The position numbers and the translations under genes are program-made. From Candidatus Omnitrophota bacterium (GTDB taxonomy: Bacteria; Omnitrophota; Gorgyraeia; Zapsychrales; Fredricksoniimonadaceae): a stretch of DNA of 64,000 nt. This document shows, piece after piece, positions 1 through 64,000 of this stretch. Under the pieces are notes generated by a model. That model was not told the DNA's origin and did not search any database. It was given only the letters and a program-made list of their open reading frames with translations. The DNA is taken from assembly GCA_028865345.1 (NCBI GenBank), contig JAGWKL010000008.1, positions 9,291 through 73,290 of the forward strand, written 5' to 3'. Within the stretch, counting starts at the first letter, position 1; each line of letters opens with the position of its first letter.

Positions 1-220
1 TAAAGGGATCGAAAAATTAGAGACCCTGCTTAAAGAAAAAAATGATATTATGGCTGCTTTGCAGAGAGATTTAAAAATTTCTCAAATCCAGGTGCGCGAA
101 TCCGATAAGATCAAATCACTGCTTGAAGAAGAGATCCGCCGTTTGAGGGAGCAAAACCGTATGTTCAGGTCTGAATTAGGCCTGCCCGCAATCCAACCCC
201 AGGAAAACCCCTTAACATAA
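1..220 (+). CDS. 3' end of a gene for a coiled-coil protein. The N-terminus lies upstream of the window.
   Basis: Frame 2 is open from the window edge to TAA at 218-220. It translates to a heptad-like, charged sequence (KGIEKLETLLKEKNDIMAALQRDLKISQIQVRESDKIKSLLEEEIRRLREQNRMF...). This frame is not in the ORF track because the ORF is 5'-truncated. Confidence 0.4.
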   Translation, partial: KGIEKLETLLKEKNDIMAALQRDLKISQIQVRESDKIKSLLEEEIRRLREQNRMFRSELGLPAIQPQENPLT

Positions 221-240
221 ATTGCAAGGAGGTGGATGTA

Positions 241-795
241 ATGCTGCAGGCCTGTCGTTTATTGCTTCTTGGTTTATGTTTTATCATACCCTTTTCGTCA
301 ACCCAAGCTATAGGAGCCGATGTGAATCCAACCATTGTTGTTTTGCAAACCAATCAAGGGGACATCGAATTGACCCTGTTCCCTGATAAAGCGCCCAAGG
401 CGGTCGAGAATTTTGTAGGCCTGGTCCAAAAAGGTTACTATAATGGCATCATCTTTCATCGCGTGATCAAGGGTTTTATGATCCAGGGCGGTGATCCCAC
501 AGGAACAGGCACCGGAGGTGCAAGTTTGTGGGGAGGGACCTTCGCGGATGAGATCAACCCTGACCTTGTATTCGACAAGGCGGGTATTCTGGCCATGGCT
601 AACCGGGGGCCGGATACCAACGGCAGCCAATTTTTTATCACCACCGCGCCCGCGCCGTGGTTGAACGGCCATTATACCATTTTCGGCCGGGTGAGCGCCG
701 GATACGATGTGGTTTCGAAGATTGAAAAAACCCCGACAGGCCCGGGCGACCGTCCCTTGCAGGACCAGACGATCATCAAAGCTTACGTAAAATAA
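241..795 (+). CDS. Peptidyl-prolyl cis-trans isomerase, cyclophilin type, secreted/periplasmic.
   Basis: Cyclophilin signature stretch FHRVIKGFMIQGGDP...GPDTNGSQFFITTAPAPWLNGHYTIFGRV. N-terminal signal peptide (LLLLGLCFIIPFSSTQA). AAGGAGG SD lies 8 nt upstream of ATG 241; the track start at 232 is a GTG. Confidence 0.9.
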   Translation: MLQACRLLLLGLCFIIPFSSTQAIGADVNPTIVVLQTNQGDIELTLFPDKAPKAVENFVGLVQKGYYNGIIFHRVIKGFMIQGGDPTGTGTGGASLWGGTFADEINPDLVFDKAGILAMANRGPDTNGSQFFITTAPAPWLNGHYTIFGRVSAGYDVVSKIEKTPTGPGDRPLQDQTIIKAYVK

Positions 796-1592
796 TGTCT
801 TCTGATATTCTTTACAAAGCTCTGGAAGCTTCGCAAAAGGGCAAAAATTATGCCTTTGCCACCATCACCGAGGCGACGCTCAAAGGCACCCCCCGCAAGA
901 CCGGCGCCAAGATGATCGTTTTTGAGGACGGCAGCACCTTCGGCACGATCGGCGGCGGGCGCAATGAGAAAGCGGCCATTGCCGAGTGCCTTAAAGCCAT
1001 CCAAAGCCAAAAGCCCGCGAACGTCACCTATAATTATTTCGGCCGCGAAGGGGAGTCTGTCTGCGGGGGCCAGATGAAGGTCTTTATTGAACCTTTTGCC
1101 CTCGATGAGCATTTGATCATCTGCGGCGCGGGGCATATTGCCTTGCCTTTGTCGGCCATGGCCAAGATCCTTGGCTTTAAGGTCACGGTCATCGATGACC
1201 GCAAAGCCTTTGCCAATAAGGACCGTTTCCCTCATGTGGACAGGATCATCGTCGGCCGTCATGCCGGTGAATTGGCCAGGGTGAAGCTCGGGTCCAATGA
1301 CTATGTGGTCATTGTCACCCAGGGCAACGAATATGATTTTGAGTGTCTTAAAGCGGTGATCAAATCCTCCGCCGCCTATATCGGCGTCATTTCCAGCAGG
1401 CCCAAGAAGGCCAAATTTTTCGGGCGGCTCAAAGAGACGGGTATTGAAGAAAAATATTTAAAACGGGTGCGCATCCCCATGGGCTTGGATATCGGGGCCC
1501 AGACCCCGGAAGAAATTGCGGTATCCGTCGCGGCCGAGATGATCGCGGTCAAAAACGGGGATCACATCGGCACGGACAAGTTCAAGAAATAA
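795..1592 (+). CDS. XdhC/CoxI-family accessory protein (molybdenum cofactor insertion chaperone-like).
   Basis: Rossmann-like XdhC C-terminal domain (LIICGAGHIALPLSAMAKILGFKVTVIDDR...YIGVISSRPK). TAATG overlap with the upstream gene. Confidence 0.75.
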   Translation: MSSDILYKALEASQKGKNYAFATITEATLKGTPRKTGAKMIVFEDGSTFGTIGGGRNEKAAIAECLKAIQSQKPANVTYNYFGREGESVCGGQMKVFIEPFALDEHLIICGAGHIALPLSAMAKILGFKVTVIDDRKAFANKDRFPHVDRIIVGRHAGELARVKLGSNDYVVIVTQGNEYDFECLKAVIKSSAAYIGVISSRPKKAKFFGRLKETGIEEKYLKRVRIPMGLDIGAQTPEEIAVSVAAEMIAVKNGDHIGTDKFKK

Positions 1593-1613
1593 GAAATTAT
1601 TGGAGAACACATT

Positions 1614-2024
1614 ATGACTAAAGAAGAGGCCATTGACATCATACGTGATGCCGGTTTCGGTTTTTTGGCGACGGTTGAGGCCGGGAAACCGCGTGTGCGC
1701 CCCATGATGCCGTACTTAAGCGAGGAAGGGGAGTTATTGCTGGCCCTTTTAGGCCGTTCAAGGACGATCGCCCATATTAAAGCCAATCCCAACGTGGAGG
1801 TCTGTTTTGTGGACCGTAAAATGTGGTATGCCAGGGTCAGCGGGACCGCGGCGCTGAGCACGGACATCGTCAAGAAACAGCTGGTATTCGAGAACGTCCC
1901 GATGCTGCGCCAATATTTCGCCGGTGCCGAAGACCCTAATTATCATTTGGCGGTCATTAAAATCACCTCCGTGGAAGCCATGACTCCCCACAGCAGGCTT
2001 CCGGAACAAATCGGTTTGGTCTGA
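1614..2024 (+). CDS. Pyridoxamine 5'-phosphate oxidase-like FMN-binding split-barrel protein.
   Basis: PNPOx-family pattern (GFGFLATVEAGKPRVRPM...VEVCFVDRKMWYARVSGTA). Confidence 0.65.
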   Translation: MTKEEAIDIIRDAGFGFLATVEAGKPRVRPMMPYLSEEGELLLALLGRSRTIAHIKANPNVEVCFVDRKMWYARVSGTAALSTDIVKKQLVFENVPMLRQYFAGAEDPNYHLAVIKITSVEAMTPHSRLPEQIGLV

Positions 2025-2028
2025 CACA

Positions 2029-2382
2029 ATGGTTGATAATCAGCGCCGGTATAGAAGGATTGAAAAGCCCATCCACATATTATTTTGTGCCGTGGGCGCG
2101 GCGTCTCAAAGATGGGACATGTCCATTATCCAAAACATCAGCTCCGGCGGGATCAAATTCCCCACCTCGAACGGCGCGGATTTAAATAATAAGACCCTCC
2201 TGGTAAAGATCAATTTTCAGGAATTATTGCCCCGCCGCCTGGAGCTTAAGGCAAAGGTGCTCAGCTCCAAATTGCGCCCCAACACCAAAATCTTCGATGT
2301 CAGGGCCCAGTTTATCGATGTCTCCGAAGAGCAAAGGAATGATTTGTTTTTAATGGAACAGATTATCGACCAGAAGAAGTGA
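2029..2382 (+). CDS. Stand-alone PilZ-domain protein (c-di-GMP-binding type).
   Basis: RxxxR motif (RRYRRIEKP) followed by the DxSxGG-type motif (NISSGGIKF). Length 117 aa is typical of single-domain PilZ. Confidence 0.7.
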   Translation: MVDNQRRYRRIEKPIHILFCAVGAASQRWDMSIIQNISSGGIKFPTSNGADLNNKTLLVKINFQELLPRRLELKAKVLSSKLRPNTKIFDVRAQFIDVSEEQRNDLFLMEQIIDQKK

Positions 2383-2394
2383 CCGAGTCCCTTT

Positions 2395-3777
2395 TTAATG
2401 CTGGCTGCTTTTGAATTCCGCAACCAAAGCCTGGATGGTTTGTTTGGCGTCACCGAAGATCATGCGGGTGTTCTCGTAATAGAACAACTCATTTTCAATA
2501 CCGGCAAATCCTGTTGCCATTGAGCGTTTGAGAACAAAGACGGTCTTGGCTTTGTCTGCGTTGATGATGGGCATTCCGTAGATCGGGCTTGATTTATCAT
2601 GGCGTGAGGCGGGATTGACCACGTCATTGGCGCCGATGATGATGGCCACATCCACGGTGTCCATCAGGGGATTGATGGCGTCCATTTCCAACAATTGATC
2701 GTAAGGGATATTGGCTTCCGCCAAAAGGACATTCATGTGTCCGGGCATGCGGCCTGCCACGGGATGGATGGCATATTTGACATCGCAGCCGTTTTTCTCC
2801 AGGAATTCGCTGAGTTCCCGCACCGCGTGCTGGGCCTGGGCCACGGCCATGCCGTAACCGGGGATGAACACGACCGATTTGGCGTTTTCAATGATTAAAA
2901 AGGCGTCTTCGACGGACATCGCCTTGGCTTCCTTTTTCTCGTCACCGCCTGCCTTTTTGACCACGCTTCCGAAAGCTCCGAAGATGACATTGCCGATCGA
3001 ACGGTTCATGGCCTTGCACATGATGATGCTTAAGATCATCCCGTTGGCGCCAACCAAAGAACCCACAACGATCAAAAGGGTGTTGTGGATGACAAAGCCC
3101 GTGGTGCAGGCCACGATCCCCGAATAACTGTTCAACACGGAGATCACCACCGGCATGTCCGCGCCGCCGATGGGGATGACGATAAAGACACCGAAGACAA
3201 GGGACAGTCCCAGGATCATCAAAAACAGGTCATATCTGGCCGGGTGCATGATGAACAAAACGCCCAAGATAACGATCGAGGCGATGAGGGCCGTGTTGAG
3301 CCATTTTTGGCCGGTGAACACAATGGGCTTGCCCGGGATGTTTTCGCTTAATTTTCCCCAGGCGATCCCGCTTCCGGTGACGGTCAGGCCGCCGATGACA
3401 ATGGACAAATAAAGGGTGATGGCGTTGGTCAGATCCGTTGTGCCGTGCACCTGATAGGCGGTCCAATCAACGAATACGCTTGCCATGGCGCCGCAACCGT
3501 GCAGTAAGGCGATCATTTCCGGCATCTGGGTCATGGCGGCTTTGAAAGCGACCAGGGCGCCCAAGGACCCGCCGATGATAATGCCTATGGCGATCCACTG
3601 AAAGCTGATGATGTGGCCGTTGAATAAGGTGGCCAAAACCGCCAGGAGCATCCCTATGGAAGACAGGATATTACCCCGCCTGGCGGTGACAGGGGACCCC
3701 AAAAATTTCAAGCCGAAAGCAAACAGAACGGAACTGATGATATAAACGAAATTGGTGGCAAATGCGGTGTTCATCAT
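2395..3777 (-). CDS. pntB: NAD(P) transhydrogenase subunit beta.
   Basis: Multi-TM N-terminus plus C-terminal NADP(H)-binding domain (FIPGYGMAVAQAQHAVRELSEFL...GANDVVNP). Last gene of a three-gene pnt operon. Confidence 0.95.
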   Translation of the reverse strand: MMNTAFATNFVYIISSVLFAFGLKFLGSPVTARRGNILSSIGMLLAVLATLFNGHIISFQWIAIGIIIGGSLGALVAFKAAMTQMPEMIALLHGCGAMASVFVDWTAYQVHGTTDLTNAITLYLSIVIGGLTVTGSGIAWGKLSENIPGKPIVFTGQKWLNTALIASIVILGVLFIMHPARYDLFLMILGLSLVFGVFIVIPIGGADMPVVISVLNSYSGIVACTTGFVIHNTLLIVVGSLVGANGMILSIIMCKAMNRSIGNVIFGAFGSVVKKAGGDEKKEAKAMSVEDAFLIIENAKSVVFIPGYGMAVAQAQHAVRELSEFLEKNGCDVKYAIHPVAGRMPGHMNVLLAEANIPYDQLLEMDAINPLMDTVDVAIIIGANDVVNPASRHDKSSPIYGMPIINADKAKTVFVLKRSMATGFAGIENELFYYENTRMIFGDAKQTIQALVAEFKSSQH

Positions 3778-4058
3778 TATCCTTTTTTCTTAAACATTTT
3801 AAGCATGCGTTCAGTGACCAGGTATCCGCCTATGACGTTAAAGGTGGCCAAAGCCACAGCCCCCGTACCCAGGAATATCGTCAAGGGGCTGTTGGCGTCT
3901 GTTCCCGCGGCGGCCAAAGCGCCGACGATAATAATGCCGCAGATGGCGTTGGCTTCCGACATCAGGGGGGTGTGCAATAACGGAGGTACGCGGGTGATGA
4001 GCGCGAAACCCAGGAATATGGAAAGTGCCAGGATAAACAGTTGAGAAATAAGGTCCAT
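3777..4058 (-). CDS. pntAB: NAD(P) transhydrogenase subunit alpha part 2 (membrane segment).
   Basis: 93-aa, three-helix hydrophobic protein typical of split-alpha transhydrogenases. Sits between pntAA and pntB. Confidence 0.9.
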   Translation of the reverse strand: MDLISQLFILALSIFLGFALITRVPPLLHTPLMSEANAICGIIIVGALAAAGTDANSPLTIFLGTGAVALATFNVIGGYLVTERMLKMFKKKG

Positions 4059-4107
4059 AAGAATCTCCCTATTTTATGTTCTTGACCAAAAGGCCCTATT
4101 GCTTCGG

Positions 4108-5241
4108 CTACGATAGCTTTTTGACGGTTTCATTGACGATTTGCCCCTGATGGGTGATCAAAGCGCCTTTGATAATTTCATCTTCGACGTTAAGTTTAAA
4201 CGCCTTGCTGTCCTTGTCCCAGTATTCTTCCAGCAGATTATGCAAATTCGCCGAATACATCTGGCTCGCGTGCACCGCGACCCGTGCGGGAAGATTGCCC
4301 ATGCCTAAAATGCGCACGCCGTTGCCCGACACCGTTTCTTCGTTAAGTTTGGAGCCTTCTACATTCCCGCCCGACTCAACGGCCATGTCGACAACGATGG
4401 CGCCTGGCTTCATTTGGGCAATGATGTCCTTGTTCAGGACCACCGGGGCCCGCCGTCCGAAGAGCTGGGCCGTGGTGATGACAACGTCCGACTGGGCGCA
4501 AACCTTGGCCATGCCCTGGCGCTGTTTTTCCAGTTGTTCGGGAGTCAGCGCCTTGGCATAACCCTGGGCTGTCTGGCCCGTTTCCCCTAAATCGATTTCT
4601 ATAAATTTGGCGCCCAGGGATTGCACCTGTTCCTTGACCACGGGACGGGTATCAAAGGCCTCGACGCGGGCGCCTAAACGTTTGGCGGTGGCAATGGCTT
4701 GCAGGCCCGCCACCCCGGCGCCGATGATGAAAACGCGGGCAGGGGCAATGGTGCCTGCCGGCGTCATGAGCATGGGGAATATTTTAGGAAGGCGTTCAGC
4801 CGCTAAAATAACGGTCACATACCCGGCCAGGTTCGCCTGTGAACTCAATGCATCCATTTTCTGGGCCTTTGTCGTGCGGGGGATCATCTCCATGCTGAAG
4901 GCGCTGATCTGGTTTTGGGCCAGGGCCTGCACCAGATTCTTTTCATTGAACGGGTCAAGGAAACTGATATGGATGGAGCCCTTTTTCAAAAGGCCGGTCT
5001 CTTCTACGGGCGGTTTACGCAGGCGAAGGACAATATCGGCGCAGGACAGCAGGCCAGAGCGGTTGTTTTCAACCGAGGCTCCGGCCTTCTTATATTCTTC
5101 ATCGCTGATGCCGATAGAAGCCCCCAAGCCGGATTCAACGGTGATTTGGGCCCCTTTTTTGACCAGCCGGTCCACGGAAGAAGGGATGAAAGAAACCCTG
5201 GATTCTCCGGGATGCGTTTCTTTGGGAATTCCTATGATCAT
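4108..5241 (-). CDS. pntAA: NAD(P) transhydrogenase subunit alpha part 1 (alanine dehydrogenase-like dI domain).
   Basis: AlaDH/PNT N- and C-domains with NAD-binding GxGxxG (VFIIGAGVAGLQAIATAKRLGARV). Confidence 0.95.
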   Translation of the reverse strand: MIIGIPKETHPGESRVSFIPSSVDRLVKKGAQITVESGLGASIGISDEEYKKAGASVENNRSGLLSCADIVLRLRKPPVEETGLLKKGSIHISFLDPFNEKNLVQALAQNQISAFSMEMIPRTTKAQKMDALSSQANLAGYVTVILAAERLPKIFPMLMTPAGTIAPARVFIIGAGVAGLQAIATAKRLGARVEAFDTRPVVKEQVQSLGAKFIEIDLGETGQTAQGYAKALTPEQLEKQRQGMAKVCAQSDVVITTAQLFGRRAPVVLNKDIIAQMKPGAIVVDMAVESGGNVEGSKLNEETVSGNGVRILGMGNLPARVAVHASQMYSANLHNLLEEYWDKDSKAFKLNVEDEIIKGALITHQGQIVNETVKKLS

Positions 5242-5441
5242 GACCGCTCCTGTTATATTGACTTTGAAATAATAATGCCGTCATTTTGAACTAAAGGACC
5301 TTATAAGTCAAGTTCATTCATGGAAAAAGAGACAGGAGCTTTTTGGCGGGCCCCTTTTTCATGTATTTTTCTTGTTTTATCCGGGTGATTCGGATAGAAT
5401 CTACATCTATTCCTTAAAATTCTACCTTGAGGTCAAAAAGC

Positions 5442-6071
5442 ATGTTTCAAAATAAAAATATCTTTGAGATCATATCAGCCGGCGGGGCCACCATCTATCT
5501 TCTTATTTTTTGCTCCATTATTTCCATTGCGGTCATCATTGAGCGTATTGTTTATTATAAGCGCCGTTCGCAATATTCCCGGGTCGATATTTTCAACCAG
5601 GTGCGCAAAGAAGTGACCGGCAACCGCGTCCTTAATGCCATAGGGCTTTGCAAAAACATCGATACGCCGGTGGCAAAGGTGGCCCTGGCAGGACTTAACC
5701 TGCACGGGCATGACGAAAAGCTCATTGCCAATGCCATGGAACGCGAGATCACCGTTGAGACGATCAAATTGGAGCGTTTTACAGGCATCATAGGCAGCAT
5801 CGGCGGCACTGCGGTGTATATAGGGCTCTTGGGCACCGTCCTGGGGATCATGCGCGCTTTCAATAATATAGGGAAAGCGGGAAGCGGCGGCATGAATGTG
5901 GTGACGGTCGGCATCGCGGAAGCCCTGATATGCACGGCTGCGGGCTTGCTTGTGGCCATACCGGCGGTGCTTTGTTATAATTGGTTTACCCGTAAAATCG
6001 ATAATTTTGTGGTTGATATGGAATTGGCCGCGTCCGAGCTGGTTGATCTATTGTGTTCCAAAAAGAAATGA
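5442..6071 (+). CDS. MotA/TolQ/ExbB-family proton channel.
   Basis: Three-TM topology with the conserved C-terminal helix pair (GLLGTVLGIMRAF...ALICTAAGLLVAIPAV). ATG at 5442 is preferred over the TTG at 5427. Confidence 0.85.
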   Translation: MFQNKNIFEIISAGGATIYLLIFCSIISIAVIIERIVYYKRRSQYSRVDIFNQVRKEVTGNRVLNAIGLCKNIDTPVAKVALAGLNLHGHDEKLIANAMEREITVETIKLERFTGIIGSIGGTAVYIGLLGTVLGIMRAFNNIGKAGSGGMNVVTVGIAEALICTAAGLLVAIPAVLCYNWFTRKIDNFVVDMELAASELVDLLCSKKK

Positions 6072-6490
6072 GAAGACGGCAAAGAAATTCCCAACTGATT
6101 GCGGACATCAACATCACCCCTTTCACCGATGTTATCCTGGTCTTATTGATCATTTTTATGATCACAACCCCTTTTATTTACCGTTCCAGCATCAAGATCG
6201 CCTTGCCGAAGGTCTCCGGCAACCAGCGGCCTTTGATGAGGACAAAGGACATCGATGTCAGCATCACTTCCGCCGGGGAGGTTTATTTAAACAATGAAAG
6301 ATACAACCTGAAGCTGGACCTGGATCTTTTCAAATTCAAATTGAGGCAGCTCATGAAAAGGTATAATAACCCTGCCCTTATTATTGATGGGGACCGTAAT
6401 GTGAAATATGATTATGTGGTGCAGGTCATTGATGCCGCTTCCAAGGTGGGGATCCAGCATCTCGTTTTAGCGACTCAGATCAAAAGATAG
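6068..6490 (+). CDS. ExbD/TolR biopolymer transport protein.
   Basis: N-terminal motif ADINITPFTDVILVLLIIFMIT plus a periplasmic domain. ATGA overlap with exbB. Confidence 0.85.
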   Translation: MRRRQRNSQLIADINITPFTDVILVLLIIFMITTPFIYRSSIKIALPKVSGNQRPLMRTKDIDVSITSAGEVYLNNERYNLKLDLDLFKFKLRQLMKRYNNPALIIDGDRNVKYDYVVQVIDAASKVGIQHLVLATQIKR

Positions 6491-6516
6491 GTTTATTTAA
6501 CGAAAGAGGATAGGAC

Positions 6517-7917
6517 ATGCCAGTTTTAGGAACACAGGAACGCCCTTTAAGGGTGGCTATTGTAGGCAGCGGTCCCAGCGGTTTTTATACGGCTGATGCC
6601 ATTTTAAGGCAGAACATAATAACAAAGGTGGATTTATTCGATAAACTGCCAGTACCCTTTGGTTTGGTGCGTCACGGGGTCGCTCCGGACCATCAAAAGA
6701 TCAAAAATGTCATCAAAATTTTTGAAAAAATCGCGGTTAACCCTCAATTTTCCTATTTTGGTAATGTTACGGTGGGCAAAAACATCGGTGTTTTTGAGTT
6801 GAACAAGTATTATGACGCGGTAGTTTTTGCTTACGGTGCGGAAACCGACCGGCATTTAGGGGTGCGCGGGGAAGATTTGGCCGGCAGTTGTACGGCCACG
6901 GAATTTGTGGGCTGGTATAACGGGCACCCGGACTTCCAGGACCGCCATTTCGACCTTTCCGGCGAAGTTGCCGTTATTGTGGGCAACGGTAACGTGGCCA
7001 TGGATGTGGCCCGGATCCTTTGTAAAACCCCGGAAGAGTTGAAGAATACGGACATCACTCAAAATGCCCTGGATGTTTTGGCGGAAAGCAAGATCAAGGA
7101 AGTGCATCTTTTTGGCCGCAGGGGGCCTGTCCAGGCTTCTTTTACATCACCGGAGCTTAGGGAAATGGGAGAATTGAGTTCTTGCTATCCTGTTGTTGAT
7201 CCAAAGGATTTACAGCTCAATGAATCCAGCCTTAAAGAGCTTCAAGACACTGCCAATGCCTGGCATAAAAAGAACTACGAGATCATGAAAAGCTATTTGT
7301 CCATCGATCCGCAGGGCCGCAAGCGTAAATTTGTCATGCATTTTTTCCGCAGTCCTGTTGAAATTATGGGAAAAGGGCGGGTGCAGAAGGCCAGGTTTGA
7401 GATCAACGCCCTGACAGGCGATCCCAATAAGCAAAAGGTCAGGGGAACAGGTAAATTTGAAGAGATCGACTGCGGCATATTCTTTCGCAGTGTCGGATAT
7501 TCAGGCACCCGCATCCAGGGTCTCCCGTTTTCCACTGAAGCAGGTATTGTTCCCAACCAGTTAGGCCGGGTCGTCGATTCCGAGCAGATTTTTACCGGTT
7601 GGTACGTGGCCGGCTGGATCAAAAGAGGCGCTGTAGGCATTATCGGGTCCAATAAACCTGATGCCGAAGAGACGGTCAGGTCCCTTATGGAGGACATAGG
7701 GCATTTAAACCCCTGTGAGATCCCCAGCAGCGAAGAATTGCTCAAACTTTTAAGATCCAGGGAAGCCATGGTCGTCACCTTTGACGATTGGAAGAAGATC
7801 GATGCCGCAGAGATCCAGCGGGGGGTCCAGTTGGGCAAACCCAGGGAAAAATTCGCCCGCATCACGGGGATGCTATCCGCTATTTTCAACAGAATACATC
7901 CGGAAAAAAAGTATTAG
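6517..7917 (+). CDS. fprA: FprA/adrenodoxin-reductase-like NADPH:ferredoxin oxidoreductase.
   Basis: N-terminal FAD GxGxxG (VAIVGSGPSGFY) and second NADP GxGxxA/G (VAVIVGNGNVAMDVARIL). Colinear similarity to mycobacterial FprA across the whole length. Confidence 0.8.
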   Translation: MPVLGTQERPLRVAIVGSGPSGFYTADAILRQNIITKVDLFDKLPVPFGLVRHGVAPDHQKIKNVIKIFEKIAVNPQFSYFGNVTVGKNIGVFELNKYYDAVVFAYGAETDRHLGVRGEDLAGSCTATEFVGWYNGHPDFQDRHFDLSGEVAVIVGNGNVAMDVARILCKTPEELKNTDITQNALDVLAESKIKEVHLFGRRGPVQASFTSPELREMGELSSCYPVVDPKDLQLNESSLKELQDTANAWHKKNYEIMKSYLSIDPQGRKRKFVMHFFRSPVEIMGKGRVQKARFEINALTGDPNKQKVRGTGKFEEIDCGIFFRSVGYSGTRIQGLPFSTEAGIVPNQLGRVVDSEQIFTGWYVAGWIKRGAVGIIGSNKPDAEETVRSLMEDIGHLNPCEIPSSEELLKLLRSREAMVVTFDDWKKIDAAEIQRGVQLGKPREKFARITGMLSAIFNRIHPEKKY

Positions 7918-7970
7918 ACTTTCCTTATGAAATAGGGTATATTAGGAATCACTAATCTACCCCAAGATAA

Positions 7971-7996
7971 GGGGAAAAATTCCCCATGGGGGTTTT
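7971..7996. promoter_or_regulatory. Overlapping G4/C4 palindromes in the leader upstream of giant-protein gene A. The span 7971-7996 contains GGGGAAAAATTCCCC and CCCCATGGGG.
   Basis: Perfect inverted repeat GGGGAA/TTCCCC with a 3-nt spacer, overlapping the self-complementary CCCCATGGGG. It lies directly 5' of a strong SD. Confidence 0.35.
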
Positions 7997-8011
7997 AAGG
8001 AGGTAATTCCT

Positions 8012-8104
8012 ATGATTGGACCGCATAGCCAAGAGTCGAATCAAAAGGCCCAACAGGAAGAGGAAGCAACATTTGCCTGGGATGAGGCTAATGTCTTGAT
8101 CTGA
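8012..8104 (+). CDS. Candidate small ORF or leader peptide, 30 aa (MIGPHSQESNQKAQQEEEATFAWDEANVLI).
   Basis: Perfect SD AAGGAGG (7997-8003) 8 nt upstream of the ATG. An intrinsic terminator starts 29 nt after its stop. Too short for the ORF track. Confidence 0.3.
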   Translation: MIGPHSQESNQKAQQEEEATFAWDEANVLI

Positions 8105-8132
8105 AAATTCCATAAGTTTGGGTAATTTTAAA

Positions 8133-8164
8133 CCCTTCGCCGAAGTTTTGGTGAAGGGTTTTTT
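8133..8164 (+). terminator. Rho-independent terminator or attenuator between the small ORF and giant-protein gene A.
   Basis: 9-bp stem CCCTTCGCC/GGTGAAGGG with one G-U wobble, an 8-nt loop, then TTTTTT. Confidence 0.55.
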
Positions 8165-8318
8165 AATTTATTTGTAAGTCCATATTTTATATATAGTTGT
8201 AATGTATTGTGGTTTTGCCCCTTGTATCTTGTCATGAGACGTGTTATCTTTTCTTTATTCAGGTAAGCGTTTTCTTTGGCCGGATCAGCCGGCACTCACA
8301 GTTGTTCCTCCGGGCGCT

Positions 8319-11300
8319 ATGTTCAAAAGACCGTTAAGTCTGCTCATTATTTTTGCTTTTGTTTTAACATCCATAGGCCCTCTTTGCCCTGTTCCATGCT
8401 CTGCAGCAGTGGATGGATTAGGCCTGCCGGCGCCTGGGACCATGGTCAATTTAAGCCCGGCCTACCAACCGGTCATCATCAGAGGTTTGACCGTCCATAA
8501 AGACAACCCTTTCTTGTTCGACTTTATCGTGGATACCGGCCAGGATCACATGTCCGGAGAGCCTTTGAAAAAAGAAGGCGAAAAGCTCATCAAGTATTTT
8601 TTAGCCTCCCTGAGCATCCCTGACAAAGACGTATGGGTCAACCTCTCACCTTATGAGAAAGACAAGATCATTCCTGAAGTTTTAGGCCGGACGGGTATGG
8701 GCCGCGACCTTCTGGAGGAGGACTATATCCTAAAGCAGGTCACAGCTTCTCTCATTTATCCGGAGAGGCAATTAGGCAAGACCTTCTGGGACACGGTGTA
8801 TGCCAAGGCCCGGGCTATGTACGGCACAACGCAGATACCGGTCAATACCTTTAACAAGGTCTGGATCATGGCAGACAGGGCGCAGGTTTATGAGCATGGG
8901 CAAACCGCCTTTGTGGTGGATAGTCATTTAAAGGTGATGCTGCAAGAGGATTACCTGGCCCTGAAAAATCACGAAGGAGCGGTCGCGCATCCCCAAGGGG
9001 CGAAGCAATCACATTCCCTTGTCTCTCAAATTGTCCGTCAAATCATCCTTCCCCAACTTGAAAAAGAAGTCAATACCGGCAAGAACTTCGCTAAGCTTAG
9101 ACAAATATTCAATTCCATCATCCTGGCCAACTGGTACAAGAGGAATTTAAAGCAGGCGCTTCTCAACCAGGTATATGCCGATAAAGGGAAGGTCAAAGGC
9201 ATAAATTTAAACGATCCCAACGTCAAGGAACGGATTTATGAGCAATACCTGAAAGCCTACAAAAAGGGGGTCTTCAATTATATTCAGGAGGACATTAACG
9301 CCTCCGATGGTGCAAAGATACCAAGAAAATATTTTTCAGGAGGTATCAATGAGGGCATGGCTGCTGATCCTGCCATAACCCATGATGCGGCGGCTTTGGC
9401 CGCATCCTTGCCCCGCAGGACCATGGTTGATTTTATGACTGAAGCTTCCCCCTATACGGATAGGGCCATGAGTCATCGGAATGCTGTAAAGACCAAAACG
9501 GATTACAGGACAAAAAAGGATTTGGAGTACCCGTCGATCGAAGATCAGATAAACATAATAGCGGGGGTCAGAAGGTCTGTTATGGAACATCCTCCTGTTA
9601 AAGGGCAAAATTCAAAATACAGAATCCGCATCCTGAGCGCCCAATTCCTTGAGAAAAAAAGTGAGACGGGCTATTTGGAAAGTTTATACAGGTCCCCCGC
9701 ACTGGAGCAATTAAGGGAAAAAGGATACGCATTGAAAAAGGACGACAACGGGCTTTATCTGGAACGTAAGATTATTTCCCGGGAAGATCTATTGCGTATT
9801 TTCGCAGGGGTCTTGGGGAAATTACGGAGGGATTATTGGAAGGATGTCGTGCCCTTATATGGGCAGGGCAAGCTGTCTGAGAAAGATGTCCGCAGGGTTT
9901 CTTATCCGTCGGCCGGCATGGGATTGATTAAAGATGCCGGTGCTGTTTTTGATAACGGCAGGCTCTTGACATCCGGCCGGGATATTCAACAAGTTATTGG
10001 TAAAAATGCTTTTGTGCTTTGGCCGGCGGACGGTCAGAAAAATCTTTCATTTGCACTGGTCTTTACCGGCCGGGGCGGGGCGGTTCTTGACGCGGCGAGG
10101 GCATCTAAACCCGATGCCGCCATGACCGGCAGGGGCAAAAAGACCCATCCTCTCTATTTGAAAGTGCAGTCTTTATTTTCACAACCGCTTCAATTTGCCG
10201 ATGCGGTGGCCCGCGTCCCCGGGAAAAATGGAGGGGATGAAATCCGTATTAAACGCGAAAGTCCGGGCAGTTATCTTGTTCAACGGACCCTGCTTCCCGG
10301 CCCCGTACGCATAGAAAACAGCCAGGATAAGAATTTTTCTTTTAACTTTGCAATACGGGGTGGCCAATTCGTTATAGCTACCAACGCCATGGCCCCGGAT
10401 AGCGTGAAGTTTGTTTTTGAGCAAAAGAAACTGGAATGGGGGCCGGATCAATCCGTCAAAGAGGAAGTAACGACTAAAAAAAGAGAAATAAGAAATCTCA
10501 GCCTTAATCACTTTAACAGGCTGGGCGGCCTTTCCAATGGAGAGAGGATAGAAATTAATTTCGGCTACTACACACAGAAAATAGTTTTGACCTACAGGGA
10601 TGGGAGTCTGTTTTTGGAAAAGCCCTTTGAGTTGTCATCGAGGAATTCGATTTCTTTTGAGAGAAAAGACGGGACATATATATTGCGGGCTTCGGCGCAT
10701 TCGCATTTTGATCAGGCGAACATCAAAATTTATGCTGATACGGAATTTTCTTACAGGCCGATGCTTCCGGGCGGGCAAGCCGACCGGGCGATGACAAGCG
10801 CTCAAAAAAGGGTCGAAAGCAGTTTGCAGGACTTGATCGGGGAGGGTTTAGGGGTCATACACCCGGAAATCCTGGGCATTCTATCCATACCGGCCGTTTT
10901 AAAGGGGGGGAAAATAAGGGATGTGGAAAGCATTTTTGTTCATTTGAGGCAATTTGTTCCGATAACCCAGGAAGGTAAAATGTGGAACTCCACATTAAAT
11001 GACGAAGAGGCTGCTTTTTTAACTTGGGCGGTGATGATCAGAGACCAAACTAAAATTGAGAAGCTCTTAAGAAATTTTTATGGCAAATTCTCTTTAGGAT
11101 TGAATAGAAGAATATACCGTAGCGAAGCCGTTTTTTTGACCGTGGCTGCGGCGATCAGGGGCGGGGATGACGCTGCCGGTGAGGTGGAAAATGATTTTGA
11201 ACGGTTTGTGACTCCGGTGGAGAAAGGCGGGTATGGGCTGAAAGGACATTTTGCAAGTCTATTGACGATCGCGGCGCAATTGATGGAAAGAAAAGATATT

Positions 11301-11789
11301 CAGCGGCTCATGGATGTTTATGATTATTGGCATGTGAAAAAACAACAGGGACCGGAAGTGGCGGCGGTGTTGTCCATGGCGACGGTGAGTAAGGGGGCGG
11401 ATATTGAAAATGGGGAACATGAGATTAAAGGCGACTTTAAATTTAAGAAGAAATTAAGTTTGGACGGCAGGGAAGTGGAGCTTAATGAAAAAGCCCGTTC
11501 CTTTCTTGCCCTTGCCTGCGCCTTGGCCGATACCTCCGACGCGGCGATGACGGGGGCCCCTTTCGTTCCTGCCATGGCCGCCCAAAATCCCGGCGGTATC
11601 GATTTGAGCACCTCCGGCGGCATGCAGTGGAAAATCCGCAAGGATGGAGCCGGCGTCGAAATGAACATCGACCCTGCCATGGCGGCACGGATACGGGCGC
11701 GCGGCATCGACGGGCTTTCGCCGGTTATTTTCAAGATCACGCCGGTTACCGACGTCTGGGTGCTGGCCGGCTTGAAAGCCCCCGCCTGA
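8319..11789 (+). CDS. Giant secreted protein A (about 1156 aa mature). Unassigned family; paralog of the protein at 55660-59340.
   Basis: Signal peptide MFKRPLSLLIIFAFVLTSIGPLCPVPCSAA. About 330 aa after it align with paralog B (PGxMVNLSP, KYFLASLxIPD, VNLSPYEK, MGRDLLExDYILKQ, VNTFNKVWI, SHLKVMLxEDYLxLK, KKGVFNYIxED, IPRKYFxGG). The ORF stays open back to a GTG at 8241, but the ATG at 8319 starts the signal peptide. Confidence 0.7.
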   Translation: MFKRPLSLLIIFAFVLTSIGPLCPVPCSAAVDGLGLPAPGTMVNLSPAYQPVIIRGLTVHKDNPFLFDFIVDTGQDHMSGEPLKKEGEKLIKYFLASLSIPDKDVWVNLSPYEKDKIIPEVLGRTGMGRDLLEEDYILKQVTASLIYPERQLGKTFWDTVYAKARAMYGTTQIPVNTFNKVWIMADRAQVYEHGQTAFVVDSHLKVMLQEDYLALKNHEGAVAHPQGAKQSHSLVSQIVRQIILPQLEKEVNTGKNFAKLRQIFNSIILANWYKRNLKQALLNQVYADKGKVKGINLNDPNVKERIYEQYLKAYKKGVFNYIQEDINASDGAKIPRKYFSGGINEGMAADPAITHDAAALAASLPRRTMVDFMTEASPYTDRAMSHRNAVKTKTDYRTKKDLEYPSIEDQINIIAGVRRSVMEHPPVKGQNSKYRIRILSAQFLEKKSETGYLESLYRSPALEQLREKGYALKKDDNGLYLERKIISREDLLRIFAGVLGKLRRDYWKDVVPLYGQGKLSEKDVRRVSYPSAGMGLIKDAGAVFDNGRLLTSGRDIQQVIGKNAFVLWPADGQKNLSFALVFTGRGGAVLDAARASKPDAAMTGRGKKTHPLYLKVQSLFSQPLQFADAVARVPGKNGGDEIRIKRESPGSYLVQRTLLPGPVRIENSQDKNFSFNFAIRGGQFVIATNAMAPDSVKFVFEQKKLEWGPDQSVKEEVTTKKREIRNLSLNHFNRLGGLSNGERIEINFGYYTQKIVLTYRDGSLFLEKPFELSSRNSISFERKDGTYILRASAHSHFDQANIKIYADTEFSYRPMLPGGQADRAMTSAQKRVESSLQDLIGEGLGVIHPEILGILSIPAVLKGGKIRDVESIFVHLRQFVPITQEGKMWNSTLNDEEAAFLTWAVMIRDQTKIEKLLRNFYGKFSLGLNRRIYRSEAVFLTVAAAIRGGDDAAGEVENDFERFVTPVEKGGYGLKGHFASLLTIAAQLMERKDIQRLMDVYDYWHVKKQQGPEVAAVLSMATVSKGADIENGEHEIKGDFKFKKKLSLDGREVELNEKARSFLALACALADTSDAAMTGAPFVPAMAAQNPGGIDLSTSGGMQWKIRKDGAGVEMNIDPAMAARIRARGIDGLSPVIFKITPVTDVWVLAGLKAPA

Positions 11790-11908
11790 TAAAATCCCCC
11801 TCTTTTATTCAAATCATTTTTTTGCAAAGAAAATTGACATTGAAAAAAACAGAAGTAAGATAAAAGTATAAATATTTCACTAACAATTTAAGGGCTAAAG
11901 GATGATTT

Positions 11909-12397
11909 ATGAAAAATCTGGTGCTGGTCGTGGTGGCGGTATTTGTACTGACAACGTTTATCGGCTGCAACAAAAAGAAAGAGCAAGAAGCTTTTGACAA
12001 CGGGGTTTCCACGGAAAATTCAGTTTCTGTTTCTGACAATTCCGCTCAAAATGTTGATATGAGCAACTCTATTCCTGTCGTCGTTGAAAATTCATCGGCC
12101 GCTTCCCAGGAGGTCAGCGAGCCTGCCATGGCCCCCAGTTCCGCGACGGGCACGGCCAGGCCCTCCAACAGTAAACAAATCCAGCAGGCCTTGAAAAACG
12201 CCGGCTTTTACAGCGGCGCCATCGATGGCAAGATCGGGCCGATGACCAAAAGGGCCGTCGAAGCTTTTCAGAAAAAGAACGGTTTGAAAGCCGACGGCAA
12301 GGTCGGTCCGAAAACATGGCAGGTTCTGTCCGGTTATTTAAATAAGGATGCGGAGGTGCCTAATCCTTCCGCCGAGAGTCAGGCCGTCGCGCAGTAA
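11909..12397 (+). CDS. Lipoprotein with a C-terminal peptidoglycan-binding (PG_binding_1-like) domain.
   Basis: Lipobox TTFIGC. C-terminal IQQALKNAGFYSGAIDGKIGPMTKRAVEAFQKKNGLKADGKVGPKTW matches the PG-binding repeat. Confidence 0.7.
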   Translation: MKNLVLVVVAVFVLTTFIGCNKKKEQEAFDNGVSTENSVSVSDNSAQNVDMSNSIPVVVENSSAASQEVSEPAMAPSSATGTARPSNSKQIQQALKNAGFYSGAIDGKIGPMTKRAVEAFQKKNGLKADGKVGPKTWQVLSGYLNKDAEVPNPSAESQAVAQ

Positions 12398-12489
12398 GAA
12401 TCATTTGACAAGAAAATAAAAGTGAGGCATACTTTTATCAGTAAAAATGCGCCAGGTGTGTCACGTACAAGTCAAGGAGGATCAAGGTA

Positions 12490-12693
12490 ATGGCAAAAGG
12501 TAAAGTCAAATGGTTCAACAATCAAAAAGGTTATGGTTTCATCACTCCCGAGAACGGCAAGGATGTTTTTGTCCATCACACTGCGATCAAATCAGACGGT
12601 TACAGGACCCTTGAAGAAGGCCAGGAAGTCGAATTTGACATTCAACAGGGCCCCAAGGGCGAGCAAGCCGTGAATGTTACTAAAGCATCATAA
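12490..12693 (+). CDS. cspA: Cold-shock protein, CspA family.
   Basis: [33 protein letters not shown] with RNP1/RNP2 motifs. 67 aa. Confidence 0.95.
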
Positions 12694-12710
12694 ACGCATG
12701 CGATTTCTAA

Positions 12711-12743
12711 GGCCCCGCCCCTAAAGCGGGGCCTATTTTTTTT
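12711..12743 (+). terminator. Rho-independent terminator after cspA.
   Basis: GGCCCCGC / GCGGGGCC 8-bp GC stem followed by a T10 tract. Confidence 0.85.
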
Positions 12744-12753
12744 GAAAGTTTTT

Positions 12754-13404
12754 ATGCCCGAAAAATTGATACGTGAAAAATTGCATCTTCCGTCAAACGG
12801 GGACAAGCTTCTGTTGCATTCCTGCTGCGCTCCCTGTTCGGCGGAATTAATGGAAGCGCTTTTGGAGTCGAAGATCGATTTTACCATTTTTTTCTACAAC
12901 CCCAACATCCATCCCCGTCAGGAATACGAGATCCGTAAAAATGAAAACATTAAATTCGCCCGGAAAATGAACATTCCCTTTGTGGACGCTGATTATGACA
13001 CCTCCAATTGGTTCGCGCGCGTCAAGGGCCTTGAATTCGAGCCGGAGAAGGGTGCCCGCTGCAGCGCCTGTTTTAACATGCGTTTTGAACGCACGGCGCT
13101 TTATGCCCATGAGCATGGTTTCAGGACCATTGTTTCGTCGCTGGGGATATCCCGCTGGAAAGACATGGACCAGGTCAATGAATGCGGCGCCAAAGCTGCG
13201 GCGCGTTACGAAGGCATGACCTACTGGACCTATAACTGGCGTAAAAAGGGGGGATCGGCCAGGATGTACGAAATTTCCAAGCGTGAAGAATTTTATCAGC
13301 AGGAATACTGCGGTTGCGTCTATTCCTTAAGGGACACCAACATGTATCGCGTCAGCAAAGGTCTGGCCCGCATTGAAATTGGAAAAAAATTCTATCAAAG
13401 TTGA
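12754..13404 (+). CDS. queH: Epoxyqueuosine reductase QueH (DUF208 family).
   Basis: [12 protein letters not shown]-terminal cysteine motif and conserved CxxC...EYCGCVYS, characteristic of QueH. ATG 12754 is preferred to the TTG at 12742. Confidence 0.8.
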
Positions 13405-13405
13405 A

Positions 13406-13846
13406 ATGCCCTCGAGGCCGCCGAAGGTCACCGCTTCAGCCGGCGGAGTGGTCCTCAACGCCCGGGGAATGGTTTTGGTCATCAACCAAAATAAAAATTC
13501 CTGGTCCCTGCCCAAAGGCCATATTGAGCCCGGCGAGGAACCGCTCGACGCTGCCGTCCGTGAGATCATGGAAGAATCCGGGGTGGCTGATCTTGAATTT
13601 CTTAAAATATTAGGGACCTATGGGCGTTATAAAATAGGTAAAAATATCCAGGATGACAAACTTGAATGGAAGCTGCTGATATTCTTTTTATTCAAGACCG
13701 GACAAAATGAGTTAAAACCGCAGGACCCCCACCATCCGGAGGCCCGGTGGGTGGCCCCCGATGAAGTCGTCAATTTATTGACCCATCCCAAAGACAAGGC
13801 GTTTTTCAAAAGCATCCGTTCGCAAATCGGAAATGGATCCCGTTGA
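13406..13846 (+). CDS. NUDIX hydrolase.
   Basis: Nudix box GHIEPGEEPLDAAVREIMEESGV. ATG 13406 is immediately after the queH stop. Confidence 0.8.
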   Translation: MPSRPPKVTASAGGVVLNARGMVLVINQNKNSWSLPKGHIEPGEEPLDAAVREIMEESGVADLEFLKILGTYGRYKIGKNIQDDKLEWKLLIFFLFKTGQNELKPQDPHHPEARWVAPDEVVNLLTHPKDKAFFKSIRSQIGNGSR

Positions 13847-14984
13847 TTACACTCAGGACTTTTCTTTAGACCCGGCTCACGTGTGGCTGAATGTGGCCAG
13901 TGAAGGGCCTCTGCCTAAAAAAGCCGCCGCCGCTTTACAAGAGGCCGTGGCCTGGAAATCCGCGGTGCATTTATTGACCGTTTCAAAATTTCAAACGGTC
14001 CCTCTGGAATTAAAGAAAACCATCGCGCGCCTTATCCGGGTGGACCACGGGGACGTGATCCTGGGCAACAGCGCCACCTACGGGCTGCACCTTTTGGCCA
14101 ACGGGCTTCAATTCAAAGCCGGGGATGAGGTCCTCCTTTTGCAGGATGATTTCCCGACGGACATTCTGCCGTGGCTGTCCCTGCAGTCCAGAGGCGTTGT
14201 TGTCCGCCAGCTTAAAGCCCAACACCATGTCCTGAGTTGCCGGGAGCTTGAAGAGGCTTTTTGCGCCCGGACAAAATTGGTCTGCCTGCCGCTTGTCCAT
14301 TCATTCACGGGATTTAAACAGGACATCGGCGCCGTCAGCAAACTATGCCGTAGTCGGGGCATTCTATGCGTTGCCAATTTGAGCCAGGCGGCCGGGGCCT
14401 TTGAGATCGACCTGCGGCAATGGCAGGTGGATGCGGTGGTTTGCGCCGGATATAAATGGCTGTTGGGCCCTTACGGGACCGGGTTTTGCTGGATAAGGCA
14501 AGAGGTGCGACGGCAATTGAACTATGCCCAAAATTACTGGATCAGCCTCATGGATGAAAGCAGCCTCAATGCGCAGGGGCCGCTTACTCTTAAGGACGAC
14601 CGTTCGGCCAGGCGGTATGATGTTTTCGGTACCGCTAATTTCTTTAATTTTGTGCCGTGGCACTCGTCCATTGAGTTTTTATTATCCATGGGGCTTCAAT
14701 CAGTCGAGCGGCATAACCGGTCATTGGTCGATCAACTGGTCGATGGGCTTGACTTGGGTTTGTTCGATCTGGTCAGTCCCGCGGCCCGCAATGAAAGGAC
14801 CAATATCGTCGTTTTCTCCTGCAAGGACCCTTCCCGCAACAAGGGACTGTTCGATCTTCTAAGTGCACAGGGTTTTCATTTGGCCCTTTGGAAAAACAAC
14901 TTGAGGGCATCTCCCCATATCTATAACACGCCCCAGGAAATAGTAAATCTGCTTAAGGCCCTTGATGCCTGTGCGGCAAAATAA
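13833..14984 (+). CDS. Aminotransferase class V (cysteine desulfurase / isopenicillin-N epimerase-like PLP enzyme).
   Basis: Class-V fold with PLP-lysine motif CAGYKWLLGPYGTG. Confidence 0.7.
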   Translation: MDPVDYTQDFSLDPAHVWLNVASEGPLPKKAAAALQEAVAWKSAVHLLTVSKFQTVPLELKKTIARLIRVDHGDVILGNSATYGLHLLANGLQFKAGDEVLLLQDDFPTDILPWLSLQSRGVVVRQLKAQHHVLSCRELEEAFCARTKLVCLPLVHSFTGFKQDIGAVSKLCRSRGILCVANLSQAAGAFEIDLRQWQVDAVVCAGYKWLLGPYGTGFCWIRQEVRRQLNYAQNYWISLMDESSLNAQGPLTLKDDRSARRYDVFGTANFFNFVPWHSSIEFLLSMGLQSVERHNRSLVDQLVDGLDLGLFDLVSPAARNERTNIVVFSCKDPSRNKGLFDLLSAQGFHLALWKNNLRASPHIYNTPQEIVNLLKALDACAAK

Positions 14985-15083
14985 AAAATATCCATAAAGG
15001 CCCGCGCAGGCTATAATGTGTCTTAATTAAAATTTCATCTTTTCCTTATTATAATTTTATAGAAACGATATAGGATCGTTATA

Positions 15084-15785
15084 ATGTCCAAGAAGAAGAT
15101 CCTCGTAGTCGAAGACGACCGCGATATCAGCGAACTTATTGCCTATAATCTTCAACGTGAAGGTTATGATGTGGCCTGTCTGTACGACGGCGCTCAGGTG
15201 GTGGACTTTGTCCGCAAGCGAAAGCCTGAATTGATCGTCCTGGATTTAATGCTGCCGGAAATCGACGGGATCGAGATCTGCCGTACCCTCAAAAGCGACG
15301 CCTCGACCGGGCATATCCCCATTGTCATGCTGACCGCCAAAGGCGAGGAGGCTGATGTGGTGGTGGGGCTGCAGATGGGGGCGGATGATTACATACCCAA
15401 ACCTTTCAGCCCCAAGGTCCTTGTGGCGCGGATCAAGGCCATCGGCCGCCGCACCTTGGATTTGAAACTGTCTTCCGCGGCGGCCCAGGATATCCGTAAT
15501 TTCGGTGAATTCAACATGGACCTGCTTAAGCACCGTATTTCCTACAAAGGCAGGGAAGTCAAATTGACCTCCATTGAATTTGATATCGTCGAATTCCTTT
15601 CCCGGACGCCCGGCAGGGTGTGGTCCCGCGAACAGATCCTGGACAATGTCTGGAAAGACGGGAAATTCATCATAGACCGCGCCGTCGATGTGCACATCAG
15701 GGGCTTGCGTAAAAAACTTCGGGAGGCTGAGAATTACATCGAAACGGTCAGGGGAGTCGGGTATCGATTTAAGGAAGTTGAATGA
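15084..15785 (+). CDS. OmpR/PhoB-family response regulator.
   Basis: Receiver domain (ILVVEDDRDI...LIVLDLMLPEIDG...KPFSPKVL) plus winged-helix C-domain (VHIRGLRKKL). Closest in pattern to PhoB. Confidence 0.9.
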   Translation: MSKKKILVVEDDRDISELIAYNLQREGYDVACLYDGAQVVDFVRKRKPELIVLDLMLPEIDGIEICRTLKSDASTGHIPIVMLTAKGEEADVVVGLQMGADDYIPKPFSPKVLVARIKAIGRRTLDLKLSSAAAQDIRNFGEFNMDLLKHRISYKGREVKLTSIEFDIVEFLSRTPGRVWSREQILDNVWKDGKFIIDRAVDVHIRGLRKKLREAENYIETVRGVGYRFKEVE

Positions 15786-16966
15786 TCTATCTTCTCTGTT
15801 TTACCGTTGTTTTGGTCGCCCTGCTGGTCTTTTTGCTTTCGCGCCGCTTCTATCAACGCCGCATTTCCCAGATCCGTTATTCCCACGATAATGTCCGTGA
15901 CGATTATCTAAAACAGCTCACCACCTCAAGCGTCCAGCGTGAAAATTTCGAGACCATCCTCTCCAGCATGGTGGAAGGGGTCATTGTCATTGATGCCAAG
16001 GGCAGGATCCAGCATGCCAGTCCCAATTTCTGCCAATTGTTGGAATTGCGTTCCAAAGAGACCCAGGGCAAATTATACTGGGAAGTCATCTGGAACCAGG
16101 AGATCAACGATTCTCTCAGGGAGGCCCTTGCGCATAAGCGGGCCGTCAGAAAGGAGATCGGTATCCTGGATGCGCAGGAATCTTTTTTCAGCATGCAGAT
16201 CTCTCCTGTCATGGGCAAGGAAGACAAGCTTTTGAGTTTGATCGCGGTCTTCCACGACATTACCGAATTAAAGAAATTGGAGAAGGTCCGTACGGAGTTT
16301 GTGGCCAATGTGTCCCACGAATTAAAGACCCCCCTGACCGCCATCAAGGGTTTTGTGGAAACTTTGAGGAATTCCGTCAATGATGATCCTGCCGCCGTGG
16401 CGCGTTTTCTGGACATCATCAGCAAGCAGACCCAGCGCCTGGAGAATCTGGTCAGCGATCTTCTGATCCTGTCTTCCATTGAATCAAGGGAAGTCAGAAT
16501 GAATTTTGTGCCGGAGCCTTTAAGCCCGATTGTCGGTACTGTTGTGGCCTTGCAGAAAAAAGCCATCGAAGCCAAGGGGCATCGCCTCACCGTGGATGTG
16601 CCGGAGAGCCTTCCCAAGGTGTTGGTGGACCGCCAGCGGATGGAACAGGTGTTTTTGAACCTGCTGGACAATGCCGTCAAATTCACCCCGCCCGCAGGGC
16701 AGATCGCTGTCCGGGCGCGGTGGGAAAATCCTTATGTATGCGTTGAAGTCCAAGACAGCGGGGTGGGGATCCCTGCCGAGCACCTTTCACGGGTGTTTGA
16801 ACGTTTCTACAAGATCGATAAGTCCCGTTCCAGGGATGCCGGCGGGACGGGGTTGGGTTTGGCCATCGTCAAACATATCATTTCCGCCCATCAGGGGAAA
16901 ATTGAAGTTGAAAGCGCCGTGGACCAGGGTTCAACTTTCCGTATTTTCCTGCCTTGCCAGAATTAA
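15782..16966 (+). CDS. Sensor histidine kinase, PhoR-like (TM, PAS, HisKA, HATPase).
   Basis: H-box SHELKTPLTAIKGF. N, G1 and G2 boxes (LLDNAVKF, DSGVGIP, GGTGLGLAIV). ATGA overlap with the response-regulator gene. Confidence 0.9.
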   Translation: MIYLLCFTVVLVALLVFLLSRRFYQRRISQIRYSHDNVRDDYLKQLTTSSVQRENFETILSSMVEGVIVIDAKGRIQHASPNFCQLLELRSKETQGKLYWEVIWNQEINDSLREALAHKRAVRKEIGILDAQESFFSMQISPVMGKEDKLLSLIAVFHDITELKKLEKVRTEFVANVSHELKTPLTAIKGFVETLRNSVNDDPAAVARFLDIISKQTQRLENLVSDLLILSSIESREVRMNFVPEPLSPIVGTVVALQKKAIEAKGHRLTVDVPESLPKVLVDRQRMEQVFLNLLDNAVKFTPPAGQIAVRARWENPYVCVEVQDSGVGIPAEHLSRVFERFYKIDKSRSRDAGGTGLGLAIVKHIISAHQGKIEVESAVDQGSTFRIFLPCQN

Positions 16967-16983
16967 TATGATATAATTAAACT

Positions 16984-17442
16984 ATGATTAGACTTTCAAT
17001 GGTTTTCTTTGCCTTTTTCTTGATGATGTCCTCATGTTCCTTGGCCTCCGGCATCAACGACGCCAAATTAAAACAAAAATACGGCTCGCAACTCACCCAC
17101 GCGCCCTTTTTCCTGCGCTATGCTTTTTTAAAAACCTACGGTGAGGATTGGGCGGACAGCAGTTATTCCCAACGGGAACCATTTCTTATGGACTATGAGA
17201 AAAACTTAGGCGTTGAAATGGCCCGGGAGAAAGCGGAGGACAGGGCCGAAGCCCAGGAGGAAAAACAACGCCAGGATGAGAGGAAGGACGAATTGCGCAA
17301 GGAAAGAGATAGGATAAAAGCCCAGTTGGATGAGGAAAAGGCTGAAGAAAAAGCGGACGAAGAACGCCAGAAATCATTCCAAAATCTTGTCAAAGACCAG
17401 GAAAGAAGTCTCCATTCGTTGGAACGGCAAGTTGTCCATTAA
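16984..17442 (+). CDS. Lipoprotein with a highly charged Glu/Lys/Arg-rich coiled-coil tail.
   Basis: Lipobox LMMSSC. C-terminal AEDRAEAQEEKQRQDERKDELRKERDRIKAQLDEEKAEEKADEERQ. Confidence 0.5.
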   Translation: MIRLSMVFFAFFLMMSSCSLASGINDAKLKQKYGSQLTHAPFFLRYAFLKTYGEDWADSSYSQREPFLMDYEKNLGVEMAREKAEDRAEAQEEKQRQDERKDELRKERDRIKAQLDEEKAEEKADEERQKSFQNLVKDQERSLHSLERQVVH

Positions 17443-17449
17443 GAAAAAA

Positions 17450-18121
17450 ATGCCCCGTTTCCCCCTTCGATTGAATTTGTCAGCTGTTATATTCGACATG
17501 GATGGCGTTATCACCGATACCATGCCCTGCCACCTTCGCGCCTGGAGGTCTGTTTTTGCCGCTGAAGGCCTTTACGCCACCCATGAGGACATTTATAAGC
17601 GCGAAGGCCAGAAAGGCATTGACAGCGTGCGTGAGTTGTTTGCCGAGAAAGGCAAACCTTTTGACGAAGAGACGGCAAAAAGACTGCTCAAAAATAAAGA
17701 GGAATTGTTTAAGCGGACTTTTAAGCGTAAATTCATAGCGGGAAGCAGAAGGTTTATTAAAAAACTTAAGGCCCAAGGCTTTAAGCTGGGCCTGGTGACC
17801 GGCACTTCCCGTCATGAGGCCAGAAAGCTCATTCCCGATGCATTATGGGATTGTTTTGATGCCACTGTCTGCGGCTCGGATGTCCAAAACGGCAAGCCTC
17901 ACCCGGAACCGTATCTCAAGGCCCTGGCGGAACTTAAAATATCTGCGGACCGGGCGGTTGTTTTTGAAAACGCGCCCTTTGGCATACGTTCAGCCCGTGC
18001 TGCGGGGCTTTTGTGCATAGCCCTGGAAACATCTTTAAACTCTTCTTATTTAAAAGATGCTGATATAATATTCCCTGCGTTTAAAGCCGTTGAGTCAAAG
18101 GTCGAATTTATCCTCACATAA
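17450..18121 (+). CDS. HAD-superfamily hydrolase, beta-phosphoglucomutase/phosphatase-like.
   Basis: Motif I FDMDGVITDT, motif II LVTGTS, motif IV ENAPFGIRSA. ATG 17450 is chosen; the track's upstream extension overlaps the previous gene in another frame. Confidence 0.8.
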   Translation: MPRFPLRLNLSAVIFDMDGVITDTMPCHLRAWRSVFAAEGLYATHEDIYKREGQKGIDSVRELFAEKGKPFDEETAKRLLKNKEELFKRTFKRKFIAGSRRFIKKLKAQGFKLGLVTGTSRHEARKLIPDALWDCFDATVCGSDVQNGKPHPEPYLKALAELKISADRAVVFENAPFGIRSARAAGLLCIALETSLNSSYLKDADIIFPAFKAVESKVEFILT

Positions 18122-18982
18122 ATGAACATCCTTTTGTTTTATAAAAACAGCACGTACGCGGGGTATTTTCTCAGCGATCGCAGGCGCCTGGCCCGCCTGG
18201 AAGGGCTTTTGGATTCCGAAGAGGTCGAGCGTTTTCGCCGCACGCATTCAAACCATTTCTGGAGCCTGTCCTCTGTGGAAGCCGTCCTTAAAATGCGGAA
18301 ATTAAAATTCACCAAGGCCTGCAGGGGGTCTTCCCTCGATTACGGCAATTATGATTTGATCATTACGGTGGGAGGCGATGGGACGTTTCTGGAAGCCGCC
18401 AGGCAGGCCAAGAAACAAATCGTGTGGGGCATCAATTCCGATCCCGCCTGGAGTGTGGGCCGTTTTTGCTGCGGCAGTGCCCGGAATTTCAGCGCCTTGC
18501 TGGACAGGGTCCTGGCCGGCAAGGTGTCTTCAAGAAAATTGCAGCGTTTAAGCATTTCTTTCAGCGACGGCACGCAATCCATGAATGTGCTCAATGATAT
18601 TTTGATCTGCCACCATAATCCCGCGGCCATCAGCCGTTATTACCTGACGGTCGGTGCCTCCAGGGAAGAGCAGCGTTCTTCGGGGGTGTGGATCGCGACG
18701 GCCGCCGGTTCTTCAGGCGGCATCCATTCGGCCGGCGGTAAAATTCTGCCCCTGGAAAGCAAGAGCTTTCAATATAAGCCCCGGGAGCTTTACGGGGGCA
18801 ACAGGGTCCGTTACCGGCTCACAGGAGGGGTGCTTAAAAGCGCTCAAAAGATCGTCCTGACTTCGCTCATGCGGGAAGGGGTTGTTTTTGTGGACGGGTC
18901 CCATGTGTGCCTGCCGTTTTCTTTTGGTACTAAGGTTTTTGTCCAAGGTTCCATGGACCCTTTAAAGATCATATTCGAATGA
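18122..18982 (+). CDS. nadK: NAD+ kinase.
   Basis: GGDGT motif (DLIITVGGDGTFL) and the NDILI-type conserved region. Confidence 0.75.
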   Translation: MNILLFYKNSTYAGYFLSDRRRLARLEGLLDSEEVERFRRTHSNHFWSLSSVEAVLKMRKLKFTKACRGSSLDYGNYDLIITVGGDGTFLEAARQAKKQIVWGINSDPAWSVGRFCCGSARNFSALLDRVLAGKVSSRKLQRLSISFSDGTQSMNVLNDILICHHNPAAISRYYLTVGASREEQRSSGVWIATAAGSSGGIHSAGGKILPLESKSFQYKPRELYGGNRVRYRLTGGVLKSAQKIVLTSLMREGVVFVDGSHVCLPFSFGTKVFVQGSMDPLKIIFE

Positions 18983-19338
18983 AAGCCGTCCTTCTGGTCA
19001 GCCATGGCAGCCGGTCGCCCCGGACCAAGAAAGAAATTCTGGCCCTGGTCAACGCTTTGTTCCAAAGATTGCCTGGTGTCATCATTGAATATGCTTTTTT
19101 GGATATTGAATCGCCCGACATTCCTGAAGGAATAGATAAATGCGTCTCTCAAGGGGCCGGTGAAATAATCGTGGCCTTGAATTTCCTGAATTCCGGCCGC
19201 CACGTGAATGAAGACATTCCTGCCATTGTTGCAGAGGCGCAAAAGAAGCATCCCGGTGTTAAATTTGCCGTCACTCAACCCATCGGGCAGCATTCTCAAA
19301 TTCCCGGCCTTTTTATCGATTTGATCAATGATGTTTAA
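18979..19338 (+). CDS. cbiX: CbiX/SirB-type small sirohydrochlorin chelatase.
   Basis: About 120-aa CbiX(S) fold: LLVSHGSR...EGIDKCVSQGAGEIIVALNFLNSGRHVNEDIP. Confidence 0.7.
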   Translation: MKAVLLVSHGSRSPRTKKEILALVNALFQRLPGVIIEYAFLDIESPDIPEGIDKCVSQGAGEIIVALNFLNSGRHVNEDIPAIVAEAQKKHPGVKFAVTQPIGQHSQIPGLFIDLINDV

Positions 19339-20422
19339 ACAAAACAGTGTTATTCCCCTGAAAGCGGGGATCCGGTATAAATTTTTTTACAAGGATTTAA
19401 TCAATTGGTACGCCAAACACAAGCGCGATCTGCCCTGGCGGCGCACCAATGATCCGTATAAGATATGGATCTCGGAGATCATGCTTCAGCAAACCACGGT
19501 CGCCACGGTCGTGGCTTTCTATGAGAAATGGATCAGGCTTTTCCCGACGGTCCATGATTTGGCCCGGGCTCCTTTACAGGCGGTTTTGAAACAATGGCAG
19601 GGTTTGGGATACTACAATCGCGCCAGGAACCTGCATCAGGCCGCCCGTATCCTTATTAAGGAACACAATGGAGTTTTGCCCCAGGACCGGCAAGCCATAA
19701 GCTCCCTGCCCGGGTTTGGGCCTTATACCACAGGATCGGTTTTAAGTATCGCCTACGACATGCCGTTGACGATTATCGACGCCAATGTCCGCAGGGTGGT
19801 GATGCGCCTCTTGGGGCTCTCCGGTGAAGCGGACACGAAAAAAGATCCCGGAATAAATGAGTTTCTGCTTAAGGTTTTGCCGGCAAAGAAAGCAGGGGAT
19901 TTTAACCAGGCCTTGATGGAGTTAGGCGCCCTGGTGTGCCGGGCTAAGGGGCCGCTTTGCCTTTCCTGTCCTGTCGGCAAATATTGCCGGGCGTTCAAAA
20001 ATGGCAGGCAGGAGATCATTCCTCGTCCCAAAAAGAGGATCATTAAAAATGTTCATGCCGTGATTGCCGTCATTAAAAAAAGGAACAGATATTTTATCCA
20101 AAAAAGGCCTTCCCGGGGATTGTTGGCGGATTTATGGGAATTCCCCGGGGGTAAAATCGAGGCCGGGGAGACAAAAAAGAATGCTCTGGCCCGGGAATTA
20201 AGGGAAGAATTAGGGGCCGGATTGGTCTCTTCAAAATATTTATTCGATGTGAAGCATTTTTATACGCAATTCAAGGTCCATTTGTCCGTCTTTTCCTGCA
20301 CATTGAGCAATGAACCCAAGGTTGGCCCTGCGCGCCAATGGGTCAGCTTTAAGGGTCTTGCCCGTTATCCCATGCCTTCCGGCAGCGTCAAAATCATCGA
20401 AAAGCTGGCTTCTTTCAAATAG
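19328..20422 (+). CDS. mutY: A/G-specific adenine DNA glycosylase MutY.
   Basis: HhH-GPD with the [4Fe-4S] Cys cluster (CRAKGPLCLSCPVGKYC) and a C-terminal NUDIX-like domain. Confidence 0.9.
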   Translation: MMFKQNSVIPLKAGIRYKFFYKDLINWYAKHKRDLPWRRTNDPYKIWISEIMLQQTTVATVVAFYEKWIRLFPTVHDLARAPLQAVLKQWQGLGYYNRARNLHQAARILIKEHNGVLPQDRQAISSLPGFGPYTTGSVLSIAYDMPLTIIDANVRRVVMRLLGLSGEADTKKDPGINEFLLKVLPAKKAGDFNQALMELGALVCRAKGPLCLSCPVGKYCRAFKNGRQEIIPRPKKRIIKNVHAVIAVIKKRNRYFIQKRPSRGLLADLWEFPGGKIEAGETKKNALARELREELGAGLVSSKYLFDVKHFYTQFKVHLSVFSCTLSNEPKVGPARQWVSFKGLARYPMPSGSVKIIEKLASFK

Positions 20423-20452
20423 CAGTCAAAGAGATTTTTAAAACGTTTTAGC

Positions 20453-20480
20453 TTGACAAAATTTCCTTGCGTGATATACT
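20453..20480 (+). promoter_or_regulatory. Sigma-70-type promoter of the sulfur-assimilation operon.
   Basis: TTGACA (20453-58), 16-nt spacer, extended -10 TGaTATACT (20472-80), about 45 nt upstream of the DUF2061 start. Confidence 0.55.
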
Positions 20481-20524
20481 TACTTACATTATCAACTTAG
20501 TAATGTTAAATATCGGAGCAATTG

Positions 20525-20761
20525 ATGGCGCCCCTTACGGTCAAAGACAAGCATTGGAGAAGCGTTGCCAAATCTGTTTCCTGGCGCCTGACAGGTACCA
20601 TAGATACGATCATCATATCCTGGCTGATTACGCACAGGCTGCAGATTGCGCTCACAATAGGATCAATAGAACTTTTTACTAAGATGGTCCTTTATTATTT
20701 GCATGAGCGGGCCTGGGAAAAGGTCAAGATAGGGCGTACCGTGGTTGATTATGAAATCTAG
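20525..20761 (+). CDS. DUF2061 small membrane protein.
   Basis: KHWRSVAKSVSWRLTGTIDTIIISWLITH matches the DUF2061 core. It leads a cys operon here. Confidence 0.65.
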   Translation: MAPLTVKDKHWRSVAKSVSWRLTGTIDTIIISWLITHRLQIALTIGSIELFTKMVLYYLHERAWEKVKIGRTVVDYEI

Positions 20762-20770
20762 GAGACGTGT

Positions 20771-21193
20771 ATGAAGGTTTCCGCAAGGATGGATTACGCG
20801 GTCCGGGCGCTTTTGGAGCTTGGCTTGCATTGGCCGGACACCCAGCCTCTGCAATTGGAAGGCATCAGCCGCCGCGCGGGTGTGCCGCAAAAATTTTTGA
20901 TCCATATTTTGATTGACCTCAAAAATCTTGGGGCGGTAAACAGCATCCGCGGCAAAAAGGGGGGGTATGTTCTTGGGGAAGATCCCAGGAAAATCAATCT
21001 TGCCGCCATTGTCAGGCGGCTGGGGGGGATAGGTTCTTTTGAGGAAGAAAAAAGAAAAAAGAAAAATGACAGTGTCAGCCTTTTATGGAAGGAAATAGAC
21101 AAAAGCATCATCGAAAAACTCGAGAAAATCAGCCTGGAAGACCTGTGCAACCGCCAGCGTCAGGCGGTCAAAACCCTGAGTTTCGATATCTAA
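20771..21193 (+). CDS. Rrf2-family transcriptional regulator (CymR/IscR-like).
   Basis: N-terminal w[22 protein letters not shown]...[24 protein letters not shown]. Position ahead of cysK suggests a CymR-like role. Confidence 0.85.
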
Positions 21194-21218
21194 AAATCCA
21201 ATAATAGTGGAGGGGACC

Positions 21219-22154
21219 ATGAAAATAGCAAATGATATTACGGAATTGGTCGGTAACACGCCGCTGGTGCGTTTAAACAAGGTCACCAAGGGCAGTCAGG
21301 CGACGGTGGTTGCCAAACTTGAATTCTACAATCCTTTGCATTCCGTCAAAGACCGCATTGGGTTTAATATGATCCGTGCCGCCGAGAAAGCCGGCAAAAT
21401 CAAAGCGGATACGGTGATCATCGAACCCACATCGGGCAATACAGGCATTGCCCTGGCCTTTGTTTGCGCCGTCAAAGGCTATAAGTTAATGTTGGCCATG
21501 CCGGAGACCATGAGCCTGGAGAGGCGCGCCTTGCTTAAGGCCCTGGGCGCGGATTTGATATTGACCCCAGGCGCGCAAGGGATGAAGGGGGCCATCAATA
21601 AGGCCAAGGAAATCCATGATTCCGATCCCAATAAATATTTTATGCCCCAGCAATTCGACAATTCCGCCAATGTGGAGATCCACCGTTTGACCACGGCCGA
21701 AGAGATCTGGCGCGATACCGACGGCAAGGTCGACATCCTGGTGGCCGGTGTCGGTACCGGCGGCACCATCACCGGTGTCGCCCAGGTGATCAAACCGCGC
21801 AAAGCGTCTTTTAAAGCCATTGCGGTCGAGCCCAACACTTCCGCCGTTTTGTCCGGCGGGCAGCCGGGGCCTCATAAGATCCAGGGTCTGGCTGCAGGGT
21901 TCATCCCCAGCATCGTGGACACCAAACTCCTTGATGAGATCGTCCAGGTGACCAATGACGAAGCTTTTGCCATGGCTAAAAGGGTCATCCGTGAGGAAGG
22001 CATCCTTTGCGGCATTTCATCCGGAGCTAATGTGGCTGCGGCCTTAAAAGTCGCCTCCAGGCCGGAGAATAAGGACAAGTTGATCGTCGTGATCATTCCC
22101 GACACGGGAGAACGTTATTTATCGACCGATTTATTCGCGGAATACAGGTCTTAG
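21219..22154 (+). CDS. cysK: Cysteine synthase A (O-acetylserine sulfhydrylase).
   Basis: PLP-lysine region [24 protein letters not shown] and [10 protein letters not shown] loops. SD GGAGGGG before ATG 21219. Confidence 0.95.
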
Positions 22155-22176
22155 CATAATATAAGAAGGGGTTATC

Positions 22177-22908
22177 TTGCAGACAGAACAAATCAAACAA
22201 CTCAATGCGCAGGCTCATGGCCTCGATGCTCCGGGGATCATTAAACTGGCCGAAAGCCGGTTCGGCTCCAGGGTCAGCTTTGCCACCAGTTTGGGGGAAG
22301 AGGACCAGGTCATCACGGACATGATAGCCTCCCTGACTCCGGGGGTGGAAATATTCACCCTGGACACCGGCCGGCTGTTTGCCGAAACCTATGAGTTGAT
22401 GGCCCAAAACCAGAAAAAGTACAGCCGGCTTAATTTCAGGATTTATTACCCCGACACTAAATCCGTGGAGGAGATGGTGCGCTCCAAGGGGATAAATTTA
22501 TTTTATGAAAGTGTTGAAAACCGCAAACTCTGCTGCCATGTCCGCAAGGTCGAGCCCTTACAACGCGCCCTGGCCGGCAAGGACGCCTGGATTGTGGGTT
22601 TACGGCGTGACCAGGCCGTCACGCGCTCGGCCCTGGAGCCGGTGGAATGGGACGGGGCCAATCAAAAGATCAAATTTAATCCGCTTTACAACTGGTCCCT
22701 TCAGCAAGTCAGGGACTATGTCAAGCAGCATCATGTTGATGTCAATCCCTTGCATGCCCAAGGATTTGTCTCCATCGGATGCGCGCCATGCACCCGCGCC
22801 GTCAAGCCGGGGGAAGATCTGCGCGCCGGGCGCTGGTGGTGGGAGACGCCCGAAGGCAAGGAATGCGGTTTGCATAACAATCCAAAATGGAAAGGCGCCT
22901 CCAAGTGA
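22177..22908 (+). CDS. cysH: Adenylyl-sulfate (APS) reductase of the Fe-S-containing type (CysH family).
   Basis: PAPS_reduct fold with C-terminal ECGLH. It also has the CC...CxxC cysteines ([17 protein letters not shown]) that mark cluster-containing APS reductases. TTG start with SD AGAAGGGG. Confidence 0.85.
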
Positions 22909-22916
22909 ACCAAACA

Positions 22917-23798
22917 ATGGACAAATTAGACGCCCTGGAATCTCAAAGCGTTTATATATTGCGTGAAGCTTACCGCGAATTCAAGTCCCTGGTGATGTTG
23001 TGGTCCATCGGCAAAGACTCCACGGTGCTTCTGTGGCTGGCGCGCAAGGCCTTTTTCGGCCATGTGCCGTTTCCCCTGGTGCATATCGATACCAGCTATA
23101 AGATCCCTGAAATGATCCGCTACAGGGATGAACTTGCGCTCAAGTTCAAATTGAACATGATCGTGGGACAGAATACCATGGCCCTGAAGGAAAAACGCAC
23201 ATTTCCCGACGGCACCCTGGACCGCATCAATTGCTGCAAGGCCTTGAAGACCGATGCGCTGAAAAACACCCTTGCAGGCAGCTGGCCGCGCCTGCGCCTT
23301 AACCATCAGAGCGCTAAGTACGAGGTGGATACCAATACAGAACCGTATACCGGAGTCATCGTCGGTGCCCGCGCGGACGAGGAAGGTTCCCGTTCCAAGG
23401 AACGCTATTTTTCCCCGCGTGACCGCAACAGCGATTGGGATGTCGGCGACCAGCCGCCGGAATTATGGAACCAGTTCAAGACGGACTTTGCCCCGGGCAC
23501 CCATATCCGCATCCACCCATTGCTGGATTGGACGGAACTCAATATTTGGGAATACATCCAGCGTGAGAACATTCCCATCACTCATCTGTATTTTGACCAG
23601 GGCAACGGCAAACGCTACCGTTCATTGGGCTGCTATCCCTGCACCATGCCGGTCGAGTCCCATGCTCAAAACGTGGACGATATCGTCAAGGAATTGCGGG
23701 AAGGCAAATTCAAGAACATTGCCGAGCGCTCCGGCCGCGCCCAGGACAAGGAAGACGGCGGCGGCCTTGAGACCCTGCGCAAGGAAGGGTACATGTAA
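22917..23798 (+). CDS. cysD: Sulfate adenylyltransferase subunit 2.
   Basis: [22 protein letters not shown]...[14 protein letters not shown]-loop. Confidence 0.95.
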
Positions 23799-25603
23799 TG
23801 GCAAGTCAACGCCAACAGATGAACGTGGTCATCGTCGGCCATGTGGACCACGGCAAAAGCACCCTGGTGGGCCGCCTGTTGGCGGACACCGGCTCCCTGC
23901 CTGAAGGCAAGCTGGAAGCGGTCAAGGCCCAGTGCAAGCGCAACGCCAAACCCTTTGAATACGCCTTTTTATTGGACGCCCTTAAAGATGAGCAGGCCCA
24001 GGGCATCACCATCGACACGGCCAGGTCTTTTTTTAAATCGTCGAAGCGCGACTACATCATCATTGACGCTCCCGGCCATATTGAATTCTTGAAGAACATG
24101 ATCTCCGGCGCCGCCCGTGCCGAAGCGGCGCTTCTGGTCATAGACGCCCATGAAGGCATTAAAGAAAATTCCAAGCGCCATGGGTACATGATGCGCTTTT
24201 TGGGCATCAAAAATATCGCTGTGTGCGTCAATAAGATGGATTTGGTCAATTACGACCGGGCGGTCTTTGAGCGCATCCAGGCGGATTATGTTAAATTTTT
24301 GAAAGAAATCGACCTTGCCCCTCAAGCGTTTATCCCTATAGCCGCTTTTTGCGGGGACAATATGACTGGGCCTTCTTCCCGAATGCCCTGGTATCAAGGC
24401 GGGTCTGTATTGGACGTGCTGGACGGTTTTCAAAAGGCCGCCCCTTTGGATCAATTGCCGTTTCGCATGCCGGTGCAGGACATCTACAAATTCACGGAAA
24501 GCGGGGACGATCGCCGCATTGTCGCCGGCCGTGTGGAAACCGGGTCCGTCAGGACGGGGGATGAGGTGATCTTTCTGCCTTCGGGCAAGAAAAACCGCAT
24601 TAAGACCGTCGAGTATTTCAACGGCCCCCCGCGGTCAGGCGCCCGGGCCCAGGAAAGCATCGGATTTACCTATGATACGGAAATTTATATCCGTCCCGGG
24701 GAGGTCTTATGCAGATATTCACAGAAATTGCCGCATGTCAGCAATAAGTTCCGCGCCAATGTGTTCTGGATGGGCAAGCAGCCGCTCATCAAGACCAAGA
24801 CCTATAAACTGAAAATAGCCACCCAGCAAGTGCCCGTGATCGTGGCGGACATTATCCATGTGCTTAACGCCGCGGAATTGGCATCGAGTCACAAGCCGCA
24901 TGTGGACCGCCACGAGGTGGGGGAGATCATTTTTGAAACTTTAAAGCCGATTGCTTTTGACACGGTCAACGAGATCGCCCCCACCGGCCGGTTTGTCCTG
25001 GTGGATAATTATGAGATCGCCGGGGGCGGAATCATCCTGGCACCTGTTTTTGACAGCGACTCGAGCCTGAACCAGCACATCAAAAAGCGCGATTATGGCT
25101 GGGAGCGTTCCCAAATAACGCCCCCTCTGCGCGCCCAAAAATACGGGCATAAATCCGCCTTGATCATCATCGCCGGGAAAATCGACACCGGCAATCAGCG
25201 GATCGCCAAGGCCATGGAAGAGGCCTTGTTCAATTTGGGAAAGAACGTTTATTTCCTGGGGATTTCCAACCGCCTGAACCTCGCCGCGTCGGATTCCAAA
25301 GATAAGACCCTGGGCAGATATGACGCCCTTGTGCAATTGGGCGAATTGGCCCACCTGATGACGGACGCCGGCCTGATCTTGATCACCAGCATCACGGACA
25401 TCGATCAATACGATCTGGGCATGTTAAAAAAGCTCAATAATCCCAACCGCACCCTGGTCATTTACGTCGGCCAGGAGGAGAGGTTGGCCTTGGAAAACAT
25501 AGACCTGCTGCTGCCTGAAAACGAAAGGTCTGAAGCAGCCGTTAAAAAGATCGTCGATCTTTTGGTCAAGGCCGTTGTTTTGGACCCCGAATATGAGATC
25601 TGA
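23798..25603 (+). CDS. cysN: Sulfate adenylyltransferase subunit 1 (CysN GTPase) fused to a degenerate APS-kinase-like C-terminal domain.
   Basis: GTPase G1-G4 ([18 protein letters not shown]). The C-terminal about 170 aa align with CysC, but the Walker A is [12 protein letters not shown] instead of GLSGSGKST, and LDGD is replaced by LGIS. Confidence 0.9.
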
Positions 25604-25701
25604 TCGAAAGGTTTCGTTTTTTCTTTGCACTTGTCCAAGGAAGGTGTAGGATATACCAAATTTGGTGTTATCCAACCATAATTCAAAAAGGAGAAATTAG
25701 T

Positions 25702-25998
25702 ATGAAAAAAGTTTTAACAGCTGTCATCTTCTGTGCGTTCGCTTTAACAGGGGCCAGTTTTGCCCAAACTCCGCCGTCTGCCGGACCGGCCATGAGTTCC
25801 CCTCAAATGATGCAAATGCATCATAAGCGCCATGAGCGTCATCCTGAAATCATGAGGGCGGCGCGTAAACTACGGTTTGCCAAGCGGGATTTGGAAAGAG
25901 CCGCCCATGATTTCGGCGGGCACAGGGTCAAGGCCATCGCTGCGATTGACGAGGCTTTAAGAGAATTGCATGAAGCCATGATGTACGATAAAAAATAA
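25702..25998 (+). CDS. Small secreted His-rich protein.
   Basis: Signal peptide MKKVLTAVIFCAFALTGASFA. Mature part contains MMQMHHKRHERHPEIM. Confidence 0.5.
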   Translation: MKKVLTAVIFCAFALTGASFAQTPPSAGPAMSSPQMMQMHHKRHERHPEIMRAARKLRFAKRDLERAAHDFGGHRVKAIAAIDEALRELHEAMMYDKK

Positions 25999-26027
25999 GG
26001 ACAACGGCGGTTTCTGATAAAAGGGTG

Positions 26028-26070
26028 ACGGGCACTTTTATTTTAAATAAAGGTGCCCGTTTCCTTTTTT
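26028..26070. terminator. Bidirectional intrinsic terminator between the convergent small secreted gene and sulfite reductase.
   Basis: ACGGGCAC / GTGCCCGT stem with an AT-rich loop. T-tract on the + side (TTCCTTTTTT) and a weaker one on the - side. Confidence 0.6.
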
Positions 26071-27892
26071 AATCGATAACGCAGTCTGCCGGCAGTGTTT
26101 TGGCCATCAGATCGGCCGTGGCAGGATTTTCTTTGAGATGGGAAATGATGGCTTCCATGCCGATACGGCGGTGAAAATACCCGACGCTTTCATCAAGACG
26201 GGCATGGGCCTTCCAGTTTTTAAGCAGCGCATCGATGATCTGGGCCACGCGTTCGCGGGGGATGGATTTAAGATAGATGCCGCTGCCGTCGGCAGAAACC
26301 AGGGGCAGGCCCTGATGGCGGGCGTCTTCGCTGCCCATCAATTTCAACTGGTAGCGATTAAACCCTGATCCCACCAGGCCGAAGGTTTTGGTGGCAGGCC
26401 TGAAGCACTGGCGCTCACAACCGGTGATCCCGATAGACTCTTTCAAATCGCCCCAGCCCATGGCTTCCAGTTGGTCGATCAATTCCGGTTCAAATCTTTC
26501 AGAGTCCGTATAGGTCAACCGGCAGGTGTCCCTGCCCACACAGGCGCCGGACAACAGGCGCAGGGTGGAATAGGGCCTGCCGTGACGCTCTCCGTACCCG
26601 AATTTTTTAAGGTCTGCTTCAAACGCGGATTTCATCTCTTCAGGCAAATTGATGAACAAGGCGTCCTGGTTGGGGGTGATCATGAACTGAACAGGATAGG
26701 TGTTCATCAAATGGCGGCACAAAGTCTTCAACGGGCCGTTGGGAGACCCGTCGATAATGCGGCCGTTTTCAATATACATACCGTAAGCCCACAGGCCGTT
26801 GGAGGGTTGTTTGGTCCAGCCATGGTGCATATGGCGGCATCCGGGGTCGAGATCAGGGATGGGCAACTCCAATTTCACCCCCAGGATTTTCTCCACCTCT
26901 TCGCGGTACCAGGCGATGCCCATTTTCTTGACCACGAATTTGACCCTTGCCCAGACGCGGTTTTCCCGGTCGCCCCAGTGCTGGTGCACCTTGACAACAG
27001 CATCCAGGGTCTTTAATAGATCCGCTTCATTCACCTGGGCCAGCGGCCGGCTGAAGCAGGCCATGGAAGGCTTGCCGTTGCGTTCGCCTTGCCCGCCGCC
27101 GACGTAAATTTGGAATTTGACTACCTTATTGTCTTTAATGACGGGCACAACGCCGGCATCATCACTCAATACTTCCGCGCAGTTGTCAGGGACCAGATTC
27201 CCCCGGGCGTCCTTGTGCACGGTGGCAAAACCGATCTTGAATTTACGGTTGAGCAGATTCTTGCCGTAAGCAAACGATTCTCCGGGCTTGCGGACCTTGG
27301 AGGGGTCAATTTGCCAAACGGAAATAAAAGGCTCCATGGGAAGCTGAAAATAAGCGCCGCATTTGCGTGCCAAGGCATTGGTGTCGATGACATCTGAAAA
27401 ATGGTCCAGCGGGCAGCCCATGACATTGCGGGTATTGTCCCCGCAGCCGTTGAGCGTGTTCAGCCCTGATTCAGCCAGGGCTTTCACAAGGAGTGCCACA
27501 TGCTGTTTTCTGATCCAGTGAAACTGGATGTTCTGGCGGTTGGTCAGGCGTATGGAGGGGCGGCCATCCGGGTTTTTGGTGTATTTTTCGGTCAGCTCGT
27601 CGATGATATTGTATTGTTCCCTGGTCAGGGGGCCGCCGCCGGGGATGCTGATACGCATCATAAAGATCCATTCCTTGTTGCCGGCGGCTTCTTTATTGCG
27701 GTTGAATTCAAGATAAATGCCGTGGGATTTGGCCACCTGCTCGGTTTCCCAGGCCACATCGTCCCTGCTCAAATCGGCGAAATCGGAGCGCAGGTTGCCG
27801 ATGATGGAGTTGGCCGCGATCTTATTGAGTTCCTCTTTGGAGAACTTTTCAGGCGGCGTATTGAAGTTGGGGGTGCATGGTTTACGGTTCAT
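26069..27892 (-). CDS. sir: Assimilatory sulfite reductase hemoprotein (siroheme/[4Fe-4S], NirA/CysI family).
   Basis: Two nitrite/sulfite reductase ferredoxin-like half-domains. Cluster and siroheme cysteines (SGACVGRDTCRL...GITGCERQC). ATG giving MNRKP... is preferred; the ORF remains open to a TTG at 27943. Confidence 0.85.
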   Translation of the reverse strand: MNRKPCTPNFNTPPEKFSKEELNKIAANSIIGNLRSDFADLSRDDVAWETEQVAKSHGIYLEFNRNKEAAGNKEWIFMMRISIPGGGPLTREQYNIIDELTEKYTKNPDGRPSIRLTNRQNIQFHWIRKQHVALLVKALAESGLNTLNGCGDNTRNVMGCPLDHFSDVIDTNALARKCGAYFQLPMEPFISVWQIDPSKVRKPGESFAYGKNLLNRKFKIGFATVHKDARGNLVPDNCAEVLSDDAGVVPVIKDNKVVKFQIYVGGGQGERNGKPSMACFSRPLAQVNEADLLKTLDAVVKVHQHWGDRENRVWARVKFVVKKMGIAWYREEVEKILGVKLELPIPDLDPGCRHMHHGWTKQPSNGLWAYGMYIENGRIIDGSPNGPLKTLCRHLMNTYPVQFMITPNQDALFINLPEEMKSAFEADLKKFGYGERHGRPYSTLRLLSGACVGRDTCRLTYTDSERFEPELIDQLEAMGWGDLKESIGITGCERQCFRPATKTFGLVGSGFNRYQLKLMGSEDARHQGLPLVSADGSGIYLKSIPRERVAQIIDALLKNWKAHARLDESVGYFHRRIGMEAIISHLKENPATADLMAKTLPADCVID

Positions 27893-28012
27893 AGGAACGC
27901 TTATTTTAACTGAATACCGACGAAAGTCAATATAACTGTGCAATTATGGAAGGTCTATTTGGTTTAGGAAAAAGTGCCCCCTTTTTATTTTTTATGATAA
28001 GATGAATTTCCA

Positions 28013-28621
28013 ATGAAGAAGTTTTTTATCCATATAAGCTCTTGCATCCTGCGCGGCATCCTTGCCATCATACCGATTTTTCTATGCTGGGCGGCCCTGT
28101 GGCTCATGCGCAAATTCATTGATGAACAGGTGCTTAAGTTTCTGTCGCAATACATCGATATCCGCCAGATCCCGGGTTTGGGCATTGTCCTGCTGCTGGC
28201 TTTTTTATATGTCATCGGGTTGATATTCAGCAATGTGCTGGGCCGCCAGATCTTCATGCTGATCGACGCTATCGCCCAACGCATTCCCATCATCAAAATT
28301 ATTTATGGGGTGGGCAAACAGTTTTCCGAAACCTTGTCCGTTGCCGATCCTCAAAAACAAGCTTTTAAGAAAGCTGTGTTTGTGGAATCCTTCAATGGGC
28401 AGGGCTGGATGTTGGGTTTCATCACCGGCAGCGCCAAAGGCCTCAATGGGGAAGACCTGCTGAAGGTGTATGTGCCTTCTTCGCCGCATCCATTGACAGG
28501 CATTGTTTTCTTTGTCAAGCCTTCTCAAATTCTGGATTGCGGATGGACGGTGGAAGAAGCTCTCAAAATGATCGTCTCCGTTGGCATCATTTCGCCGGAA
28601 GAAATCAAAAAAGTAAATTAA
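28013..28621 (+). CDS. DUF502 membrane protein.
   Basis: Two N-terminal TM helices and conserved VYVPSSPHPLTGIVFFV. Confidence 0.7.
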   Translation: MKKFFIHISSCILRGILAIIPIFLCWAALWLMRKFIDEQVLKFLSQYIDIRQIPGLGIVLLLAFLYVIGLIFSNVLGRQIFMLIDAIAQRIPIIKIIYGVGKQFSETLSVADPQKQAFKKAVFVESFNGQGWMLGFITGSAKGLNGEDLLKVYVPSSPHPLTGIVFFVKPSQILDCGWTVEEALKMIVSVGIISPEEIKKVN

Positions 28622-28630
28622 AATCTCATC

Positions 28631-29689
28631 ATGCATTATTTAGGACGTTATTGGAAGGCAAGCTCTGACGGCCGTCTGCAATGCCGGCTTTGCCCGCGCC
28701 TGTGCACCCTGAGTGAAGGCCAAAGAGGTTTCTGTTTTGTGCGCCAGAACTTGAGACACCGCATGGTCTTGACCACCTACGGGCGTTCCAGCGGATTTTG
28801 CCTTGACCCCATCGAGAAAAAGCCACTGAACCATTTCCTGCCGGGGACATCCTGCCTTTCTTTCGGCACCGCCGGATGCAATTTGGGATGCAAATTTTGC
28901 CAGAACTGGGACATCAGTAAATCCAGGGAGTTTGAACGTTTGAGCGAAGAAGCCACGCCCCGCCTTATCGCCGAGACCGCAGTTCGTTTAGGGGCCAAAA
29001 GCATTGCGTTTACCTACAACGATCCCGTGATATTTGCCGAGTATGCCATAGACACTGCCGTTGAATGCCGCCGCCTGGGCATTAAAACCGTCGCGGTGAC
29101 GGCAGGGTATATAACTCCCGAGGCCAGGGGGGAATTCTATCGTCATATGGATGCGGCCAACGTGGACCTAAAAGGTTTTACGGAGGATTTTTACAACAAG
29201 ATCACTTTAGGCCGCCTGCAGCCGGTTTTAGACACGTTGGTCTATTTAAAAAAAGAAACCAAGGTATGGTTTGAGATCACCAATTTGATGATCCCCGGCT
29301 TAAACGACCGGAAAGAGGAGACGGCGGACATGTGCCAATGGATCGCGGATCATTTGGGGCCCGATGTGCCTGTGCATTTCACCGCTTTTCATCCGGATTA
29401 TAAAATGACGGACCGGCCGCGCACGCCGTTTGAAACCTTGAAAGAAGCCCGCGCAATCGCCTTGTCCAAAGGGCTTCATTATGTTTACACGGGTAACGTC
29501 CATGACCCGGGCGGCTCAAGCACGTATTGCCCCAACTGCCGGGAATTATTGATCGAACGCGACTGGTTTGTCCTGGGGGGATATCATGTGCATGACAACG
29601 CCTGCAAGTTTTGCAATACACCCATTGCCGGTGTTTTTGAAAAGGTGCCCGGAAATTGGGGGGCCAAAAGAGTGCCGGTGCAATTATGA
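28631..29689 (+). CDS. amrS: AmmeMemoRadiSam-system radical SAM enzyme (AmrS-like, PFL-activase-related).
   Basis: CNLGCKFCQNW CxxxCxxC plus N-terminal CRLCPRLC...GFCFVRQ typical of AmrS. Confidence 0.75.
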   Translation: MHYLGRYWKASSDGRLQCRLCPRLCTLSEGQRGFCFVRQNLRHRMVLTTYGRSSGFCLDPIEKKPLNHFLPGTSCLSFGTAGCNLGCKFCQNWDISKSREFERLSEEATPRLIAETAVRLGAKSIAFTYNDPVIFAEYAIDTAVECRRLGIKTVAVTAGYITPEARGEFYRHMDAANVDLKGFTEDFYNKITLGRLQPVLDTLVYLKKETKVWFEITNLMIPGLNDRKEETADMCQWIADHLGPDVPVHFTAFHPDYKMTDRPRTPFETLKEARAIALSKGLHYVYTGNVHDPGGSSTYCPNCRELLIERDWFVLGGYHVHDNACKFCNTPIAGVFEKVPGNWGAKRVPVQL

Positions 29690-30447
29690 AAATCCTCTCC
29701 TGGAACGTCAACGGCATACGCGCCATCGAGAAAAAAGGGTTCTTGGAATGGCTCCATCAGGAATCCCCGGACATCCTTTGCCTTCAGGAAACCAAGGCCC
29801 ATCCTGAGCAATTGTCCGATACGCTTCTTAAACCAAAAGGGTATTACACCTACTGGTCCGCCGCCCAAAAAAAAGGTTACAGCGGGGTGAGTATTTACAG
29901 CAAGGTCGCGCCCAAAACCGTCAGTGATGTCTTGGGGGTGGCGGAATGCGACACCGAAGGCCGCACCCTGATCGCGGATTACGGCGATTTTATTTTATTC
30001 AACATCTATTATCCCAACGGCGGGCAGGGCAATAAACGGGTGCCTTATAAGATGAAATTTTACGACACCTTCCTGGCCAAGGCCGAGTCCTTGCGCAAGA
30101 AAGGCAGGAAAATAATCGTTACCGGGGATGTCAATACCGCCCACACGCCGATAGACCTGGCCCGCCCCAAAGAAAACGAAAAAAACACCGGTTTTCTTCC
30201 CGAAGAACGGGAATGGGTCGGCAAGTTCATCAGCCGCGGGTACGTGGACACCTTCCGTCATTTCACCAAGGACGGCGGGCATTACACCTGGTGGGATTAT
30301 TATACCGGTGCCCGTGCCCGTGACGTCGGTTGGCGCATCGATTACTTTTTTGTTACTGAAAATTTACTTCCCGTTTTAAAGAAAGCCTATATATTAAAAA
30401 GCGTTATGGGCTCTGACCATTGTCCCATCGGCATTGAACTTGGCTGA
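29686..30447 (+). CDS. xthA: Exodeoxyribonuclease III (AP endonuclease).
   Basis: MKILSWNVNGIRA...DILCLQETK...GSDHCPI. Confidence 0.95.
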   Translation: MKILSWNVNGIRAIEKKGFLEWLHQESPDILCLQETKAHPEQLSDTLLKPKGYYTYWSAAQKKGYSGVSIYSKVAPKTVSDVLGVAECDTEGRTLIADYGDFILFNIYYPNGGQGNKRVPYKMKFYDTFLAKAESLRKKGRKIIVTGDVNTAHTPIDLARPKENEKNTGFLPEEREWVGKFISRGYVDTFRHFTKDGGHYTWWDYYTGARARDVGWRIDYFFVTENLLPVLKKAYILKSVMGSDHCPIGIELG

Positions 30448-30494
30448 AATTACGTAGATTCACTGATACCCGGACGCCTTTTTATCAGATAAAC

Positions 30495-30507
30495 TTGTAT
30501 TTTACAA
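30495..30507. promoter_or_regulatory. Short palindrome TTGTA-TTT-TACAA upstream of the nickel permease gene; possible operator.
   Basis: Perfect 5-bp inverted repeat, 17 nt upstream of the start, overlapping a -10-like AT stretch. Confidence 0.2.
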
Positions 30508-30523
30508 TGTCCAGAGGTCATCT

Positions 30524-31540
30524 ATGCAGTCCCGCAATCAGGTTATCGCGACATATGCCGTTATCCTCACAGCGACCGCAGCGGTTTGGATATGGGCCAT
30601 CAGGGAATTTTACGGCCATCCCGTTCTTCTTGGTTCGGCGTTCCTGGCGTATACGTTGGGATTAAGGCATGCCGTTGACGCCGACCATATCGCCGCCATC
30701 GATAATGTCACCCGTAAATTAATGCAGGAGGGTATACATTGCGCCGATGCCGGTTTTTTCTTCTCCCTCGGGCATTCTTCGGTGGTGATTCTGGTCTCAG
30801 CCTTTGTGGCAATGACGGCCGGGACTTTCAGCGGCCAATTGGGCGCTATTTCATCGGTGGGCAGCGTCTTGGGGACCTGTGTTTCCGCGGTTTTCCTGCT
30901 GGGCCTTGGTCTTATCAATATTGTTATATTTTTCCAGATCTATAAAACTTTCAAACAGGTCAGGGAGACAGGGATTTACTCGGATGAAGACCTTGACCTG
31001 TTATTGTCCAAGCGGGGATTCCTTTCCAAGATATTCCGACGTTTGTTCGGGATGGTGCGCGCCAGCCGGCAGATGTTTCCCATCGGGTTTTTGTTTGGTT
31101 TGGGATTCGACACTTCGACGGAAGTCGCCATGATCGGCATTGCTGCCGCAAGCCTGCTTAAAGGCATGAGCATTTGGTCCATCATGATTTTTCCTCTTTT
31201 GTTTACGGCAGGGATGACCCTGGTGGATACGACGGACGGCGTCCTCATGCAGAAGGCCTACCAATGGGCATACCTTACGCCGGTGCGTAAACTTTATTAC
31301 AACCTGGCCATGACCGCCGCCTCTGTCATCGTCGCTCTTATTGTCGCCGGCATCGAGGCCCTTGGGCTTTTGGGTGGCCGGCTTTCGATGAAAGGTTGTT
31401 TTTGGGATATGATCACAGCTTTGAACGGTAATCTCAATACGGTAGGCTTTTTTATTATCGGGTTCTTTTTAAGCGCCTGGCTGCTGTCTGTCCTGATATA
31501 CCGATTGATCCGTTACGATGGAATACGTACTTCTACCTAA
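30524..31540 (+). CDS. hoxN: NiCoT-family nickel/cobalt permease (HoxN/HupN/NixA).
   Basis: Signature LGLRHAVDADHIAAIDN in TM2. Eight-TM pattern. Located 3 kb upstream of the [NiFe] hydrogenase genes. Confidence 0.85.
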   Translation: MQSRNQVIATYAVILTATAAVWIWAIREFYGHPVLLGSAFLAYTLGLRHAVDADHIAAIDNVTRKLMQEGIHCADAGFFFSLGHSSVVILVSAFVAMTAGTFSGQLGAISSVGSVLGTCVSAVFLLGLGLINIVIFFQIYKTFKQVRETGIYSDEDLDLLLSKRGFLSKIFRRLFGMVRASRQMFPIGFLFGLGFDTSTEVAMIGIAAASLLKGMSIWSIMIFPLLFTAGMTLVDTTDGVLMQKAYQWAYLTPVRKLYYNLAMTAASVIVALIVAGIEALGLLGGRLSMKGCFWDMITALNGNLNTVGFFIIGFFLSAWLLSVLIYRLIRYDGIRTST

Positions 31541-31610
31541 AACTTTTCGTAACTTTGCGGATACTCTAATAGGCTTTTGTATAGTACACTTAATTTAATC
31601 TTTATATGAG

Positions 31611-31630
31611 CCTGCCTGGCGGCAGGCAGG
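31611..31630 (+). promoter_or_regulatory. Hairpin overlapping the ribosome-binding site of the ADP-forming acetyl-CoA synthetase gene.
   Basis: Perfect 8-bp inverted repeat CCTGCCTG-GCGG-CAGGCAGG. Its 3' arm overlaps SD AGGGAG (31628-33), which lies 6 nt before GTG 31640. Confidence 0.35.
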
Positions 31631-31639
31631 GAGTTGCCT

Positions 31640-33700
31640 GTGAAAAACCTCGACCGCGCATTTAATCCAAAACGCGTTGCCGTTATAGGTGCATCATCTG
31701 ATCCTTCCAAAATCGGCCATCAAGTGATCAAGAATATCATCGAAGGCGGATATCAAGGGGAAATCATCCCTGTTAATCCCAAGGCCGATGTCATTCTTGG
31801 TGTTAAGGCCTATAAATCCCTCAATGATGTTCCCGAAGGGGTGGACCTGGTCATCATTGCCATCCCCGCGCCTTTGGTGGTCGGCGCCATGGAAGAGTGC
31901 GCGAGGCGCAAGGTGGGCGCGGTTGCCGTCATCACCTCCGGATTCGCCGAAGTGGGCAAGACACAGGAAGAGTTGAAATTAAAAAAGATCGCCGATGATC
32001 ACGATATCGCCCTTTTTGGGCCCAATATTTTCGGCCTGGCTTACCCGCCCGAAAAATTAAACGCCAGCTTCGGTCCCAAGGACATTTACCCCGGTAAAAT
32101 CGCCTTTATCACCCAAAGCGGGGCGTTGGGGATCGGCCTCATGGGCTGGACAGCGATGAAAAAGATCGGTCTGGCGGCCCTGGTGAGTATCGGCAACAAA
32201 GCGGACATTGATGAAACGGATTTGATTGAATATTTTAATAAGGACGAAAATGTCAATGTGCAGTTGCTCTATATGGAGGGGGTCAAGAATGGCCCCAAAT
32301 TCCTGCAAACCAAGATCGAAAAACCGACGGTTGTCCTTAAAGTAGGCCGTTCCACCCGCGGGGCCCAGGCCGCGGCGTCCCATACAGGATCTTTATCGGG
32401 GTCGGACAAAATATACGACGGGGCATTTAAACAGATAGGGCTGCTTAGGGCCTCGACCTTTATTGAGGCATTCAGCTGGGCCCGCGCCCTGTCCCAACCG
32501 TTGCCCAAGGGCGAAGACACGCTCATTATCACCAACGGCGGCGGCATCGGGGTGGCCACCACCGACGAGTGTGAGGCCCAGGGCATTAAGATCTTGGATG
32601 ATCCCGCCTGGCTTGAGGCAAAATTCCGCCCCACCATGCCGGATTACGGCAGCACGAAGAATCCCATTGACGTCACCGGCGGCGCCGGGGTTGACGGTTA
32701 CCGCAAGGCCCTGAAAATTGCTTTTGCTGAAGACAGGGTCAAATCCATCATCGTTCTTTATTGTGAAACAGCCGTCACCGACCCCATGGACATTGCCGTG
32801 GCCGTCAATGAGGCTTTTGAAGGTGCCGGACGCAATAAGCCGGTCGTCGTGGCCATGGTCGGGGGAGAACGCACCCGCGAAGCTCTGGTGTATTTGAACG
32901 AGAAACTTATCCCGGCATCCAGCCTGGTCGACATATCCGTCTCCGCGCTTGCGATCATTTATTCATGGGCGCAAATCAAGGCCCGCGGGAGGTCCAGGTT
33001 GGTTTTGGAGAAACCTCCGGCCCAGGTCAACAAAATCATGGACGCGGCACAGGCCCAAGGCAGAAAAATTCTTATGGAGCATGAGGCCCGCCAGGTCATG
33101 GAACTGTGCGGGGTCCCGACGCCTAAATGGGGCTTTGCCCGAAGCGGCGATGAGGCCGTCAGGATCGCCGAGAGCAAACAAATGTATCCTTTGGCCATGA
33201 AGATCGCTTCCCCGGATATCGTGCATAAATCCGATGTGGGGGGTGTCGTGCTCAACATCCGCGACGGGAAGGAATTAAAAGACCGTTATGAAGCCATGAT
33301 GGCCAGGATCAAGAAAGACTGCCCGAAGGCCGATTTACAGGGCGTTAATCTCATCCAAATGGTCAGCGGCATCGAATGCATTGTGGGCATCAGCACAGAC
33401 CCTCAATTCGGGCCGGCGGTGATGTTCGGCTTAGGCGGGGTGTTTGTGGAGGCGCTTAAAGACGTCACCTTCCGGGTGGTGCCGTTTGATGCCGATGAGG
33501 CCGGACGGATGATCTCAGAGATCAAGGCCAAAAAGATATTAGACGGTTTTCGGGGGATGAAAGCCCACAAGGATTCGATCATCAAGACCCTGGTGGCCGT
33601 GCAAAAGCTCTCCCCCTTGGTCAAAGAGATCGACATTAATCCTTTGTTGACCAATCACAACGGTTCTTATGCCGTAGATGCGAGGATCGTATTAAAATGA
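31640..33700 (+). CDS. Acetyl-CoA synthetase (ADP-forming), fused alpha/beta.
   Basis: N-terminal CoA-binding plus succinyl-CoA-synthetase-like domains (VAVIGASSDPSKIGH; phospho-His region GAQAAASHTGSLSG) and a C-terminal ATP-grasp. GTG at 31640 is chosen for SD spacing; the track's TTG at 31634 is also possible. Confidence 0.85.
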   Translation: MKNLDRAFNPKRVAVIGASSDPSKIGHQVIKNIIEGGYQGEIIPVNPKADVILGVKAYKSLNDVPEGVDLVIIAIPAPLVVGAMEECARRKVGAVAVITSGFAEVGKTQEELKLKKIADDHDIALFGPNIFGLAYPPEKLNASFGPKDIYPGKIAFITQSGALGIGLMGWTAMKKIGLAALVSIGNKADIDETDLIEYFNKDENVNVQLLYMEGVKNGPKFLQTKIEKPTVVLKVGRSTRGAQAAASHTGSLSGSDKIYDGAFKQIGLLRASTFIEAFSWARALSQPLPKGEDTLIITNGGGIGVATTDECEAQGIKILDDPAWLEAKFRPTMPDYGSTKNPIDVTGGAGVDGYRKALKIAFAEDRVKSIIVLYCETAVTDPMDIAVAVNEAFEGAGRNKPVVVAMVGGERTREALVYLNEKLIPASSLVDISVSALAIIYSWAQIKARGRSRLVLEKPPAQVNKIMDAAQAQGRKILMEHEARQVMELCGVPTPKWGFARSGDEAVRIAESKQMYPLAMKIASPDIVHKSDVGGVVLNIRDGKELKDRYEAMMARIKKDCPKADLQGVNLIQMVSGIECIVGISTDPQFGPAVMFGLGGVFVEALKDVTFRVVPFDADEAGRMISEIKAKKILDGFRGMKAHKDSIIKTLVAVQKLSPLVKEIDINPLLTNHNGSYAVDARIVLK

Positions 33701-34146
33701 CCAATGTCCAGCTAGTCCAGGCGCTCCAAGCATCCATTGCCCCGTGCGTATTGATTTCGGGGGACGGGCTTTTATTGCTGTCGATGTCCAATCGTCTTTC
33801 CAGGCCGATTGAAAGGATCCGCTATTTATGCGACCAGATCAAGGCGCACCCCCACAAGGACCATCAGGCGACCCGCGAGCAGATCGAAATTTTGTATACG
33901 CGAAGCAAACTTTTGCGCAGCGCCATCGGCTGCCTGATCTGCAGCATCGCGTTTATATCGTCCATTGTCCTTTTGTTGTTCCTGGGCACTTTTTACAACT
34001 GGCCGTTCAATGCCTTTATCGGCATTTTATTCGTTTTGAGCCTGGTTTTTTTGCTGGTTTCAACCGCTTTTTTCCTGATGGACATTCATTGGGCCCTGGA
34101 TTCCCTGAAGATTGAGATCCGTCATACACAAGCCGCGCAGGTTTAG
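33697..34146 (+). CDS. DUF2721-like small membrane protein.
   Basis: N-terminal amphipathic region plus two C-terminal TM helices. Pattern resembles DUF2721. Confidence 0.45.
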   Translation: MTNVQLVQALQASIAPCVLISGDGLLLLSMSNRLSRPIERIRYLCDQIKAHPHKDHQATREQIEILYTRSKLLRSAIGCLICSIAFISSIVLLLFLGTFYNWPFNAFIGILFVLSLVFLLVSTAFFLMDIHWALDSLKIEIRHTQAAQV

Positions 34147-34196
34147 GGCCCTTGATAAAATCAGGAAGAAGGCTTAGCATGGATGTGGTGACCTGT

Positions 34197-34210
34197 CCCC
34201 GGGATCGGGG
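34197..34210. promoter_or_regulatory. Palindrome CCCCG-GGAT-CGGGG 18 nt upstream of hoxE.
   Basis: Perfect 5-bp GC inverted repeat, immediately 5' of SD AGAGAGG and the hoxE ATG. Confidence 0.25.
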
Positions 34211-34227
34211 ATAAGAGAGGAACGTAT

Positions 34228-34740
34228 ATGAAACAAAAGAAATCGATCCTTGACGAGAACCTTTCCAGGAACGACCCGCGCGTAAAACAAATTTTAGTGA
34301 AGATGAAAAAGGAAAATTACCGTCCGGACGCCCTGATTGAGATCCTGCACACGGCCCAAAACTCTTACGGGTATCTGCCCATGAGCGTCCTGGCGTTCAT
34401 CACCAAGGAATTAAAGGTCCCGCCCAGCCGGGTGTTTTCGACGGTCACCTTCTACCACTTTTTCTCGCTGAAATCCAAGGGCGAACACACCTGCCTGGTC
34501 TGCACAGGCACGGCCTGTTACGTTAAAGGCGCCGAACGGATCCTTTCCGAAATAGAAAAAGATTTCCACCTGAAGCCCGGGATGGTGACGAATGACAATA
34601 AATTGGGGCTCTCGACGGCCCGCTGCATCGGCGCCTGCGGCCTGGCGCCTGCCATGGTCGTCGATGATGAAGTCCACGCCAAAGTCAAGCCCGAAGACGT
34701 CAAAAACATGGTCCTTTCAAAAACCGGAGTCCGAGTATGA
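34228..34740 (+). CDS. hoxE: Bidirectional hydrogenase diaphorase subunit HoxE (NuoE-like 2Fe-2S).
   Basis: CxxxxC...CxxxC thioredoxin-like ferredoxin motif ([13 protein letters not shown]...CIGACGLAP). Confidence 0.9.
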
Positions 34741-36416
34741 ACCGCCAAGACTTAAAAACGATGGCTGATGCCGCCAAGGCCGAACATAACAAGTATAAGC
34801 ACAAAATATGCGTCTGTTGCGGGGCAGGCTGCATTTCTTCAGGTTCCGAAGCCGTGCTTAAGAAATTGCAGGAAGAGGTCAAGACCCGCGGCCTGGAAAA
34901 TGACGTCAGAGTTGTCCCTTCCGGATGCATGGGGCCCTGCAATCAGGGGCCATTGGTCAAGGTCATGCCGGAATACGCGATCTATCAGAAGGTCAATTGC
35001 GAAAATATTGCTGCGGTGGTGCAGAGCCAATTGATCGACAAGAAACCGATAGAGGATTTGTTGCTGTTTGCGGATTCCCGGCCCAAGCCGTTTGTGAATG
35101 CCCAGGAAGACCCGTTCTTTGAAAAGCAGTATAAAATTGTTTTGAAAGACTGCGGGTCCATCAATCCCGAAAACATCGAAGATTACATTGTACGCGACGG
35201 CTACAAGGCCTTGGACAAGGTCCTTTTCCAGATGTCATCGGAAGAAGTGATCGCGGAGATAAAGCACAGCCGTTTGCGCGGCCGCGGCGGCGCCGGTTTT
35301 CCGACGGGCATCAAATGGGAGACCGTGTATAAATATGTGGCTGACCAGAAATATGTCATTTGCAACGGGGATGAAGGCGACCCCGGCGCCTTCATGGACC
35401 GCAGCGTCCTGGAAGGCAACCCTCACCGCGTCCTGGAAGGCATGGCCATTGCGGGCTATGCGGTGGGAGCCAACAAAGGTTATGCCTACATCCGCGGCGA
35501 ATACCCTTTGGCCATCAAACGCTTTGAGGCCGCTATCAAGGCCGCCAAAAAGCTGGGTCTGTTAGGCCCTAATATATTAGGAAGCCCTTTTTCTTTTGAC
35601 ATTGAAATCCGCATCGGTGCCGGCGCCTTTGTCTGCGGGGAAGAAACGGCCCTCATCGCTTCCATCGAAGGCAAAAGGGGAACGCCGCGTCCCAGGCCGC
35701 CGTTTCCCGCGGAATCAGGCTTGTGGGGCAGGCCTACACTTATCAATAATGTGGAAACCCTGGCCAGCATAGCTCCCATCATCAACCGCGGGGGGGAATG
35801 GTACAGCGAGATCGGCACGCCCAAAAGCGCGGGGACCAAGGTCTTTGCCCTGGCCGGCAAGATCAACTATTCCGGTTTGATCGAAGTCCCCATGGGCATG
35901 ACCCTGCGTGAGATCGTTTTTGATATCGGAGGAGGGGTGCCGGGTGGGAAGCAATTCAAGGCTGCGCAAACCGGCGGACCGTCGGGCGGCTGTATTCCTA
36001 AAGAGCATTTGGACGTTAAAGTAGACTATGAATCTTTAGTCAGCCTTGGTTCCATCATGGGTTCGGGAGGGCTCATCATTATGGATGATTCCTCCGACAT
36101 GGTGGATGTGGCCCGGTTCTTCATGGAATTCTGCATGGATGAATCCTGCGGCAAATGCGTGCCTTGCCGGGTGGGCACCAAAATGATGTACGACCTTTTA
36201 AGCAAAATTTGTTCCGGTCAGGGCAGCTTAAAAGACATCGAGAAGTTGGAAGAATTGGCCGTCTATGTCAAGGAGGCCAGCCTTTGCGGGCTGGGGATGT
36301 CCGCCCCTAATCCGCTTTTGAGCACATTGAGATATTACAAAAATGAATACCTGGCCCATATTAAAGAAAACAAGGCGTTTGAGTTAAAGGCCGCCGGGGA
36401 GGTCTCTCATGGCTAA
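34737..36416 (+). CDS. hoxF: Diaphorase subunit HoxF (NuoF-like; NAD, FMN and 4Fe-4S binding).
   Basis: N-terminal 2Fe-2S domain. FMN/NADH site ([28 protein letters not shown]). 4Fe-4S site ([10 protein letters not shown]). Confidence 0.9.
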
Positions 36417-37116
36417 AATACCGCTTACGATCGATGGAAAACCCCTGGAAGTCGATACAGGCAAGACCATTCTCGAGGTCTGCAAGGAAAATAATATCGA
36501 GATCTTGACCATGTGCCATTTCGAAGGGATCGGGGACGTGGGCGCCTGCCGCCTGTGCCTGGTCGAGATCGAGGGGACAACCAAGCTGCTTCCGGCCTGC
36601 ACCACCAAGGTGGCCGCCAACCAGGTCATTAAAACCAATACCGAAAAATTAAAAAAATATCAAAAGATCACCACGGAACTGTTTTTCGCCGAACGCAATC
36701 ATATTTGCGCCGTCTGTGTGGCCGACGGCAATTGCGAGCTGCAGGATTTAGGATACAAGGTGGGCATGGACCATGTGCGCTTTCCTTATCTTTTTCCAAA
36801 AGCCGAAGTGGACACCTCCCATCCCTCGTATGTGATGGACCATAACCGCTGCATCATGTGCACCCGTTGCGTGCGGGTGTGTTCCGAGGTGGAAGGTGCC
36901 CATAACTGGGGCGTTAAAAACAGGGGGGTTGAAGTGAGGATCATTTCCGACTTTGACACCCCGTGGGGGGATTCCACGACATGCACCTCGTGCAGCAAAT
37001 GCGTCAATGTCTGCCCCACCGGCGCTTTGTGGCCCAAGGCGACGGTGCAGGGGCAATTGGTCAAAAACCCTAAGATGGTCTCAGAATTGGTGGCTAAAAG
37101 AAAGATGAACCTATGA
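36409..37116 (+). CDS. hoxU: Diaphorase subunit HoxU (NuoG N-terminal-like 2Fe-2S/4Fe-4S).
   Basis: 2Fe-2[16 protein letters not shown]. Multiple 4Fe-4S motifs ([23 protein letters not shown]). Confidence 0.9.
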
Positions 37117-37652
37117 AGAAGAAACTGGCAACGGTATGGCTGGGCGGGTGCTCGGGATGCCATATGTCGCTTTTGGATATCGATGAGCGCATCCTGGAGG
37201 TGGTCAAACTTGCGGACATCGTCAAATGCCCCATTGTCGACGGCAAGGAGTTTCCGCCGGTCGATATAGCTCTGGTGGAAGGCTCGGTGACCAGCGATGA
37301 GCATTTGCAGGAATTATTGCATATCCGCGAAGTGTCAAAGGTGCTCATCGCCCTGGGCGACTGCGCGGTGACGGCCAATGTCACGGGGATGCGCAATTAT
37401 TTGAAAAAAGAGGACGTGCTGGATCATGCGTATGTCAAGGCCGTCAGCAACGACCAGCAGGGCAAAATGCCGGGGCATCCGGCGCTGTTGAAACTGCGCG
37501 ATAAAGTGCTGCCCCTTCAGGAAGTCGTGCATGTCGACTATGCGATTCCCGGCTGCCCGCCGCCGGCAGACACCATTTTTTATGTGCTGGCCGAGCTTCT
37601 CAATGACCGCATACCCAATTTGGAGCAGGAAAGGAAGTTGAAATATGGATAG
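37113..37652 (+). CDS. hoxY: [NiFe] hydrogenase small subunit HoxY (group 3d).
   Basis: VWLGGCSGCHMSLLD proximal-cluster motif. GDCAVTANV. IPGCPP. Confidence 0.9.
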   Translation: MKKKLATVWLGGCSGCHMSLLDIDERILEVVKLADIVKCPIVDGKEFPPVDIALVEGSVTSDEHLQELLHIREVSKVLIALGDCAVTANVTGMRNYLKKEDVLDHAYVKAVSNDQQGKMPGHPALLKLRDKVLPLQEVVHVDYAIPGCPPPADTIFYVLAELLNDRIPNLEQERKLKYG

Positions 37653-39090
37653 CCAGATCAATAAAGACAATACCATACTCATTTCTCCGGTCACCCGCAT
37701 TGAAGGCCATGCCAAGATCACGATTGATTTGGGCCCCGATGGATCAGTCAAGGACGCCCGGTTTCACGTCAACGAGTTCCGCGGGTTCGAGAAATTCTGC
37801 GAAGGCCGCTATTTTACCGAAATGCCGACCATAACCCCGCGCATCTGCGGGATCTGCCCGGTCAGCCATTCGGTGTCAAGCGCCAAGGCCTGCGAGGCGA
37901 TCATGGGCATCAAACCCACCTATACCGGCGATTTGCTGCGCCGCCTCATTCATCTGGGCCAGGTGATATCTTCGCACGCGCTTTCGTTTTTCCACTTGTC
38001 TTCGCCGGATTTCATTTTAGGCTGGGACAGCGACCCTGCCGTGCGCAATATCGTGGGCCTGGCCCAACAGTCTCCGGATTTGGCGCTTCGGGGCATCCGC
38101 TTGCGCAAATTCGGCCAGGAGATCAGCGAACGCATCACCGGCAAGAAGATCCATATCATGGGCATTGTCCCCGGCGGAGTGGGCGCTCCTTTAAGCGAAG
38201 AAAACAGGAAAGCCCTGCTTGGCTGGATAGCAGAAGCGACCCAAACGACCCTGATGGGCATTGACCTTATCAAGAAATACCATGACCAGAACAAGGACAT
38301 GGTCAACAGTTTTGCCAATTTTCCGACCCTTTATTTAGGGACGGTCGGGCCCCAGGGCGAATGGGAGGTATACGACGGGAAATTACGGTTTATGGATGCC
38401 GACGGGAAAATTCTCGAAGACCAGATAGATCCTAAAAATTACCTTGATTACATCGCCGAGCGCGCCATTGACTGGTCTTATTTGAAATATCCCTATTATA
38501 AGCCTTATGGATTTGAAAAAGGGTTTTACAGGGTAGGCCCGCTGGCGCGCCTCAATGTGTCTTCCAAAATGAAAACGCCCAAGGCCCAAAAAGAATTCCT
38601 GAATTTTAAATCCATAGGCGCGGGCAAGCCGGTGCACGGCACTTTCTATTTCCATTACACGCGCCTGATCGAATGCTTAAGCGCCGTTGAAGAGGCCGAA
38701 CGCATCCTGAAAGACCCCAAGATCACCTCGGGCGATACCCAGACCGCGGGCAAACACAATTACAACGAAGGCATCGGTTCTTCCGAAGCGCCGCGCGGGA
38801 CTTTGTTCCATCATTATAAGACCGATGACAGCGGCAGGTTGACGAACGTCAATCTTTTGATCGCCACGGGCCAGAATAATCCGGCGATGAACCGTTCCGT
38901 TTTGGAGGTGGCCAAACAATACGTGCATGGCAAAAATGTCAAGGAAGGAGCGCTCAACAGGGTCGAAGCCGCCATCCGTTGTTACGACCCCTGCCTTTCA
39001 TGCTCCACGCATGCCATAGGGTCTATGCCGATGCTTATCGAGATCAAAGATCATTTGGGCCGCACTGTTCATGTCCTTAAAAGGGGATAG
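37645..39090 (+). CDS. hoxH: [NiFe] hydrogenase large subunit HoxH (group 3d).
   Basis: N-terminal [10 protein letters not shown] and C-terminal DPCLSCSTH Ni-Fe ligand motifs. A roughly 24-aa C-terminal extension follows for protease processing. Confidence 0.95.
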
Positions 39091-39544
39091 ACCCGCCAAT
39101 ATCCTGGTCGTCGGCATAGGCAATCCTTTGCGTTGCGACGACGGCGTAGGGCCATACATAGCCGGGTGTATTGAAACCAGGGGTTTAAGCGGCGTCCATG
39201 TCCGGACCGTCCAGCAATTGCTTCTGGAAGATCTTGAAGAAATGCTTCAGTACGATCAGGTCATCCTGGCCGACGCCTCCGTCTCAGGGCCGCCCGTGGA
39301 TTTCCGTCCGGTCGAGAAGTTTTCAGGGCAACTCCTTTCATCGTCGCACCATCTGTCAGCGGAATTGTTTGTCAATCTGGCCGCCGGTGTTTATCATAAA
39401 GACTTGAAGTTGCATCTCTGCTGTGTCAAAGGCCTTTCGTTTGAGGTGGGGGATAAGATATCGGACTTTGTCCTTCAGCGGGCCGGCGAGGCGGTTGATT
39501 TGATCGCAGGGTTTATCAACAATATGACAAAGGGTAAGGTTTAA
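39071..39544 (+). CDS. hoxW: Hydrogenase maturation endopeptidase (HoxW/HycI family).
   Basis: ILVVGIGNPLRCDDGVGPYIA. 157 aa. Confidence 0.85.
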   Translation: MSLKGDRPANILVVGIGNPLRCDDGVGPYIAGCIETRGLSGVHVRTVQQLLLEDLEEMLQYDQVILADASVSGPPVDFRPVEKFSGQLLSSSHHLSAELFVNLAAGVYHKDLKLHLCCVKGLSFEVGDKISDFVLQRAGEAVDLIAGFINNMTKGKV

Positions 39545-39546
39545 GA

Positions 39547-39894
39547 ATGCACGAGGGACATTTCACGGAAAATATCGTCAAGGCCATCATCGGAGAACTT
39601 AAAAAATACCCGGGCCGGGGGGTTGAGTCCGTCACCGTAAAGGTGGGCGAGACCTATCACCTGCTGCCGGATTCGGTATTGATGCATTATGATCTGTTGG
39701 CCAAAGGGACTGAATTGGAAGGGGTCAGGCTCGAGCTTTTGGAAGAGCCCATGTTGGTCGCCTGCAGCCAATGCGGCCGGCAGGGGCCTGTGGAAGACCA
39801 TCATCTTCCTTTGTGCTCTTTTTGCCATTCCCGTTTGGTCAAACCTGTGTCCGGAGAAAAAGTCACCATCGAACAGATTAAATTCAAGCCATGA
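39547..39894 (+). CDS. hypA: Hydrogenase nickel-insertion protein HypA.
   Basis: MHEGHF N-terminal Ni site. Zn site CSQCG...CSFCHS. Confidence 0.9.
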   Translation: MHEGHFTENIVKAIIGELKKYPGRGVESVTVKVGETYHLLPDSVLMHYDLLAKGTELEGVRLELLEEPMLVACSQCGRQGPVEDHHLPLCSFCHSRLVKPVSGEKVTIEQIKFKP

Positions 39895-42170
39895 AGAAAT
39901 CAATGTCTCTTGAAGTGCGCGGCACTGTCCAGGGAGTGGGCTTTAGGCCCTGGATCTGGCGTCTGGCCAATCAATACCATCTTAAGGGGTTTGTCCGCAA
40001 CACCTCCCAAGGGGCCTTTATAGAAATTGAAGGCGCCAAAGAGGAGGTGGAAACGTTCATCCATAAAATCCGCAGCGAACCGCCGGAGAATTGCGTCATT
40101 ACCCAATGCCTTCAAAGCGATGTTTTGCCTAAAGGTTTTAGGCAATTCCAAATCCTGGCAAGCGAGGACAATAAAGCCCGCGAAGCCCTGGTCCTTCCGG
40201 ACATCGCCAGCTGCCCTGAGTGCATCAAAGAAATTTTTGACCGTCATGACCGGCGGTTTTTATACCCCTTTACCAATTGCACGCACTGCGGTCCGCGCTA
40301 CTCCATCATCGAGGCATTGCCCTATGACCGTAAAAACACCTCCATGAAGAAATTCACCATGTGTGATGACTGCCGCAAGGAGTATGAAGACCCTTTAAAC
40401 CGGCGATTTCATGCCCAGCCGAATGCCTGTCCGGTGTGCGGCCCCAAAATCGCCCTGTGGGACCAGAAGGGGGATGCGCTCACAACTCCCTTGGAAAGCC
40501 TGCCTGCGGCCGTTGATTTGATCAAACGGGGGGCGATCCTCGCTGTCAAGGCGATCGGCGGATTTTATTTGATGGCCGATGCCGCCAACGATGATGTCCT
40601 GGCCCAATTGCGCGAAAGAAAAGCCAGGCCCCATAAGCCCCTGGCCTTAATGATGCCTGATCTTGCAATGGTGTCCAGGTATTGCCATCTGGGCTCCTTG
40701 GAAGAAAAACTCATCGCATCTCCCCAGGCGCCTATTGTCCTGTTGCGCCGAAAGCAGGATGGTTTGAAGGTCTCGGATCAAGTGGCCCCCCAAAACCCTT
40801 ATTTAGGCTGCATGCTGCCGTCGATGCCCCTGACGCATGTCCTTTTGAGGATGTTGGACAGGCCTCTGGTCGCCACCAGCGGCAATTTAAGCGAAGAACC
40901 CATCTGCACTGATAATGAAGAGGCCCTGCGCCGTCTCAAAGGCATTGCGGATTTTTTCCTGGTCCATGACCGTCCCATTGTCCGCCATGTGGATGATTCT
41001 CTGGCCCAGATTGTTTGCAATGAACCCATGTTGTTGCGCCGCTCCCGCGGTTATGCGCCCCTGCCCGTTGATATCGGTAAAAATTGCGATGGCCTTTTGG
41101 CGGTTGGCGCCCATCAAAAAAATACCGTGGCGTTGGGGATCGGTCATAGCGTCGTGATGAGCCAGCATATCGGCGATCTGGACAACAGGGTTTCCTCTGC
41201 GGTGTTCGAACAAAGCATCTTAAGTTTAAAATCCATTTATGATGCCCCGGTCAGGAAGGTGATCTGCGATTTGCATCCCGGCTATTTTTCCGGCCAATGG
41301 GCGCGTTCGCTTAAAAAAGATTTACTGGAGGTCCAGCACCATCACGCCCATGTGGCTTGCGTCATGGCCGAGAGGGGGATAAAGAATAAGGTTTTAGGCA
41401 TCTGCTGGGACGGGACAGGCTATGGCGACGATGCGACCGTCTGGGGCGGGGAATTTCTGCTTACCGACGGCCCTCAATACCAACGTTTCGCGCATTTGAA
41501 CGACTTTCCTTTGCCCGGCGGAGAACTGGCGGTCAAGGAGCCCCGGCGCTCGGCCTTGGGGCTGTTATACGGCCTTTGTAGAGGGAATTGGCAGGAATAT
41601 AAGGACCTGCCTTGTGTCAAAGCATTCAAGGCACAGGAATTATCCGTCATCCGAACGATGATCGAGAAAAAGATCAATACTCCGCAAACTTCGAGCATGG
41701 GCAGGCTTTTCGACGGCATTGCGGCATTGACCGGCTTATGTCTGCAGGCCAGTTTTGAAGGCCAGGCTGCCATGGCCCTGGAATTTCAGGTCAGCGAAGG
41801 GCCTTCAAATCCTTATTCCTATAAGCTGGTTGAAGAAAACGGCGGCCGTTGCATTGACTGGTCTGGTATAATGACAGGCGTCATCGACGATGTTCGCGCA
41901 GGGCGGGAAATATCGTTGATATCAAAGCGTTTCCATCAAACCCTGCTTGAGATCATCGTTGATGTGGCCCGTCGGTCAGGGCAGTCGGACATTGTTTTGA
42001 CCGGCGGCTGTTTTCAGAACAGATGGCTTCTTGAACATGCGGTCGAACGCCTGAAGCGGGAAAAGTTTAACCCTCATTGGCAGGCCGGGGTGCCTGTTAA
42101 CGACGGAGGGATTTCATTGGGACAAATTTTTGTAGCTGCCAGTCTGCCTGCAGACGGCCGGAGAGAATAG
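39891..42170 (+). CDS. hypF: Carbamoyltransferase HypF.
   Basis: Acylphosphatase domain, two Zn-finger CxxC pairs (CPECIKE, CTHCGPRYSI, CDDCRKEYEDP, CPVCGPK), YrdC and Kae1-like domains. 759 aa. Confidence 0.95.
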   Translation: MKKSMSLEVRGTVQGVGFRPWIWRLANQYHLKGFVRNTSQGAFIEIEGAKEEVETFIHKIRSEPPENCVITQCLQSDVLPKGFRQFQILASEDNKAREALVLPDIASCPECIKEIFDRHDRRFLYPFTNCTHCGPRYSIIEALPYDRKNTSMKKFTMCDDCRKEYEDPLNRRFHAQPNACPVCGPKIALWDQKGDALTTPLESLPAAVDLIKRGAILAVKAIGGFYLMADAANDDVLAQLRERKARPHKPLALMMPDLAMVSRYCHLGSLEEKLIASPQAPIVLLRRKQDGLKVSDQVAPQNPYLGCMLPSMPLTHVLLRMLDRPLVATSGNLSEEPICTDNEEALRRLKGIADFFLVHDRPIVRHVDDSLAQIVCNEPMLLRRSRGYAPLPVDIGKNCDGLLAVGAHQKNTVALGIGHSVVMSQHIGDLDNRVSSAVFEQSILSLKSIYDAPVRKVICDLHPGYFSGQWARSLKKDLLEVQHHHAHVACVMAERGIKNKVLGICWDGTGYGDDATVWGGEFLLTDGPQYQRFAHLNDFPLPGGELAVKEPRRSALGLLYGLCRGNWQEYKDLPCVKAFKAQELSVIRTMIEKKINTPQTSSMGRLFDGIAALTGLCLQASFEGQAAMALEFQVSEGPSNPYSYKLVEENGGRCIDWSGIMTGVIDDVRAGREISLISKRFHQTLLEIIVDVARRSGQSDIVLTGGCFQNRWLLEHAVERLKREKFNPHWQAGVPVNDGGISLGQIFVAASLPADGRRE

Positions 42171-42173
42171 AAC

Positions 42174-42428
42174 ATGTGTCTGGCTATACCGGGAAAAATT
42201 GAAAGCATCCAGGATGCCGGTGGAAGTGCCCTGAATAAAAAAGGCAAGGTAAACTTCGGCGGCATCCTGAAAGAGGTTTCGCTGGCTTACGTCCCCGAGG
42301 CCAAGATAGGGGACTATGTGATCGTGCATGTGGGTTTTGCGTTAAGTGTAGTTGACCAGCAGGAAGCCTTGAAAGTCTTTGAATATTTAAACAAGATGGA
42401 AGATTTGCAAGAGGAGCTGCGCAATTAA
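42174..42428 (+). CDS. hypC: Hydrogenase assembly chaperone HypC.
   Basis: MCLAIPGKI N-terminus. 84 aa. Confidence 0.9.
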   Translation: MCLAIPGKIESIQDAGGSALNKKGKVNFGGILKEVSLAYVPEAKIGDYVIVHVGFALSVVDQQEALKVFEYLNKMEDLQEELRN

Positions 42429-43529
42429 ATGAAATACTTGGATGAATACCGGGACCCGAAACTGGCAGAGCAACTGTCCCGTCAAATACACAAAATAACC
42501 ACCAGGCCGTGGGTGATCATGGAGGTCTGCGGCGGACAGACCCATGCCATCGTCAAATTCGGCATTGAAACTTTTCTTCCCAAGAAAATTGAACTGGTGC
42601 ACGGGCCGGGCTGTCCGGTGTGCGTAACGCCCCTTGAAATGATCGACCGCGCCCTGGCCGTTGCCGCCCAAAAGAACGTCATCTTTTGTTCCTTCGGCGA
42701 CATGCTGCGCGTGCCTGGTTCCAAAACAGATTTGCTTTCCGTCAAGGCCCGGGGATCGGATGTGCGCATTGTTTATTCTCCTTTGGATGCGGTCAAGATC
42801 GCCGTGGAAAACCCTGATAAAGAGATCGTTTTTTTCGCCGTCGGTTTTGAAACAACGGCGCCGGCCAATGCCATGGCCGTTTACCAGGCCAAACAGCAGG
42901 GGATCAGGAACTTTTCTTTGCTGGTCTCCCATGTCCTGGTCCCGCCGGCCATGGAAGCGATCCTCTCATCCAAGACCAACCGTGTGCAGGGATTTTTGGC
43001 TGCCGGCCATGTGTGCACCGTCATGGGTTACACCGAATATCCGCCGATCGCCGCTAAATACAAAGCGCCGATCGTTGTTACGGGTTTTGAACCTCTGGAC
43101 ATCCTGCAGGGAATTGCCATGTGTGTGCAGCAGCTGGAAGAAGGCCGCCACGAAGTTGAAAACCAGTATGCCCGCTGCGTCAACCAGGAAGGCAACCGCC
43201 ATGCCCAGGAGTTAATTTCAAAGATTTTCTGCGTGATACCGCGCAAATGGCGCGGCATAGGAGAGATCCCTCACAGCGGTCTGGGCCTGAGCCCTGAATT
43301 CAAAGATTACGATGCCGAGATCAAATTCAAAGTCGGGGACCTTAACACCCAGGAAAGCCCGCACTGCATCAGCGGATTGGTATTGCAGGGTGTAAAAAAA
43401 CCCTATGAATGCCCTGCCTTCGGGCTCAAATGCACGCCGGAGCATCCTTTGGGGGCCACCATGGTTTCTTCCGAAGGGGCTTGTGCCGCCTATTACCGCT
43501 ATAAGAGAGAATCGCTATGCATGCGCTGA
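42429..43529 (+). CDS. hypD: Hydrogenase maturation factor HypD.
   Basis: [16 protein letters not shown], and C-terminal [29 protein letters not shown]. Confidence 0.95.
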
Positions 43530-44557
43530 GCTGTCCTTTTCCCATCCGGCAATATCCCCAGGTGCTTTTAGCGCATGGAGGCGGCGGAAAATTGATGCAG
43601 GACTTGATCAATAAGATGTTCACCCATGCTTTCGGCCCCAGGCCGGAATCCGGCCTGCACGATTCAACCGTCCTGGATCTGCCTGTCCATAAAATAGCCT
43701 TTACGACGGATTCCTTTGTCGTCAAACCTTTATTTTTTCCCGGAGGCGACATCGGTACCCTGGCCGTCAACGGCACCGTCAACGATTTAAGCATGTCCGG
43801 CGCCAGGCCTTTGTATTTAAGCCTTAGCTTCATCATCGAAGAGGGCTTGAGCATGGAAAGCCTTTGGATGGTTGTCAGGTCCGTTAAAAAAGCGGCCGAT
43901 GAGGCCGGAGTTAAGATCGTCACCGGCGACACCAAGGTGGTTGACCGCGGCAAGGGGGACGGTCTTTTCATCAACACATCCGGGATAGGGATCATTGAAC
44001 ACGGCCTTTCGATCGTGCCGGCCAATATAAGAGAAGATGATGCCGTCCTGATCAATGGGGACATCGGCCGCCACGGCATTGCCATCATGGCCAAACGCGA
44101 AGGCCTTGATTTTGAGACCACCATTGAAAGCGATTGCTGCGCGTTAAACGGCGTTGTCGAGAGCCTCATCAAGGCGGGCATCAAGGTCCACTGCATGCGC
44201 GACCTGACACGCGGCGGGGTGGCCAGCGCGCTTAATGAAATAGCCAAGGACGCCTACAAGGCCGTTGAAATCGATGAAGCGTCCGTACCCGTCGATGAAC
44301 AAGTGGCTTCGGCCTGCGCCATCATGGGATTTGACCCGTTATACGTCGCCAATGAAGGCCGTTTTATTGCCTTTGTCCCTGAAAGCCAGTCCTCTAATGC
44401 CCTGGAAATCTTGCAAGCCCATCCGTTAGGCCGCGGCGCCTGCCGCATAGGCCGGGTGCTGCCGGAAAACGGCGGCCTGGTCACACTCAAAAGCGTCATC
44501 GGCGCCAGGCGCATCCTGGACATGATCAGCGGCGAACAGCTCCCCAGGATTTGTTGA
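43517..44557 (+). CDS. hypE: Hydrogenase maturation factor HypE.
   Basis: PurM-like fold ([14 protein letters not shown]). The C-terminal region ends PRIC. Confidence 0.95.
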
Positions 44558-44608
44558 TTCCTTTTGCATTTATTAAAAGTATCTGCCAGTGGTTTATGCC
44601 CTATTATA

Positions 44609-44637
44609 TTGACAATAGGCACACAAGAAGTTATACT
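44609..44637 (+). promoter_or_regulatory. Sigma-70 promoter of the brnTA operon.
   Basis: TTGACA, 17-nt spacer, TATACT. The -10 ends 14 nt before the BrnT ATG, so the transcript is near-leaderless. Confidence 0.55.
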
Positions 44638-44651
44638 TGGCATGGTGTGTT

Positions 44652-44930
44652 ATGAAGCCTTATGATTGGGACGATAAGAAAAGCCGGATTTTAGAAAAAG
44701 AGAGAGGTGTTTGTTTTGAAGATATTGTTATCAAAATAGAGGAAGGGTGTTTATTAGACAATATTGAGCATCCTAATAAGGTAAAATACGCGCACCAAAG
44801 AATGCTTATTGTTAATGTTAATAATTACGCCTACGCAGTCCCTTTTTTTGAGGATGAGAAATTCATCCATTTAATAACGATATTTCCAAGCAGGGAACTG
44901 ACCAAGGTTTATTTAGGGGGCGAACAATGA
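44652..44930 (+). CDS. brnT: BrnT-family (DUF497) ribonuclease toxin.
   Basis: MKPYDWDDKKSRILEKERGVCFEDI... matches the BrnT N-terminal consensus (M.FEWD..K...N..KHGVSFEEA). The track's TTG start at 44637 lies inside the -10 element. Confidence 0.8.
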   Translation: MKPYDWDDKKSRILEKERGVCFEDIVIKIEEGCLLDNIEHPNKVKYAHQRMLIVNVNNYAYAVPFFEDEKFIHLITIFPSRELTKVYLGGEQ

Positions 44931-45199
44931 AAAAACAAATGACTAAAAAAGAGGAAAAAGAGCTTATCGCTTCTGTAGAACGCGGAGAATGGAAGCCTGT
45001 TAAAAACAGAGAAAAAGAGATGCTTCGTCTTAGGGAAGCTGCACGGGAGACTTTGAGGAAGGATGCTCGTATTAATATCAGATTGACCAAACGCGATTTT
45101 TTTAACCTTAAATCAAAAGCTGTAAGGGAAGGGATGCCTTATCAGACGCTTGTTTCGAGTGTTATCCATAAATATTTAACAGGTCAACTGGCTTCTTAA
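44927..45199 (+). CDS. brnA: BrnA antitoxin (CopG/RHH-type, DUF4415-like).
   Basis: 4-nt overlap with brnT. C-terminal RHH region RINIRLTKRDFFNLKSKAVREGMPYQTLVSSVIHKYL. Confidence 0.75.
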   Translation: MKKQMTKKEEKELIASVERGEWKPVKNREKEMLRLREAARETLRKDARINIRLTKRDFFNLKSKAVREGMPYQTLVSSVIHKYLTGQLAS

Positions 45200-45222
45200 A
45201 TAACAACGTCTGTTTGATGTAA

Positions 45223-45275
45223 AAAGGGAACTCTTTTCCTGCCGGAAGGCAGGCGCAAAGAGTTCCCTTTTTTTA
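45223..45275 (+). terminator. Compound rho-independent terminator after brnA.
   Basis: Outer 14-bp stem AAAGGGAACTCTTT/AAAGAGTTCCCTTT enclosing an inner CCTGCC/GGCAGG hairpin, then a T-tract. Confidence 0.8.
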
Positions 45276-45310
45276 TAGCTTTTATTTTACGCTTATGTAA
45301 AATAAAAACC

Positions 45311-45859
45311 ATGCTGGACATAGAAAACACGGCCCTTGCCGTCATCGATGTGCAGGGCAAGCTTTCGGGCCTCATTCACGATCACGAAAAGGTCCAGACA
45401 CATATCCAATATTTTATCGAAGCGGCCAAATCCTTTTCTTTGCCTGTCCTCTGGAGCGAACAGGCGCCGGATAAAATAGGCGCTACCATCAAACCCATCA
45501 AAGATCTCCTGGACCCCGTAGCCCGCCCCATCCCTAAGCGCAGTTTCAGTTGCTATGGAGCTTTGGCCTACGTCGAGCGTCTGCAGGAGATCAGCAGGCG
45601 CCAGATTTTGATCACAGGCATTGAAACGCATGTTTGCGTCTATCAAACCGCCCATGACCTGCATCGCCATGGTTATGAGGTGCATCTGGTGGCTGACGCC
45701 ACATCAAGCCGCAAGGTCTTTGACAGGGACATGGCCCTTGCCCGCATGCGCGATGAAGGGATCATCATCACCACGACGGAAATGGCCATGTGTGAATTGA
45801 TCAGAACCGCTGATCACCCACGGTTTAAAGAGGTTGTCAGCCATCTTAAAAGACGCTAA
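45311..45859 (+). CDS. Isochorismatase-family cysteine hydrolase (nicotinamidase PncA-like).
   Basis: Asp (LAVIDVQ) and Cys (GIETHVCVYQTA) catalytic residues of the isochorismatase/PncA fold. Confidence 0.7.
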   Translation: MLDIENTALAVIDVQGKLSGLIHDHEKVQTHIQYFIEAAKSFSLPVLWSEQAPDKIGATIKPIKDLLDPVARPIPKRSFSCYGALAYVERLQEISRRQILITGIETHVCVYQTAHDLHRHGYEVHLVADATSSRKVFDRDMALARMRDEGIIITTTEMAMCELIRTADHPRFKEVVSHLKRR

Positions 45860-45864
45860 GACCT

Positions 45865-47811
45865 ATGGACCAGTTTAAACCTGAAGTCGATGATCTTTAC
45901 CACGAAACCAGGGTCATCCATCCTTCCGCGTTGTTTCAAAATCTTGCCAACATCAAAGATGCCTCGCTTTACGCCAAAGCCAAGGCCGACCGCACGGCTT
46001 TTTGGGAAGAATGCGCCCGAAAACTCGATTGGTTTTCCCCCTGGAAGCAGGGCCTGGTTTGGGAAAAACCTTTTGCCAAGTGGTTTGTCGGCGGCAAACT
46101 CAATGCTTCCTATAATTGCCTGGACCGCCACATCAAGGCGAATTTAGGCAATAAGACCGCTTTCATCTGGGAAGGGGAGAACGGCGAGGAAAAAACCCTG
46201 ACCTACGCGCAATGTTACCTGGAAGTCAATAAACTGGCCAATGCCATTAAAAGTCTGGGGATCGCCAGGGGCGATCGGGTGGCGATCTATATGCCCATGA
46301 TTCCCGAGGCGGTCTTGTCGATGCTGGCCTGCAGCCGCATAGGGGCGGTCCATACGGTCATTTTCGGCGGTTTCTCTGCCTTGGCCCTGCAGGAACGCAT
46401 CAATGATGCCCAGGCCAAACTGCTCATCACCGCCGATGGAGGTTACCGCCGCGGCAAGCTGGTGCCCCTTAAAACGATCGCCGACACGGCCCTGGCCCAG
46501 ACTCCCAGCATCCACGATGTGATCGTTGTCCGGCGCGCCGACGGAAATGTCCCCATGAAACAAGGGCGGGACCATTGGTACCATGATGTGATGCGTCATG
46601 CCAAAACCTACTGCGAGCCCGAGGAAATGGACAGCGAAGACATCCTGTACATCCTTTATACGTCGGGGACGACCGGAAAGCCCAAAGGCATTGTCCATTC
46701 CACCGGAGGATATTTGACCGGGGTGGCCATCACCACGCATTGGGTCTTTGATTTGAAACCCAATGATGTTTTCTGGTGCACCGCGGACATAGGCTGGGTC
46801 ACCGGCCACAGTTACATCGTCTACGGCCCCATGGCCAATGCCGCCACCCAGGTCCTTTATGAAGGCGCGCCCGACTTTCCCCAACGCGACCGCTTCTGGC
46901 GCATCATCGAAAAACATAAGGTCAGTGTTTTTTATACGGCCCCGACGGCCATCCGTGCTTTTATGAAATGGGGGCCGCAGTGGCCCAAGAAATGCCATTT
47001 AGGCTCGTTGCGCCTTTTAGGGAGTGTGGGGGAGCCCATCAACCCCGAAGCCTGGATCTGGTATCATGAACATATCGGCAATTACCGCTGCCCCATTGTC
47101 GACACCTGGTGGCAGACGGAAACAGGCGCCATTATGATCACCACTCTGCCCGGCGTAACGCCGATGAAACCCGGATCGGCAGGCAAACCTTTACCCGGCA
47201 TTGATGCCGAGATCCTTAATGAAGAGGGGCAGACCATTGCCCAAGGCGGGGGCTTTTTGGGCCTCACCAGTCCCTGGCCGTCGATGCTGCGCGGCATCTG
47301 GGGGGACCAGCAACGCTACAAAGACACTTATTGGCAGCGATGGTCCGGAAAGTATTATTTTGCCGGCGACGGTACCAAACGAGACAAGGACGGGTATTTC
47401 TGGTTTTTGGGCAGGGTGGATGACATTATGCTGGTTGCCGGCCATAATATTTCCACGGCCGAAGTGGAAAGCGCCCTGGTCGATAACCAGATGGTGGCTG
47501 AAGCCGCGGTCGTCGGGGTCAAGGATGAGATCAAAGGACAGGCCATTGCGGCTTTTGTCATCCTCAAGGAAGGCCATCCCCTGGATGACCAAACCCAGGA
47601 GATCCTCAAAGACCATGTCGCCCAAAAAATAGGCGCGATCGCACGGCCTTCCAGGATTATTTTTACCAGCGACGTGCCCAAAACCCGCTCCGGCAAGATC
47701 ATGCGCCGCCTTTTGCGCGACATTGCCGAAGGCAGGGTGCTGGGCGACGTCACCACCCTTGCCGACCCCAACGTTATTGCCGCTTTAAAAGAAAAATACC
47801 AGGAAGCTTAG
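45865..47811 (+). CDS. acs: Acetyl-CoA synthetase (AMP-forming).
   Basis: AMP-binding motif YTSGTTGKPKG. Acs-specific N-terminus. C-terminal SGKIMRR containing the acetylatable lysine. Confidence 0.95.
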   Translation: MDQFKPEVDDLYHETRVIHPSALFQNLANIKDASLYAKAKADRTAFWEECARKLDWFSPWKQGLVWEKPFAKWFVGGKLNASYNCLDRHIKANLGNKTAFIWEGENGEEKTLTYAQCYLEVNKLANAIKSLGIARGDRVAIYMPMIPEAVLSMLACSRIGAVHTVIFGGFSALALQERINDAQAKLLITADGGYRRGKLVPLKTIADTALAQTPSIHDVIVVRRADGNVPMKQGRDHWYHDVMRHAKTYCEPEEMDSEDILYILYTSGTTGKPKGIVHSTGGYLTGVAITTHWVFDLKPNDVFWCTADIGWVTGHSYIVYGPMANAATQVLYEGAPDFPQRDRFWRIIEKHKVSVFYTAPTAIRAFMKWGPQWPKKCHLGSLRLLGSVGEPINPEAWIWYHEHIGNYRCPIVDTWWQTETGAIMITTLPGVTPMKPGSAGKPLPGIDAEILNEEGQTIAQGGGFLGLTSPWPSMLRGIWGDQQRYKDTYWQRWSGKYYFAGDGTKRDKDGYFWFLGRVDDIMLVAGHNISTAEVESALVDNQMVAEAAVVGVKDEIKGQAIAAFVILKEGHPLDDQTQEILKDHVAQKIGAIARPSRIIFTSDVPKTRSGKIMRRLLRDIAEGRVLGDVTTLADPNVIAALKEKYQEA

Positions 47812-47818
47812 CAAAGAT

Positions 47819-48571
47819 ATGTCCCGTGATGCCGTTGACCGGTGCTGCGAACTGCTCTTGCAATCCAAAAGAACTGTTTGTCTGACCGGTGCGGGTATTT
47901 CCACCGGCGCCGGTATCCCGGATTTCCGCGGGCCGCAGGGGCTTTACGTCAGCCGGCTGTATGACCCTGAAAAAGTTTTTGATATAGACTATTTTCTAAA
48001 AGACCCCAAACCTTTTTACGAGTTTGCCCGTGATTTTATCGGCCTGGAATCCTCCATTCAACCGACAACGGCCCATTTTGCCCTTTCCGCGCTTGAAAGC
48101 TCCGGCAGGCTCCAGGCGGTGATCACCCAGAATATCGATGGGTTGCATCAAAAAGCCGGTTCTAAGAAAGTGCTGGAAATGCACGGCTCCTTTCTAAGAA
48201 GCCATTGCCTCAAGTGCCATAAGACCTATGATTACGCGGACCTTAAAACCATGGTCCTCAAGCAGGGCATTGCCCATTGCTCCTGCCGGGGGATCCTCAA
48301 GCCGGACATTGTTTTTTTCGGAGAGGACGTTAAATATTATCACGAATCTGTCCGGCTGGCCCAAGAGGCCGACCTGTTTTTTGTCATCGGCACTTCCCTG
48401 ACCGTCTATCCTGCGGCTTCTTTGCCGCAATTTGCTCCTGGCAAAATAGTTATAATCAATGATTCCAAATTACCCCTAAATATGTATAATAATGCCTTAG
48501 TGGTTGAAAATGATATCGATGCTTTTTTTAATGACTTGATGGGAGAATTCAAACAAAAATCGAATTTATGA
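47819..48571 (+). CDS. cobB: NAD-dependent protein deacylase, Sir2/CobB family.
   Basis: GAGISTGAGIPDFRG. Zn CxxC...CxxC (CLKCHK...CSCRG). Confidence 0.9.
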   Translation: MSRDAVDRCCELLLQSKRTVCLTGAGISTGAGIPDFRGPQGLYVSRLYDPEKVFDIDYFLKDPKPFYEFARDFIGLESSIQPTTAHFALSALESSGRLQAVITQNIDGLHQKAGSKKVLEMHGSFLRSHCLKCHKTYDYADLKTMVLKQGIAHCSCRGILKPDIVFFGEDVKYYHESVRLAQEADLFFVIGTSLTVYPAASLPQFAPGKIVIINDSKLPLNMYNNALVVENDIDAFFNDLMGEFKQKSNL

Positions 48572-49074
48572 AAATTTTGATATCCTTTTTGATCGGATTT
48601 TTAATGTCCTCATCGCTGGTCAGGGCGGATACCGGCGGATTCCAACTAAGCTCTGAAGCCTTTAAAGACAATGCCGCTATCCCCAAAGAATACACGTGTG
48701 ACGGCCGTAACGTCAACCCGCCCTTGACCTTTCACAATGTCCCGCCAGGCACCCAAAGTCTGGCGCTGGCGGTTGCCGACCCCGATGCGCCTAACGGTTT
48801 GTGGGTCCATTGGGTCATTTATAACATCCGGCCGGGTATCGGCTCCATCGCCGTGAACACCAGCCCCGGCCTTCAGGGCTTGAATGATTTTGGGAAGCAG
48901 GCTTACGGAGGCCCTTGCCCGCCGCCGGGCAATCTGCACCATTATGTTTTTCGCGCTTATGCCCTTGATACTTTCTTAAATGTTCATGGACAACAAACGC
49001 TCAGGAGTATTGATAAGGCTTGCGGCGGCCATATCCTTGGGAAAACCATGTTGGTGGGGACCTATCAAAGATGA
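48568..49074 (+). CDS. YbhB/YbcL-family PEBP (Raf-kinase-inhibitor-like) protein, secreted.
   Basis: PEBP motif DPDAP...HWVIYNI...GPCPPPG..HHY. Has a signal peptide. Confidence 0.85.
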   Translation: MKILISFLIGFLMSSSLVRADTGGFQLSSEAFKDNAAIPKEYTCDGRNVNPPLTFHNVPPGTQSLALAVADPDAPNGLWVHWVIYNIRPGIGSIAVNTSPGLQGLNDFGKQAYGGPCPPPGNLHHYVFRAYALDTFLNVHGQQTLRSIDKACGGHILGKTMLVGTYQR

Positions 49075-49913
49075 ATGACATGAATCAAGTACAGACCCGG
49101 GCGCATGCGACAGATTTTGCTTCAACCAACCGTACGGACCTTTGGTGGATCGAACCGTTGGTTACAGGGTTGGGCTTTTTTTGTTTCGTAATTTATACAA
49201 CCTGGGCGATGTTTCAGGCCTGCCATTATTACGCCGCGCCGTATTTGTCGCCTCTTTATTCGCCGACACTGATGGTTGATCCCGCTGCCCCGGGCTCGGC
49301 CCCGGTTGCGCACGCCTGGTTCGGTCTTTGGCCCGGCTGGTGGCCTAAATTTCTTCCCGCCTCACCGGCGATGCTTGTGCTCATAGGCCCGCTTTCATTC
49401 CGCTTGACCTGTTATTATTACCGCAAATTCTATTACAGGTCCTATTTTGTCTCGCCTCCGGCATGCGCGGTCACTGCTTTCCCGCGGAAAGATTATAAAG
49501 GTGAAACGGGCCTTTTGCTTTTTCAAAATATCCACCGTTATACCTTATACCTTGCCATCTGTTACATTTTTATTCTGGCTTTCGATGCTTTCAGGGCTTT
49601 TTTCCTGCACGGGCAATTCGGCGTCGGTGTCGGAACAATTGTTTTGACCGTCAATGTCATTTTATTGTCCCATTACACCTTTAGCTGCCATGCGTTTAGG
49701 CATTTGATGGGCGGGCGGATGGATTGTTTTTCATGCGCCGGCGGCAAAGAGCATTTGGGGCATAGTTTGTGGCAAAAGATCACCGGCGTCAACGAACACC
49801 ACATGTTTTGGGCATGGGTCAGTTTGATCTGGGTCGCCTTTACGGACCTTTATGTCCGGATGGTGTCGATGGGGATTTGGCACGATTTTAACACCTGGGG
49901 GCACGTGCACTAA
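49071..49913 (+). CDS. sdhC: Succinate dehydrogenase / fumarate reductase membrane anchor (five-TM cytochrome b, type-B-like).
   Basis: Five predicted TM helices with conserved His residues. Immediately precedes the flavoprotein and Fe-S subunit genes. Assignment rests mainly on context and hydropathy. Confidence 0.6.
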   Translation: MNDMNQVQTRAHATDFASTNRTDLWWIEPLVTGLGFFCFVIYTTWAMFQACHYYAAPYLSPLYSPTLMVDPAAPGSAPVAHAWFGLWPGWWPKFLPASPAMLVLIGPLSFRLTCYYYRKFYYRSYFVSPPACAVTAFPRKDYKGETGLLLFQNIHRYTLYLAICYIFILAFDAFRAFFLHGQFGVGVGTIVLTVNVILLSHYTFSCHAFRHLMGGRMDCFSCAGGKEHLGHSLWQKITGVNEHHMFWAWVSLIWVAFTDLYVRMVSMGIWHDFNTWGHVH

Positions 49914-51746
49914 ATGGACATCAAAGAAATCCAGACCATAGATCATGATGTGCTTGTCGTAGGTGCCGGCGGCGCCGGTATCCGTGCTGCCATCGAATGC
50001 GCACAGCTTGGGATGAATACCGGGATGATCTCGAAGTCCCTGTTGGGCAAGGCGCATACGGTCATGGCCGAAGGCGGGGCCGCGGCGGCGATGGGCAACG
50101 TTGATAAACGGGATAACTGGAAAATCCATTTCCGCGATACGATGCGCGGCGGGAAATTTTTAAACCAATGGCGCATGGCCCAGCTTCATGCCCAGCAGGC
50201 CCCGGACCGCGTGCGTGAACTGGAAGAATGGGGCGCGGTTTTCGACCGCACGCCTGATGGGCTCATCAATCAAAGGAACTTCGGCGGGCACCGTTATCCG
50301 CGCCTGGCCCATGTCGGGGACCGTACCGGCCTTGAAATCATCCGTACGCTGCAGGATTTCTGCATCCATAAGGGCATTGCCACGCACATGGAATGCACGG
50401 GGCTTGATTTGCTTTTGGATGACGGCAGGGTCGCCGGGATGGCCGCTTATTGGCGCGAAACGGGACGGTTTGTCATTTTCAGGACCAAGGCCGTTATTTT
50501 TGCGACGGGCGGCGGGGGAAAGGCCTGGCAGGTGACCTCCAATTCCTGGGAATATACCGGAGATGGCCTGGGCATGGCCTACCGGGCCGGCGCTGAACTT
50601 ATGGATATGGAATTTACGCAATTTCATCCCACCGGCATGATTTGGCCGCCGTCGGTCAAGGGCGCGCTGGTCACCGAGGGCGTGCGCGGCGAAGGGGGCA
50701 TTCTATTAAACAATAAAGGCGAACGCTTCATGTTTAAATACATCCCCGAAAAATTCGCCGCTGAAACCGCTGACACCGTTGAAGAAGCCGCCCGCTGGGG
50801 GCGGGGAGATCAAAATGCGCGGCGGCCGCCGGAACTTTTAACGCGTGACGTTGTGGCGCGCGCCATCAAGAAAGAAGTGGAAGAAGGCCGCGGTTCTCCC
50901 CACGGCGGGGTTTTTCTTGACATCGCCTCCCAGCGCCCGGCTGATTTTATCAAAAGGAAACTGCCGTCGATGTATCATCAGTTTATAGAATTGGCCGAAG
51001 TTGACATTACCAAAGAGCCCATGGAAGTCGGGCCCACGCTCCATTATTTTATGGGCGGCATCCGCGTGGATTGCGATACGCAGGCGACCAGTGTGCCGGG
51101 GCTTTTTGCCTGCGGGGAATGCAGCGGCGGCATGCACGGCGCCAACCGTCTGGGGGGAAATTCCTTGTCGGATTTGCTGGTTTTTGGCAGATTGGCGGGA
51201 ATCGGCGCATCCGACTATGTTAAGAAAGTTGCTCAGGGAAAAATTGATGAAAGCCAGGCCAAGGCCATTGTCCGCCGCGCCACGGCCTTTCTTAATAAAG
51301 AAGAGGGCTTAAATCCGTTTGTCGTCCAGGAGGACCTGCAAAAAGTCATGCAGCAATTCGTCGGCCTTATCCGTTCGGGGGAGGAATTAAAAAAAGCCCT
51401 TGCGGAGATCCAACGCGTCAAGAAAGACATCGAAGATGTCAAAGCCCACGCCAGCCCCCAGTTTAATCCGGGATGGAATGCGGCGATCGACTTGAATAAT
51501 TTGATCGTCACCGCCGAAGCGGTCGCGACGGCGGCCCTGGCGCGCGAAGAGTCCCGCGGCGGCCACACCCGCATTGATTTTCCGGGGGAGCGCGAAGAAG
51601 GAGTGACCTATAATGTCATTCTTAAAAAAGGGCCGGACGGCGGGATGCAGCTGCGTAAAGAACCGCGCAAGGCGCCTGCGAAGGAATTGGCGGACATTGC
51701 TTACGCAAAAATAGAGGATTTGGAAGGGAAAAAGGCCGATGGCTGA
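49914..51746 (+). CDS. sdhA: Succinate dehydrogenase / fumarate reductase flavoprotein subunit.
   Basis: FAD GxGxxG (VVGAGGAGIRAA), covalent-FAD His region, catalytic RxxE/H-P-T (HPTGMIWP). Confidence 0.9.
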   Translation: MDIKEIQTIDHDVLVVGAGGAGIRAAIECAQLGMNTGMISKSLLGKAHTVMAEGGAAAAMGNVDKRDNWKIHFRDTMRGGKFLNQWRMAQLHAQQAPDRVRELEEWGAVFDRTPDGLINQRNFGGHRYPRLAHVGDRTGLEIIRTLQDFCIHKGIATHMECTGLDLLLDDGRVAGMAAYWRETGRFVIFRTKAVIFATGGGGKAWQVTSNSWEYTGDGLGMAYRAGAELMDMEFTQFHPTGMIWPPSVKGALVTEGVRGEGGILLNNKGERFMFKYIPEKFAAETADTVEEAARWGRGDQNARRPPELLTRDVVARAIKKEVEEGRGSPHGGVFLDIASQRPADFIKRKLPSMYHQFIELAEVDITKEPMEVGPTLHYFMGGIRVDCDTQATSVPGLFACGECSGGMHGANRLGGNSLSDLLVFGRLAGIGASDYVKKVAQGKIDESQAKAIVRRATAFLNKEEGLNPFVVQEDLQKVMQQFVGLIRSGEELKKALAEIQRVKKDIEDVKAHASPQFNPGWNAAIDLNNLIVTAEAVATAALAREESRGGHTRIDFPGEREEGVTYNVILKKGPDGGMQLRKEPRKAPAKELADIAYAKIEDLEGKKADG

Positions 51747-52488
51747 GAGAACATTCCGCGTTTGGCGGGGAGACAAAACCGGCGGGAAATTCGTCGAATA
51801 TAAAATCAATGTCGAGAAGGGCATGGTTGTCCTGGATGTCATTCACCGTATCCAGGCGGAAAAATCAAGCGATCTGGCCTGCCGTTGGAACTGCAAGGCC
51901 GGCAAGTGCGGTTCGTGCGCCATGGAAATCAACGGCAAGCCGAAATTGGGCTGCATGACCCGCATGAATACATTCAAGGAAGATGAGGTCGTTACGATCC
52001 AGCCGGTCAAAACATTTCCGGTCATCAAAGACCTGGTGACGGACGTTTCCTGGAATTACGAGCAGAACAAACGCATCGCGCCTTTTAAACCCGGCCCCAG
52101 GGGAAAAGACGGCAACCATCGGATGTATCAACGCGACGTCGAGCGTGTCCAGGAATTCCGTAAATGCATCGAGTGTTTTCTGTGCCAAAATGTCTGCCAT
52201 GTCCTGCGCGACCATAATAAAAAAGATAAGTTCGTGGGGCCGCGTTTTATGATCCGCCTGGCTTCCTTGGAAATGCATCCCCTGGACACCGGGGACCGTA
52301 TTGAAAAAATAAAGAACGAATACGGTTCCGGATATTGCAATATCACCAAATGCTGCACCGAAGTCTGCCCCGAGCACATCCACATCACCGATAACGCCAT
52401 CATCCCTCTCAAAGAACGCGTCGTGGACCGTTTTTTTGATCCGCTGGCGATCATCCTTCATAAGATTTTCGGCAATAAGAAAACATAA
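51739..52488 (+). CDS. sdhB: Succinate dehydrogenase / fumarate reductase iron-sulfur subunit.
   Basis: 2Fe-2S (CRWNCKAGKCGSCAM) plus two ferredoxin-type CxxCxxC clusters (CIECFLCQNVC, CTKCCTEVCP). Confidence 0.9.
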   Translation: MAERTFRVWRGDKTGGKFVEYKINVEKGMVVLDVIHRIQAEKSSDLACRWNCKAGKCGSCAMEINGKPKLGCMTRMNTFKEDEVVTIQPVKTFPVIKDLVTDVSWNYEQNKRIAPFKPGPRGKDGNHRMYQRDVERVQEFRKCIECFLCQNVCHVLRDHNKKDKFVGPRFMIRLASLEMHPLDTGDRIEKIKNEYGSGYCNITKCCTEVCPEHIHITDNAIIPLKERVVDRFFDPLAIILHKIFGNKKT

Positions 52489-52510
52489 CCGAAAACCATT
52501 CAAGTCTTTC

Positions 52511-52560
52511 TTGACATGATATAATCATAGTGATATACATATATCAGAAAGGATATATCA
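52511..52560 (+). promoter_or_regulatory. Promoter plus candidate autoregulatory operator of the vapBC-1 operon.
   Basis: TTGACA, 17-nt spacer, extended -10 TGaTATACA. TGATATA occurs at 52517-23 and 52531-37, and its complement TATATCA at 52540-46 and 52554-60. Confidence 0.5.
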
Positions 52561-52562
52561 TT

Positions 52563-52802
52563 ATGGTGCGTGCTTTAATCAGCTTAAAAGACGAACAATT
52601 AAAGAAAATAGACAGGTTAGCCCGCAAGAAAAAACAATCCCGGGCACAAGTGATCCGTGAAGCCATTGAAGAATATGTTTCAAAGAAGGAAAATGAACCG
52701 ACTTGGGAAGAACTTGTCAGGAAAACCGCGGGAATTTGGAAACATAAAAACATTGATACGGATGCTTATCTTGAAGCCCTGCGTTCGGAATGGGACCGGT
52801 AA
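52563..52802 (+). CDS. vapB: Ribbon-helix-helix (CopG/VapB-type) antitoxin.
   Basis: MVRALISLKDEQLKKIDRLARKKKQSRAQVIREAIEEYV RHH pattern. ATGA overlap with the downstream PIN gene. Confidence 0.7.
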   Translation: MVRALISLKDEQLKKIDRLARKKKQSRAQVIREAIEEYVSKKENEPTWEELVRKTAGIWKHKNIDTDAYLEALRSEWDR

Positions 52803-53173
52803 TGCTTTTATTGGACGCATCCATCCTCATTGATTTTTTAAACAAAATTTCCCAGGCCGTTGATTATTTTTTGGCCATTGATTCACGTCAAGCGGCCATA
52901 TCAGCAGTGACATTAGCAGAAGTCCTGGCCGGCGCCGATGAACAGGAAAAAGCACAAATACTTTTGTTCACCGACAGGTTTCACTTCCTGAACATTGATA
53001 AAGAAACAGCTGTTTTTGCCGCTGATTTGAGGCAAAAACATCATTGGAAATTGCCTGATTCATTCCAAGCTGCGTTAGCCTTAAAACATAACTTAATTTT
53101 CGTTACCCGTAATACCAAGGATTTCAATCCTGCGGTCCATAAATTTGTCAAAATCCCCTATAAGCTGCGCTAA
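52802..53173 (+). CDS. vapC: PIN-domain toxin VapC.
   Basis: MLLLDASILIDFL N-terminal acidic motif. Further conserved Asp residues (FVTRNTKDF). Confidence 0.8.
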   Translation: MLLLDASILIDFLNKISQAVDYFLAIDSRQAAISAVTLAEVLAGADEQEKAQILLFTDRFHFLNIDKETAVFAADLRQKHHWKLPDSFQAALALKHNLIFVTRNTKDFNPAVHKFVKIPYKLR

Positions 53174-53211
53174 TACTGGACTTTTCCTTAACCCCCGTTA
53201 GAATATCTTCT

Positions 53212-54582
53212 ATGTTGATCGACAAAAACACCCTGCAAAAGTATGACGTCGCCGGGCCGCGCTACACCAGTTATCCGACAGCGCCGCAATGGTCCGATGA
53301 AGTGACCGCGCAGACGTATGCCTCTGTGCTCAAGGCTTTCGGACAGAACGACAAAACTTTGTCTCTCTATATCCATGTGCCTTTTTGTGAACAGCTCTGT
53401 TATTTTTGCGCCTGCAATAAGGTCATCCGCGCCAGGGAAGAGAAGGTGGGGGATGAGTTTCTTGAGCACCTTTTTACGGAGATGGGCCTGGTCGCAGGCT
53501 TTATCGGCCGGCGCAAACTTATCCGCCAGCTGCATTGGGGCGGGGGAACGCCCACCTTTCTCTCCGAAGAGCAAAGCGAAAAGCTTTTTACCCGCATCCG
53601 GTCCCTCTTTGATATTGACTTCAACGAAGAAATCGCCATCGAGATCGACCCGCGCACGGTGACGCAGAACAAATTGAAGGTCCTGCGCGGGCTTGGCTTT
53701 AACCGCATTTCCATGGGCGTGCAGGATTTCGATGCCAAGGTCCAGGATGACATCAACCGCATCCAGCCCTACGAGCAGGTGGCCCAAGTGCACCGGTGGT
53801 GCCGCGATCTCAATTTCAAATCGGTCAATTATGACCTGATCTACGGCCTTCCGTATCAAACCAGGGAAACGTTTAAAAAAACCGTTGATTTGGTGATCGG
53901 TCTGCGGCCTGACCGCATCGCCCTTTACAGTTTTGCCTATGTCCCGTGGCTTTCCAAGCCTCAGAATAAATTCAACCTGCAGGCCATTGCCCTGCACGAT
54001 GAAAAATTGGACATTTTTATCCAGTCCCGCGAAAACCTGCTGGACCACGGCTACCAGGCCATCGCCATGGACCATTTTGCCCTGACTACCGACGACATGG
54101 CCAAGGCCTTCAATCAGGGCCTGCTGTACCGTAATTTCATGGGCTACACCCTGAAACCCGCCGATGAGTATTTAGGTCTGGGGCCCTCGGCCATAGGCTT
54201 CCTGGAAAAGACCTACGTCCAGAACGTCAAGGTCCTGCCTGATTATTATGACAGCCTCTCGAAAGGCCGGCTGCCTGTGGAGCGGGGCAAGCAATTGAGC
54301 CCGGACGACCAGGTCCGCCAATGGGTCATCAACAGCCTGATGTGCGGTTTTAAGGTGGACAAAGGCGTATTTTTTGATACATTTGGGTATGAGTTTGAGG
54401 ATTATTTTGACCAGGAACACCGGCACATCCGTGATTGCATCGAGGACGGATTGCTTTGCGAAGATCCGCGGAGGATCACCGTCACCGATTTGGGTAAAAT
54501 TTTTATCCGCAATGTGTGCATGGGGTTCGACCACTACCTAAGGCAAAAAGATGGCCACCGCCGTTTCTCGAGAACAGTCTGA
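53212..54582 (+). CDS. hemN: Oxygen-independent coproporphyrinogen III oxidase (radical SAM, HemN/HemW family).
   Basis: LSLYIHVPFCEQLCYFCACN CxxxCxxC. HWGGGTPTFL. Full-length HemN C-terminal domain. Confidence 0.9.
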   Translation: MLIDKNTLQKYDVAGPRYTSYPTAPQWSDEVTAQTYASVLKAFGQNDKTLSLYIHVPFCEQLCYFCACNKVIRAREEKVGDEFLEHLFTEMGLVAGFIGRRKLIRQLHWGGGTPTFLSEEQSEKLFTRIRSLFDIDFNEEIAIEIDPRTVTQNKLKVLRGLGFNRISMGVQDFDAKVQDDINRIQPYEQVAQVHRWCRDLNFKSVNYDLIYGLPYQTRETFKKTVDLVIGLRPDRIALYSFAYVPWLSKPQNKFNLQAIALHDEKLDIFIQSRENLLDHGYQAIAMDHFALTTDDMAKAFNQGLLYRNFMGYTLKPADEYLGLGPSAIGFLEKTYVQNVKVLPDYYDSLSKGRLPVERGKQLSPDDQVRQWVINSLMCGFKVDKGVFFDTFGYEFEDYFDQEHRHIRDCIEDGLLCEDPRRITVTDLGKIFIRNVCMGFDHYLRQKDGHRRFSRTV

Positions 54583-55546
54583 CATTTTATCGGCCTTCCA
54601 GGGCAAAAACAAGCGCGTCCCGGTCTGGTTCATGCGCCAGGCCGGCCGTTATCTGCCCCAATACCAGGCGCTGAAAGGCAACCGCCCCTTAGGCGAACTT
54701 TTCCGTGACCCGGAAGCTGCCGGCGCCATCACCCTGCAGCCTTTGGAGATCCTGGGGGTCGATGCCGCGATCTTATTTGCCGATATCCTGACCATGCCTT
54801 CCGCCATGGGCTTCAGGATCGATTTTATCAACGGTAAAGGGCCTGTGGTCGCCAATCCTGTGCACCATTACAGGGACCTGAGGCGTTTGGGAAAATTCAG
54901 CGGCCTGGATTATTTGACCAGGACCATCCAGCTCATCAACCTGGTATTGCCGCCGTCGATCCCTTTGATCGGTTTTGCCGGTTCTCCCTATACGGTGGCG
55001 ACCTACCTGTGCTCCAGGCATAACCATATGATGTATGAAAATCCCACGGCCTTTCACCAGTTGATGGCCCTGTTGACGGACAACACCATCGCCTATTTAA
55101 AGCAGCAGAAAGAGGCGGGCATCAAACTCTTCCAGCTTTTTGACACCTGGGCCGGCAGCCTGCGCCGGGAGGATTATGAATCCTTCGTGCTGCCGTATGT
55201 GCAAAAAATTTTCAAGGCCGTCAACCTTCCGTCCATTTATTATTTGAAAAATTGCGCGCACCTCATGGGCCCGATGGAAAAAAGCGGGGCGGAGTTTCTC
55301 TCCGTCTGTGAAACGGTCAATATCAAAGACATCAGGAGCAAAAAGGGCATCCAGGGGAATTTATTAAACACCCTTTTGTACGCCGATGATAAAACGCTCA
55401 TCGAGGAAACCAGGGCCATTCTTAAAAGCGCCAAGGCCCGCCACCGCAGGTACATTTTCAATCTAAGCCACGGTGTCATGCCGGACGTCAACCCCCTGAA
55501 ATTGAAAATGGTGGTTGACGAAGTGCACAAATTTAAATGGAAATAA
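54551..55546 (+). CDS. hemE: Uroporphyrinogen decarboxylase.
   Basis: VPVWFMRQAGRYLPQY N-terminal signature. The start overlaps the hemN 3' end by 32 nt. Confidence 0.9.
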   Translation: MATAVSREQSDILSAFQGKNKRVPVWFMRQAGRYLPQYQALKGNRPLGELFRDPEAAGAITLQPLEILGVDAAILFADILTMPSAMGFRIDFINGKGPVVANPVHHYRDLRRLGKFSGLDYLTRTIQLINLVLPPSIPLIGFAGSPYTVATYLCSRHNHMMYENPTAFHQLMALLTDNTIAYLKQQKEAGIKLFQLFDTWAGSLRREDYESFVLPYVQKIFKAVNLPSIYYLKNCAHLMGPMEKSGAEFLSVCETVNIKDIRSKKGIQGNLLNTLLYADDKTLIEETRAILKSAKARHRRYIFNLSHGVMPDVNPLKLKMVVDEVHKFKWK

Positions 55547-55659
55547 AGTAGTCCCGCTGCGGCTTGACAAAGACTATTTTATATGGCACTCTTTACTTAG
55601 GATGTGGATGAAGGCGGGAGAGAGGTATGTCCCCATATACCCTGAATATTAAAAAATCT

Positions 55660-58600
55660 ATGTTTTTAAAGTTACGCAGGATCGTTTCTATTGTTATTAT
55701 ATCGGCTTTTATGACCACCTCGGTCAGGACGCCGGCCTGGGCGCAGTCCTCTGTAGGCCTGCTGCCCAATCTGCCGCCTCCGGGGGCGATGGTAAATTTA
55801 AGCCCCGATTTTACGCCTGCCCATCTGATGGGCATTACCATCCATCCCGATAACCCCTTAAAGTTTGATTTCTTGATCGATAATGGCGACCAGGAAATGG
55901 ACAGCGTCCAAAAGCGGGAGGAATATCAAAAACTGGTAAAGTATTTTTTGGCCTCCCTGACCATCCCCGATGGCCACCAGTGGGTGAACCTTTCGCCTTA
56001 TGAAAAGGGACGCATCATCCAGAATGATTTCGGCAAAACACAGATGGGCCGGGATTTGCTGGAGCAGGATTACATCCTCAAGCAGATCACCTCAAGTTTG
56101 ATCTATCCTGAAAGCCGTTTGGGCAAGGAATTCTGGGACAAGGTCTATCAACGCGCCTGGAATGAATACCACACGACCGACATCCCGGTCAATACCTTTA
56201 ACAAAGTATGGATCGTGCCTGACCAGGCCGTAGTTTACGAAAGCGGCGACAGCGCCTATATCCTCCAGAGCCATTTAAAGGTGATGCTGGAAGAAGACTA
56301 CCTCTCCCTGAAAGAACATACGGCCATTTCCTCTTCCGATGTCAATGCCGTTGCCAATGACACCCATGCCATCGGTTCCCAGGTGATCCGCGAGATCGTC
56401 CTTCCTGAACTTCAAAAAGAGGTCAATGAAGACAAGAATTTTGAAAGCCTGCGCCAGATGTACAGCGGGATGGTCCTGGCGACCTGGTATAAAATGGCAT
56501 TGAAGAAATCTCTCTTGGGGATGATTTACGCGGACAAGGCCAAGGTCAAGGGCGTTGACCAGGACCCCAGGACCAACCAATTAATATACAACCAGTATTT
56601 GCGCGCGTTTAAAAAGGGCGTGTTCAACTATATTAAGGAAGATGTGGACAAATTCACAAATGAGGAGATCCCCAGGAAATATTTTGCGGGCGGGTTTCAG
56701 CCCCTGGAGGGGGCTGATGAAATAAGAGATATAGGCCAGGCGCAACAGGCGGTTCAGGAGAGTAGAAGCAACCCGCTGCCCCGGGAGTTTGTCGTCAAAG
56801 CCAATCAGGGAGAGAATGTGGCGAATGTGGCGCCAACCATCAACACTCTTCTTGGAGGCCGGCCCATTTCTGTTGACTGGCAGAAGCCGGAGAATTTCAA
56901 TGTTGCCGTTGTTGATTTAAGCCAGGCAAACCAGAACCCCGGTGGAGTTTCCGGCAACGCCACGACTGTCGCGCAGAGTGAAGCGCAAAAATTTGTAAAC
57001 TTTATGCAGGAGAGGGAACTCCCGGTGCCGGCCAATCTGCCTGCAGACCAACTGGCCAGGGCCAAGCAGGGGGAAAAGAATTGGCAAATCAGCAATGCCA
57101 TGCGCCAGCAGCTGCAGCAATGGTACAAGGGCAATGATCAGTATGATCCCATGGTGGATTCCATTTTTAAGCATTTGGATTATGAATACGATCAGGCAAC
57201 GGACAATTTTAAGGTTGTCTATTCCAATCCGGCGATGACGTCCAACGGAGAAATAACTGACGCGACTTTTTCCAGAATTTCCCGCCGGTTGAACCAAAAC
57301 CCTGCTATCAGCCGGTTATTGGAGAATCCCATTACCCGGGATTTCTATGATAAGACACTTAATTCCAATTTGACCAATCCCGGGAAATTGCAGCGTATCC
57401 GTCAACGGTTGGATGATTTAAGGCCGGGTTTGGGGCAAACGGTGGATTCCATCGTTGCAGAGGTCCAGGCGGATCAAAGTGCGAACAGGGCGATGACCAC
57501 GGTCCTGGTCATTGATGATGATCCCGTGATGCTGGATATCAATAAAGCGGTATTGTCCCGTGCCGGTTATAATGTTTTAACCGCCCAGACCGAGCAGGAA
57601 GCTGAAACATCTTGGCAGGAGAATAAAGATAATATAGGCCTTATCCTTAGCGACACCCATAACACAGGGCAAAAGGATTGGCCTGATTTGGTGAAAGGAT
57701 TCGTGGCGCAGAAAAATGTCCCTGTTCTTGCCACCAGCGGGTTGGCAACCCAGCAAGCCTGGCAGGGGATCACCGATCATTTTCTTCCCAAGCCGTATTC
57801 CATTCATGTTTTAACCTCTGCAGTTCAGGGAATTTTGTCCGCCAATCAGCCTGCAGTTGATCAGGCCATGGCGTCAAATACCGGGAGTTGGTTGAAGGAG
57901 AAGATCTTGCCGCTGGTAGGAGCGGTTGCGGTAGGGGGCGTCGTTGCGGGGGCAATAAGCATGCCTTCCTATTTACATCAGCGGGAATTAAACAAGATCT
58001 CTTTGGTCCAACCCGGACAGATTGCGTCTATAAACAACCAGGCGGCAAGGGTCGTGGTCAATACCGGCGGAGTGGGTGTCGTCATTACCCAGCCGGGCAG
58101 GCCGATCAGGATCATCAGTGTCAATCCCAACAATGTTGCCGACGTTGCTCAGCAATTGTTGCAGGAATATCCGGCCGGCATCAATAATGCCGTTATCCAT
58201 GTTTTTGCCGATGGTGACGGTGAACGGGGAGCGGGCAATGCATTGTCGATGGCTTTGTTGGGTAAAGAGAATATCTCTGATCATCACATTTATCTTGAAC
58301 ATGCGGCGCCGTTTAATTTGGTGGCTCATCCCCTGGGCAGCGGAAGCGATTTTGTAAGGATTGAAAATGGGGACGGGATGGAGCATCATTATGTGGAGAC
58401 AAAGGGTGTTTTAATTCAGTTGCCCAAGAACAATCCCAACCCGGCCATGGCCTCCAACAGCAAAATAAATCGGATCAGAGAAAGGCTTGTGACGGCAGCC
58501 ACGCTGGCCGGCATCTCAGCGGCCGCGCTGTTTCTTGCTCCCGGGGCCGCAAAGAATGTCCAGATAGCCATCAAGGAACATAGAATTCCTTTGAAAAGCG

Positions 58601-59340
58601 GGATCCAAACCGGAGAGGGTGCGTATACGGTCAATGAAAATGAGGCGGCGGTCGCTTTTTCAGTTGAAGGTCAGCCCAATTTTGCTTATGCAGGCGTTGT
58701 AGGGACAAACGATTCTCAAGAAATACAGAACCTTACTAAAATAAAAACGGATTTACGGCAAAAATACCCCCACACCCAAATTTACATGGATTATTGGACC
58801 TATGGGCGGATGACTGAAGACGGAAGGTATATGCAGGATCACGCGGGCAATATCATAAGCAGCATACCGGCGGCCCCCGGCTTTGAGGTCCGGGTCCATC
58901 ATCTTCCCTTTGAACCGACGGAGCCCAGCGCTCCTCTTCCCTATGGATTTTACGTCAAGGGGCCGATCATTCATGTGGATACCCAAACCTTGGGCACCAC
59001 CGGCGGCTATTGGTATGCCAATAACACCGGGAACGGTTTGACGCATGCCCCGGCAGGTTATACGGATAATGCCATGGCGATCCGGCAACAAACGAACAGC
59101 GAGTCAGCGTTAATCGCCGAATCCCTGACTAAAAAAGGTGGTATCGACTTAAACGCCGCCAACCTGAATTTATTCATCAAACGCGACGGCAGCGGCGTGC
59201 CGCTGCCCTGGGCCCAGCAGGACATCTCCCTGTTTAAGAACATCCAGGGTTTTGTTCCCCAAATCGTCGAGATCCGGCCTGCCGTCGACATTTCCGTCAT
59301 CAACGAACTGCAACAGAAGCTGCAATCTTTCCAGAATTAA
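55660..59340 (+). CDS. Giant secreted/membrane protein B (about 1226 aa). Paralog of protein A, with an internal CheY-like receiver domain and two hydrophobic segments.
   Basis: Signal peptide MFLKLRRIVSIVIISAFMTTSVRTPAWA. About 330-aa N-domain colinear with protein A. Receiver-like segment at about 57495-57840 (TVLVIDDDP...GLILSD...LATSG...LPKPYS). Hydrophobic helices at about 57904-57966 and about 58500-58560. C-terminal GGIDL...KRDGSGV module. The ORF is open back to an ATG at 55627. Confidence 0.7.
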   Translation: MFLKLRRIVSIVIISAFMTTSVRTPAWAQSSVGLLPNLPPPGAMVNLSPDFTPAHLMGITIHPDNPLKFDFLIDNGDQEMDSVQKREEYQKLVKYFLASLTIPDGHQWVNLSPYEKGRIIQNDFGKTQMGRDLLEQDYILKQITSSLIYPESRLGKEFWDKVYQRAWNEYHTTDIPVNTFNKVWIVPDQAVVYESGDSAYILQSHLKVMLEEDYLSLKEHTAISSSDVNAVANDTHAIGSQVIREIVLPELQKEVNEDKNFESLRQMYSGMVLATWYKMALKKSLLGMIYADKAKVKGVDQDPRTNQLIYNQYLRAFKKGVFNYIKEDVDKFTNEEIPRKYFAGGFQPLEGADEIRDIGQAQQAVQESRSNPLPREFVVKANQGENVANVAPTINTLLGGRPISVDWQKPENFNVAVVDLSQANQNPGGVSGNATTVAQSEAQKFVNFMQERELPVPANLPADQLARAKQGEKNWQISNAMRQQLQQWYKGNDQYDPMVDSIFKHLDYEYDQATDNFKVVYSNPAMTSNGEITDATFSRISRRLNQNPAISRLLENPITRDFYDKTLNSNLTNPGKLQRIRQRLDDLRPGLGQTVDSIVAEVQADQSANRAMTTVLVIDDDPVMLDINKAVLSRAGYNVLTAQTEQEAETSWQENKDNIGLILSDTHNTGQKDWPDLVKGFVAQKNVPVLATSGLATQQAWQGITDHFLPKPYSIHVLTSAVQGILSANQPAVDQAMASNTGSWLKEKILPLVGAVAVGGVVAGAISMPSYLHQRELNKISLVQPGQIASINNQAARVVVNTGGVGVVITQPGRPIRIISVNPNNVADVAQQLLQEYPAGINNAVIHVFADGDGERGAGNALSMALLGKENISDHHIYLEHAAPFNLVAHPLGSGSDFVRIENGDGMEHHYVETKGVLIQLPKNNPNPAMASNSKINRIRERLVTAATLAGISAAALFLAPGAAKNVQIAIKEHRIPLKSGIQTGEGAYTVNENEAAVAFSVEGQPNFAYAGVVGTNDSQEIQNLTKIKTDLRQKYPHTQIYMDYWTYGRMTEDGRYMQDHAGNIISSIPAAPGFEVRVHHLPFEPTEPSAPLPYGFYVKGPIIHVDTQTLGTTGGYWYANNTGNGLTHAPAGYTDNAMAIRQQTNSESALIAESLTKKGGIDLNAANLNLFIKRDGSGVPLPWAQQDISLFKNIQGFVPQIVEIRPAVDISVINELQQKLQSFQN

Positions 59341-59378
59341 AATTCTCATCTTTTTTTGTTTTTGTGTTATATTCAAAT

Positions 59379-59630
59379 ATGCCGACTATTTTGGAAATTT
59401 TAGGATGGAGATTGTTTTTTTATTCCAACGAAAATGACGAGCCAATTCATATCCATGCTCGAAAAGCGAGTATGGAATGTAAATATTGGATTGATATTAA
59501 AGGGTTTGACATCAGTGAGGCGTATTCTTTTGGTTTAAAGGAGAAGGAAAAAAGGCAGATTCGTCGTATCATTTTTGATCATTTTGATTATATTGTAGAA
59601 CAGTGGAGTGAATTTGAGAGGAGAAAATAA
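59379..59630 (+). CDS. DUF4160 protein (first half of a DUF4160/DUF2442 pair).
   Basis: MPTILEILGWRLFFYSNENDEPIHIHARKASMECKYWID matches the DUF4160 core (MP.I...G..I..Y..DH.PPHFHA). The track start at 59364 is also possible. Confidence 0.65.
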   Translation: MPTILEILGWRLFFYSNENDEPIHIHARKASMECKYWIDIKGFDISEAYSFGLKEKEKRQIRRIIFDHFDYIVEQWSEFERRK

Positions 59631-59891
59631 ATGAAAGCAATCCATAAGATCCAAAAGATAGATTTCTCAGGTTCCCAAATGAGGTTGAAAGTGGACGGCA
59701 AGGAAGTTAAAGTTAATTTAACTAAAACGTCTTCAAGGCTGCTTAAAGCTTCCAAAAAGGAACGGGAAACGTATCAGATTTCACCTTCAGGTTATGGTAT
59801 TCATTGGCCATTGATTGACGAAGACCTTTCGGTCGATTCTCTCTTAGGGAGTAAGCGTTCTTTTGACCACCCAATGACCCGCCTACGGTGA
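59631..59891 (+). CDS. DUF2442 protein (second half of the pair).
   Basis: C-terminal GYGIHWPLIDEDLSVDSLL matches the DUF2442 conserved end. Its start abuts the DUF4160 stop. Confidence 0.65.
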   Translation: MKAIHKIQKIDFSGSQMRLKVDGKEVKVNLTKTSSRLLKASKKERETYQISPSGYGIHWPLIDEDLSVDSLLGSKRSFDHPMTRLR

Positions 59892-60020
59892 GAAGGCCGT
59901 TATGAGATTAGCGCCCCTTGACCGGGACGATTTTTATTGGGGATTCATAAGGTGCTGGACAATCCTGTAGATAATCCATAATCCTGTTGTTGAGGAGTCA
60001 TTTTGTGGTAAACTTATACC

Positions 60021-60203
60021 ATGAAGCTTAAAATTCTTCTGCTTTTGGTCCTTGGAATTTCCGCTGCGACGGTTTGTTTGGCCCAGTCAAGAGACCCTTC
60101 CATGGGAAGCGAGTCTTCATCCGTTGGTGTCTGGCCCTCTGTGGACAGCCCGGACAGCATTTCACCCGGGTACGATTCTTCAGACCACGGCAACGTTTCA
60201 TAA
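60021..60203 (+). CDS. Small secreted Ser/Asp-rich peptide (hypothetical).
   Basis: Signal peptide MKLKILLLLVLGISAATVCLA followed by a low-complexity S/D/G-rich 39-aa mature part. Nothing beyond the ORF supports it. Confidence 0.3.
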   Translation: MKLKILLLLVLGISAATVCLAQSRDPSMGSESSSVGVWPSVDSPDSISPGYDSSDHGNVS

Positions 60204-60275
60204 TTCCGCAATAACTCCAAAATAACCTTGAATTGCCTTTGAATGGGGTATAAGGGTGGTAAAATATTACCATCG

Positions 60276-60311
60276 CCAACAATGACGTTGGCCAACCAAC
60301 AATGAGGTTGG
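60276..60311. promoter_or_regulatory. Two tandem 16-bp palindromes CCAACAATGA(C/G)GTTGG spaced 20 bp centre to centre; candidate dimer-of-dimers operator.
   Basis: 60276-60291 CCAACAATGACGTTGG and 60296-60311 CCAACAATGAGGTTGG, each with CCAAC/GTTGG arms. They sit 24 nt upstream of the METLHS start and its GAAGGAGGG SD. Confidence 0.45.
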
Positions 60312-60334
60312 TAACCCAACGAAGGAGGGTCAAA

Positions 60335-61012
60335 ATGGAGACGTTGCATTCAATGCTGGTACCGCCCGCAAAGATGGTTCTCGCCCAGGTTGGTTTGTTT
60401 GTCTGCAGTGTGCTTTTGGCTTTTATAATCTTCATTCTCGGGTTGATTATTTCCGAATTCGTCATCAAGAGGGGAATAACCCAATTATTGAAGGTCCTTA
60501 AGCTGGATGATCTTTCCAAGCGTTATGAATTGGAGGCCATCCTTTCCAAAGGCGGCATTAAGCAGAGCTTGTCGGAATTGATAGGCGGTATCTGCTATTG
60601 GCTGGCTTTGTTGATAACCTTCGTGGTTGCCCTGGATGCCGTGGGTTTGACCACCGCTGCTGATTTGATGCAGAAGGTGGTGCTTTTTATACCGAACATC
60701 ATTGTTGCGGTGTTCATTCTGGTCGTAGGGATGTTCATTGCCGTTCTGGTCAGGAACATCATCAGGGTTGCTGCCAGCAACGCGGGGATCGCCCAGGCCA
60801 ATTTGATCAGCAATATATGCCAGGTCGTGATCCTGGTGTTTACCGCAGCCATTGCGCTGGAACAGTTGCAGATCGGCGGCAGGATCATTGATTTGACGAT
60901 CGGCATCATCCTGGGGTCTTTCGGCCTTGGATTTGCGCTGGCCTTTGGTCTGGGGTGCAAAGACATTGTCGGTAAATCAGTGGCGGATTTTCTGGCCCAG
61001 CTGAAGAAATAA
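60335..61012 (+). CDS. Membrane protein with repeated conserved-TM-helix units (MscS N-terminal-like TM_helix repeats).
   Basis: Repeated hydrophobic units (LSELIGGICYWLALLITFVVALDAVG; IVAVFILVVGMFIAVLVRNIIR; ICQVVILVFTAAIALEQLQIG; IGIILGSFGLGFALAFGLG). Strong SD before ATG 60335. Confidence 0.5.
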   Translation: METLHSMLVPPAKMVLAQVGLFVCSVLLAFIIFILGLIISEFVIKRGITQLLKVLKLDDLSKRYELEAILSKGGIKQSLSELIGGICYWLALLITFVVALDAVGLTTAADLMQKVVLFIPNIIVAVFILVVGMFIAVLVRNIIRVAASNAGIAQANLISNICQVVILVFTAAIALEQLQIGGRIIDLTIGIILGSFGLGFALAFGLGCKDIVGKSVADFLAQLKK

Positions 61013-61014
61013 TC

Positions 61015-61050
61015 AAAAAAGGGGCGCTTAATCAAGGGCCCCTTTTTATT
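61015..61050 (+). terminator. Rho-independent terminator.
   Basis: AAAAAAGGGGC...GCCCCTTTTTATTTT: GC stem followed by a T-tract, directly after the stop codon. Confidence 0.65.
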
Positions 61051-61121
61051 TTAAATCTCCTCCAACTTCAAATTGACAAACCATAATGGTTGTGTTATGG
61101 TTGTTATGAAAGGAGCGAGAT

Positions 61122-61361
61122 ATGTCAAGTATTACTATAAAAAATATACCAACCAGACTTCACGAAACGCTAAAGCGCAGGGCTGCTATGACTCATCGAA
61201 GCTTAAACAATGAGATTATAGCGAGCCTGGAGGTGGCGGCAGGCCTTGCCCCCATGGACACAAATCAGATGGCCCTTGATGCTACGCTGATGCACAAAGC
61301 ATTTAGAGGAGAAGCTGATCCGGGGGATATCGATCGTTTTAAAAAAGAAGGCAGGGAATGA
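61122..61361 (+). CDS. vapB: Arc/MetJ-type RHH antitoxin (FitA/StbC/VapB-like).
   Basis: MSSITIKNIPTRLHETLKRRAAMTHRSLNNEIIASL. 4-nt overlap with the PIN gene. Confidence 0.7.
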   Translation: MSSITIKNIPTRLHETLKRRAAMTHRSLNNEIIASLEVAAGLAPMDTNQMALDATLMHKAFRGEADPGDIDRFKKEGRE

Positions 61362-61759
61362 TTGTCGCCGACGCAAATCTGGTCGCCTATTATTATCTGC
61401 CGGGGTCTTTTCAAGCATTGGCTCAAAGAATTATTCAAAAGGATCCTGTTTGGCTTGTTCCGCCGATCATGGTGTCTGAATTTCGCAATATTCTTCTTGG
61501 TTTCGTCAGGGCCAAGCAGCTTCATAAAAAAGACGCTATCGAACTTGCTGTAAGAGTGGAACTTGTTTTTGCTCAAAGGACAAAGGGGATCTCATCGGCC
61601 CAAGTAATGGACTTGGCCGGTGACTCCGGATGCTCTGCCTATGACGCAGAATATGTTGCTTTGGCGCAGATGATGGGTGTAGAGTTAGTCACTAATGATA
61701 AGCCGCTATTAAACCGTTTTCCCAAAATTGCAGTGTCGTTGGAGAATTTTTTAAAGTAA
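61358..61759 (+). CDS. vapC: PIN-domain toxin VapC (second copy).
   Basis: MIVADANLVAYYY...VSEFRNIL...DAEYVALAQMMGVELVTNDK, including the conserved acidic residues of the PIN fold. Confidence 0.8.
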   Translation: MIVADANLVAYYYLPGSFQALAQRIIQKDPVWLVPPIMVSEFRNILLGFVRAKQLHKKDAIELAVRVELVFAQRTKGISSAQVMDLAGDSGCSAYDAEYVALAQMMGVELVTNDKPLLNRFPKIAVSLENFLK

Positions 61760-61819
61760 GATACCTCAAAAATTGCTTTTCTCAATTCTGTTTCCTGAAC
61801 GGTTTATCTTCACTTTCTT

Positions 61820-63442
61820 ATGCTTGTATTTCAAGGGATACGCCCTATAAAAAGATCGCAAATTCCTTCCGAGGTGATTGCCGGCCTTACCTTGGCAGGT
61901 TTGGCCATTCCGGAAGTGATGGGGTATACCCGTATCGCGGGCACTCCGGTGATCACCGGTTTATACACCATGCTTATCCCCATGTTGTTATTTGCCTTGT
62001 TCGGTTCTTCAAGGCATTTAGTGGTTGGGGCCGATTCAGCCACTGCCGCCATCCTCGCAGGCGCCCTTGCGGGCATCGTCCCTAAGGCGTCCCACGAATA
62101 TGTCGCGCTTGCCGGGGTATTGGCGTTGATGTCCGCTGTTTTTTTGCTGTCGGCGCGCATGGTCGGATTGGGATTTATGGCGGACTTTCTGTCAAGGACC
62201 GTGCTGATCGGATTTTTGACAGGGGTGGGTGTTCAAGTGGCCTTTTCCCAGCTTTCGGGTATGCTTGGCATAGGGAGCCTGCAGCAGGTTGCTACAACAA
62301 ATCCTTATGATCTGGCCTTATCATGCGCCGTTATCGGGGCCATTACGGCAACAAAGAAATTCTCCCGCCAAATTCCAGGCGCGCTCATCGCTGTGGCAGG
62401 GGCCATTATCATCAGCCATGTTTTTGATCTCAAAGCTCATGGCGTGGAGATGATAGGCAGCGTCCCGCAAGGCCTGCCCGCCATCGGTTTGCCGGACGTC
62501 CATTGGTCTTTTGGGCTCCTGGAAAAATTGCTTCCCGCGGCTTTTTCGATGTTTGTCGTCATTTTAGCCCAGAGCGCCGCCACCTCAAGGGCCTATGCGG
62601 CGCGCTACAATGAATCTTTCAGCGAGAATGTTGATCTGATCGGCCTGGGCCTTGCCAATATCGGCGCGGCGTTGTCCGGGACCTTTGTTGTCAACGGGAG
62701 TCCCACCAAGACCCAGATGGTCGACAGCGCCGGCGGCCGCAGCCAGCTTTCCCAAATCGTCACATGCGCGGTTGTTTTTTTGGTTTTACTCTTCTTTACA
62801 GGCCTGCTGGCTGAACTTCCCGGAGCCGTGCTGTCCGCCGTTGTTTTCCTCATCGGGGTGGAATTGGTCGATGTCCGCGGAATGCGAAAGATTTTTGAGC
62901 AGCGCCCGCCAGAATTCTGGGTGGCTCTGGCCACGGCCGTTGCCGTTGTCCTGATCGGAGTCGAACAGGGGATAGTCCTGGCTGTGGTACTTTCCTTGAT
63001 AGAGCACGTCCGCCGCAGTTATAACTCCCGCAATGTGGTATTGGCCATGGATAAAAAGACCGGCGCCTGGATGCCCTTGCCGGTGACGGCGCCCCAGCAA
63101 GCCGAACCGGGCCTTTTGTTATACCGGTTTGCGCATACGATGTACTATGCCAATGCCCAACAGCTCTTCGACCAGATCGTTGCTTTGACCGAACAATCCG
63201 GCCCGCCGCTCTCATGGTTTTGCATCGATGCTTCAGCCGTTGCCGATGTGGATTTTTCCTCAGCGGAGACCCTGCGCGCAATTTACGATATTCTGAATAA
63301 AAAAGGCATTAGGCTTGTTTGGGCGAATGTCATAGATTCTGTTAAGCTTGAGCTTGACAGGTATGAGCTCACCGGGCTTTTCGGCCCGGAGGCTTTTTAT
63401 AAGAATATCAAGGATGTCCTGAAGGCCTATTTGAATAAATAA
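61820..63442 (+). CDS. SulP-family sulfate/anion permease with C-terminal STAS domain.
   Basis: SulP N-terminal motif (AGLTLAGLAIPEVMGYTRIAG), multi-TM core, C-terminal STAS (FCIDASAVADVDFSSAETL). Confidence 0.9.
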   Translation: MLVFQGIRPIKRSQIPSEVIAGLTLAGLAIPEVMGYTRIAGTPVITGLYTMLIPMLLFALFGSSRHLVVGADSATAAILAGALAGIVPKASHEYVALAGVLALMSAVFLLSARMVGLGFMADFLSRTVLIGFLTGVGVQVAFSQLSGMLGIGSLQQVATTNPYDLALSCAVIGAITATKKFSRQIPGALIAVAGAIIISHVFDLKAHGVEMIGSVPQGLPAIGLPDVHWSFGLLEKLLPAAFSMFVVILAQSAATSRAYAARYNESFSENVDLIGLGLANIGAALSGTFVVNGSPTKTQMVDSAGGRSQLSQIVTCAVVFLVLLFFTGLLAELPGAVLSAVVFLIGVELVDVRGMRKIFEQRPPEFWVALATAVAVVLIGVEQGIVLAVVLSLIEHVRRSYNSRNVVLAMDKKTGAWMPLPVTAPQQAEPGLLLYRFAHTMYYANAQQLFDQIVALTEQSGPPLSWFCIDASAVADVDFSSAETLRAIYDILNKKGIRLVWANVIDSVKLELDRYELTGLFGPEAFYKNIKDVLKAYLNK

Positions 63443-63479
63443 TCTTGCAGGAATTCCGCAAACGCAGTATGGTATTTCC

Positions 63480-64000
63480 ATGCCAGCTCCTCAATTTACT
63501 CTCGTCATAGGAAATAAGAACTATTCTTCATGGTCGCTGAGGCCGTGGCTCCTTTTAAAGCAGGCCGGGATACCTTTTGAAGAAGTTTTGATCCCCCTGT
63601 ATGAAGGCGATTATAAAGCTAAAATCCTCAAATACTCCCATCATGGCAAGGTCCCTGTGTTGATCCATGGCTCTGTGACGGTCTGGGAGACGCTTGCCAT
63701 CGCAGAATATGTGGCTGATTTGTTTGCACAGAAGCAATTATGGCCTCAAAATCCTGAAGACCGCGCCCTGGCGCGCAGCATCAGTGCGGAAATGCACAGC
63801 GGATTCGCCTCATTGCGCACCCACATGCCCATGAATTTAAGGGCTTCGCATCCGGGAAAGGGCAGGACGCCGGAGGTGGAAAAAGACATTGCCCGTATTG
63901 TTGAGATATGGGAAGGCTGCCGGAGCAAATTTCAGGCCCAAGGGCCTTTTTTGTTCGGCCAATTTACCGTCGCTGATGCCATGTATGCTCCCGTTGTCAC
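63480..64000 (+). CDS. Glutathione S-transferase-family protein, 5' part; the gene continues beyond the window.
   Basis: ATG 63480, open to the window end. Thioredoxin-like GST N-domain (YSSWSLRPWLLLKQAGIPFEEV...HHGKVPVL...VWETLAIAEYV). Absent from the ORF track because it is unterminated. Confidence 0.65.
   Translation, partial: MPAPQFTLVIGNKNYSSWSLRPWLLLKQAGIPFEEVLIPLYEGDYKAKILKYSHHGKVPVLIHGSVTVWETLAIAEYVADLFAQKQLWPQNPEDRALARSISAEMHSGFASLRTHMPMNLRASHPGKGRTPEVEKDIARIVEIWEGCRSKFQAQGPFLFGQFTVADAMYAPVV

Follow-up and report, generated by a model that had tools for sequence, protein, structure and literature searches.

Genomic context of the interval between fprA and gene A

The window analysed here is a stretch of 64,000 nucleotides from a Candidatus Omnitrophota bacterium (assembly GCA_028865345.1, contig JAGWKL010000008.1, positions 9,291 to 73,290 of the forward strand). 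It contains genes of the ExbB/TolQ and ExbD/TolR families that precede a gene encoding an adrenodoxin-reductase-type FprA, as judged by comparison with the FprA protein from M. tuberculosis (PDB 1LQT, E = 2e-109). The next large gene is gene A, whose product has no match in Pfam or NCBIfam, and 3' of gene A lie a gene for a protein with a peptidoglycan (PG)-binding domain and queH. Gene B, which is located elsewhere in the window, is paralogous to gene A, the N-terminal 350 amino acids being 53% identical.

The stop codon of fprA (7917) and the ATG of gene A (8319) are separated by 401 nt, and not by 320 bp as given in an earlier note on this DNA. The 403-nt interval folds more strongly than its shuffled versions (z = -3.2). 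The note had regarded the region as more than a plain promoter, and this view is supported. The small open reading frame (ORF), the terminator and the hairpin do exist, are conserved and are under selection. All sequence elements that it named were recovered at the same positions, either by reading the sequence or with a scanner (Table 1). A promoter directly upstream of the 5'UTR, which became apparent from the scanner and the alignment, had been overlooked.

Table 1. Features of the fprA-gene A region and of related genes in the window
Feature	Position	Strand	Description and basis
fprA	6517..7917	+	adrenodoxin-reductase-type FprA
Small-gene promoter	7904..7943	+	A-tract, -35, 17-nt spacer, -10; scanner match and alignment
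A-tract	7904-7910	+	part of promoter
-35 box	7915-7920	+	TAGACT (consensus TAGACA)
-10 box	7938-7943	+	TATATT
5'UTR RNA element	7954..7993	+	covariation, RNAalifold, covariance model R1
Outer helix P1	7960-7964 with 7987-7991	+	CCC(C)A/UGGG(G)
Asymmetric internal loop	7965-7970 versus A7986	+	AGAUAA; GAUA invariant
Inner helix P2	7971-7976 with 7980-7985	+	GGGGAA/UUCCCC, AAA loop
G4/C4 segment	7971-7992	+	GGGGAAAAATTCCCCATGGGGG
Shine-Dalgarno sequence	7997..8003	+	AAGGAGG, 8 nt before ATG; read from sequence
30-codon ORF	8012..8104	+	acidic microprotein MIGPHSQESNQKAQQEEEATFAWDEANVLI; conservation and coding signature
3'UTR motif	8117..8126	+	TTTGGGTAAT (consensus TTTGGGTATT); adjoins terminator in most main-clade loci
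Intrinsic terminator	8130..8164	+	stem 8130-8161, T6 run 8159-8164; scanner
Gene A upstream region	8165..8318	+	outside small-gene unit; within variable block 8133-11816
Gene A	8319..11789	+	no match in Pfam or NCBIfam
Promoter of PG-binding gene	11834-11861		conserved TTGACA-16-TAAGAT
Gene B	55627..59340		paralogue of gene A

Occurrence of the unit in related genomes and metagenomes

Relatives of the locus were collected by anchoring on FprA with one genome per species. This yielded four close loci (L001 to L004) from Omnitrophota-type MAGs with 71-81% FprA identity, and the next FprA matches came from other phyla and shared at most 56% identity. The 30-amino-acid ORF was detected by tblastn at 80-90% identity in L002, L003 and L004, and in none of the 76 more distant fprA loci of other phyla (L005 to L080). 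A further 39 loci (L081 to L119) came from metagenomes, which were scanned with the peptide alignment. Conservation in relatives had been named beforehand as the point to check, and the small ORF and the hairpins are kept in a further 42 loci, which stem from genomes and metagenomes of Omnitrophota and each contain the unit once. It is thus this conservation, and not the single sequence, that places the elements beyond chance.

The genomic context was counted in 43 loci. Downstream of the unit lies a relative of gene A in 17 loci (the window and 16 others), the PG-binding gene directly in 12, a convergent sulfite-reductase gene in four and other genes in three; the contig ends in the remaining seven. 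In 36 of the 43 loci, the unit is preceded by FprA in the same orientation. In a divergent clade, one or two unrelated genes have been inserted between FprA and the unit, and the convergent neighbour is a sulfite reductase of the ferredoxin or NADPH type. The unit has no adjacent FprA in L115, L116 and L119. Besides FprA and ExbD, no conserved partner was found among the heterogeneous neighbours, which include SprT-like, ion-channel-like, cupin, ABC ATPase, transposase-like, NuoN-like and QueH proteins.

Promoter and terminator of the small gene

An A-tract and a TAGACA-17-TATATT promoter are located about 70 nt 5' of the ATG of the small ORF. The promoter boxes align and are kept in 36 of 36 distinct upstream sequences. 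For instance, the scanner detected TAGACA-17-TATATT in L107 (10/12) and TTGGCA-18-TATTAT in L002. Transcription would start near position 7950, and the A-tract, the near-consensus boxes and the perfect Shine-Dalgarno sequence hint at a highly expressed mRNA. In the window, the stop codon TAG of fprA (7915-7917) sits within the -35 box of the small gene, a window-specific arrangement that leaves no room for a terminator parting the two genes.

The stem of the terminator consists of 14 pairs according to the scanner, which also counts A-T and G-T pairs, and its G+C-rich core agrees with the 9-bp stem described earlier. The calculated dG is -20.3 kcal/mol in the window, and all examined loci have a hairpin followed by a T-run 3' of the ORF (dG -12.6 to -31 kcal/mol). 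The terminator of L002, which faces a convergent gene, is bidirectional. The distance from the stop codon to the terminator ranges from 15 to 79 nt across the loci and the stem sequences are unrelated, which points to an ordinary transcript end because an attenuator needs a fixed geometry relative to its leader ORF. Moreover, the terminator is the first one after exbB/exbD/fprA in the window, and it would also close the transcript of these genes since the fprA stop codon lies within the -35 box. Its predicted role is thus an ordinary one, namely to end the unit and the upstream operon and to insulate what lies downstream.

The 3'UTR motif is complementary to the sequence ACCCAAG in the 5'UTR. 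A long-range interaction of the 5' ACCCAAG with the 3' UUUGGGU was considered and rejected; all seven pairs can form in 13 loci (7/7), and no compensatory change occurs where the 5' site varies.

A microprotein under strong purifying selection

The perfect Shine-Dalgarno sequence, the 8-nt spacing and the 30-codon acidic ORF starting at position 8012 read as the earlier note had described them. Of 36 aligned sequences, only L117 deviates from AAGGAGG by having AAGGGGG, and the conserved arrangement AAGGAGG-N7-9-ATG is consistent with translation. Among the 40 complete loci, which represent 37 distinct DNA versions, the ORF always has exactly 30 codons, and the start and stop codons are kept. 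The variable columns are distributed over codon positions 1, 2 and 3 as 11, 5 and 28, and dN/dS is 0.044 at a mean dS of 0.76 (Nei-Gojobori). The other two forward frames over the small ORF always contain stops.

Where the flanking genes are 68-76% identical at the DNA level, the unit reaches 84-87%. At the protein level, the mean identity to the window is 90% for the small peptide and 74% for FprA, and the corresponding values are 72-80% for ExbD/TolR, 62-72% for the PG-binding protein and 32-63% for gene A. In L081, the peptide is identical in 30 of 30 positions though FprA is just 57% identical. Conservation spans the whole length of the peptide and not merely a core. The C-terminus carries the motif TF(A/T)WDE(A/T)(N/S)(V/I)L(I/L), and the stretch QQE(E/D)E alternates between E and D among the loci. 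The ORF is under very strong purifying selection, which indicates that the microprotein is the functional product of the unit.

An exhaustive HMMER scan of 1.84 billion representative proteins retrieved only four clusters, all of 29-39 amino acids, whose members are labelled 'hypothetical protein' in the source databases. The peptide has no match in Pfam or NCBIfam, nor in the PDB at E values of up to 10, its family includes no homologue with a known function, and there is no second copy in the window. A full-text literature search with the peptide string and for small proteins of Omnitrophota returned nothing relevant. AlphaFold2 predicts a single helix comprising residues 4-28 (pLDDT 73). 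Digestion with trypsin would release the peptide AQQEEEATFAWDEANVLI.

Two other reading frames were considered and discarded. An antisense ORF of 53 amino acids (7952..8113) is interrupted in most loci, and its identity decays to 43-45% versus 80-83% for the sense peptide. Some databases list a 39-amino-acid form that begins at the ATG at position 7986. In the window, this codon lies in another frame and opens an ORF of six codons; its frame hinges on an indel of a single nucleotide, and in L102 it is replaced by ACG. The longer form is thus a gene-calling artefact. The ATG at 7986 is conserved because it belongs to the 3' arm of helix P1.

A covarying stem-loop in the 5'UTR

The earlier note had proposed that the segment GGGGAAAAATTCCCCATGGGGG can pair in two mutually exclusive ways, either as GGGGAA/TTCCCC or as CCCC/GGGG around AT. 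The latter pairing is impossible, as its loop would have 2 nt. The partner of the GGGG block (7988-7991) is instead the upstream CCCC block (7960-7963), and together they form an outer helix around the GGGGAA/TTCCCC hairpin. Since P1 and P2 are nested and coexist, the G4/C4 blocks do not constitute a switch.

Both helices are supported by compensatory exchanges. In P2, G-C is replaced by A-U through double changes at all four tested pairs, one-sided changes do not occur, and 98.6% of the cells are paired (36 sequences). In P1, an A-U to G-C exchange occurs at one pair in L102, and the outermost pair has AU, UA and CG variants. In total, double changes are found at six pairs of the 5'UTR helices. 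The observed covariation score was reached by none of 500 shuffles, a count that is not to be read as a probability because the sequences are related. As a control, sliding the helix partners against each other reduced pairing from 90% to 43-62%. Furthermore, RNAalifold independently gives the identical nested fold of P1 and P2. A further hairpin just before the ATG, AGGAG/UUCCU, which would sequester the Shine-Dalgarno sequence, was rejected; it does not covary and is broken in divergent loci.

The covariance model R1 matches the window with 64.3 bits at 7954-7993, and the runner-up in the window reaches 11.2 bits. There is exactly one match in every locus that carries the small ORF, and R1 detected no second copy of the motif, neither in the window nor elsewhere in any locus. 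No match was obtained in the fprA loci outside Omnitrophota. A scan of positions 7500-8700 against Rfam 15 at E values of up to 10 gave nothing credible and no match covering 7954-7993, the best scores being far under the gathering thresholds (L10_leader, 23.7 versus 44 bits; STnc630, 24.2 versus 55 bits). The upstream region of gene B has no copy of the 5'UTR motif and carries a TTGACA box, in agreement with the previous statement that the leader of this paralogue differs.

The 5'UTR is as conserved as the small ORF. The most likely function of the stem-loop, as far as its sequence pattern can tell, would be to set the stability or the translation rate of the mRNA or to serve as an operator for a binding protein. 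The invariance of the internal loop AGAUAA/A points to specific recognition rather than to a generic block at the 5' end.

This conservation bears on the idea that the transcript of about 215 nt is mainly a regulatory or a dual-function small RNA, which acts by base pairing or by titrating a protein through the 5' stem-loop and TTTGGGTATT, the peptide being secondary. The covarying helices, the invariant GAUA loop and the conserved 3' motif beside the terminator fit such a role, as do the size and the architecture of the transcript, which resemble those of peptide-encoding small RNAs. However, the synonymous sites are free to change (dS 0.76) and the amino acids are fixed, which argues that the ORF is constrained as a protein and not as RNA, and the Shine-Dalgarno sequence, start, stop and length are kept in the 40 complete loci. 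Moreover, the window contains neither a second copy of the motif nor a target-like complement of it, and the pairing between the 5' and 3' motifs lacks covariation. We therefore regard a primarily regulatory or dual-function RNA as unlikely.

Gene A occupies a variable slot downstream of the unit

The arrangement of the small ORF, the terminator and gene A led to the earlier proposal of a leader or attenuator that steers read-through into gene A; translation of the small ORF would decide between termination at 8130-8164 and elongation. The order of the three elements on one strand recurs in all 17 loci that have a relative of gene A. In addition, no forward-strand promoter above the scanner threshold and no recognisable Shine-Dalgarno sequence for gene A were found between 8165 and 8318 in the window. 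For this reason, read-through at the terminator could make a minor contribution to the expression of gene A in this genome.

However, the comparative data speak against regulation of gene A by the unit. The unit and its terminator are intact in front of the PG-binding gene (12 loci), the convergent sulfite reductase (four loci) and other genes, and there are relatives without gene A whose peptide is identical or nearly so. Gene A relatives are scattered over the loci when these are ordered by FprA similarity. Homology between the window and L081, L082, L083 and L085 ends around 8105-8132 and restarts around 11816-11833. For instance, L085 aligns over 6401-8132 and again from 11817, and the block 8133-11816, which comprises gene A and its upstream region, is absent. 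Where sister loci possess a relative of gene A, a TTGACA/TTGGCA-17/18-(C/T)ATACT promoter of its own is located downstream of the terminator, and the upstream regions of such relatives in L087 and L100 share the 16-mer at 8291-8306. In sister genomes, the gene A relatives have expression signals of their own, which are probably leaderless. The PG-binding gene likewise has a conserved promoter (Table 1).

The small ORF itself also lacks the properties of a leader peptide. Its low dN/dS (0.04) extends along the full length, and the alignment contains neither a run of a single codon nor clustered regulatory codons, the lone Trp being isolated. The variable distance to terminators of unrelated sequence leaves no possibility for a conserved antiterminator, and the G4/C4 pairings are nested and not alternative. 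The attenuator reading is largely refuted by these comparisons, and we consider it highly improbable. Gene A is best described as expressed on its own from a variable slot and, to judge from the compared loci, as not regulated by the small-gene unit.

We therefore favour, with a probability of roughly 0.85, the interpretation that the interval from roughly 7950 to 8165 forms a self-contained transcription unit with a length of about 215 nt, a microprotein gene that does not control gene A.

Possible function of the microprotein

According to this interpretation, a sigma-70-type promoter with an upstream A-tract would give rise to a short mRNA, whose 5'UTR would fold into the two-helix stem-loop with the GAUA-bearing internal loop. 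The perfect Shine-Dalgarno sequence would direct translation of the acidic microprotein of 30 residues, and the strong intrinsic terminator would end the transcript. The peptide is probably a cytoplasmic helix former that docks with its invariant acidic and hydrophobic C-terminus, TFAWDEANVLI, on a conserved protein partner. As a guess based on synteny and co-transcription, the most accessible candidate for this partner is the co-transcribed FprA.

The peptide may even be a dedicated partner of FprA, encoded by the last cistron of the exbB/exbD/fprA transcript, in which case the acidic helix would bind to the basic ferredoxin-binding face of FprA and modulate electron transfer. The finding that FprA precedes the unit in the same orientation in 36 of the 43 loci, the divergent clade with its insertions included, is in line with this idea, and so is the lack of space for a terminator between fprA and the small gene in the window. 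Moreover, the convergent neighbour in the divergent clade is a sulfite reductase, the peptide is acidic like ferredoxins, and its DEANVLI segment loosely resembles DEENDML, the recognition helix of adrenodoxin. However, the synteny does not extend beyond one shallow clade and could reflect common descent rather than function. The unit is also equipped with a promoter of its own, and it occurs in L115, L116 and L119 away from FprA. In addition, the FprA homologues of other phyla (L005 to L080) lack such an ORF, and the peptide is far more conserved than FprA, which is unusual for the partner of a faster-evolving enzyme. A dedicated FprA partner is thus a tentative and rather doubtful assignment. 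It refines the interpretation as an autonomous microprotein gene and does not exclude it.

A broader possibility is that the peptide is an unrecognised regulator under almost absolute constraint that docks with its invariant C-terminus on a core enzyme or machine, for instance as a ferredoxin mimic on FprA, and that the 5'UTR represents a new class of cis-regulatory RNA, in which a protein or small-ligand operator controls the synthesis of the peptide. We consider this combination speculative and rather unlikely.

It is also conceivable that the product of the small ORF is a precursor from which a RiPP, a signalling peptide or another peptide that is modified or exported would be made; the small size of the ORF and the conserved C-terminal segment could be cited for this. 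However, the peptide has no signal peptide and no core rich in Cys, Ser or Thr, and it is conserved over its entire length and not in a core alone. No modifying enzyme, protease or exporter is conserved in the neighbourhood, which varies except for FprA and ExbD. Such a precursor is therefore exceedingly unlikely, and a cytoplasmic microprotein remains the preferred reading.

Implications for annotation and future studies

On the basis of its sequence and distribution, the unit is predicted to be a new, clade-restricted and uncharacterised gene for an unusually conserved microprotein, combined with a covarying 5'UTR motif. The locus is instructive for genome annotation because a short ORF and a terminator in front of a large gene, which are tempting to misread as a leader, would here be an independent gene. 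The microprotein is annotated as 'hypothetical' or missed, and yet it is more conserved than the surrounding enzymes. Omnitrophota is a phylum with almost no experimental biology and the clade is uncultivated. Microproteins under such strong constraint usually have an important binding partner, which makes this one a cheap target for a peptide pull-down or for structure prediction. Moreover, the covarying 5'UTR element is an additional candidate among the unassigned cis-regulatory RNA motifs, and the variable slot of gene A bears on the gain and loss of this family of large secreted proteins.

Comparison with known systems

The unit shares with the trpL, hisL, pheL and thrL attenuators a short ORF with a strong ribosome-binding site that is followed by an intrinsic terminator and by a gene on the same strand. 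Unlike these systems, the small gene has no run of regulatory codons, and the peptide itself is strongly selected. Furthermore, an alternative hairpin is not conserved, the terminator follows the stop codon at varying distances, the unit possesses a promoter of its own, and the gene behind it differs between loci or is convergent. The likeness to leader-peptide attenuators is thus superficial, as each defining feature that could be tested in the sequences failed. The terminator resembles canonical Rho-independent terminators in its G+C-rich stem, short loop and U-tract, with the function being kept and the sequence not. In contrast to the attenuator type, it has no antiterminator partner.

Stem-loops at the 5' end that stabilise the transcript are found in the ompA 5'UTR of E. 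coli and in the aprE leader of B. subtilis. Like these hairpins, the stem-loop of the small gene is stable, would be located about 10 nt from the predicted 5' end and is followed by a strong Shine-Dalgarno sequence, in an mRNA whose expression is presumably high. Unlike in the two known examples, the internal loop AGAUAA opposite A is invariant in the 5'UTR of the small gene, where a stabilising role is putative.

Stand-alone genes for small proteins and peptide-encoding small RNAs are exemplified by SR1/SR1P from B. subtilis, RNAIII/delta-haemolysin (hld) from S. aureus and SgrS/SgrT from E. coli. Systems of the SR1/SR1P type comprise a monocistronic transcript of about 200 nt with its own promoter and terminator, structured UTRs and an ORF of 26-43 codons. 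These three systems share this layout with the predicted small-gene unit and come closest to it in architecture, base pairing by its transcript being hypothetical. Unlike SR1P, delta-haemolysin and SgrT, to which it has no sequence relation, the microprotein is acidic and soluble and occurs in one clade of Omnitrophota only. SR1P acts by binding to a metabolic enzyme, and this mode of action parallels the docking on a protein partner that is proposed here for the microprotein.

The variable slot downstream of the small gene

The stretch from the terminator of the 30-codon small gene to the gene encoding a peptidoglycan-binding protein is a variable region, as revealed by comparing the window (8133-11816) with the comparison loci L081-L085, L091 and L098. 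Depending on the locus, this slot is empty, harbours one or two genes of the gene-A family (two in L004) or is occupied by other genes (L109). Its occupancy does not track how similar the FprA proteins are. The paralogues gene A and gene B resemble each other only over the first 350 and the last 60 residues, and gene A lacks the response regulator receiver domain that is present in gene B.

Features of the small-gene neighbourhood and of gene B
Feature	Location	Strand	Remark
16-mer G(A/G)CACTCACAGTTGTT	window 8291-8306; L087 227-242; L100 1611-1626		common to three loci
3'UTR motif TTTGGGTA(T/A)T	window 8117-8126		conserved; directly ahead of terminator
Promoter regions, gene-A family	L107 4181-4216; L096 4231-4270; also L003, L089, L090, L092, L099-L101, L111		
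Receiver domain	gene B (55627-59340), residues 626-733		mid-protein
CysI/Sir-type sulfite reductase gene	L002 6323-8185	-	convergent on small gene
exbB/tolQ-like, exbD/tolR-like and adrenodoxin-reductase-type fprA genes	window 5427-7917		one strand; gaps of at most 26 nt

Expression of the gene-A family

Promoters of the type TTGACA/TTGGCA-17/18-(C/T)ATACT are located upstream of gene-A-family genes, 3' of the small-gene terminator. Since the ATG follows the -10 box by only about 6-9 nt, the sequence suggests that these genes are transcribed into leaderless mRNAs. Gene B is preceded by TTGACA-17-CACTCT upstream of 55627. In the window, neither a promoter at the level of the promoter/terminator scanner nor a Shine-Dalgarno sequence was found ahead of gene A (8165-8318); a CCTCC lies ahead of its ATG. 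Moreover, an 11-codon ORF begins at the ATG at 8202, right behind a TATATA-rich stretch, and may be a relic of the putatively leaderless start found in the sister loci. The shared 16-mer is located directly upstream of the gene-A-family starts in all three loci. In L004, L087 and L088, it adjoins repeat-like GTCATTCCCGCG...GCGGGAATCC elements and may itself belong to a mobile element or a small repeat.

The flanks of the small gene

The 3'UTR motif recurs at matching positions in L004, L089, L091, L092, L103-L105, L107-L109 and L112. Insertions accumulate between the stop codon of the small gene and the motif, which stays beside the terminator. The motif is complementary to ACCCAAG in the 5'UTR; in L002 and L113, TTTGGG instead contributes one strand to the stem of a local hairpin (L002 6233-6255). 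In L002, L003, L102, L113 and L117 of the divergent clade, the sulfite reductase gene and the small gene are convergent and have one bidirectional terminator in common. On the upstream side, the order of the exbB/tolQ-like, exbD/tolR-like and fprA genes is kept throughout the clade. It is unusual for a proton-channel pair to share an operon with an adrenodoxin-reductase-type fprA, which here follows the pair directly.

What the first reader, a model, noticed from the sequence alone, without database searches (positions are those of the whole stretch)
8319..11789. Two giant paralogous secreted proteins (8.3-11.8 kb and 55.7-59.3 kb) of no family I recognise
The two proteins (about 1150 and about 1230 aa) both begin with Sec signal peptides. 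They then share a colinear domain of about 330 aa with long identical blocks: PGxMVNLSP, KYFLASLxIPD, VNLSPYEK, MGRDLLExDYILKQ, LIYPExxLGKxFWD, VNTFNKVWI, SHLKVMLxEDYLxLK, VYADKGKVKG, KKGVFNYIxED and IPRKYFxGG. After that their middles diverge completely, before both end in a related C-terminal module. I see no HExxH, GDSL, Walker, LRR or other classical motif. I also see nothing that ties them to known adhesin, S-layer, toxin or autotransporter architectures. Two such copies 44 kb apart on the same strand of a housekeeping region suggests a lineage-specific exported protein family with a constant N-terminal anchoring or enzymatic module and variable payloads. This is the best candidate in the window for an undescribed system.
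Basis: seen in the sequence. Interest (0 to 1): 0.8.

Follow-up and report, generated by a model that had tools for sequence, protein, structure and literature searches.

The report
Omnitrophota capped cargo-carrier protein family
The two proteins belong to a very large, unnamed family found so far only in Omnitrophota genomes, in which an export signal, a constant head and a constant tail frame a string of unrelated whole-protein "cargo" modules joined by a strict four-residue junction that may be a cutting site.

Summary
Protein A (8319-11789, 1156 aa) and protein B (55627-59340, 1237 aa) share a 352-aa N-terminal region (53% identity, E 3e-119) and a weaker C-terminal module.

Every complete member is built as Sec-type signal peptide, N-cap of about 350 aa, variable cargo, then C-cap of about 65-85 aa. 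In other members the cargo includes whole cytoplasmic-type proteins (PGK, enolase, hexokinase, response regulators). In A and B only B's receiver domain is recognisable.

Modules are separated by a strict junction [D/N/S]-x-A-M, about 20-fold over chance. A sister clade uses S-S-P-[VILM] instead. The two caps diverge together (r 0.70), while cargo is almost never shared.

My best reading is an exported carrier or polyprotein frame whose junctions are recognition sites, probably for a protease. Export and cleavage are inferred, not shown. I rate the family as undescribed and of high interest.

The parts
8319..8405 (+). Protein A signal peptide (aa 1-29, MFKRPLSLLIIFAFVLTSIGPLCPVPCSA|A)
   Evidence: Basic n-region, hydrophobic core and small-x-small site, aligned with the family consensus ..AHA|D. 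The family consensus start MFKK.LSL supports the ATG at 8319 rather than the GTG at 8241. A terminator-like hairpin at 8130-8161 separates A from the upstream gene.
8406..9458 (+). Protein A N-cap (aa 30-380): conserved domain ending in RKYFSGG (aa 336-342), plus a strand-helix-strand extension
   Evidence: 53% identical to B. 55-83% identical to thousands of homologues, always at residues ~30-350. AF2 model pLDDT 75, pTM 0.73, with the extension at pLDDT ~85. No fold or sequence relative.
9459..9470 (+). Junction 1 of A: D381-R-A-M384
   Evidence: The motif is ~20-fold enriched in the family.
9468..10121 (+). Cargo module A2 (aa 384-601), no recognisable family
   Evidence: No Pfam, NCBIfam or PDB hit. 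No homologue outside its own cluster in 5.8 billion proteins.
10113..10124 (+). Junction 2 of A: D599-A-A-M602
10122..10790 (+). Cargo module A3 (aa 602-824)
   Evidence: Weak homology to modules in other family members: P0073 E 5e-8, P0114 E 2e-5.
10782..10793 (+). Junction 3 of A: D822-R-A-M825
10791..11546 (+). Cargo module A4 (aa 825-1076), no recognisable family
11538..11549 (+). Junction 4 of A: D1074-A-A-M1077
11547..11789 (+). Protein A C-cap (aa 1077-1156: ..NPGGIDLSTSGGMQWKIRKDGAGVEMNIDPAMAARIRARGIDGLSPVIFKITPVTDVWVLAGLKAPA) and stop codon
   Evidence: The same module ends 160 of 196 collected family proteins. AF2 alone gives pLDDT 73 but pTM 0.29, so it is not an autonomous globular domain.
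55627..55743 (+). Protein B signal peptide region (aa 1-39; the family consensus suggests the true start may be M12 at 55660)
   Evidence: NCBI annotates the 1237-aa form.
55744..56706 (+). Protein B N-cap (aa 40-360, RKYFAGG at aa 350-356)
56707..57234 (+). B segment aa 361-536 (N-cap extension and/or first cargo; no junction inside), ending in junction N534-P-A-M537
57235..57492 (+). Cargo module B2 (aa 537-622), ending in junction N620-R-A-M623
57493..57867 (+). Cargo module B3 (aa 623-747): a complete response-regulator receiver domain that starts at the junction Met (M|TTVLVIDDD) and ends in junction D745-Q-A-M748
   Evidence: Pfam Response_reg E 2.2e-7, 31.5 bits against a 30.2 cut-off, profile positions 1-110 of 111. 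PDB receiver domains match at E down to 5e-6. The DD, D, T/S and K-P active-site residues are present on reading the sequence.
57868..58446 (+). Cargo module B4 (aa 748-940): starts MASN.., with a TM-like segment at aa 759-777; ends in junction N938-P-A-M941
58447..59073 (+). Cargo module B5 (aa 941-1149): starts MASN.., with a TM-like segment at aa 954-972; ends in junction D1147-N-A-M1150
59074..59340 (+). Protein B C-cap (aa 1150-1237, divergent subtype ..KKGGIDLNAANLNLFIKRDGSGVPLPWAQQD..GFVPQIVEIRP..) and stop codon
   Evidence: 33% identity to A's C-cap. It resembles the C-cap subtype of the SSP-junction clade. B is divergent in both caps: N distance 0.44, C distance 0.69.

Best explanation
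A and B are two members of a very large, unannotated protein family found so far only in Omnitrophota genomes. The family works as a constant 'frame' for variable cargo. Each member has a cleavable Sec-type signal peptide, a ~350-aa N-cap of unknown fold, one to ten or more cargo modules, and a ~65-85-aa C-cap.

Each cargo module has the size of a whole protein, and where a family is recognisable (PGK, enolase, ACP, receiver domains) it starts at about the residue where the free-standing protein would. Each module is preceded by a strict junction [D/N/S]-x-A-M.

Proposed mechanism:
1. The signal peptide takes the chain across the inner membrane.
2. The two caps, which diverge in step, are the parts recognised by a conserved partner: each other, or an export, anchoring or processing machine.
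3. The junctions are sequence-specific recognition sites, most likely endoprotease sites cut at A|M. Cutting would release the modules as separate proteins, so the gene would encode an exported polyprotein.

Shown here: the architecture, family size and distribution, absence from known families, signal-peptide features, junction statistics and specificity, a second clade-specific junction, co-divergence of the caps, and cargo diversity.

Inferred, not shown: actual export, actual cleavage, the identity of the protease, and where the cargo acts (periplasm, surface, or a host or prey cell). I put about 0.9 on the family and architecture description and about 0.35 on proteolytic processing at the junctions.
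For: Family size and range:
- 4,057+ hits sharing only the N third of A.
- 8,040 representatives at 50% identity, with the domain always at residues ~30-350.
- At least 592 confirmed genomic matches. The 80 loci fetched are all from MAGs labelled Omnitrophota or 'uncultured Planctomycetales', with up to 6 loci per MAG among the best 80 and 2-3 genes per 17-kb locus in places.

Architecture:
- The C-cap is present in 160 of 196 collected proteins.
- Signal-peptide features are present in ~95% of complete N-termini.

Cargo:
- Full-length PGK (E 1e-90, profile positions 3-379 of 379) begins 8 residues after a junction Met. Enolase, hexokinase, isocitrate lyase plus malate synthase, glutamate dehydrogenase and adenylate kinase are also found.
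- B's receiver domain starts at the junction Met.
- 549 modules fall into 469 BLAST clusters, 424 of them singletons.

Junction:
- 691 [DN]xAM observed against 34.8 +/- 5.9 in shuffles. D.AM is the most enriched gapped 4-mer (26x). Mean spacing is ~220 aa.
- Density is 2.04 per 1000 aa in family ORFs against 0.21 in neighbouring ORFs.
- The window's other ORFs have 4 in 15,777 aa.
- Specificity is strict. P1 is only Ala, P1' is only Met (L/I/V not enriched), and P3 is D, N or S but not E.
- Codons vary and the DNA context is unlike real gene starts in the window, so conservation is at protein level.
- A sister clade uses SSP[VILM] at the same positions (before receiver-domain starts and before the C-cap). 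The two junction types never occur together: 50, 5 and 0 with both, of 71. Clade-specific strict short motifs at equivalent positions are what co-evolving protease sites look like.

Caps:
- N-cap and C-cap divergence correlate with Mantel r 0.70, against a maximum of 0.20 in 500 permutations.
- The C-cap alone is not predicted to be globular, as expected for a docking or signal segment.

Against: - No experiment or proteomic datum was available, so cleavage and export are pure inference.
- No protease was identified. No neighbour gene is conserved across 82 loci.
- The N-cap has no invariant Cys or His. It is therefore not a classical Cys, Ser-His-Asp or HExxH protease. A Ser/Lys dyad is not excluded.
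- 16 of 71 genomic members have neither junction type, and some very long members have none.
- Much of the cargo needs cytoplasmic co-substrates (ATP-dependent kinases, receiver domains, ACP, sigma-54 AAA, HTH). These have no obvious role after Sec export.
- 25 of 146 full-length members have a single TM-like segment, which would put the two caps on opposite sides of the membrane if the chain is uncut. The predictor used was crude.
- The N-domain model is only moderately confident (pLDDT 75), so 'no structural relative' is a weak negative.
Confidence: 0.45

Rival explanations
1. These are uncleaved envelope-display or scaffold proteins. The N-cap, after Sec export, anchors the chain to a conserved envelope component. 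The cargo is displayed in the periplasm or on the surface. The junctions are only structural hinges or helix caps between domains. This would resemble the SLH or CWB2 cell-wall protein families, which have one anchoring module and many payloads.
For: - The N-cap is extremely conserved (55-83% identity across the phylum) and has many invariant aromatic residues, as expected for binding one invariant partner.
- Signal-peptide features are present.
- There are many dispersed paralogues per genome with different payloads.
- P3 D/N/S are good helix N-cap residues.
- LysM and other envelope-type domains occur among the cargo.
Against: - A hinge would not need Ala-only at P1 and Met-only at P1', nor a mutually exclusive second motif in another clade.
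- Thr, also a good N-cap residue, is not enriched at P3.
- Most identifiable cargo is cytoplasmic-type enzymes and regulators.
- There is no SLH, CWB2, PG-binding or other anchor signature in the N-cap.
Confidence: 0.25
2. These are effector-delivery proteins of a host-dependent or predatory bacterium. The caps are the translocation apparatus or secretion signals. The cargo modules are effectors, including metabolic enzymes, that are released inside a host or prey cell. This is analogous to MARTX toxins or polymorphic toxins. It is compatible with, and a special case of, the polyprotein reading.
For: - Constant ends flank a hyper-variable array of modules with conserved inter-module sites.
- Cytoplasmic-type cargo would make sense inside another cell.
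- Omnitrophota are described as host-dependent nanobacteria (PMC10066038 title and abstract). Their giant proteins are read as extracellular effectors.
- The top, non-significant Foldseek hits are ClyA-type pore-forming toxins (NheA E 0.34; MakE).
- From my own knowledge, not tested here: microsporidia and chlamydiae export hexokinase or glycogen enzymes into the host compartment.
Against: - No toxin, RTX, cysteine-protease-domain or immunity-gene signature.
- The Foldseek hits are at chance level (probability 0.11, TM 0.14).
- No secretion-system genes are linked.
- The window's organism encodes sulfate-assimilation, hydrogenase-maturation and transhydrogenase genes. This window therefore shows no obvious metabolic reduction, though it covers only 64 kb.
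Confidence: 0.15
3. The junction Met residues are relics of, or still serve as, start codons. The genes are in-frame concatenations of former separate genes, perhaps with internal translation initiation, and the motif has no role at the protein level.
For: - In the D-x-A-M clade each module starts with Met at about the residue where the free-standing protein would start: receiver domain, ACP, enolase and PGK.
- P2' is T/A/S, as in ordinary N-termini.
- One standalone neighbour protein aligns end to end with a module.
Against: - The residues before the Met are just as strict (Ala-only P1; D/N/S P3), which a start-codon relic does not explain.
- The upstream DNA is G+C-rich with varying codons and no Shine-Dalgarno-like pattern, unlike real gene starts in the window.
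- The SSP clade has junctions with no Met at all (SSP|IKKILVVDD).
- Split copies break inside modules through frameshifts, not at junctions.
Confidence: 0.1
4. This is an assembly or annotation artefact, or a recent segmental duplication.
For: None beyond the presence of two similar N-termini in one window.
Against: - The copies are only 53% identical in protein sequence and unrelated in the middle.
- Both occur with exactly the window's sequences in one NCBI MAG and in the same 90%-identity clusters in three more, on contigs of 83-106 kb.
- Thousands of homologues exist.
Confidence: 0.01

Closest known systems
Omnitrophota very long 'multi-enzyme' proteins and Archaeovorins (bioRxiv 10.64898/2026.06.07.730766; bioRxiv 10.1101/2023.11.21.568195)
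   Same: - Same phylum.
- A signal peptide and/or TM segments, followed by many unrelated, normally cytoplasmic Pfam domains tiled along one polypeptide (hexokinase, receiver domains, methyltransferases and others).
- Cleavage into several products has been suspected for the giants.
- Some members of this family are still open after more than 3,000 aa at the end of the fetched locus.
   Different: - Those papers treat proteins of roughly 5-147 kaa; A and B are 1.1-1.2 kaa.
- In the passages I searched, neither paper describes a shared N-cap, a C-cap or a junction motif. One states that cleavage points are unknown.
- Giants are flanked by T2SS or pilus loci. These genes have no conserved neighbours.
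- I could not test whether the giants carry this N-cap or these junctions.
MARTX toxins (multifunctional autoprocessing RTX toxins)
   Same: Conserved N- and C-terminal regions flank an exchangeable array of effector modules separated by short conserved processing sites. This comparison rests on my knowledge of the family.
   Different: - No RTX repeats, no cysteine protease domain and no T1SS context here.
- A Sec signal peptide is present instead.
- The cargo is housekeeping-type proteins rather than toxins.
- No homology was found.
Polymorphic toxin systems (CdiA, Rhs and similar; PMC3482391)
   Same: A constant trafficking part, hyper-variable payloads and a short conserved demarcation motif at the payload boundary (for example VENN in CdiA).
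   Different: - Several payloads per protein, plus a constant C-terminal cap.
- No adjacent immunity genes.
- The payloads are not toxin families.
Viral-type polyproteins with clade-specific protease sites
   Same: Whole proteins are concatenated in one ORF and separated by strict short motifs that differ between clades (D-x-A-M versus S-S-P-V/I/L).
   Different: - This is a cellular, Sec-targeted, multi-copy gene family.
- No protease domain was identified, and cleavage has not been demonstrated.
Secreted proteins with C-terminal sorting domains (T9SS CTD, T1SS C-terminal signals, LapA/LapG-type adhesins)
   Same: - A signal or retention module at one end and a conserved ~60-80-aa C-terminal element at the other.
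- LapG cuts at a di-alanine site (T/A/P-A-A-G/V), and the preferred junction here is D-A-A-M. CtpA cuts pre-D1 at L-D-L-A|A. Both cleavage sites are recalled from memory and were not tested.
   Different: - No Pfam or NCBIfam match to any CTD or sorting-signal model.
- The C-cap is not a predicted beta-sandwich.
- T1SS substrates lack Sec signal peptides.
- No RTX repeats are present.

Membership tests
Sec (SPase I) secretory proteins | N-terminal basic n-region, hydrophobic h-region and small-x-small cleavage site | tested here: met
   157, 159 and 148 of 162 complete N-termini meet the three criteria. The consensus is ..AHA|D. A has ..CSA|A and B has ..AWA|Q. These were rule-based tests only; SignalP and DeepTMHMM were not available.
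Any curated protein family (Pfam-A, NCBIfam, PADLOC, PHROGs) for the shared N and C modules | Profile match at or near the curated threshold | tested here: not met
   - A: 0 families in Pfam and NCBIfam at E<=1.
- 46 N-domains scanned at E<=10 gave no consistent family; DUF896 matched 10 of 46 with a best E of 0.0098.
- PADLOC and PHROGs gave nothing in the caps.
Any protein of known structure | Sequence or fold similarity to a PDB chain | tested here: not met
   - phmmer and profile searches found nothing.
- Foldseek best E was 0.34.
- The model pLDDT is 75, so this is a moderate-strength negative. AFDB libraries were unavailable.
MARTX / RTX toxins | RTX nonapeptide repeats, a cysteine protease domain and T1SS genes | tested here: not met
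   No HemolysinCabind or Peptidase_C80 hit at E<=1. No conserved neighbours.
Polymorphic toxin systems | A C-terminal toxin domain with an adjacent cognate immunity gene | tested here: not met
   The cargo families are housekeeping enzymes and regulators. No recurrent downstream gene was found in 82 loci.
T9SS cargo, autotransporters, SLH / S-layer proteins and C-terminal sorting tags (PEP-CTERM, LPXTG and similar) | A Por_Secre_tail CTD; a beta-barrel translocator; SLH repeats; or a motif plus TM helix plus basic tail | tested here: not met
   No such Pfam or NCBIfam model matches A or B at E<=1. The C-cap ends in ..WPLVGLQAP with no TM helix.
Response-regulator receiver domain (module B3 only) | A Pfam PF00072 match above the gathering score, and the DD / D / T-S / K active-site set | tested here: met
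   31.5 bits against a 30.2 cut-off, profile positions 1-110 of 111. PDB receiver domains match at E 5e-6. IDDD, LILSD, ATSG and LPKP are seen in the sequence.
Omnitrophota very long multi-enzyme proteins (bioRxiv 2026) | A signal peptide or TM segments plus tiling of many unrelated Pfams, at multi-kaa length (the preprint's analyses quote >=10 kaa) | tested here: inconclusive
   The tiling and signal peptide are met at family level. The length criterion is not met by A or B. Five family ORFs exceed 3,000 aa and run off their loci. Whether the giants share the N-cap or junctions could not be tested.
Polyprotein processed at the junctions | Demonstrated cleavage products and a cognate protease | not testable with these tools
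   Only indirect evidence is available: motif strictness, position and clade-specific alternatives.

The most novel reading that the evidence does not exclude
Omnitrophota use a bacterial polyprotein strategy across the phylum. Whole genes are concatenated in frame behind an export cap and closed by a tail cap. They are then cut at clade-specific junction sites (D/N/S-x-A|M, or S-S-P|V/I/L) by an as yet unidentified protease, releasing native-like enzymes and regulators outside the cytoplasm or in a host or prey cell. The same junctions would be the missing cleavage points of the phylum's giant (10-147 kaa) ORFs.
Probability: 0.3. Interest if true: 0.9.

Novelty: categorically new. Interest (0 to 1): 0.82.

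Why it matters
If the description holds, one of the largest protein families of a whole bacterial phylum is entirely unannotated. It comprises at least 8,000 clusters at 50% identity, with several to many copies per genome. Its head has no detectable fold relative.

Its logic, a constant head and tail around freely exchanged whole-protein cargo with strict junction motifs, has no homologous precedent in bacteria.

It also bears on an open question stated in the Omnitrophota giant-protein literature: are these huge multi-enzyme ORFs cut, and where? The D/N/S-x-A-M and S-S-P-V/I/L motifs are concrete candidate sites that can be checked in existing metaproteomes.

The finding raises the further puzzle of why kinases, glycolytic enzymes, ACP and response regulators sit behind a Sec signal peptide in ultra-small, possibly host-dependent cells.

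Tried and rejected
- **Housekeeping genes that merely gained tags.** The adenylate-kinase fusion P0021 is not in the secY-adk-map operon, and the RpoA-CTD fusion is not in a ribosomal cluster. They appear to be extra copies, though the presence of a standalone copy in the same genome was not checked.
- **A conserved partner gene next door** (protease, chaperone or secretion system). None was found in 82 loci. The top 'clusters' were antisense ORF artefacts and generic response regulators.
- **Junction as a DNA-level recombination site or translation-initiation context.** Codons vary and the context differs from real starts.
- **Even number of TM segments, so that both caps lie on one side of the membrane.** Not supported: the counts are 0 in 113, 1 in 25, 2 in 6 and 3 in 2 members.
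- **Cargo-free ancestral form (N-cap joined directly to C-cap).** None was found. The shortest complete members are ~606-618 aa, and shorter ones are truncated.
- **Natural gene fission at junctions.** The split copy in L004 breaks inside modules with overlapping frames, which indicates frameshifts.
- **Foreign origin of the cargo, judged by composition.** The GC content of the modules equals that of the genome.
- **Phage association.** Only 3 hits in 2.9 million IMG/VR contigs.
- **C-cap search in the 5.8-billion-protein database.** It returned only 6 short fragments because of the word-index limit, so it was uninformative.
- **A's cargo.** It has no homologue outside its own cluster.
- **Literature.** No paper contains the signature peptides, and none pairs Omnitrophota with 'polyprotein'. 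Seymour et al. 2023 contains none of the searched terms for secreted or uncharacterised proteins.

Full report
**1. The observation**

The window holds two long + strand ORFs. A runs from 8319 to 11789 (1156 aa from the ATG). B runs from 55627 to 59340 (1237 aa).

BLASTP of A against B gives 53% identity over 352 residues at the N-terminus (E 3e-119). A second weak match covers the last ~60 residues (33%, E 5e-4). Nothing matches in between. tblastn with the N-domain and the C-terminal pieces finds only these two N-domain copies in the 64 kb.

Both proteins occur in NCBI MAGs named 'hypothetical protein'. One MAG (KGJ09) holds exactly the window's sequences, and three more (KGJ61, KGJ95, KGI24) hold members of the same 90%-identity clusters. 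This excludes an assembly artefact.

The window's genes around them are ordinary housekeeping: pntAB, an ExbB-type protein, QueH, NUDIX, a two-component pair, MutY, cysteine synthase, CysN/C, sulfite reductase, ADP-forming acetyl-CoA synthetase, HypF and HemN/HemE. A terminator-like hairpin at 8130-8161 separates A from the upstream gene.

**2. What the conserved ends are**

All share only the first third of A, at 54-76% identity. Hit lengths are 685-2009 aa.

An exhaustive HMMER search with the N-domain alone found 8,040 representatives at 50% identity with E<=1e-3, and 6,237 with E<=1e-30. The domain always sits at about residues 30-350.

The best 80 are all from MAGs labelled Omnitrophota or, for one submitter's series, 'uncultured Planctomycetales'. 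One is the named species Candidatus Aceula lacicola. Individual MAGs contribute up to six loci to the best 80. Some 17-kb loci hold two or three family genes.

Of the 196 proteins collected, 160 end in the same module: '..GGIDLNTSNGMQWKVSKDGKGVEMNIDPAMIERIRREGIDSLSPVIFRITPV.SIWPLVGLQAP..'. The rest are truncated or divergent.

The N-termini look like classical Sec signal peptides with consensus ..AHA|D. Of 162 complete N-termini, 157 have a basic n-region, 159 have a hydrophobic core and 148 have a small-x-small site.

**3. No known relatives**

- Neither cap matches anything in Pfam, NCBIfam, PADLOC or PHROGs.
- Scanning 46 N-domains at E<=10 gave no consistent weak family.
- Sequence and profile searches of the PDB were empty.
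- An AlphaFold2 model of A's N-cap from a 66-sequence alignment has pLDDT 75 and pTM 0.73. It is a mixed alpha/beta fold with two beta-hairpins and very long helices. The segment after RKYFSGG packs back at pLDDT ~85.
- The C-cap modelled alone has locally confident helices but pTM 0.29. It is not an autonomous globular domain.
- The N-cap has no invariant Cys or His. Its invariant polar residues include S84, S118, K113, K154, K248, D109, D185, E87 and E224 in model numbering.
- No paper in the library contains the signature peptides, and none pairs Omnitrophota with 'polyprotein'.

**4. The cargo**

Between the caps, the hits carry very varied, normally cytoplasmic domains:

- malate synthase with isocitrate lyase
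- adenylate kinase
- enolase
- hexokinase
- glutamate dehydrogenase
- ACP
- PGK
- RpoA-CTD
- transaldolase
- aminotransferase
- sigma-54 AAA
- XRE HTH
- receiver domains
- RelA/SpoT
- methyltransferases
- LysM

Re-scanning six of them confirms real domains. PGK matches at E 1e-90 over profile positions 3-379 of 379. Hexokinase matches at E ~1e-25, and its module's closest PDB chain is human hexokinase 2 (E 4e-44).

Cutting 190 proteins at the junctions gives 549 modules in 469 BLAST clusters, of which 424 are singletons.

A's own cargo (aa 384-1076) has no homologue outside its own cluster. The exception is weak similarity of module A3 to modules of three other members.

B carries a complete receiver domain. 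The Pfam match is E 2.2e-7, above threshold, and the active-site residues are all present. B also has two modules that each begin 'MASN..' followed by a TM-like segment.

The fusions are not the housekeeping copies in their usual operons. No neighbour gene is conserved. Cargo GC content equals that of the genome.

**5. The junction motif**

Every module boundary in A carries [D/N]-x-A-M: D381RAM, D599AAM, D822RAM and D1074AAM. So do those in B: N534PAM, N620RAM, D745QAM, N938PAM and D1147NAM.

Statistics:

| Measure | Value |
|---|---|
| [DN]xAM in 152,621 cargo residues of 188 proteins | 691 observed, 34.8 +/- 5.9 in shuffles |
| Enrichment of D.AM (the most enriched gapped 4-mer) | 26x |
| Mean spacing | ~220 aa |
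| Density in family ORFs, 82 loci | 2.04 per 1000 aa |
| Density in neighbouring ORFs | 0.21 per 1000 aa (the top scorers there are broken family genes) |
| The window's other ORFs | 4 in 15,777 aa |

The motif is strict. P1 is Ala only, with G/S/T at background. P1' is Met only, with L/I/V at or below background. P3 is D (26x), N (12x) or S (5x) but not E. P2 prefers Ala and P2' prefers Thr.

Codons vary (GAT/GAC, GCC/GCG), and the context is unlike the AT-rich, Shine-Dalgarno-bearing starts of the window's real genes.

In this clade the Met lies at or near where the free-standing protein would start: receiver domain M|TTVLVIDDD, ACP, enolase and PGK.

A more divergent clade has no D-x-A-M at all. 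It carries S-S-P-[VILM] at the same places: 3-10 per protein against <=0.12 expected. The motif sits directly before receiver-domain starts (SSP|IKKILVVDD) and before the C-cap (SSPLGGINLN). Of 71 genomic members, 50 are DxAM-type, 5 are SSP-type, 16 have neither and none has both.

B combines D/N-x-A-M junctions with a C-cap that resembles the SSP clade's subtype.

**6. The caps evolve together**

Over 141 proteins with both caps, pairwise divergence of the N-cap and of the C-cap correlate with Mantel r 0.70. The maximum in 500 permutations was 0.20. The cargo between them is almost never shared. The frame is therefore inherited or co-evolves as a unit while its contents turn over.

**7. Interpretation**

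Shown:
- a very large, unannotated family found so far only in Omnitrophota genomes
- a fixed architecture of signal peptide, N-cap, [junction-module]n, junction and C-cap
- cargo that in many members is recognisable as a whole protein
- strict, clade-specific junction motifs

Inferred:
- The chain is exported by Sec.
- The caps are what a conserved partner recognises.
- The junctions are recognition sites, most plausibly for an endoprotease cutting A|M. Three points support this: Ala-only P1, linker-like P4 residues (Pro/Ser/Ala-rich), and two mutually exclusive motifs in two clades.

That would make these genes exported polyproteins. I give this about 0.35.

The main rivals are as follows:

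| Rival | Probability | Main point against it |
|---|---|---|
| Uncleaved envelope-display proteins | 0.25 | Motif strictness and the second, mutually exclusive junction |
| Effector delivery into a host or prey cell | 0.15 | Compatible with cleavage; no toxin, immunity or secretion-system signature |
| Start-codon relics or internal initiation | 0.10 | Disfavoured by the SSP clade, the strict P1 and P3, and the DNA context |

Unresolved difficulties:
- No protease was identified.
- Cytoplasm-dependent cargo sits behind a Sec signal.
- 16 of 71 members lack either junction.
- 25 of 146 members have a single TM-like segment.

**8. Relation to what is known**

Two preprints describe Omnitrophota giant proteins with a signal peptide or TM segments and tiled 'multi-enzyme' Pfam content. 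They suspect cleavage, and one says that cleavage points are unknown.

This family shows the same tiling at 0.7 to more than 3 kaa. Five ORFs are still open after more than 3,000 aa at the end of the fetched locus. It adds a defined head, tail and junction, which I did not find described.

By analogy only, it resembles MARTX toxins, polymorphic toxins and viral polyproteins. Their defining features were tested and not met: RTX repeats and a cysteine protease domain, immunity genes, and an identified protease.

**9. Verdict**

The family is real, very large and, in the literature I could search, undescribed. The mechanism remains inferential. Interest is high, because a concrete and checkable candidate for processing sites in Omnitrophota multi-enzyme proteins comes out of it.

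Noticed in passing
L046, L050, L035, L078 (for example L046 protein residues 1328 and 1458): A divergent clade of the same family uses a different junction, S-S-P-[V/I/L/M]. It sits directly before receiver-domain starts and before the C-cap, and it never occurs together with D-x-A-M. A few other members show 'SSA[IV]' just before GGIDL/GGVDF.
   Followed up: partly
L064, L068, L039, L059, L030 (ORFs starting near locus position 7800-7880): Family ORFs are still open after 3,019-3,059 aa where the fetched locus ends. Some members are therefore much longer than A and B, and may connect to the Omnitrophota giant proteins.
   Followed up: no
P0019 residues ~700-1150 (family member, not in the window): The cargo module is a hexokinase of the Hexokinase_1/Hexokinase_2 families. 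All its PDB matches are eukaryotic (best: human HK2, E 4e-44). It sits behind a Sec signal peptide.
   Followed up: partly
P0011 and P0014 (family members, not in the window): Malate synthase and isocitrate lyase, the two glyoxylate-shunt enzymes, are carried together in one ~1,940-aa family protein.
   Followed up: no
window 57868-59073 (B residues 748-1149): Two consecutive cargo modules in B both begin M-A-S-N, then a basic stretch, then a TM-like segment. They look like two copies of a small membrane-anchored protein. Only ~2.5% of modules in the family start with such a segment.
   Followed up: partly
window 11909-12397 (+): Directly downstream of A lies a 162-aa protein with an N-terminal signal or lipoprotein-like sequence (..TTFIGC..) and a PG_binding_1 domain (E 3.7e-21). 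It is not conserved next to other family genes.
   Followed up: partly
window 8130-8161 (+): A strong terminator-like hairpin (14-bp stem plus T-run) lies between the upstream oxidoreductase gene and A. A therefore appears to be its own transcription unit.
   Followed up: no
L004 7911-11999: One family gene in a MAG (isolate MFD01476.bin.2.120) is split into three overlapping-frame ORFs (713, 466 and 219 aa). The breaks fall inside modules, so this is probably frameshift error or a pseudogene.
   Followed up: yes
C-termini of many family members (for example P0045, P0060, P0087): A subset carries an extra conserved tail after the C-cap, ending ..(K)EEERLAGV-COOH.
   Followed up: no
window 23798-25603, 26069-27943 (-), 39891-42170, 2395-5241 (-): The window encodes a fused CysN/CysC, a sulfite or nitrite reductase, HypF and PntAB. 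This window therefore shows a fairly broad metabolic gene set for this Omnitrophota MAG.
   Followed up: no
L083-L085 (IMG/VR contigs): Three contigs classified as viral carry family members (56-60% identity in the N-cap). I did not examine whether these are prophage regions or misclassified cellular contigs.
   Followed up: no

Follow-up and report, generated by a model that had tools for sequence, protein, structure and literature searches.

The window, i.e., the whole stretch of 64,000 nucleotides that was analysed (Candidatus Omnitrophota bacterium, GCA_028865345.1 JAGWKL010000008.1:9291-73290), encodes two proteins, A and B, which on the basis of their sequences are members of a very large, Omnitrophota-specific and uncharacterised modular family. 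Module boundaries in this family are marked by a short motif, [DN]-x-A-M, and some genomes mark the same places with a second, newly recognised sequence, [AS]-S-S-P-[VILM], instead. Thousands of relatives, all of them from Omnitrophota MAGs, share a layout consisting of a Sec signal, a head domain, a variable middle region and a GGIDL tail. Proteins A and B both have the head, a single GGIDL tail at the C-terminus and junction marks at the boundaries. The Omnitrophota, a group of uncultivated bacteria that are often ultra-small and may live as predators or parasites, are known for their very long proteins. The longest relative found here has 3,549 aa, and A and B, which the original prediction had described as giant, are of ~1200 aa and thus large rather than giant. 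The window is ordinary chromosome, and the genes lie off mobile elements.

The ORF of protein A (8241-11789, plus strand) opens at a GTG at position 8241, and its probable start is M27 at 8319, as in P0001 (KGJ61_04995, Candidatus Omnitrophica, 1156 aa), an NCBI MAG protein with 99% identity to A. The gene counted from M27 (8319..11789, +) encodes 1156 aa and represents a type I family member. A putative Sec-type signal peptide, MFKRPLSLLIIFAFVLTSIGPLCPVPCSAA (8319..8408), was read from the sequence and ends before V; its n-region, h-region and AxA pattern are shared by the relatives. The head domain (8409..9344), delimited by comparison with B and the relatives, has RKYFSGG at its end and is followed by a degenerate first junction, DPAI (9366..9377), at the place where P0001 has DPAM and where the family consensus right behind the head is NPAMT. 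The further junctions are DRAM (residues 407-410 of the ORF, 9459..9470), DAAM (625-628, 10113..10124), DRAM (848-851, 10782..10793) and the last one, DAAM (1100-1103, 11538..11549). The type I tail, GGIDLSTSGGMQWKIRKDGAGVEMNIDPAMAARIRARGIDGLSPVIFKITPVTDVWVLAGLKAPA (11592..11786), is matched by the family profile and falls into tail cluster 1; it contains a DPAM of its own (11670..11681), and the protein terminates in ...VWVLAGLKAPA.

Protein B (55627..59340, +; 1237 aa) combines a head from a divergent cluster with a type II tail. All its features lie on the plus strand: a putative signal peptide, ...RRIVSIVIISAFMTTSVRTPAWA (55627..55743), which was read from the sequence and ends before Q, the head domain defined by comparison with A and the relatives (55744..56694), a weaker junction-like SNAM (57091..57102) and the junctions NPAM (residues 534-537, 57226..57237) and NRAM (620-623, 57484..57495). 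The latter is located 3 residues ahead of the first strand (MTTVLVIDDD) of a response-regulator receiver module (residues 626-733, 57502..57825) identified by Pfam PF00072 and NCBIfam matches. The PF00072 match (E 2.2e-7, 31.5 bits vs the gathering score of 30.2 bits) covers profile positions 1-110 of 111, and the DD pair, the Asp in LILSD, the TSG and the Lys in LPKP are all visible in the sequence. The module is flanked by junctions at residues 623 and 748, the second of them being DQAM (745-748, 57859..57870), behind which there is a signal-anchor-like hydrophobic stretch (57904..57957). A second such stretch (58486..58551) stands behind the next junction, NPAM (938-941, 58438..58449). The last junction, DNAM (1147-1150, 59065..59076), precedes the type II tail, GGIDLNAANLNLFIKRDGSGVPLPWAQQDISLFKNIQGFVPQIVEIRPAVDISVINEL... 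(59137..59337; family profile, tail cluster 4), and the C-terminus is ...QQKLQSFQN.

All motif strings quoted for A and B in the original prediction are present, and the repeat that it formulated as [DN]-x-A-M-[TA]-[STG] is real. Its true core is only [DN]-x-A-M, the residue behind the Met being merely preferred (T>A>S>V), with V, L and I also common at this position. The list for A was incomplete, lacking DRAMS (407-411) and the DPAM inside the tail, and the first A site (10113) sits slightly upstream of 10150, which had been given as the start of the region. The last motif lies 15 (A) and 21 (B) residues ahead of the GGIDL tail, not the 20-35 residues previously stated. The role of the shared head of ~315 aa, the signal peptides, the restriction to Omnitrophota and the SSP[VILM] junction were absent from that description.

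The strict pattern occurs three times in A and four times in B, compared with 0.006 expected per protein (0/5000 shuffles), while [DN]xAM is found 10 times in A and B together vs 4 times in the 18,464 aa of the other window ORFs. Within the middle regions, A carries four DxAM sites and B five to six. The same enrichment was observed in the middles of 177 relatives, with 626 sites vs 35 expected, DAAM being the most enriched 4-mer (106x) and the median distance between sites being 154 aa. These shuffles and k-mer statistics rule out chance or composition as the source of the motif. In the relatives' middles, the A and M are irreplaceable, the -3 position follows the order D>N>S and the flanks are unconserved; an examination of flank composition gave no linker-like signal around the motif. 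The comparison of homologs likewise showed that the AMT-type motif and the GGIDL tail are conserved throughout the family.

The location of the motif at module boundaries, proposed originally, is supported by two kinds of comparison. The ends of BLAST blocks between family members fall within 10 aa of a site in 39-40% of cases vs 10-12% at random, and Pfam domains are flanked by sites on either side, as seen for the receiver (B and P0026), transaldolase (P0049) and GAPDH (P0286). In proteins with the D dialect, the first site is found a median of 14 aa past the head and the last a median of 14 aa ahead of GGIDL. The suggestion of a domain-linker signature characterising a modular family was borne out. 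The modules are unrelated to each other; often they are whole metabolic enzymes, besides which there are response regulators, membrane-anchored segments and many unknowns, and from their sequences they look like separate proteins. Internal hydrophobic segments begin 0-20 aa behind a junction in 18 of 85 cases (7.3 expected) and resemble N-terminal signal anchors. Moreover, domains of cytoplasmic type, such as the receiver, a full PGI (E 2.6e-189), PGK and ADK, stand behind the Sec signal, which would be easiest to reconcile if the modules were separated.

Homology blocks ending at the motif, paralogs that are numerous and often tandem, heads and tails that stay coupled while the middles differ, and a dialect common within a genome would also be expected if the motif were the trace left in the protein by a DNA recombination joint at which module cassettes are shuffled between paralogs. 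The nucleotide sequences speak against this. At the motif sites, wobble positions vary nearly as much as the background, the codon of the x residue in DxAM is free, and the serines of SSP are encoded by both TCN and AGY codons within single genes; furthermore, no more than ~8 nt are conserved, and there are no flanking repeats. The free synonymous codons and the TCN/AGY serines rule out a DNA-level recombination site, and we consider this explanation largely refuted and very improbable. Since synonymous codons vary so freely, even between TCN and AGY for serine within one gene, selection acts on the protein, and the codon-level evidence thus shows the motif to be a short linear motif under protein-level selection.

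The same variation disfavours internal start codons. The invariant Met, the T, A or S often found behind it as at real N-termini, and the pre-protein-like beginnings of some modules (MTTVLVIDDD, or M followed by basic residues and a hydrophobic stretch) might suggest that translation starts, or once started, internally at the Met, the modules being captured genes or separately translated. However, an SD-like sequence precedes only 15 of 222 sites, in a GC-rich context, initiation makes no use of the conserved D/N-x-A ahead of the Met, which is also frequently followed by V, L and I, and in the SSP[VILM] dialect there is no Met at the equivalent positions. The existence of this dialect makes internal starts insufficient as a general explanation, and together with the rarity of SD-like sequences it rules them out; we regard the idea as highly unlikely.

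The second dialect was recognised by the enrichment of SSPV, which reached 56x in the relatives of L044. At least three DxAM sites are present in 128 proteins and at least three SSP[VILM] sites in 32, while no protein has both (Fisher 1.8e-10). The positions are those described above for DxAM. P0350 has a separate SSP-delimited block for each of UDPGP, PGI, PGM and PGK, 'SSPIKKILVVDD' stands ahead of receiver domains, and in SSP-dialect proteins the mark lies 0-7 aa ahead of the tail. The paralogs P0273 and P0289 from the same contig, whose heads are 67% identical, both use SSP, although P0273 shows 71% identity to a DxAM protein. A and B, whose heads and tails fall into different clusters, both use DxAM. 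In the few comparable cases, the dialect thus seems to follow the genome and not the head or tail subtype, a comparison based on few same-contig pairs and confounded by phylogeny and by possible module exchange within genomes. The original view of motif and tail as a single determinant was not supported, as the type of tail does not determine which dialect of the motif is used. A search for head residues that discriminate the two dialects, as would be expected of a reader in cis, found none.

The head, located behind the signal peptide, is ~315 aa long and contains the blocks WVNLSPYE, NTFNKVWI and RKYFSGG in both proteins. The alignment of A with B gave 53% identity over 352 aa (58% in the dialect-pair comparison), and compared with 36 relatives the heads show 55-78% identity, with values of 60-78% for the head of A, and ~80 invariant columns. 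No Pfam, NCBIfam or PDB sequence match to the head was obtained, the PDB-sequence profile search returning low-complexity noise alone. The AF2 model of the A head (pLDDT 72.8, pTM 0.76) gave no significant match with Foldseek against PDB and BFVD, and no protease fold or motif was recognisable in it. The best structural matches were the pore-forming toxins NheA, MakB and AhlB, but with E values of 0.4-1.3 and TM ~0.15 these were not treated as evidence. Head cluster and tail cluster are strictly coupled (127/127 and 104/104).

The GGIDL tail, predicted as a C-terminal module shared by A and B, is ~65 aa long, and the two copies are 33% identical (E 5e-4) and covered by one family profile. A word-index search with this profile gave only short fragments; the exhaustive search was the informative one and matched 3023 representative clusters. 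In the best 150 of these 3023 clusters, the match is one copy at the extreme C-terminus, and tandem GGIDLN repeats were not seen there. According to the AF2 model, the tail of A is mostly coil (pTM 0.29), with a single confident helix that begins at DPAM, and is not a standalone fold; a DPAM at the start of a predicted helix is conserved in type I tails.

The strictly C-terminal, single-copy and conserved nature of the tail in those 150 clusters would suit a known C-terminal sorting class, i.e., LPXTG, PEP-CTERM, GlyGly-CTERM, T9SS CTD, T1SS signal or autotransporter barrel. Sortase substrates combine LPXTG with a hydrophobic segment and a basic tail, and A and B have neither LPXTG nor a terminal TM segment. 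Signals of the exosortase or rhombosortase type consist of a signature motif, a TM helix and an Arg-rich tail, and NCBIfam models exist for them. The tail has no Pfam or NCBIfam match at E<=1, no terminal TM helix, no basic tail and no PEP motif, so that PEP-CTERM, GlyGly-CTERM and related signals do not apply either. The T9SS CTD is a beta-sandwich of ~80-100 aa (PF18962 / TIGR04183), whereas the 65-aa, mostly coil model provides neither a sandwich nor a barrel. T1SS and RTX substrates are characterised by GGxGxD nonapeptide repeats and a C-terminal signal that is not cleaved off, and MARTX toxins also by a CPD domain. Secretion of the T1SS/RTX/MARTX type does not fit a single GG, an N-terminal Sec-type signal peptide, which T1SS substrates lack, and the absence of RTX or CPD Pfam matches. 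The earlier statement that no known sorting signal is matched therefore stands, also for the head, and membership in such a class is extremely improbable.

The reading that we favour, although we give it somewhat less than an even chance, is that the junction is recognised, probably as a cleavage site, by a factor which the genome encodes, and that the proteins are polyprotein-like. [DN]-x-A-M marks the boundaries past the head, between the modules and just ahead of the tail, and its reader would be the product of a gene located elsewhere, most likely an endopeptidase. Cleavage would divide the polyprotein into the head, the individual modules and the tail, with [AS]-S-S-P-[VILM] serving in some genomes as an alternative code at the same positions. 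The most likely role of the tail would be in sorting or assembly, through docking to the head or to a shared partner. The dedicated peptidase or sortase that the original prediction suggested looking for was not found: no such enzyme recurs in the flanks of 80 related loci, where the recurrent genes are solely those of other family members and of generic PAS sensors, and 20 ORFs scanned with Pfam, comprising flanking ones and larger ones from the window, showed housekeeping functions and no peptidase. The cleavage reading is weakened by this result, by the lack of a protease fold in the head and of linker-like flanks, and also because in about a quarter of the members (69 of 270) either mark is present no more than once. 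Moreover, the DPAM at the helix start of the type I tail model looks structural or binding-like, not scissile.

The junction could instead be an uncleaved short linear motif in one long chain, either a docking site for the head, the tail, a chaperone or a secretion or assembly factor, or a cap that insulates the folding of neighbouring modules. The order D>N>S at -3, followed by P or A, fits helix N-cap preferences, as does the DPAM that begins the sole confident helix of the type I tail; SSPV resembles the SLSPVI segment conserved in the tail, and flanks that are not linker-like are compatible with the same idea. A 2026 preprint also regards long, related multi-enzyme proteins from Omnitrophota as single chains anchored in the membrane (bioRxiv 10.64898/2026.06.07.730766). 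However, a cap with a purely structural role would neither require an invariant Met nor yield genome-wide, mutually exclusive dialects, the motif in B stands 3 residues ahead of a beta strand and not a helix, and the ATP-dependent and phospho-relay domains and internal signal-anchor-like segments behind one Sec signal are left unexplained. We consider this alternative possible but doubtful.

The family can be compared with known systems. MARTX toxins have conserved N- and C-terminal regions and a variable effector array whose domains are released by an embedded cysteine protease domain (CPD). The Omnitrophota family is similar in its conserved ends, its shuffled central array of self-contained modules, the short intermodule sites and the many variants per lineage. 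Unlike MARTX toxins, it has no RTX repeats, CPD or other embedded protease that could be found, a Sec signal replaces the T1SS, the modules are mostly housekeeping-type enzymes and regulators rather than toxins, and the cleavage is only inferred. With viral polyproteins (e.g., 3C-like Q/G sites) it shares a sharp short consensus at each junction, unconserved flanks and lineage-specific codes, but the Omnitrophota genes are chromosomal and multi-copy, their products have a conserved head and tail and no recognisable protease domain in cis, and processing is a proposal. Polyvalent proteins of phages and conjugative elements are multi-domain effector arrays, often with embedded peptidases, and are thought to be processed after delivery. 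They likewise string unrelated enzymatic domains in one polypeptide. The Omnitrophota genes differ in lying off mobile elements, and their products in having a Sec signal, a head and a tail specific to the family and a defined motif at the junctions.

A further comparison is with the multi-enzyme metabolic cluster proteins (bioRxiv 10.64898/2026.06.07.730766) and giant proteins (bioRxiv 10.1101/2023.11.21.568195) of the same phylum, for which the question of cleavage was raised explicitly. These also have a signal peptide, internal TM segments and tiled sugar-metabolism enzymes, PGM/PMM, starch synthase and receiver domains, but they reach at least 10,000-30,000 aa, compared with ~1,200 aa for A and B. 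Neither preprint mentions a conserved head, the GGIDL tail or any junction motif, and the terms motif, linker and polyprotein do not occur in them. No description of the motif or the tail, or of polyproteins in Omnitrophota, was found in the searchable literature.

The junction mark with its two genome-specific dialects provides concrete candidate cut points and a practical rule for splitting these proteins into modules for structure prediction. As enzymes annotated as PGI, PGK, TPI and others sit inside signal-bearing multi-module proteins, metabolic reconstructions are also affected. It is conceivable, though on present indications rather unlikely, that Omnitrophota make true cellular polyproteins. 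Dozens of chromosomal genes per genome would then each encode a carrier head with a signal, a series of ordinary proteins such as glycolytic and glycogen enzymes, kinases, response regulators and membrane proteins, and a tail, and a dedicated protease would separate them according to a code that differs between genomes (DxAM or SSPV). If true, this would represent a gene organisation and a mode of protein sorting without bacterial precedent, which may extend to the 10,000-147,000-aa giants of the phylum.

Two proteins of the window, A and B, share a conserved N-terminal domain of about 315 aa (the head) and a C-terminal GGIDL module of about 65 aa (the tail), with variable modules between them (the middle). 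For protein A (ORF 8241-11789) the probable start codon is M27 (nt 8319), where the 99%-identical NCBI MAG protein P0001 also begins; the product would have 1156 aa. Protein B (55627-59340) consists of 1237 aa. Inspected by eye, both N-termini are typical Sec signal peptides with basic residues, a hydrophobic core and AxA. The N-terminal domains (~315-350 aa) are 53% identical across 352 aa and the C-terminal blocks (~60 aa) 33% identical (E 5e-4), while the middles are unrelated to each other. The Pfam and NCBIfam searches gave no match for protein A and a sole match for protein B, a response-regulator receiver domain at residues 626-733 (window 57502-57825), which appears to keep its catalytic residues (the DD pair, the Asp in LILSD, TSG and the Lys in LPKP). 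This domain lies 3' of the Sec signal peptide and 5' of two TM-like segments, so in a single chain it would sit outside the cytoplasm.

The neighbours of both genes belong to ordinary chromosomal metabolism: transhydrogenase, alanine dehydrogenase, QueH, URO-D and HemN-like proteins, as well as a hydrogenase cluster (34228-42170) with a Nuo51-like FMN subunit, the NiFe hydrogenase large subunit and HypF. Close to this cluster, the minus strand carries a sulfite/nitrite reductase-like gene at 26069-27943; acetyl-CoA synthetases of the ADP-forming (31634-33700) and the AMP-forming type (45865-47811) are also nearby. A 162-aa protein with PG_binding_1 (peptidoglycan-binding, E 3.7e-21) is encoded at 11909-12397, 120 nt 3' of A on the same strand. 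A co-occurring peptidase or sortase, for which the original prediction had proposed a search, was absent among the window ORFs scanned.

All the motif strings quoted in that prediction were found in A and B. The strict pattern [DN]xAM[TA][STG] occurs three times in A and four times in B, where 0.006 would be expected per protein, and none of 5000 shuffles reached the observed count, so the motif is commoner than composition predicts. Its shorter form, [DN]xAM (DxAM), was detected 10 times in A and B together versus four times in other ORFs of the window (18,464 aa); further sites in A are DRAMS at 407-411 and DPAM within the tail. Two positions needed correction: the first site of A (nt 10113) falls just outside the predicted start at 10150, and the last site precedes GGIDL by 15 (A) and 21 (B) residues, not by 20-35. 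In their DNA, the sites have just GCS-ATG in common, and synonymous codons vary. At 9366-9377, A carries DPAIT where P0001 has DPAMT, the conserved first junction of the family, which thus differs by one residue between near-identical genomes.

The search with protein A returned more than 3373 significant proteins, each aligning to just the first ~30% of A; those named are all from Candidatus Omnitrophica/Omnitrophota. The scan of species-representative genomes revealed at least 592 family loci, all in Omnitrophota-labelled MAGs or 'uncultured Planctomycetales' TPA bins. Genomes carry several paralogs (five to six in several MAGs within the top 80 matches alone), and in 17 of the 80 loci L001-L080, e.g., L072, a second member follows the first after about 50 nt in a tandem array. 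According to Pfam, the middles contain many kinds of domain, among them the complete housekeeping enzymes ADK, enolase, PGK, PGI, TPI, GAPDH, FBA, PGM/PMM, UDPGP, hexokinase, transaldolase, GDH, ICL with malate synthase, PPDK and glycogen synthase, besides ACP, receiver domains, HTH and GGDEF. The PGI of P0291, for example, matches with E 2.6e-189 over the full profile. The complete central-metabolism enzymes of P0291, P0350, P0286, P0352, P0094 and P0043 (PGI, PGK at E 1e-90, ADK, GAPDH, TPI, PGM, UDPGP and ICL with malate synthase) all follow a Sec signal peptide.

Unbiased k-mer counts over the middles of 177 members (149,502 aa) showed that the AM-centred motif is conserved across the family: AM led the dipeptides in enrichment, AMT and AAM the tripeptides, and DAAM the tetrapeptides (175 observed versus 1.65 expected). 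The A and M are irreplaceable (17.8x enrichment, all substitutes ~1x). Position -3 is enriched in D (23x), N (11x) and S (3.4x), and x is most often A, P or R; position +1 prefers T, A, S or V, +2 is small, -4 prefers P, A, S or T, and residues further out are unconserved. The sites number 3.5 per protein and lie a median of 154 aa apart. The sites mark module boundaries: when the middles were compared all against all by BLAST, 39% of the matching blocks began and 40% ended no more than 10 residues from a site, compared with 10-12% for randomised sites. Sites also bracket Pfam domains: the receiver domains of B (junctions 623 and 748) and of the relative P0026 (381 and 513) and the transaldolase of P0049 (734 and 1173), while the GAPDH of P0286 lies directly behind a site at 429. 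In proteins that use DxAM as their mark, the first site lies a median of 14 residues past the head, and in two-thirds of these proteins the last is at most 30 residues before GGIDL. The reading as a domain-linker signature of a modular family was right. The motif is family-specific: long ORFs outside the family at the same loci contain it 0.32 times per 1000 aa, family ORFs about 2 times, heads counted.

In members without any DxAM, SSP[VILM] recurs in its place. A search seeded with one of these members, L044, gave 120 further relatives, and the top 4-mers in their middles were SSPV (56x), ASSP and SSPI. The extended consensus of this second dialect (S, as opposed to D for DxAM) is [PA]-[AS]-S-S-P-[VILM], and its copies lie a median of 180 aa apart. 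The dialects are mutually exclusive: at least three DxAM occur in 128 proteins and at least three SSP[VILM] in 32, and no protein has both (Fisher 1.8e-10; Spearman -0.50). The two marks occupy the same architectural positions: UDPGP, PGI, PGM and PGK each fill one SSP-delimited block in P0350, and the full PGI of P0291 lies within block 783-1368. Receiver domains are preceded by 'SSPIKKILVVDD' and 'SSPINKILLVDD' in the S dialect, like 'NRAMTTVLVIDDD' in B, and 'AQSSPLGGINLNP' adjoins the tail directly.

The tail is likewise conserved family-wide: GG[IV]D[LFM] is present as one copy, 55-105 residues from the C-terminus, in nearly all complete members. The exhaustive profile search yielded 3023 representative clusters, 400 of them with E<=1e-10; in the best 150 of the 3023, the match is always one stretch that stops at most a few residues short of the C-terminus. 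Two main types were distinguished, type I (GGIDLNTSNGMQWKVSKDGKGVEMNIDPAMIERIRREGIDSLSPVIFRITPVTSIWPLVGLQAP), carried by A, and type II (GGIDLNPALLNLQIKRDGNGVPLPLPQQP...GFLPVIINITPV.NLPLLLG), carried by B. The AlphaFold2 model (59-sequence alignment) is mostly coil with one helix beginning exactly at DPAM (pTM 0.29), so the tail is not an autonomous fold. As proposed originally, no known sorting signal matches, and the tail stands outside every known sorting class. The relative P0388 has a precomputed match to PF18962 (T9SS C-terminal sorting domain), which A, B and the other listed members lack. Short tail-only ORFs on long contigs adjoin tail-less long members with frameshifted-looking ends, e.g., P0129 (126 aa) and P0096 (1358 aa), apparently on one contig (the longest contig is 238,333 nt for both), and also P0126, P0130 and P0168; such cases could reflect pseudogenes, frameshifts introduced by sequencing or genes that are truly split.

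Head and tail clusters are perfectly coupled (127/127 and 104/104) despite the shuffled middles, and their distances correlate (Spearman 0.66). The head model (AlphaFold2, 38 sequences) is mixed alpha/beta with two beta hairpins and long helices (pLDDT 72.8, pTM 0.76). Foldseek against PDB and BFVD gave nothing significant, and the head profile met only low-complexity matches among PDB sequences. The top PDB fold matches were the ClyA-family alpha-pore-forming toxin components NheA, MakB, AhlB and SmhA; at E 0.4-3 and TM ~0.15 they are a lead only and not evidence.

Internal or vestigial start codons were rejected as the origin of the marks, since SSP has no Met and an SD-like sequence precedes just 15 of 222 DxAM sites. 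A DNA recombination joint was rejected as well: DxAM wobble positions are near background, and SSP serines mix TCN and AGY within single genes. Selection thus acts on the peptide. No head-domain columns separating the dialects were found, and the S dialect is confined to one head cluster that holds D proteins too (31 S, 20 D). In the few pairs available, same-contig paralogs have the same dialect even if their heads differ as much as those of opposite-dialect proteins. P0273 and P0289, both S, share 67% identity, and P0273 shares 71% with a D-dialect protein; the pair P0323 and P0380 follows the same pattern, and A and B both use DxAM although their heads are 58% identical and belong, like their tails, to different clusters. 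Such sharing suggests a determinant at the genome level, presumably a trans-acting reader, with organism phylogeny and within-genome module exchange as confounders. Both dialects resemble conserved segments of type I tails (DPAM; SLSPVI versus SSPV/I; e.g., window 11670-11732), which hints that the same partner may read marks and tail, or may be coincidence.

The best mechanism, unproven and proposed tentatively, is that the marks form a protease code by which the chain would be cut apart at module boundaries as in polyproteins. A sharp four-residue, lineage-specific mark with unconserved flanks at every boundary follows the pattern of such codes, and the modules often resemble complete proteins. 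Several open with M, a basic stretch and a hydrophobic segment, signal-anchor-like (two in B), and of 85 internal hydrophobic segments, 18 begin 0-20 residues past a junction (7.3 expected, P<2e-4). A receiver domain that appears intact and enzymes that depend on ATP, all behind one Sec signal, would also make an awkward topology for a single chain unless separated. Against processing count flanks that are not linker-like, the conserved DPAM that starts the predicted helix of type I tails and would suit a binding or capping element equally, and the 69 of 270 members (about a quarter) in which either mark occurs once at most. A docking or capping motif that stays uncleaved is a somewhat less likely alternative and would accommodate such flanks.

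Whether the products of giant Omnitrophota genes are cleaved is asked in a 2023 preprint, which notes that the giants could not be split for analysis for want of cleavage points (bioRxiv 10.1101/2023.11.21.568195). A 2026 preprint describes long Omnitrophota proteins of the 'multi-enzyme metabolic cluster' type, which have a signal peptide and TM helices (bioRxiv 10.64898/2026.06.07.730766), and giant ORFs are discussed by Seymour et al. 2023. None of the three mentions a junction motif, polyprotein, head or tail, and no relevant paper contains 'GGIDL'; within the literature that could be searched, neither dialect of the motif nor the architecture of head and tail appears to have been described. 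The original observation is thus confirmed and extended. NCBI labels some of these 1,900-2,800-aa proteins plainly as 'glucose-6-phosphate isomerase', 'phosphoglycerate kinase' or 'triose-phosphate isomerase', and such single-enzyme names on multi-module members could mislead metabolic reconstructions.
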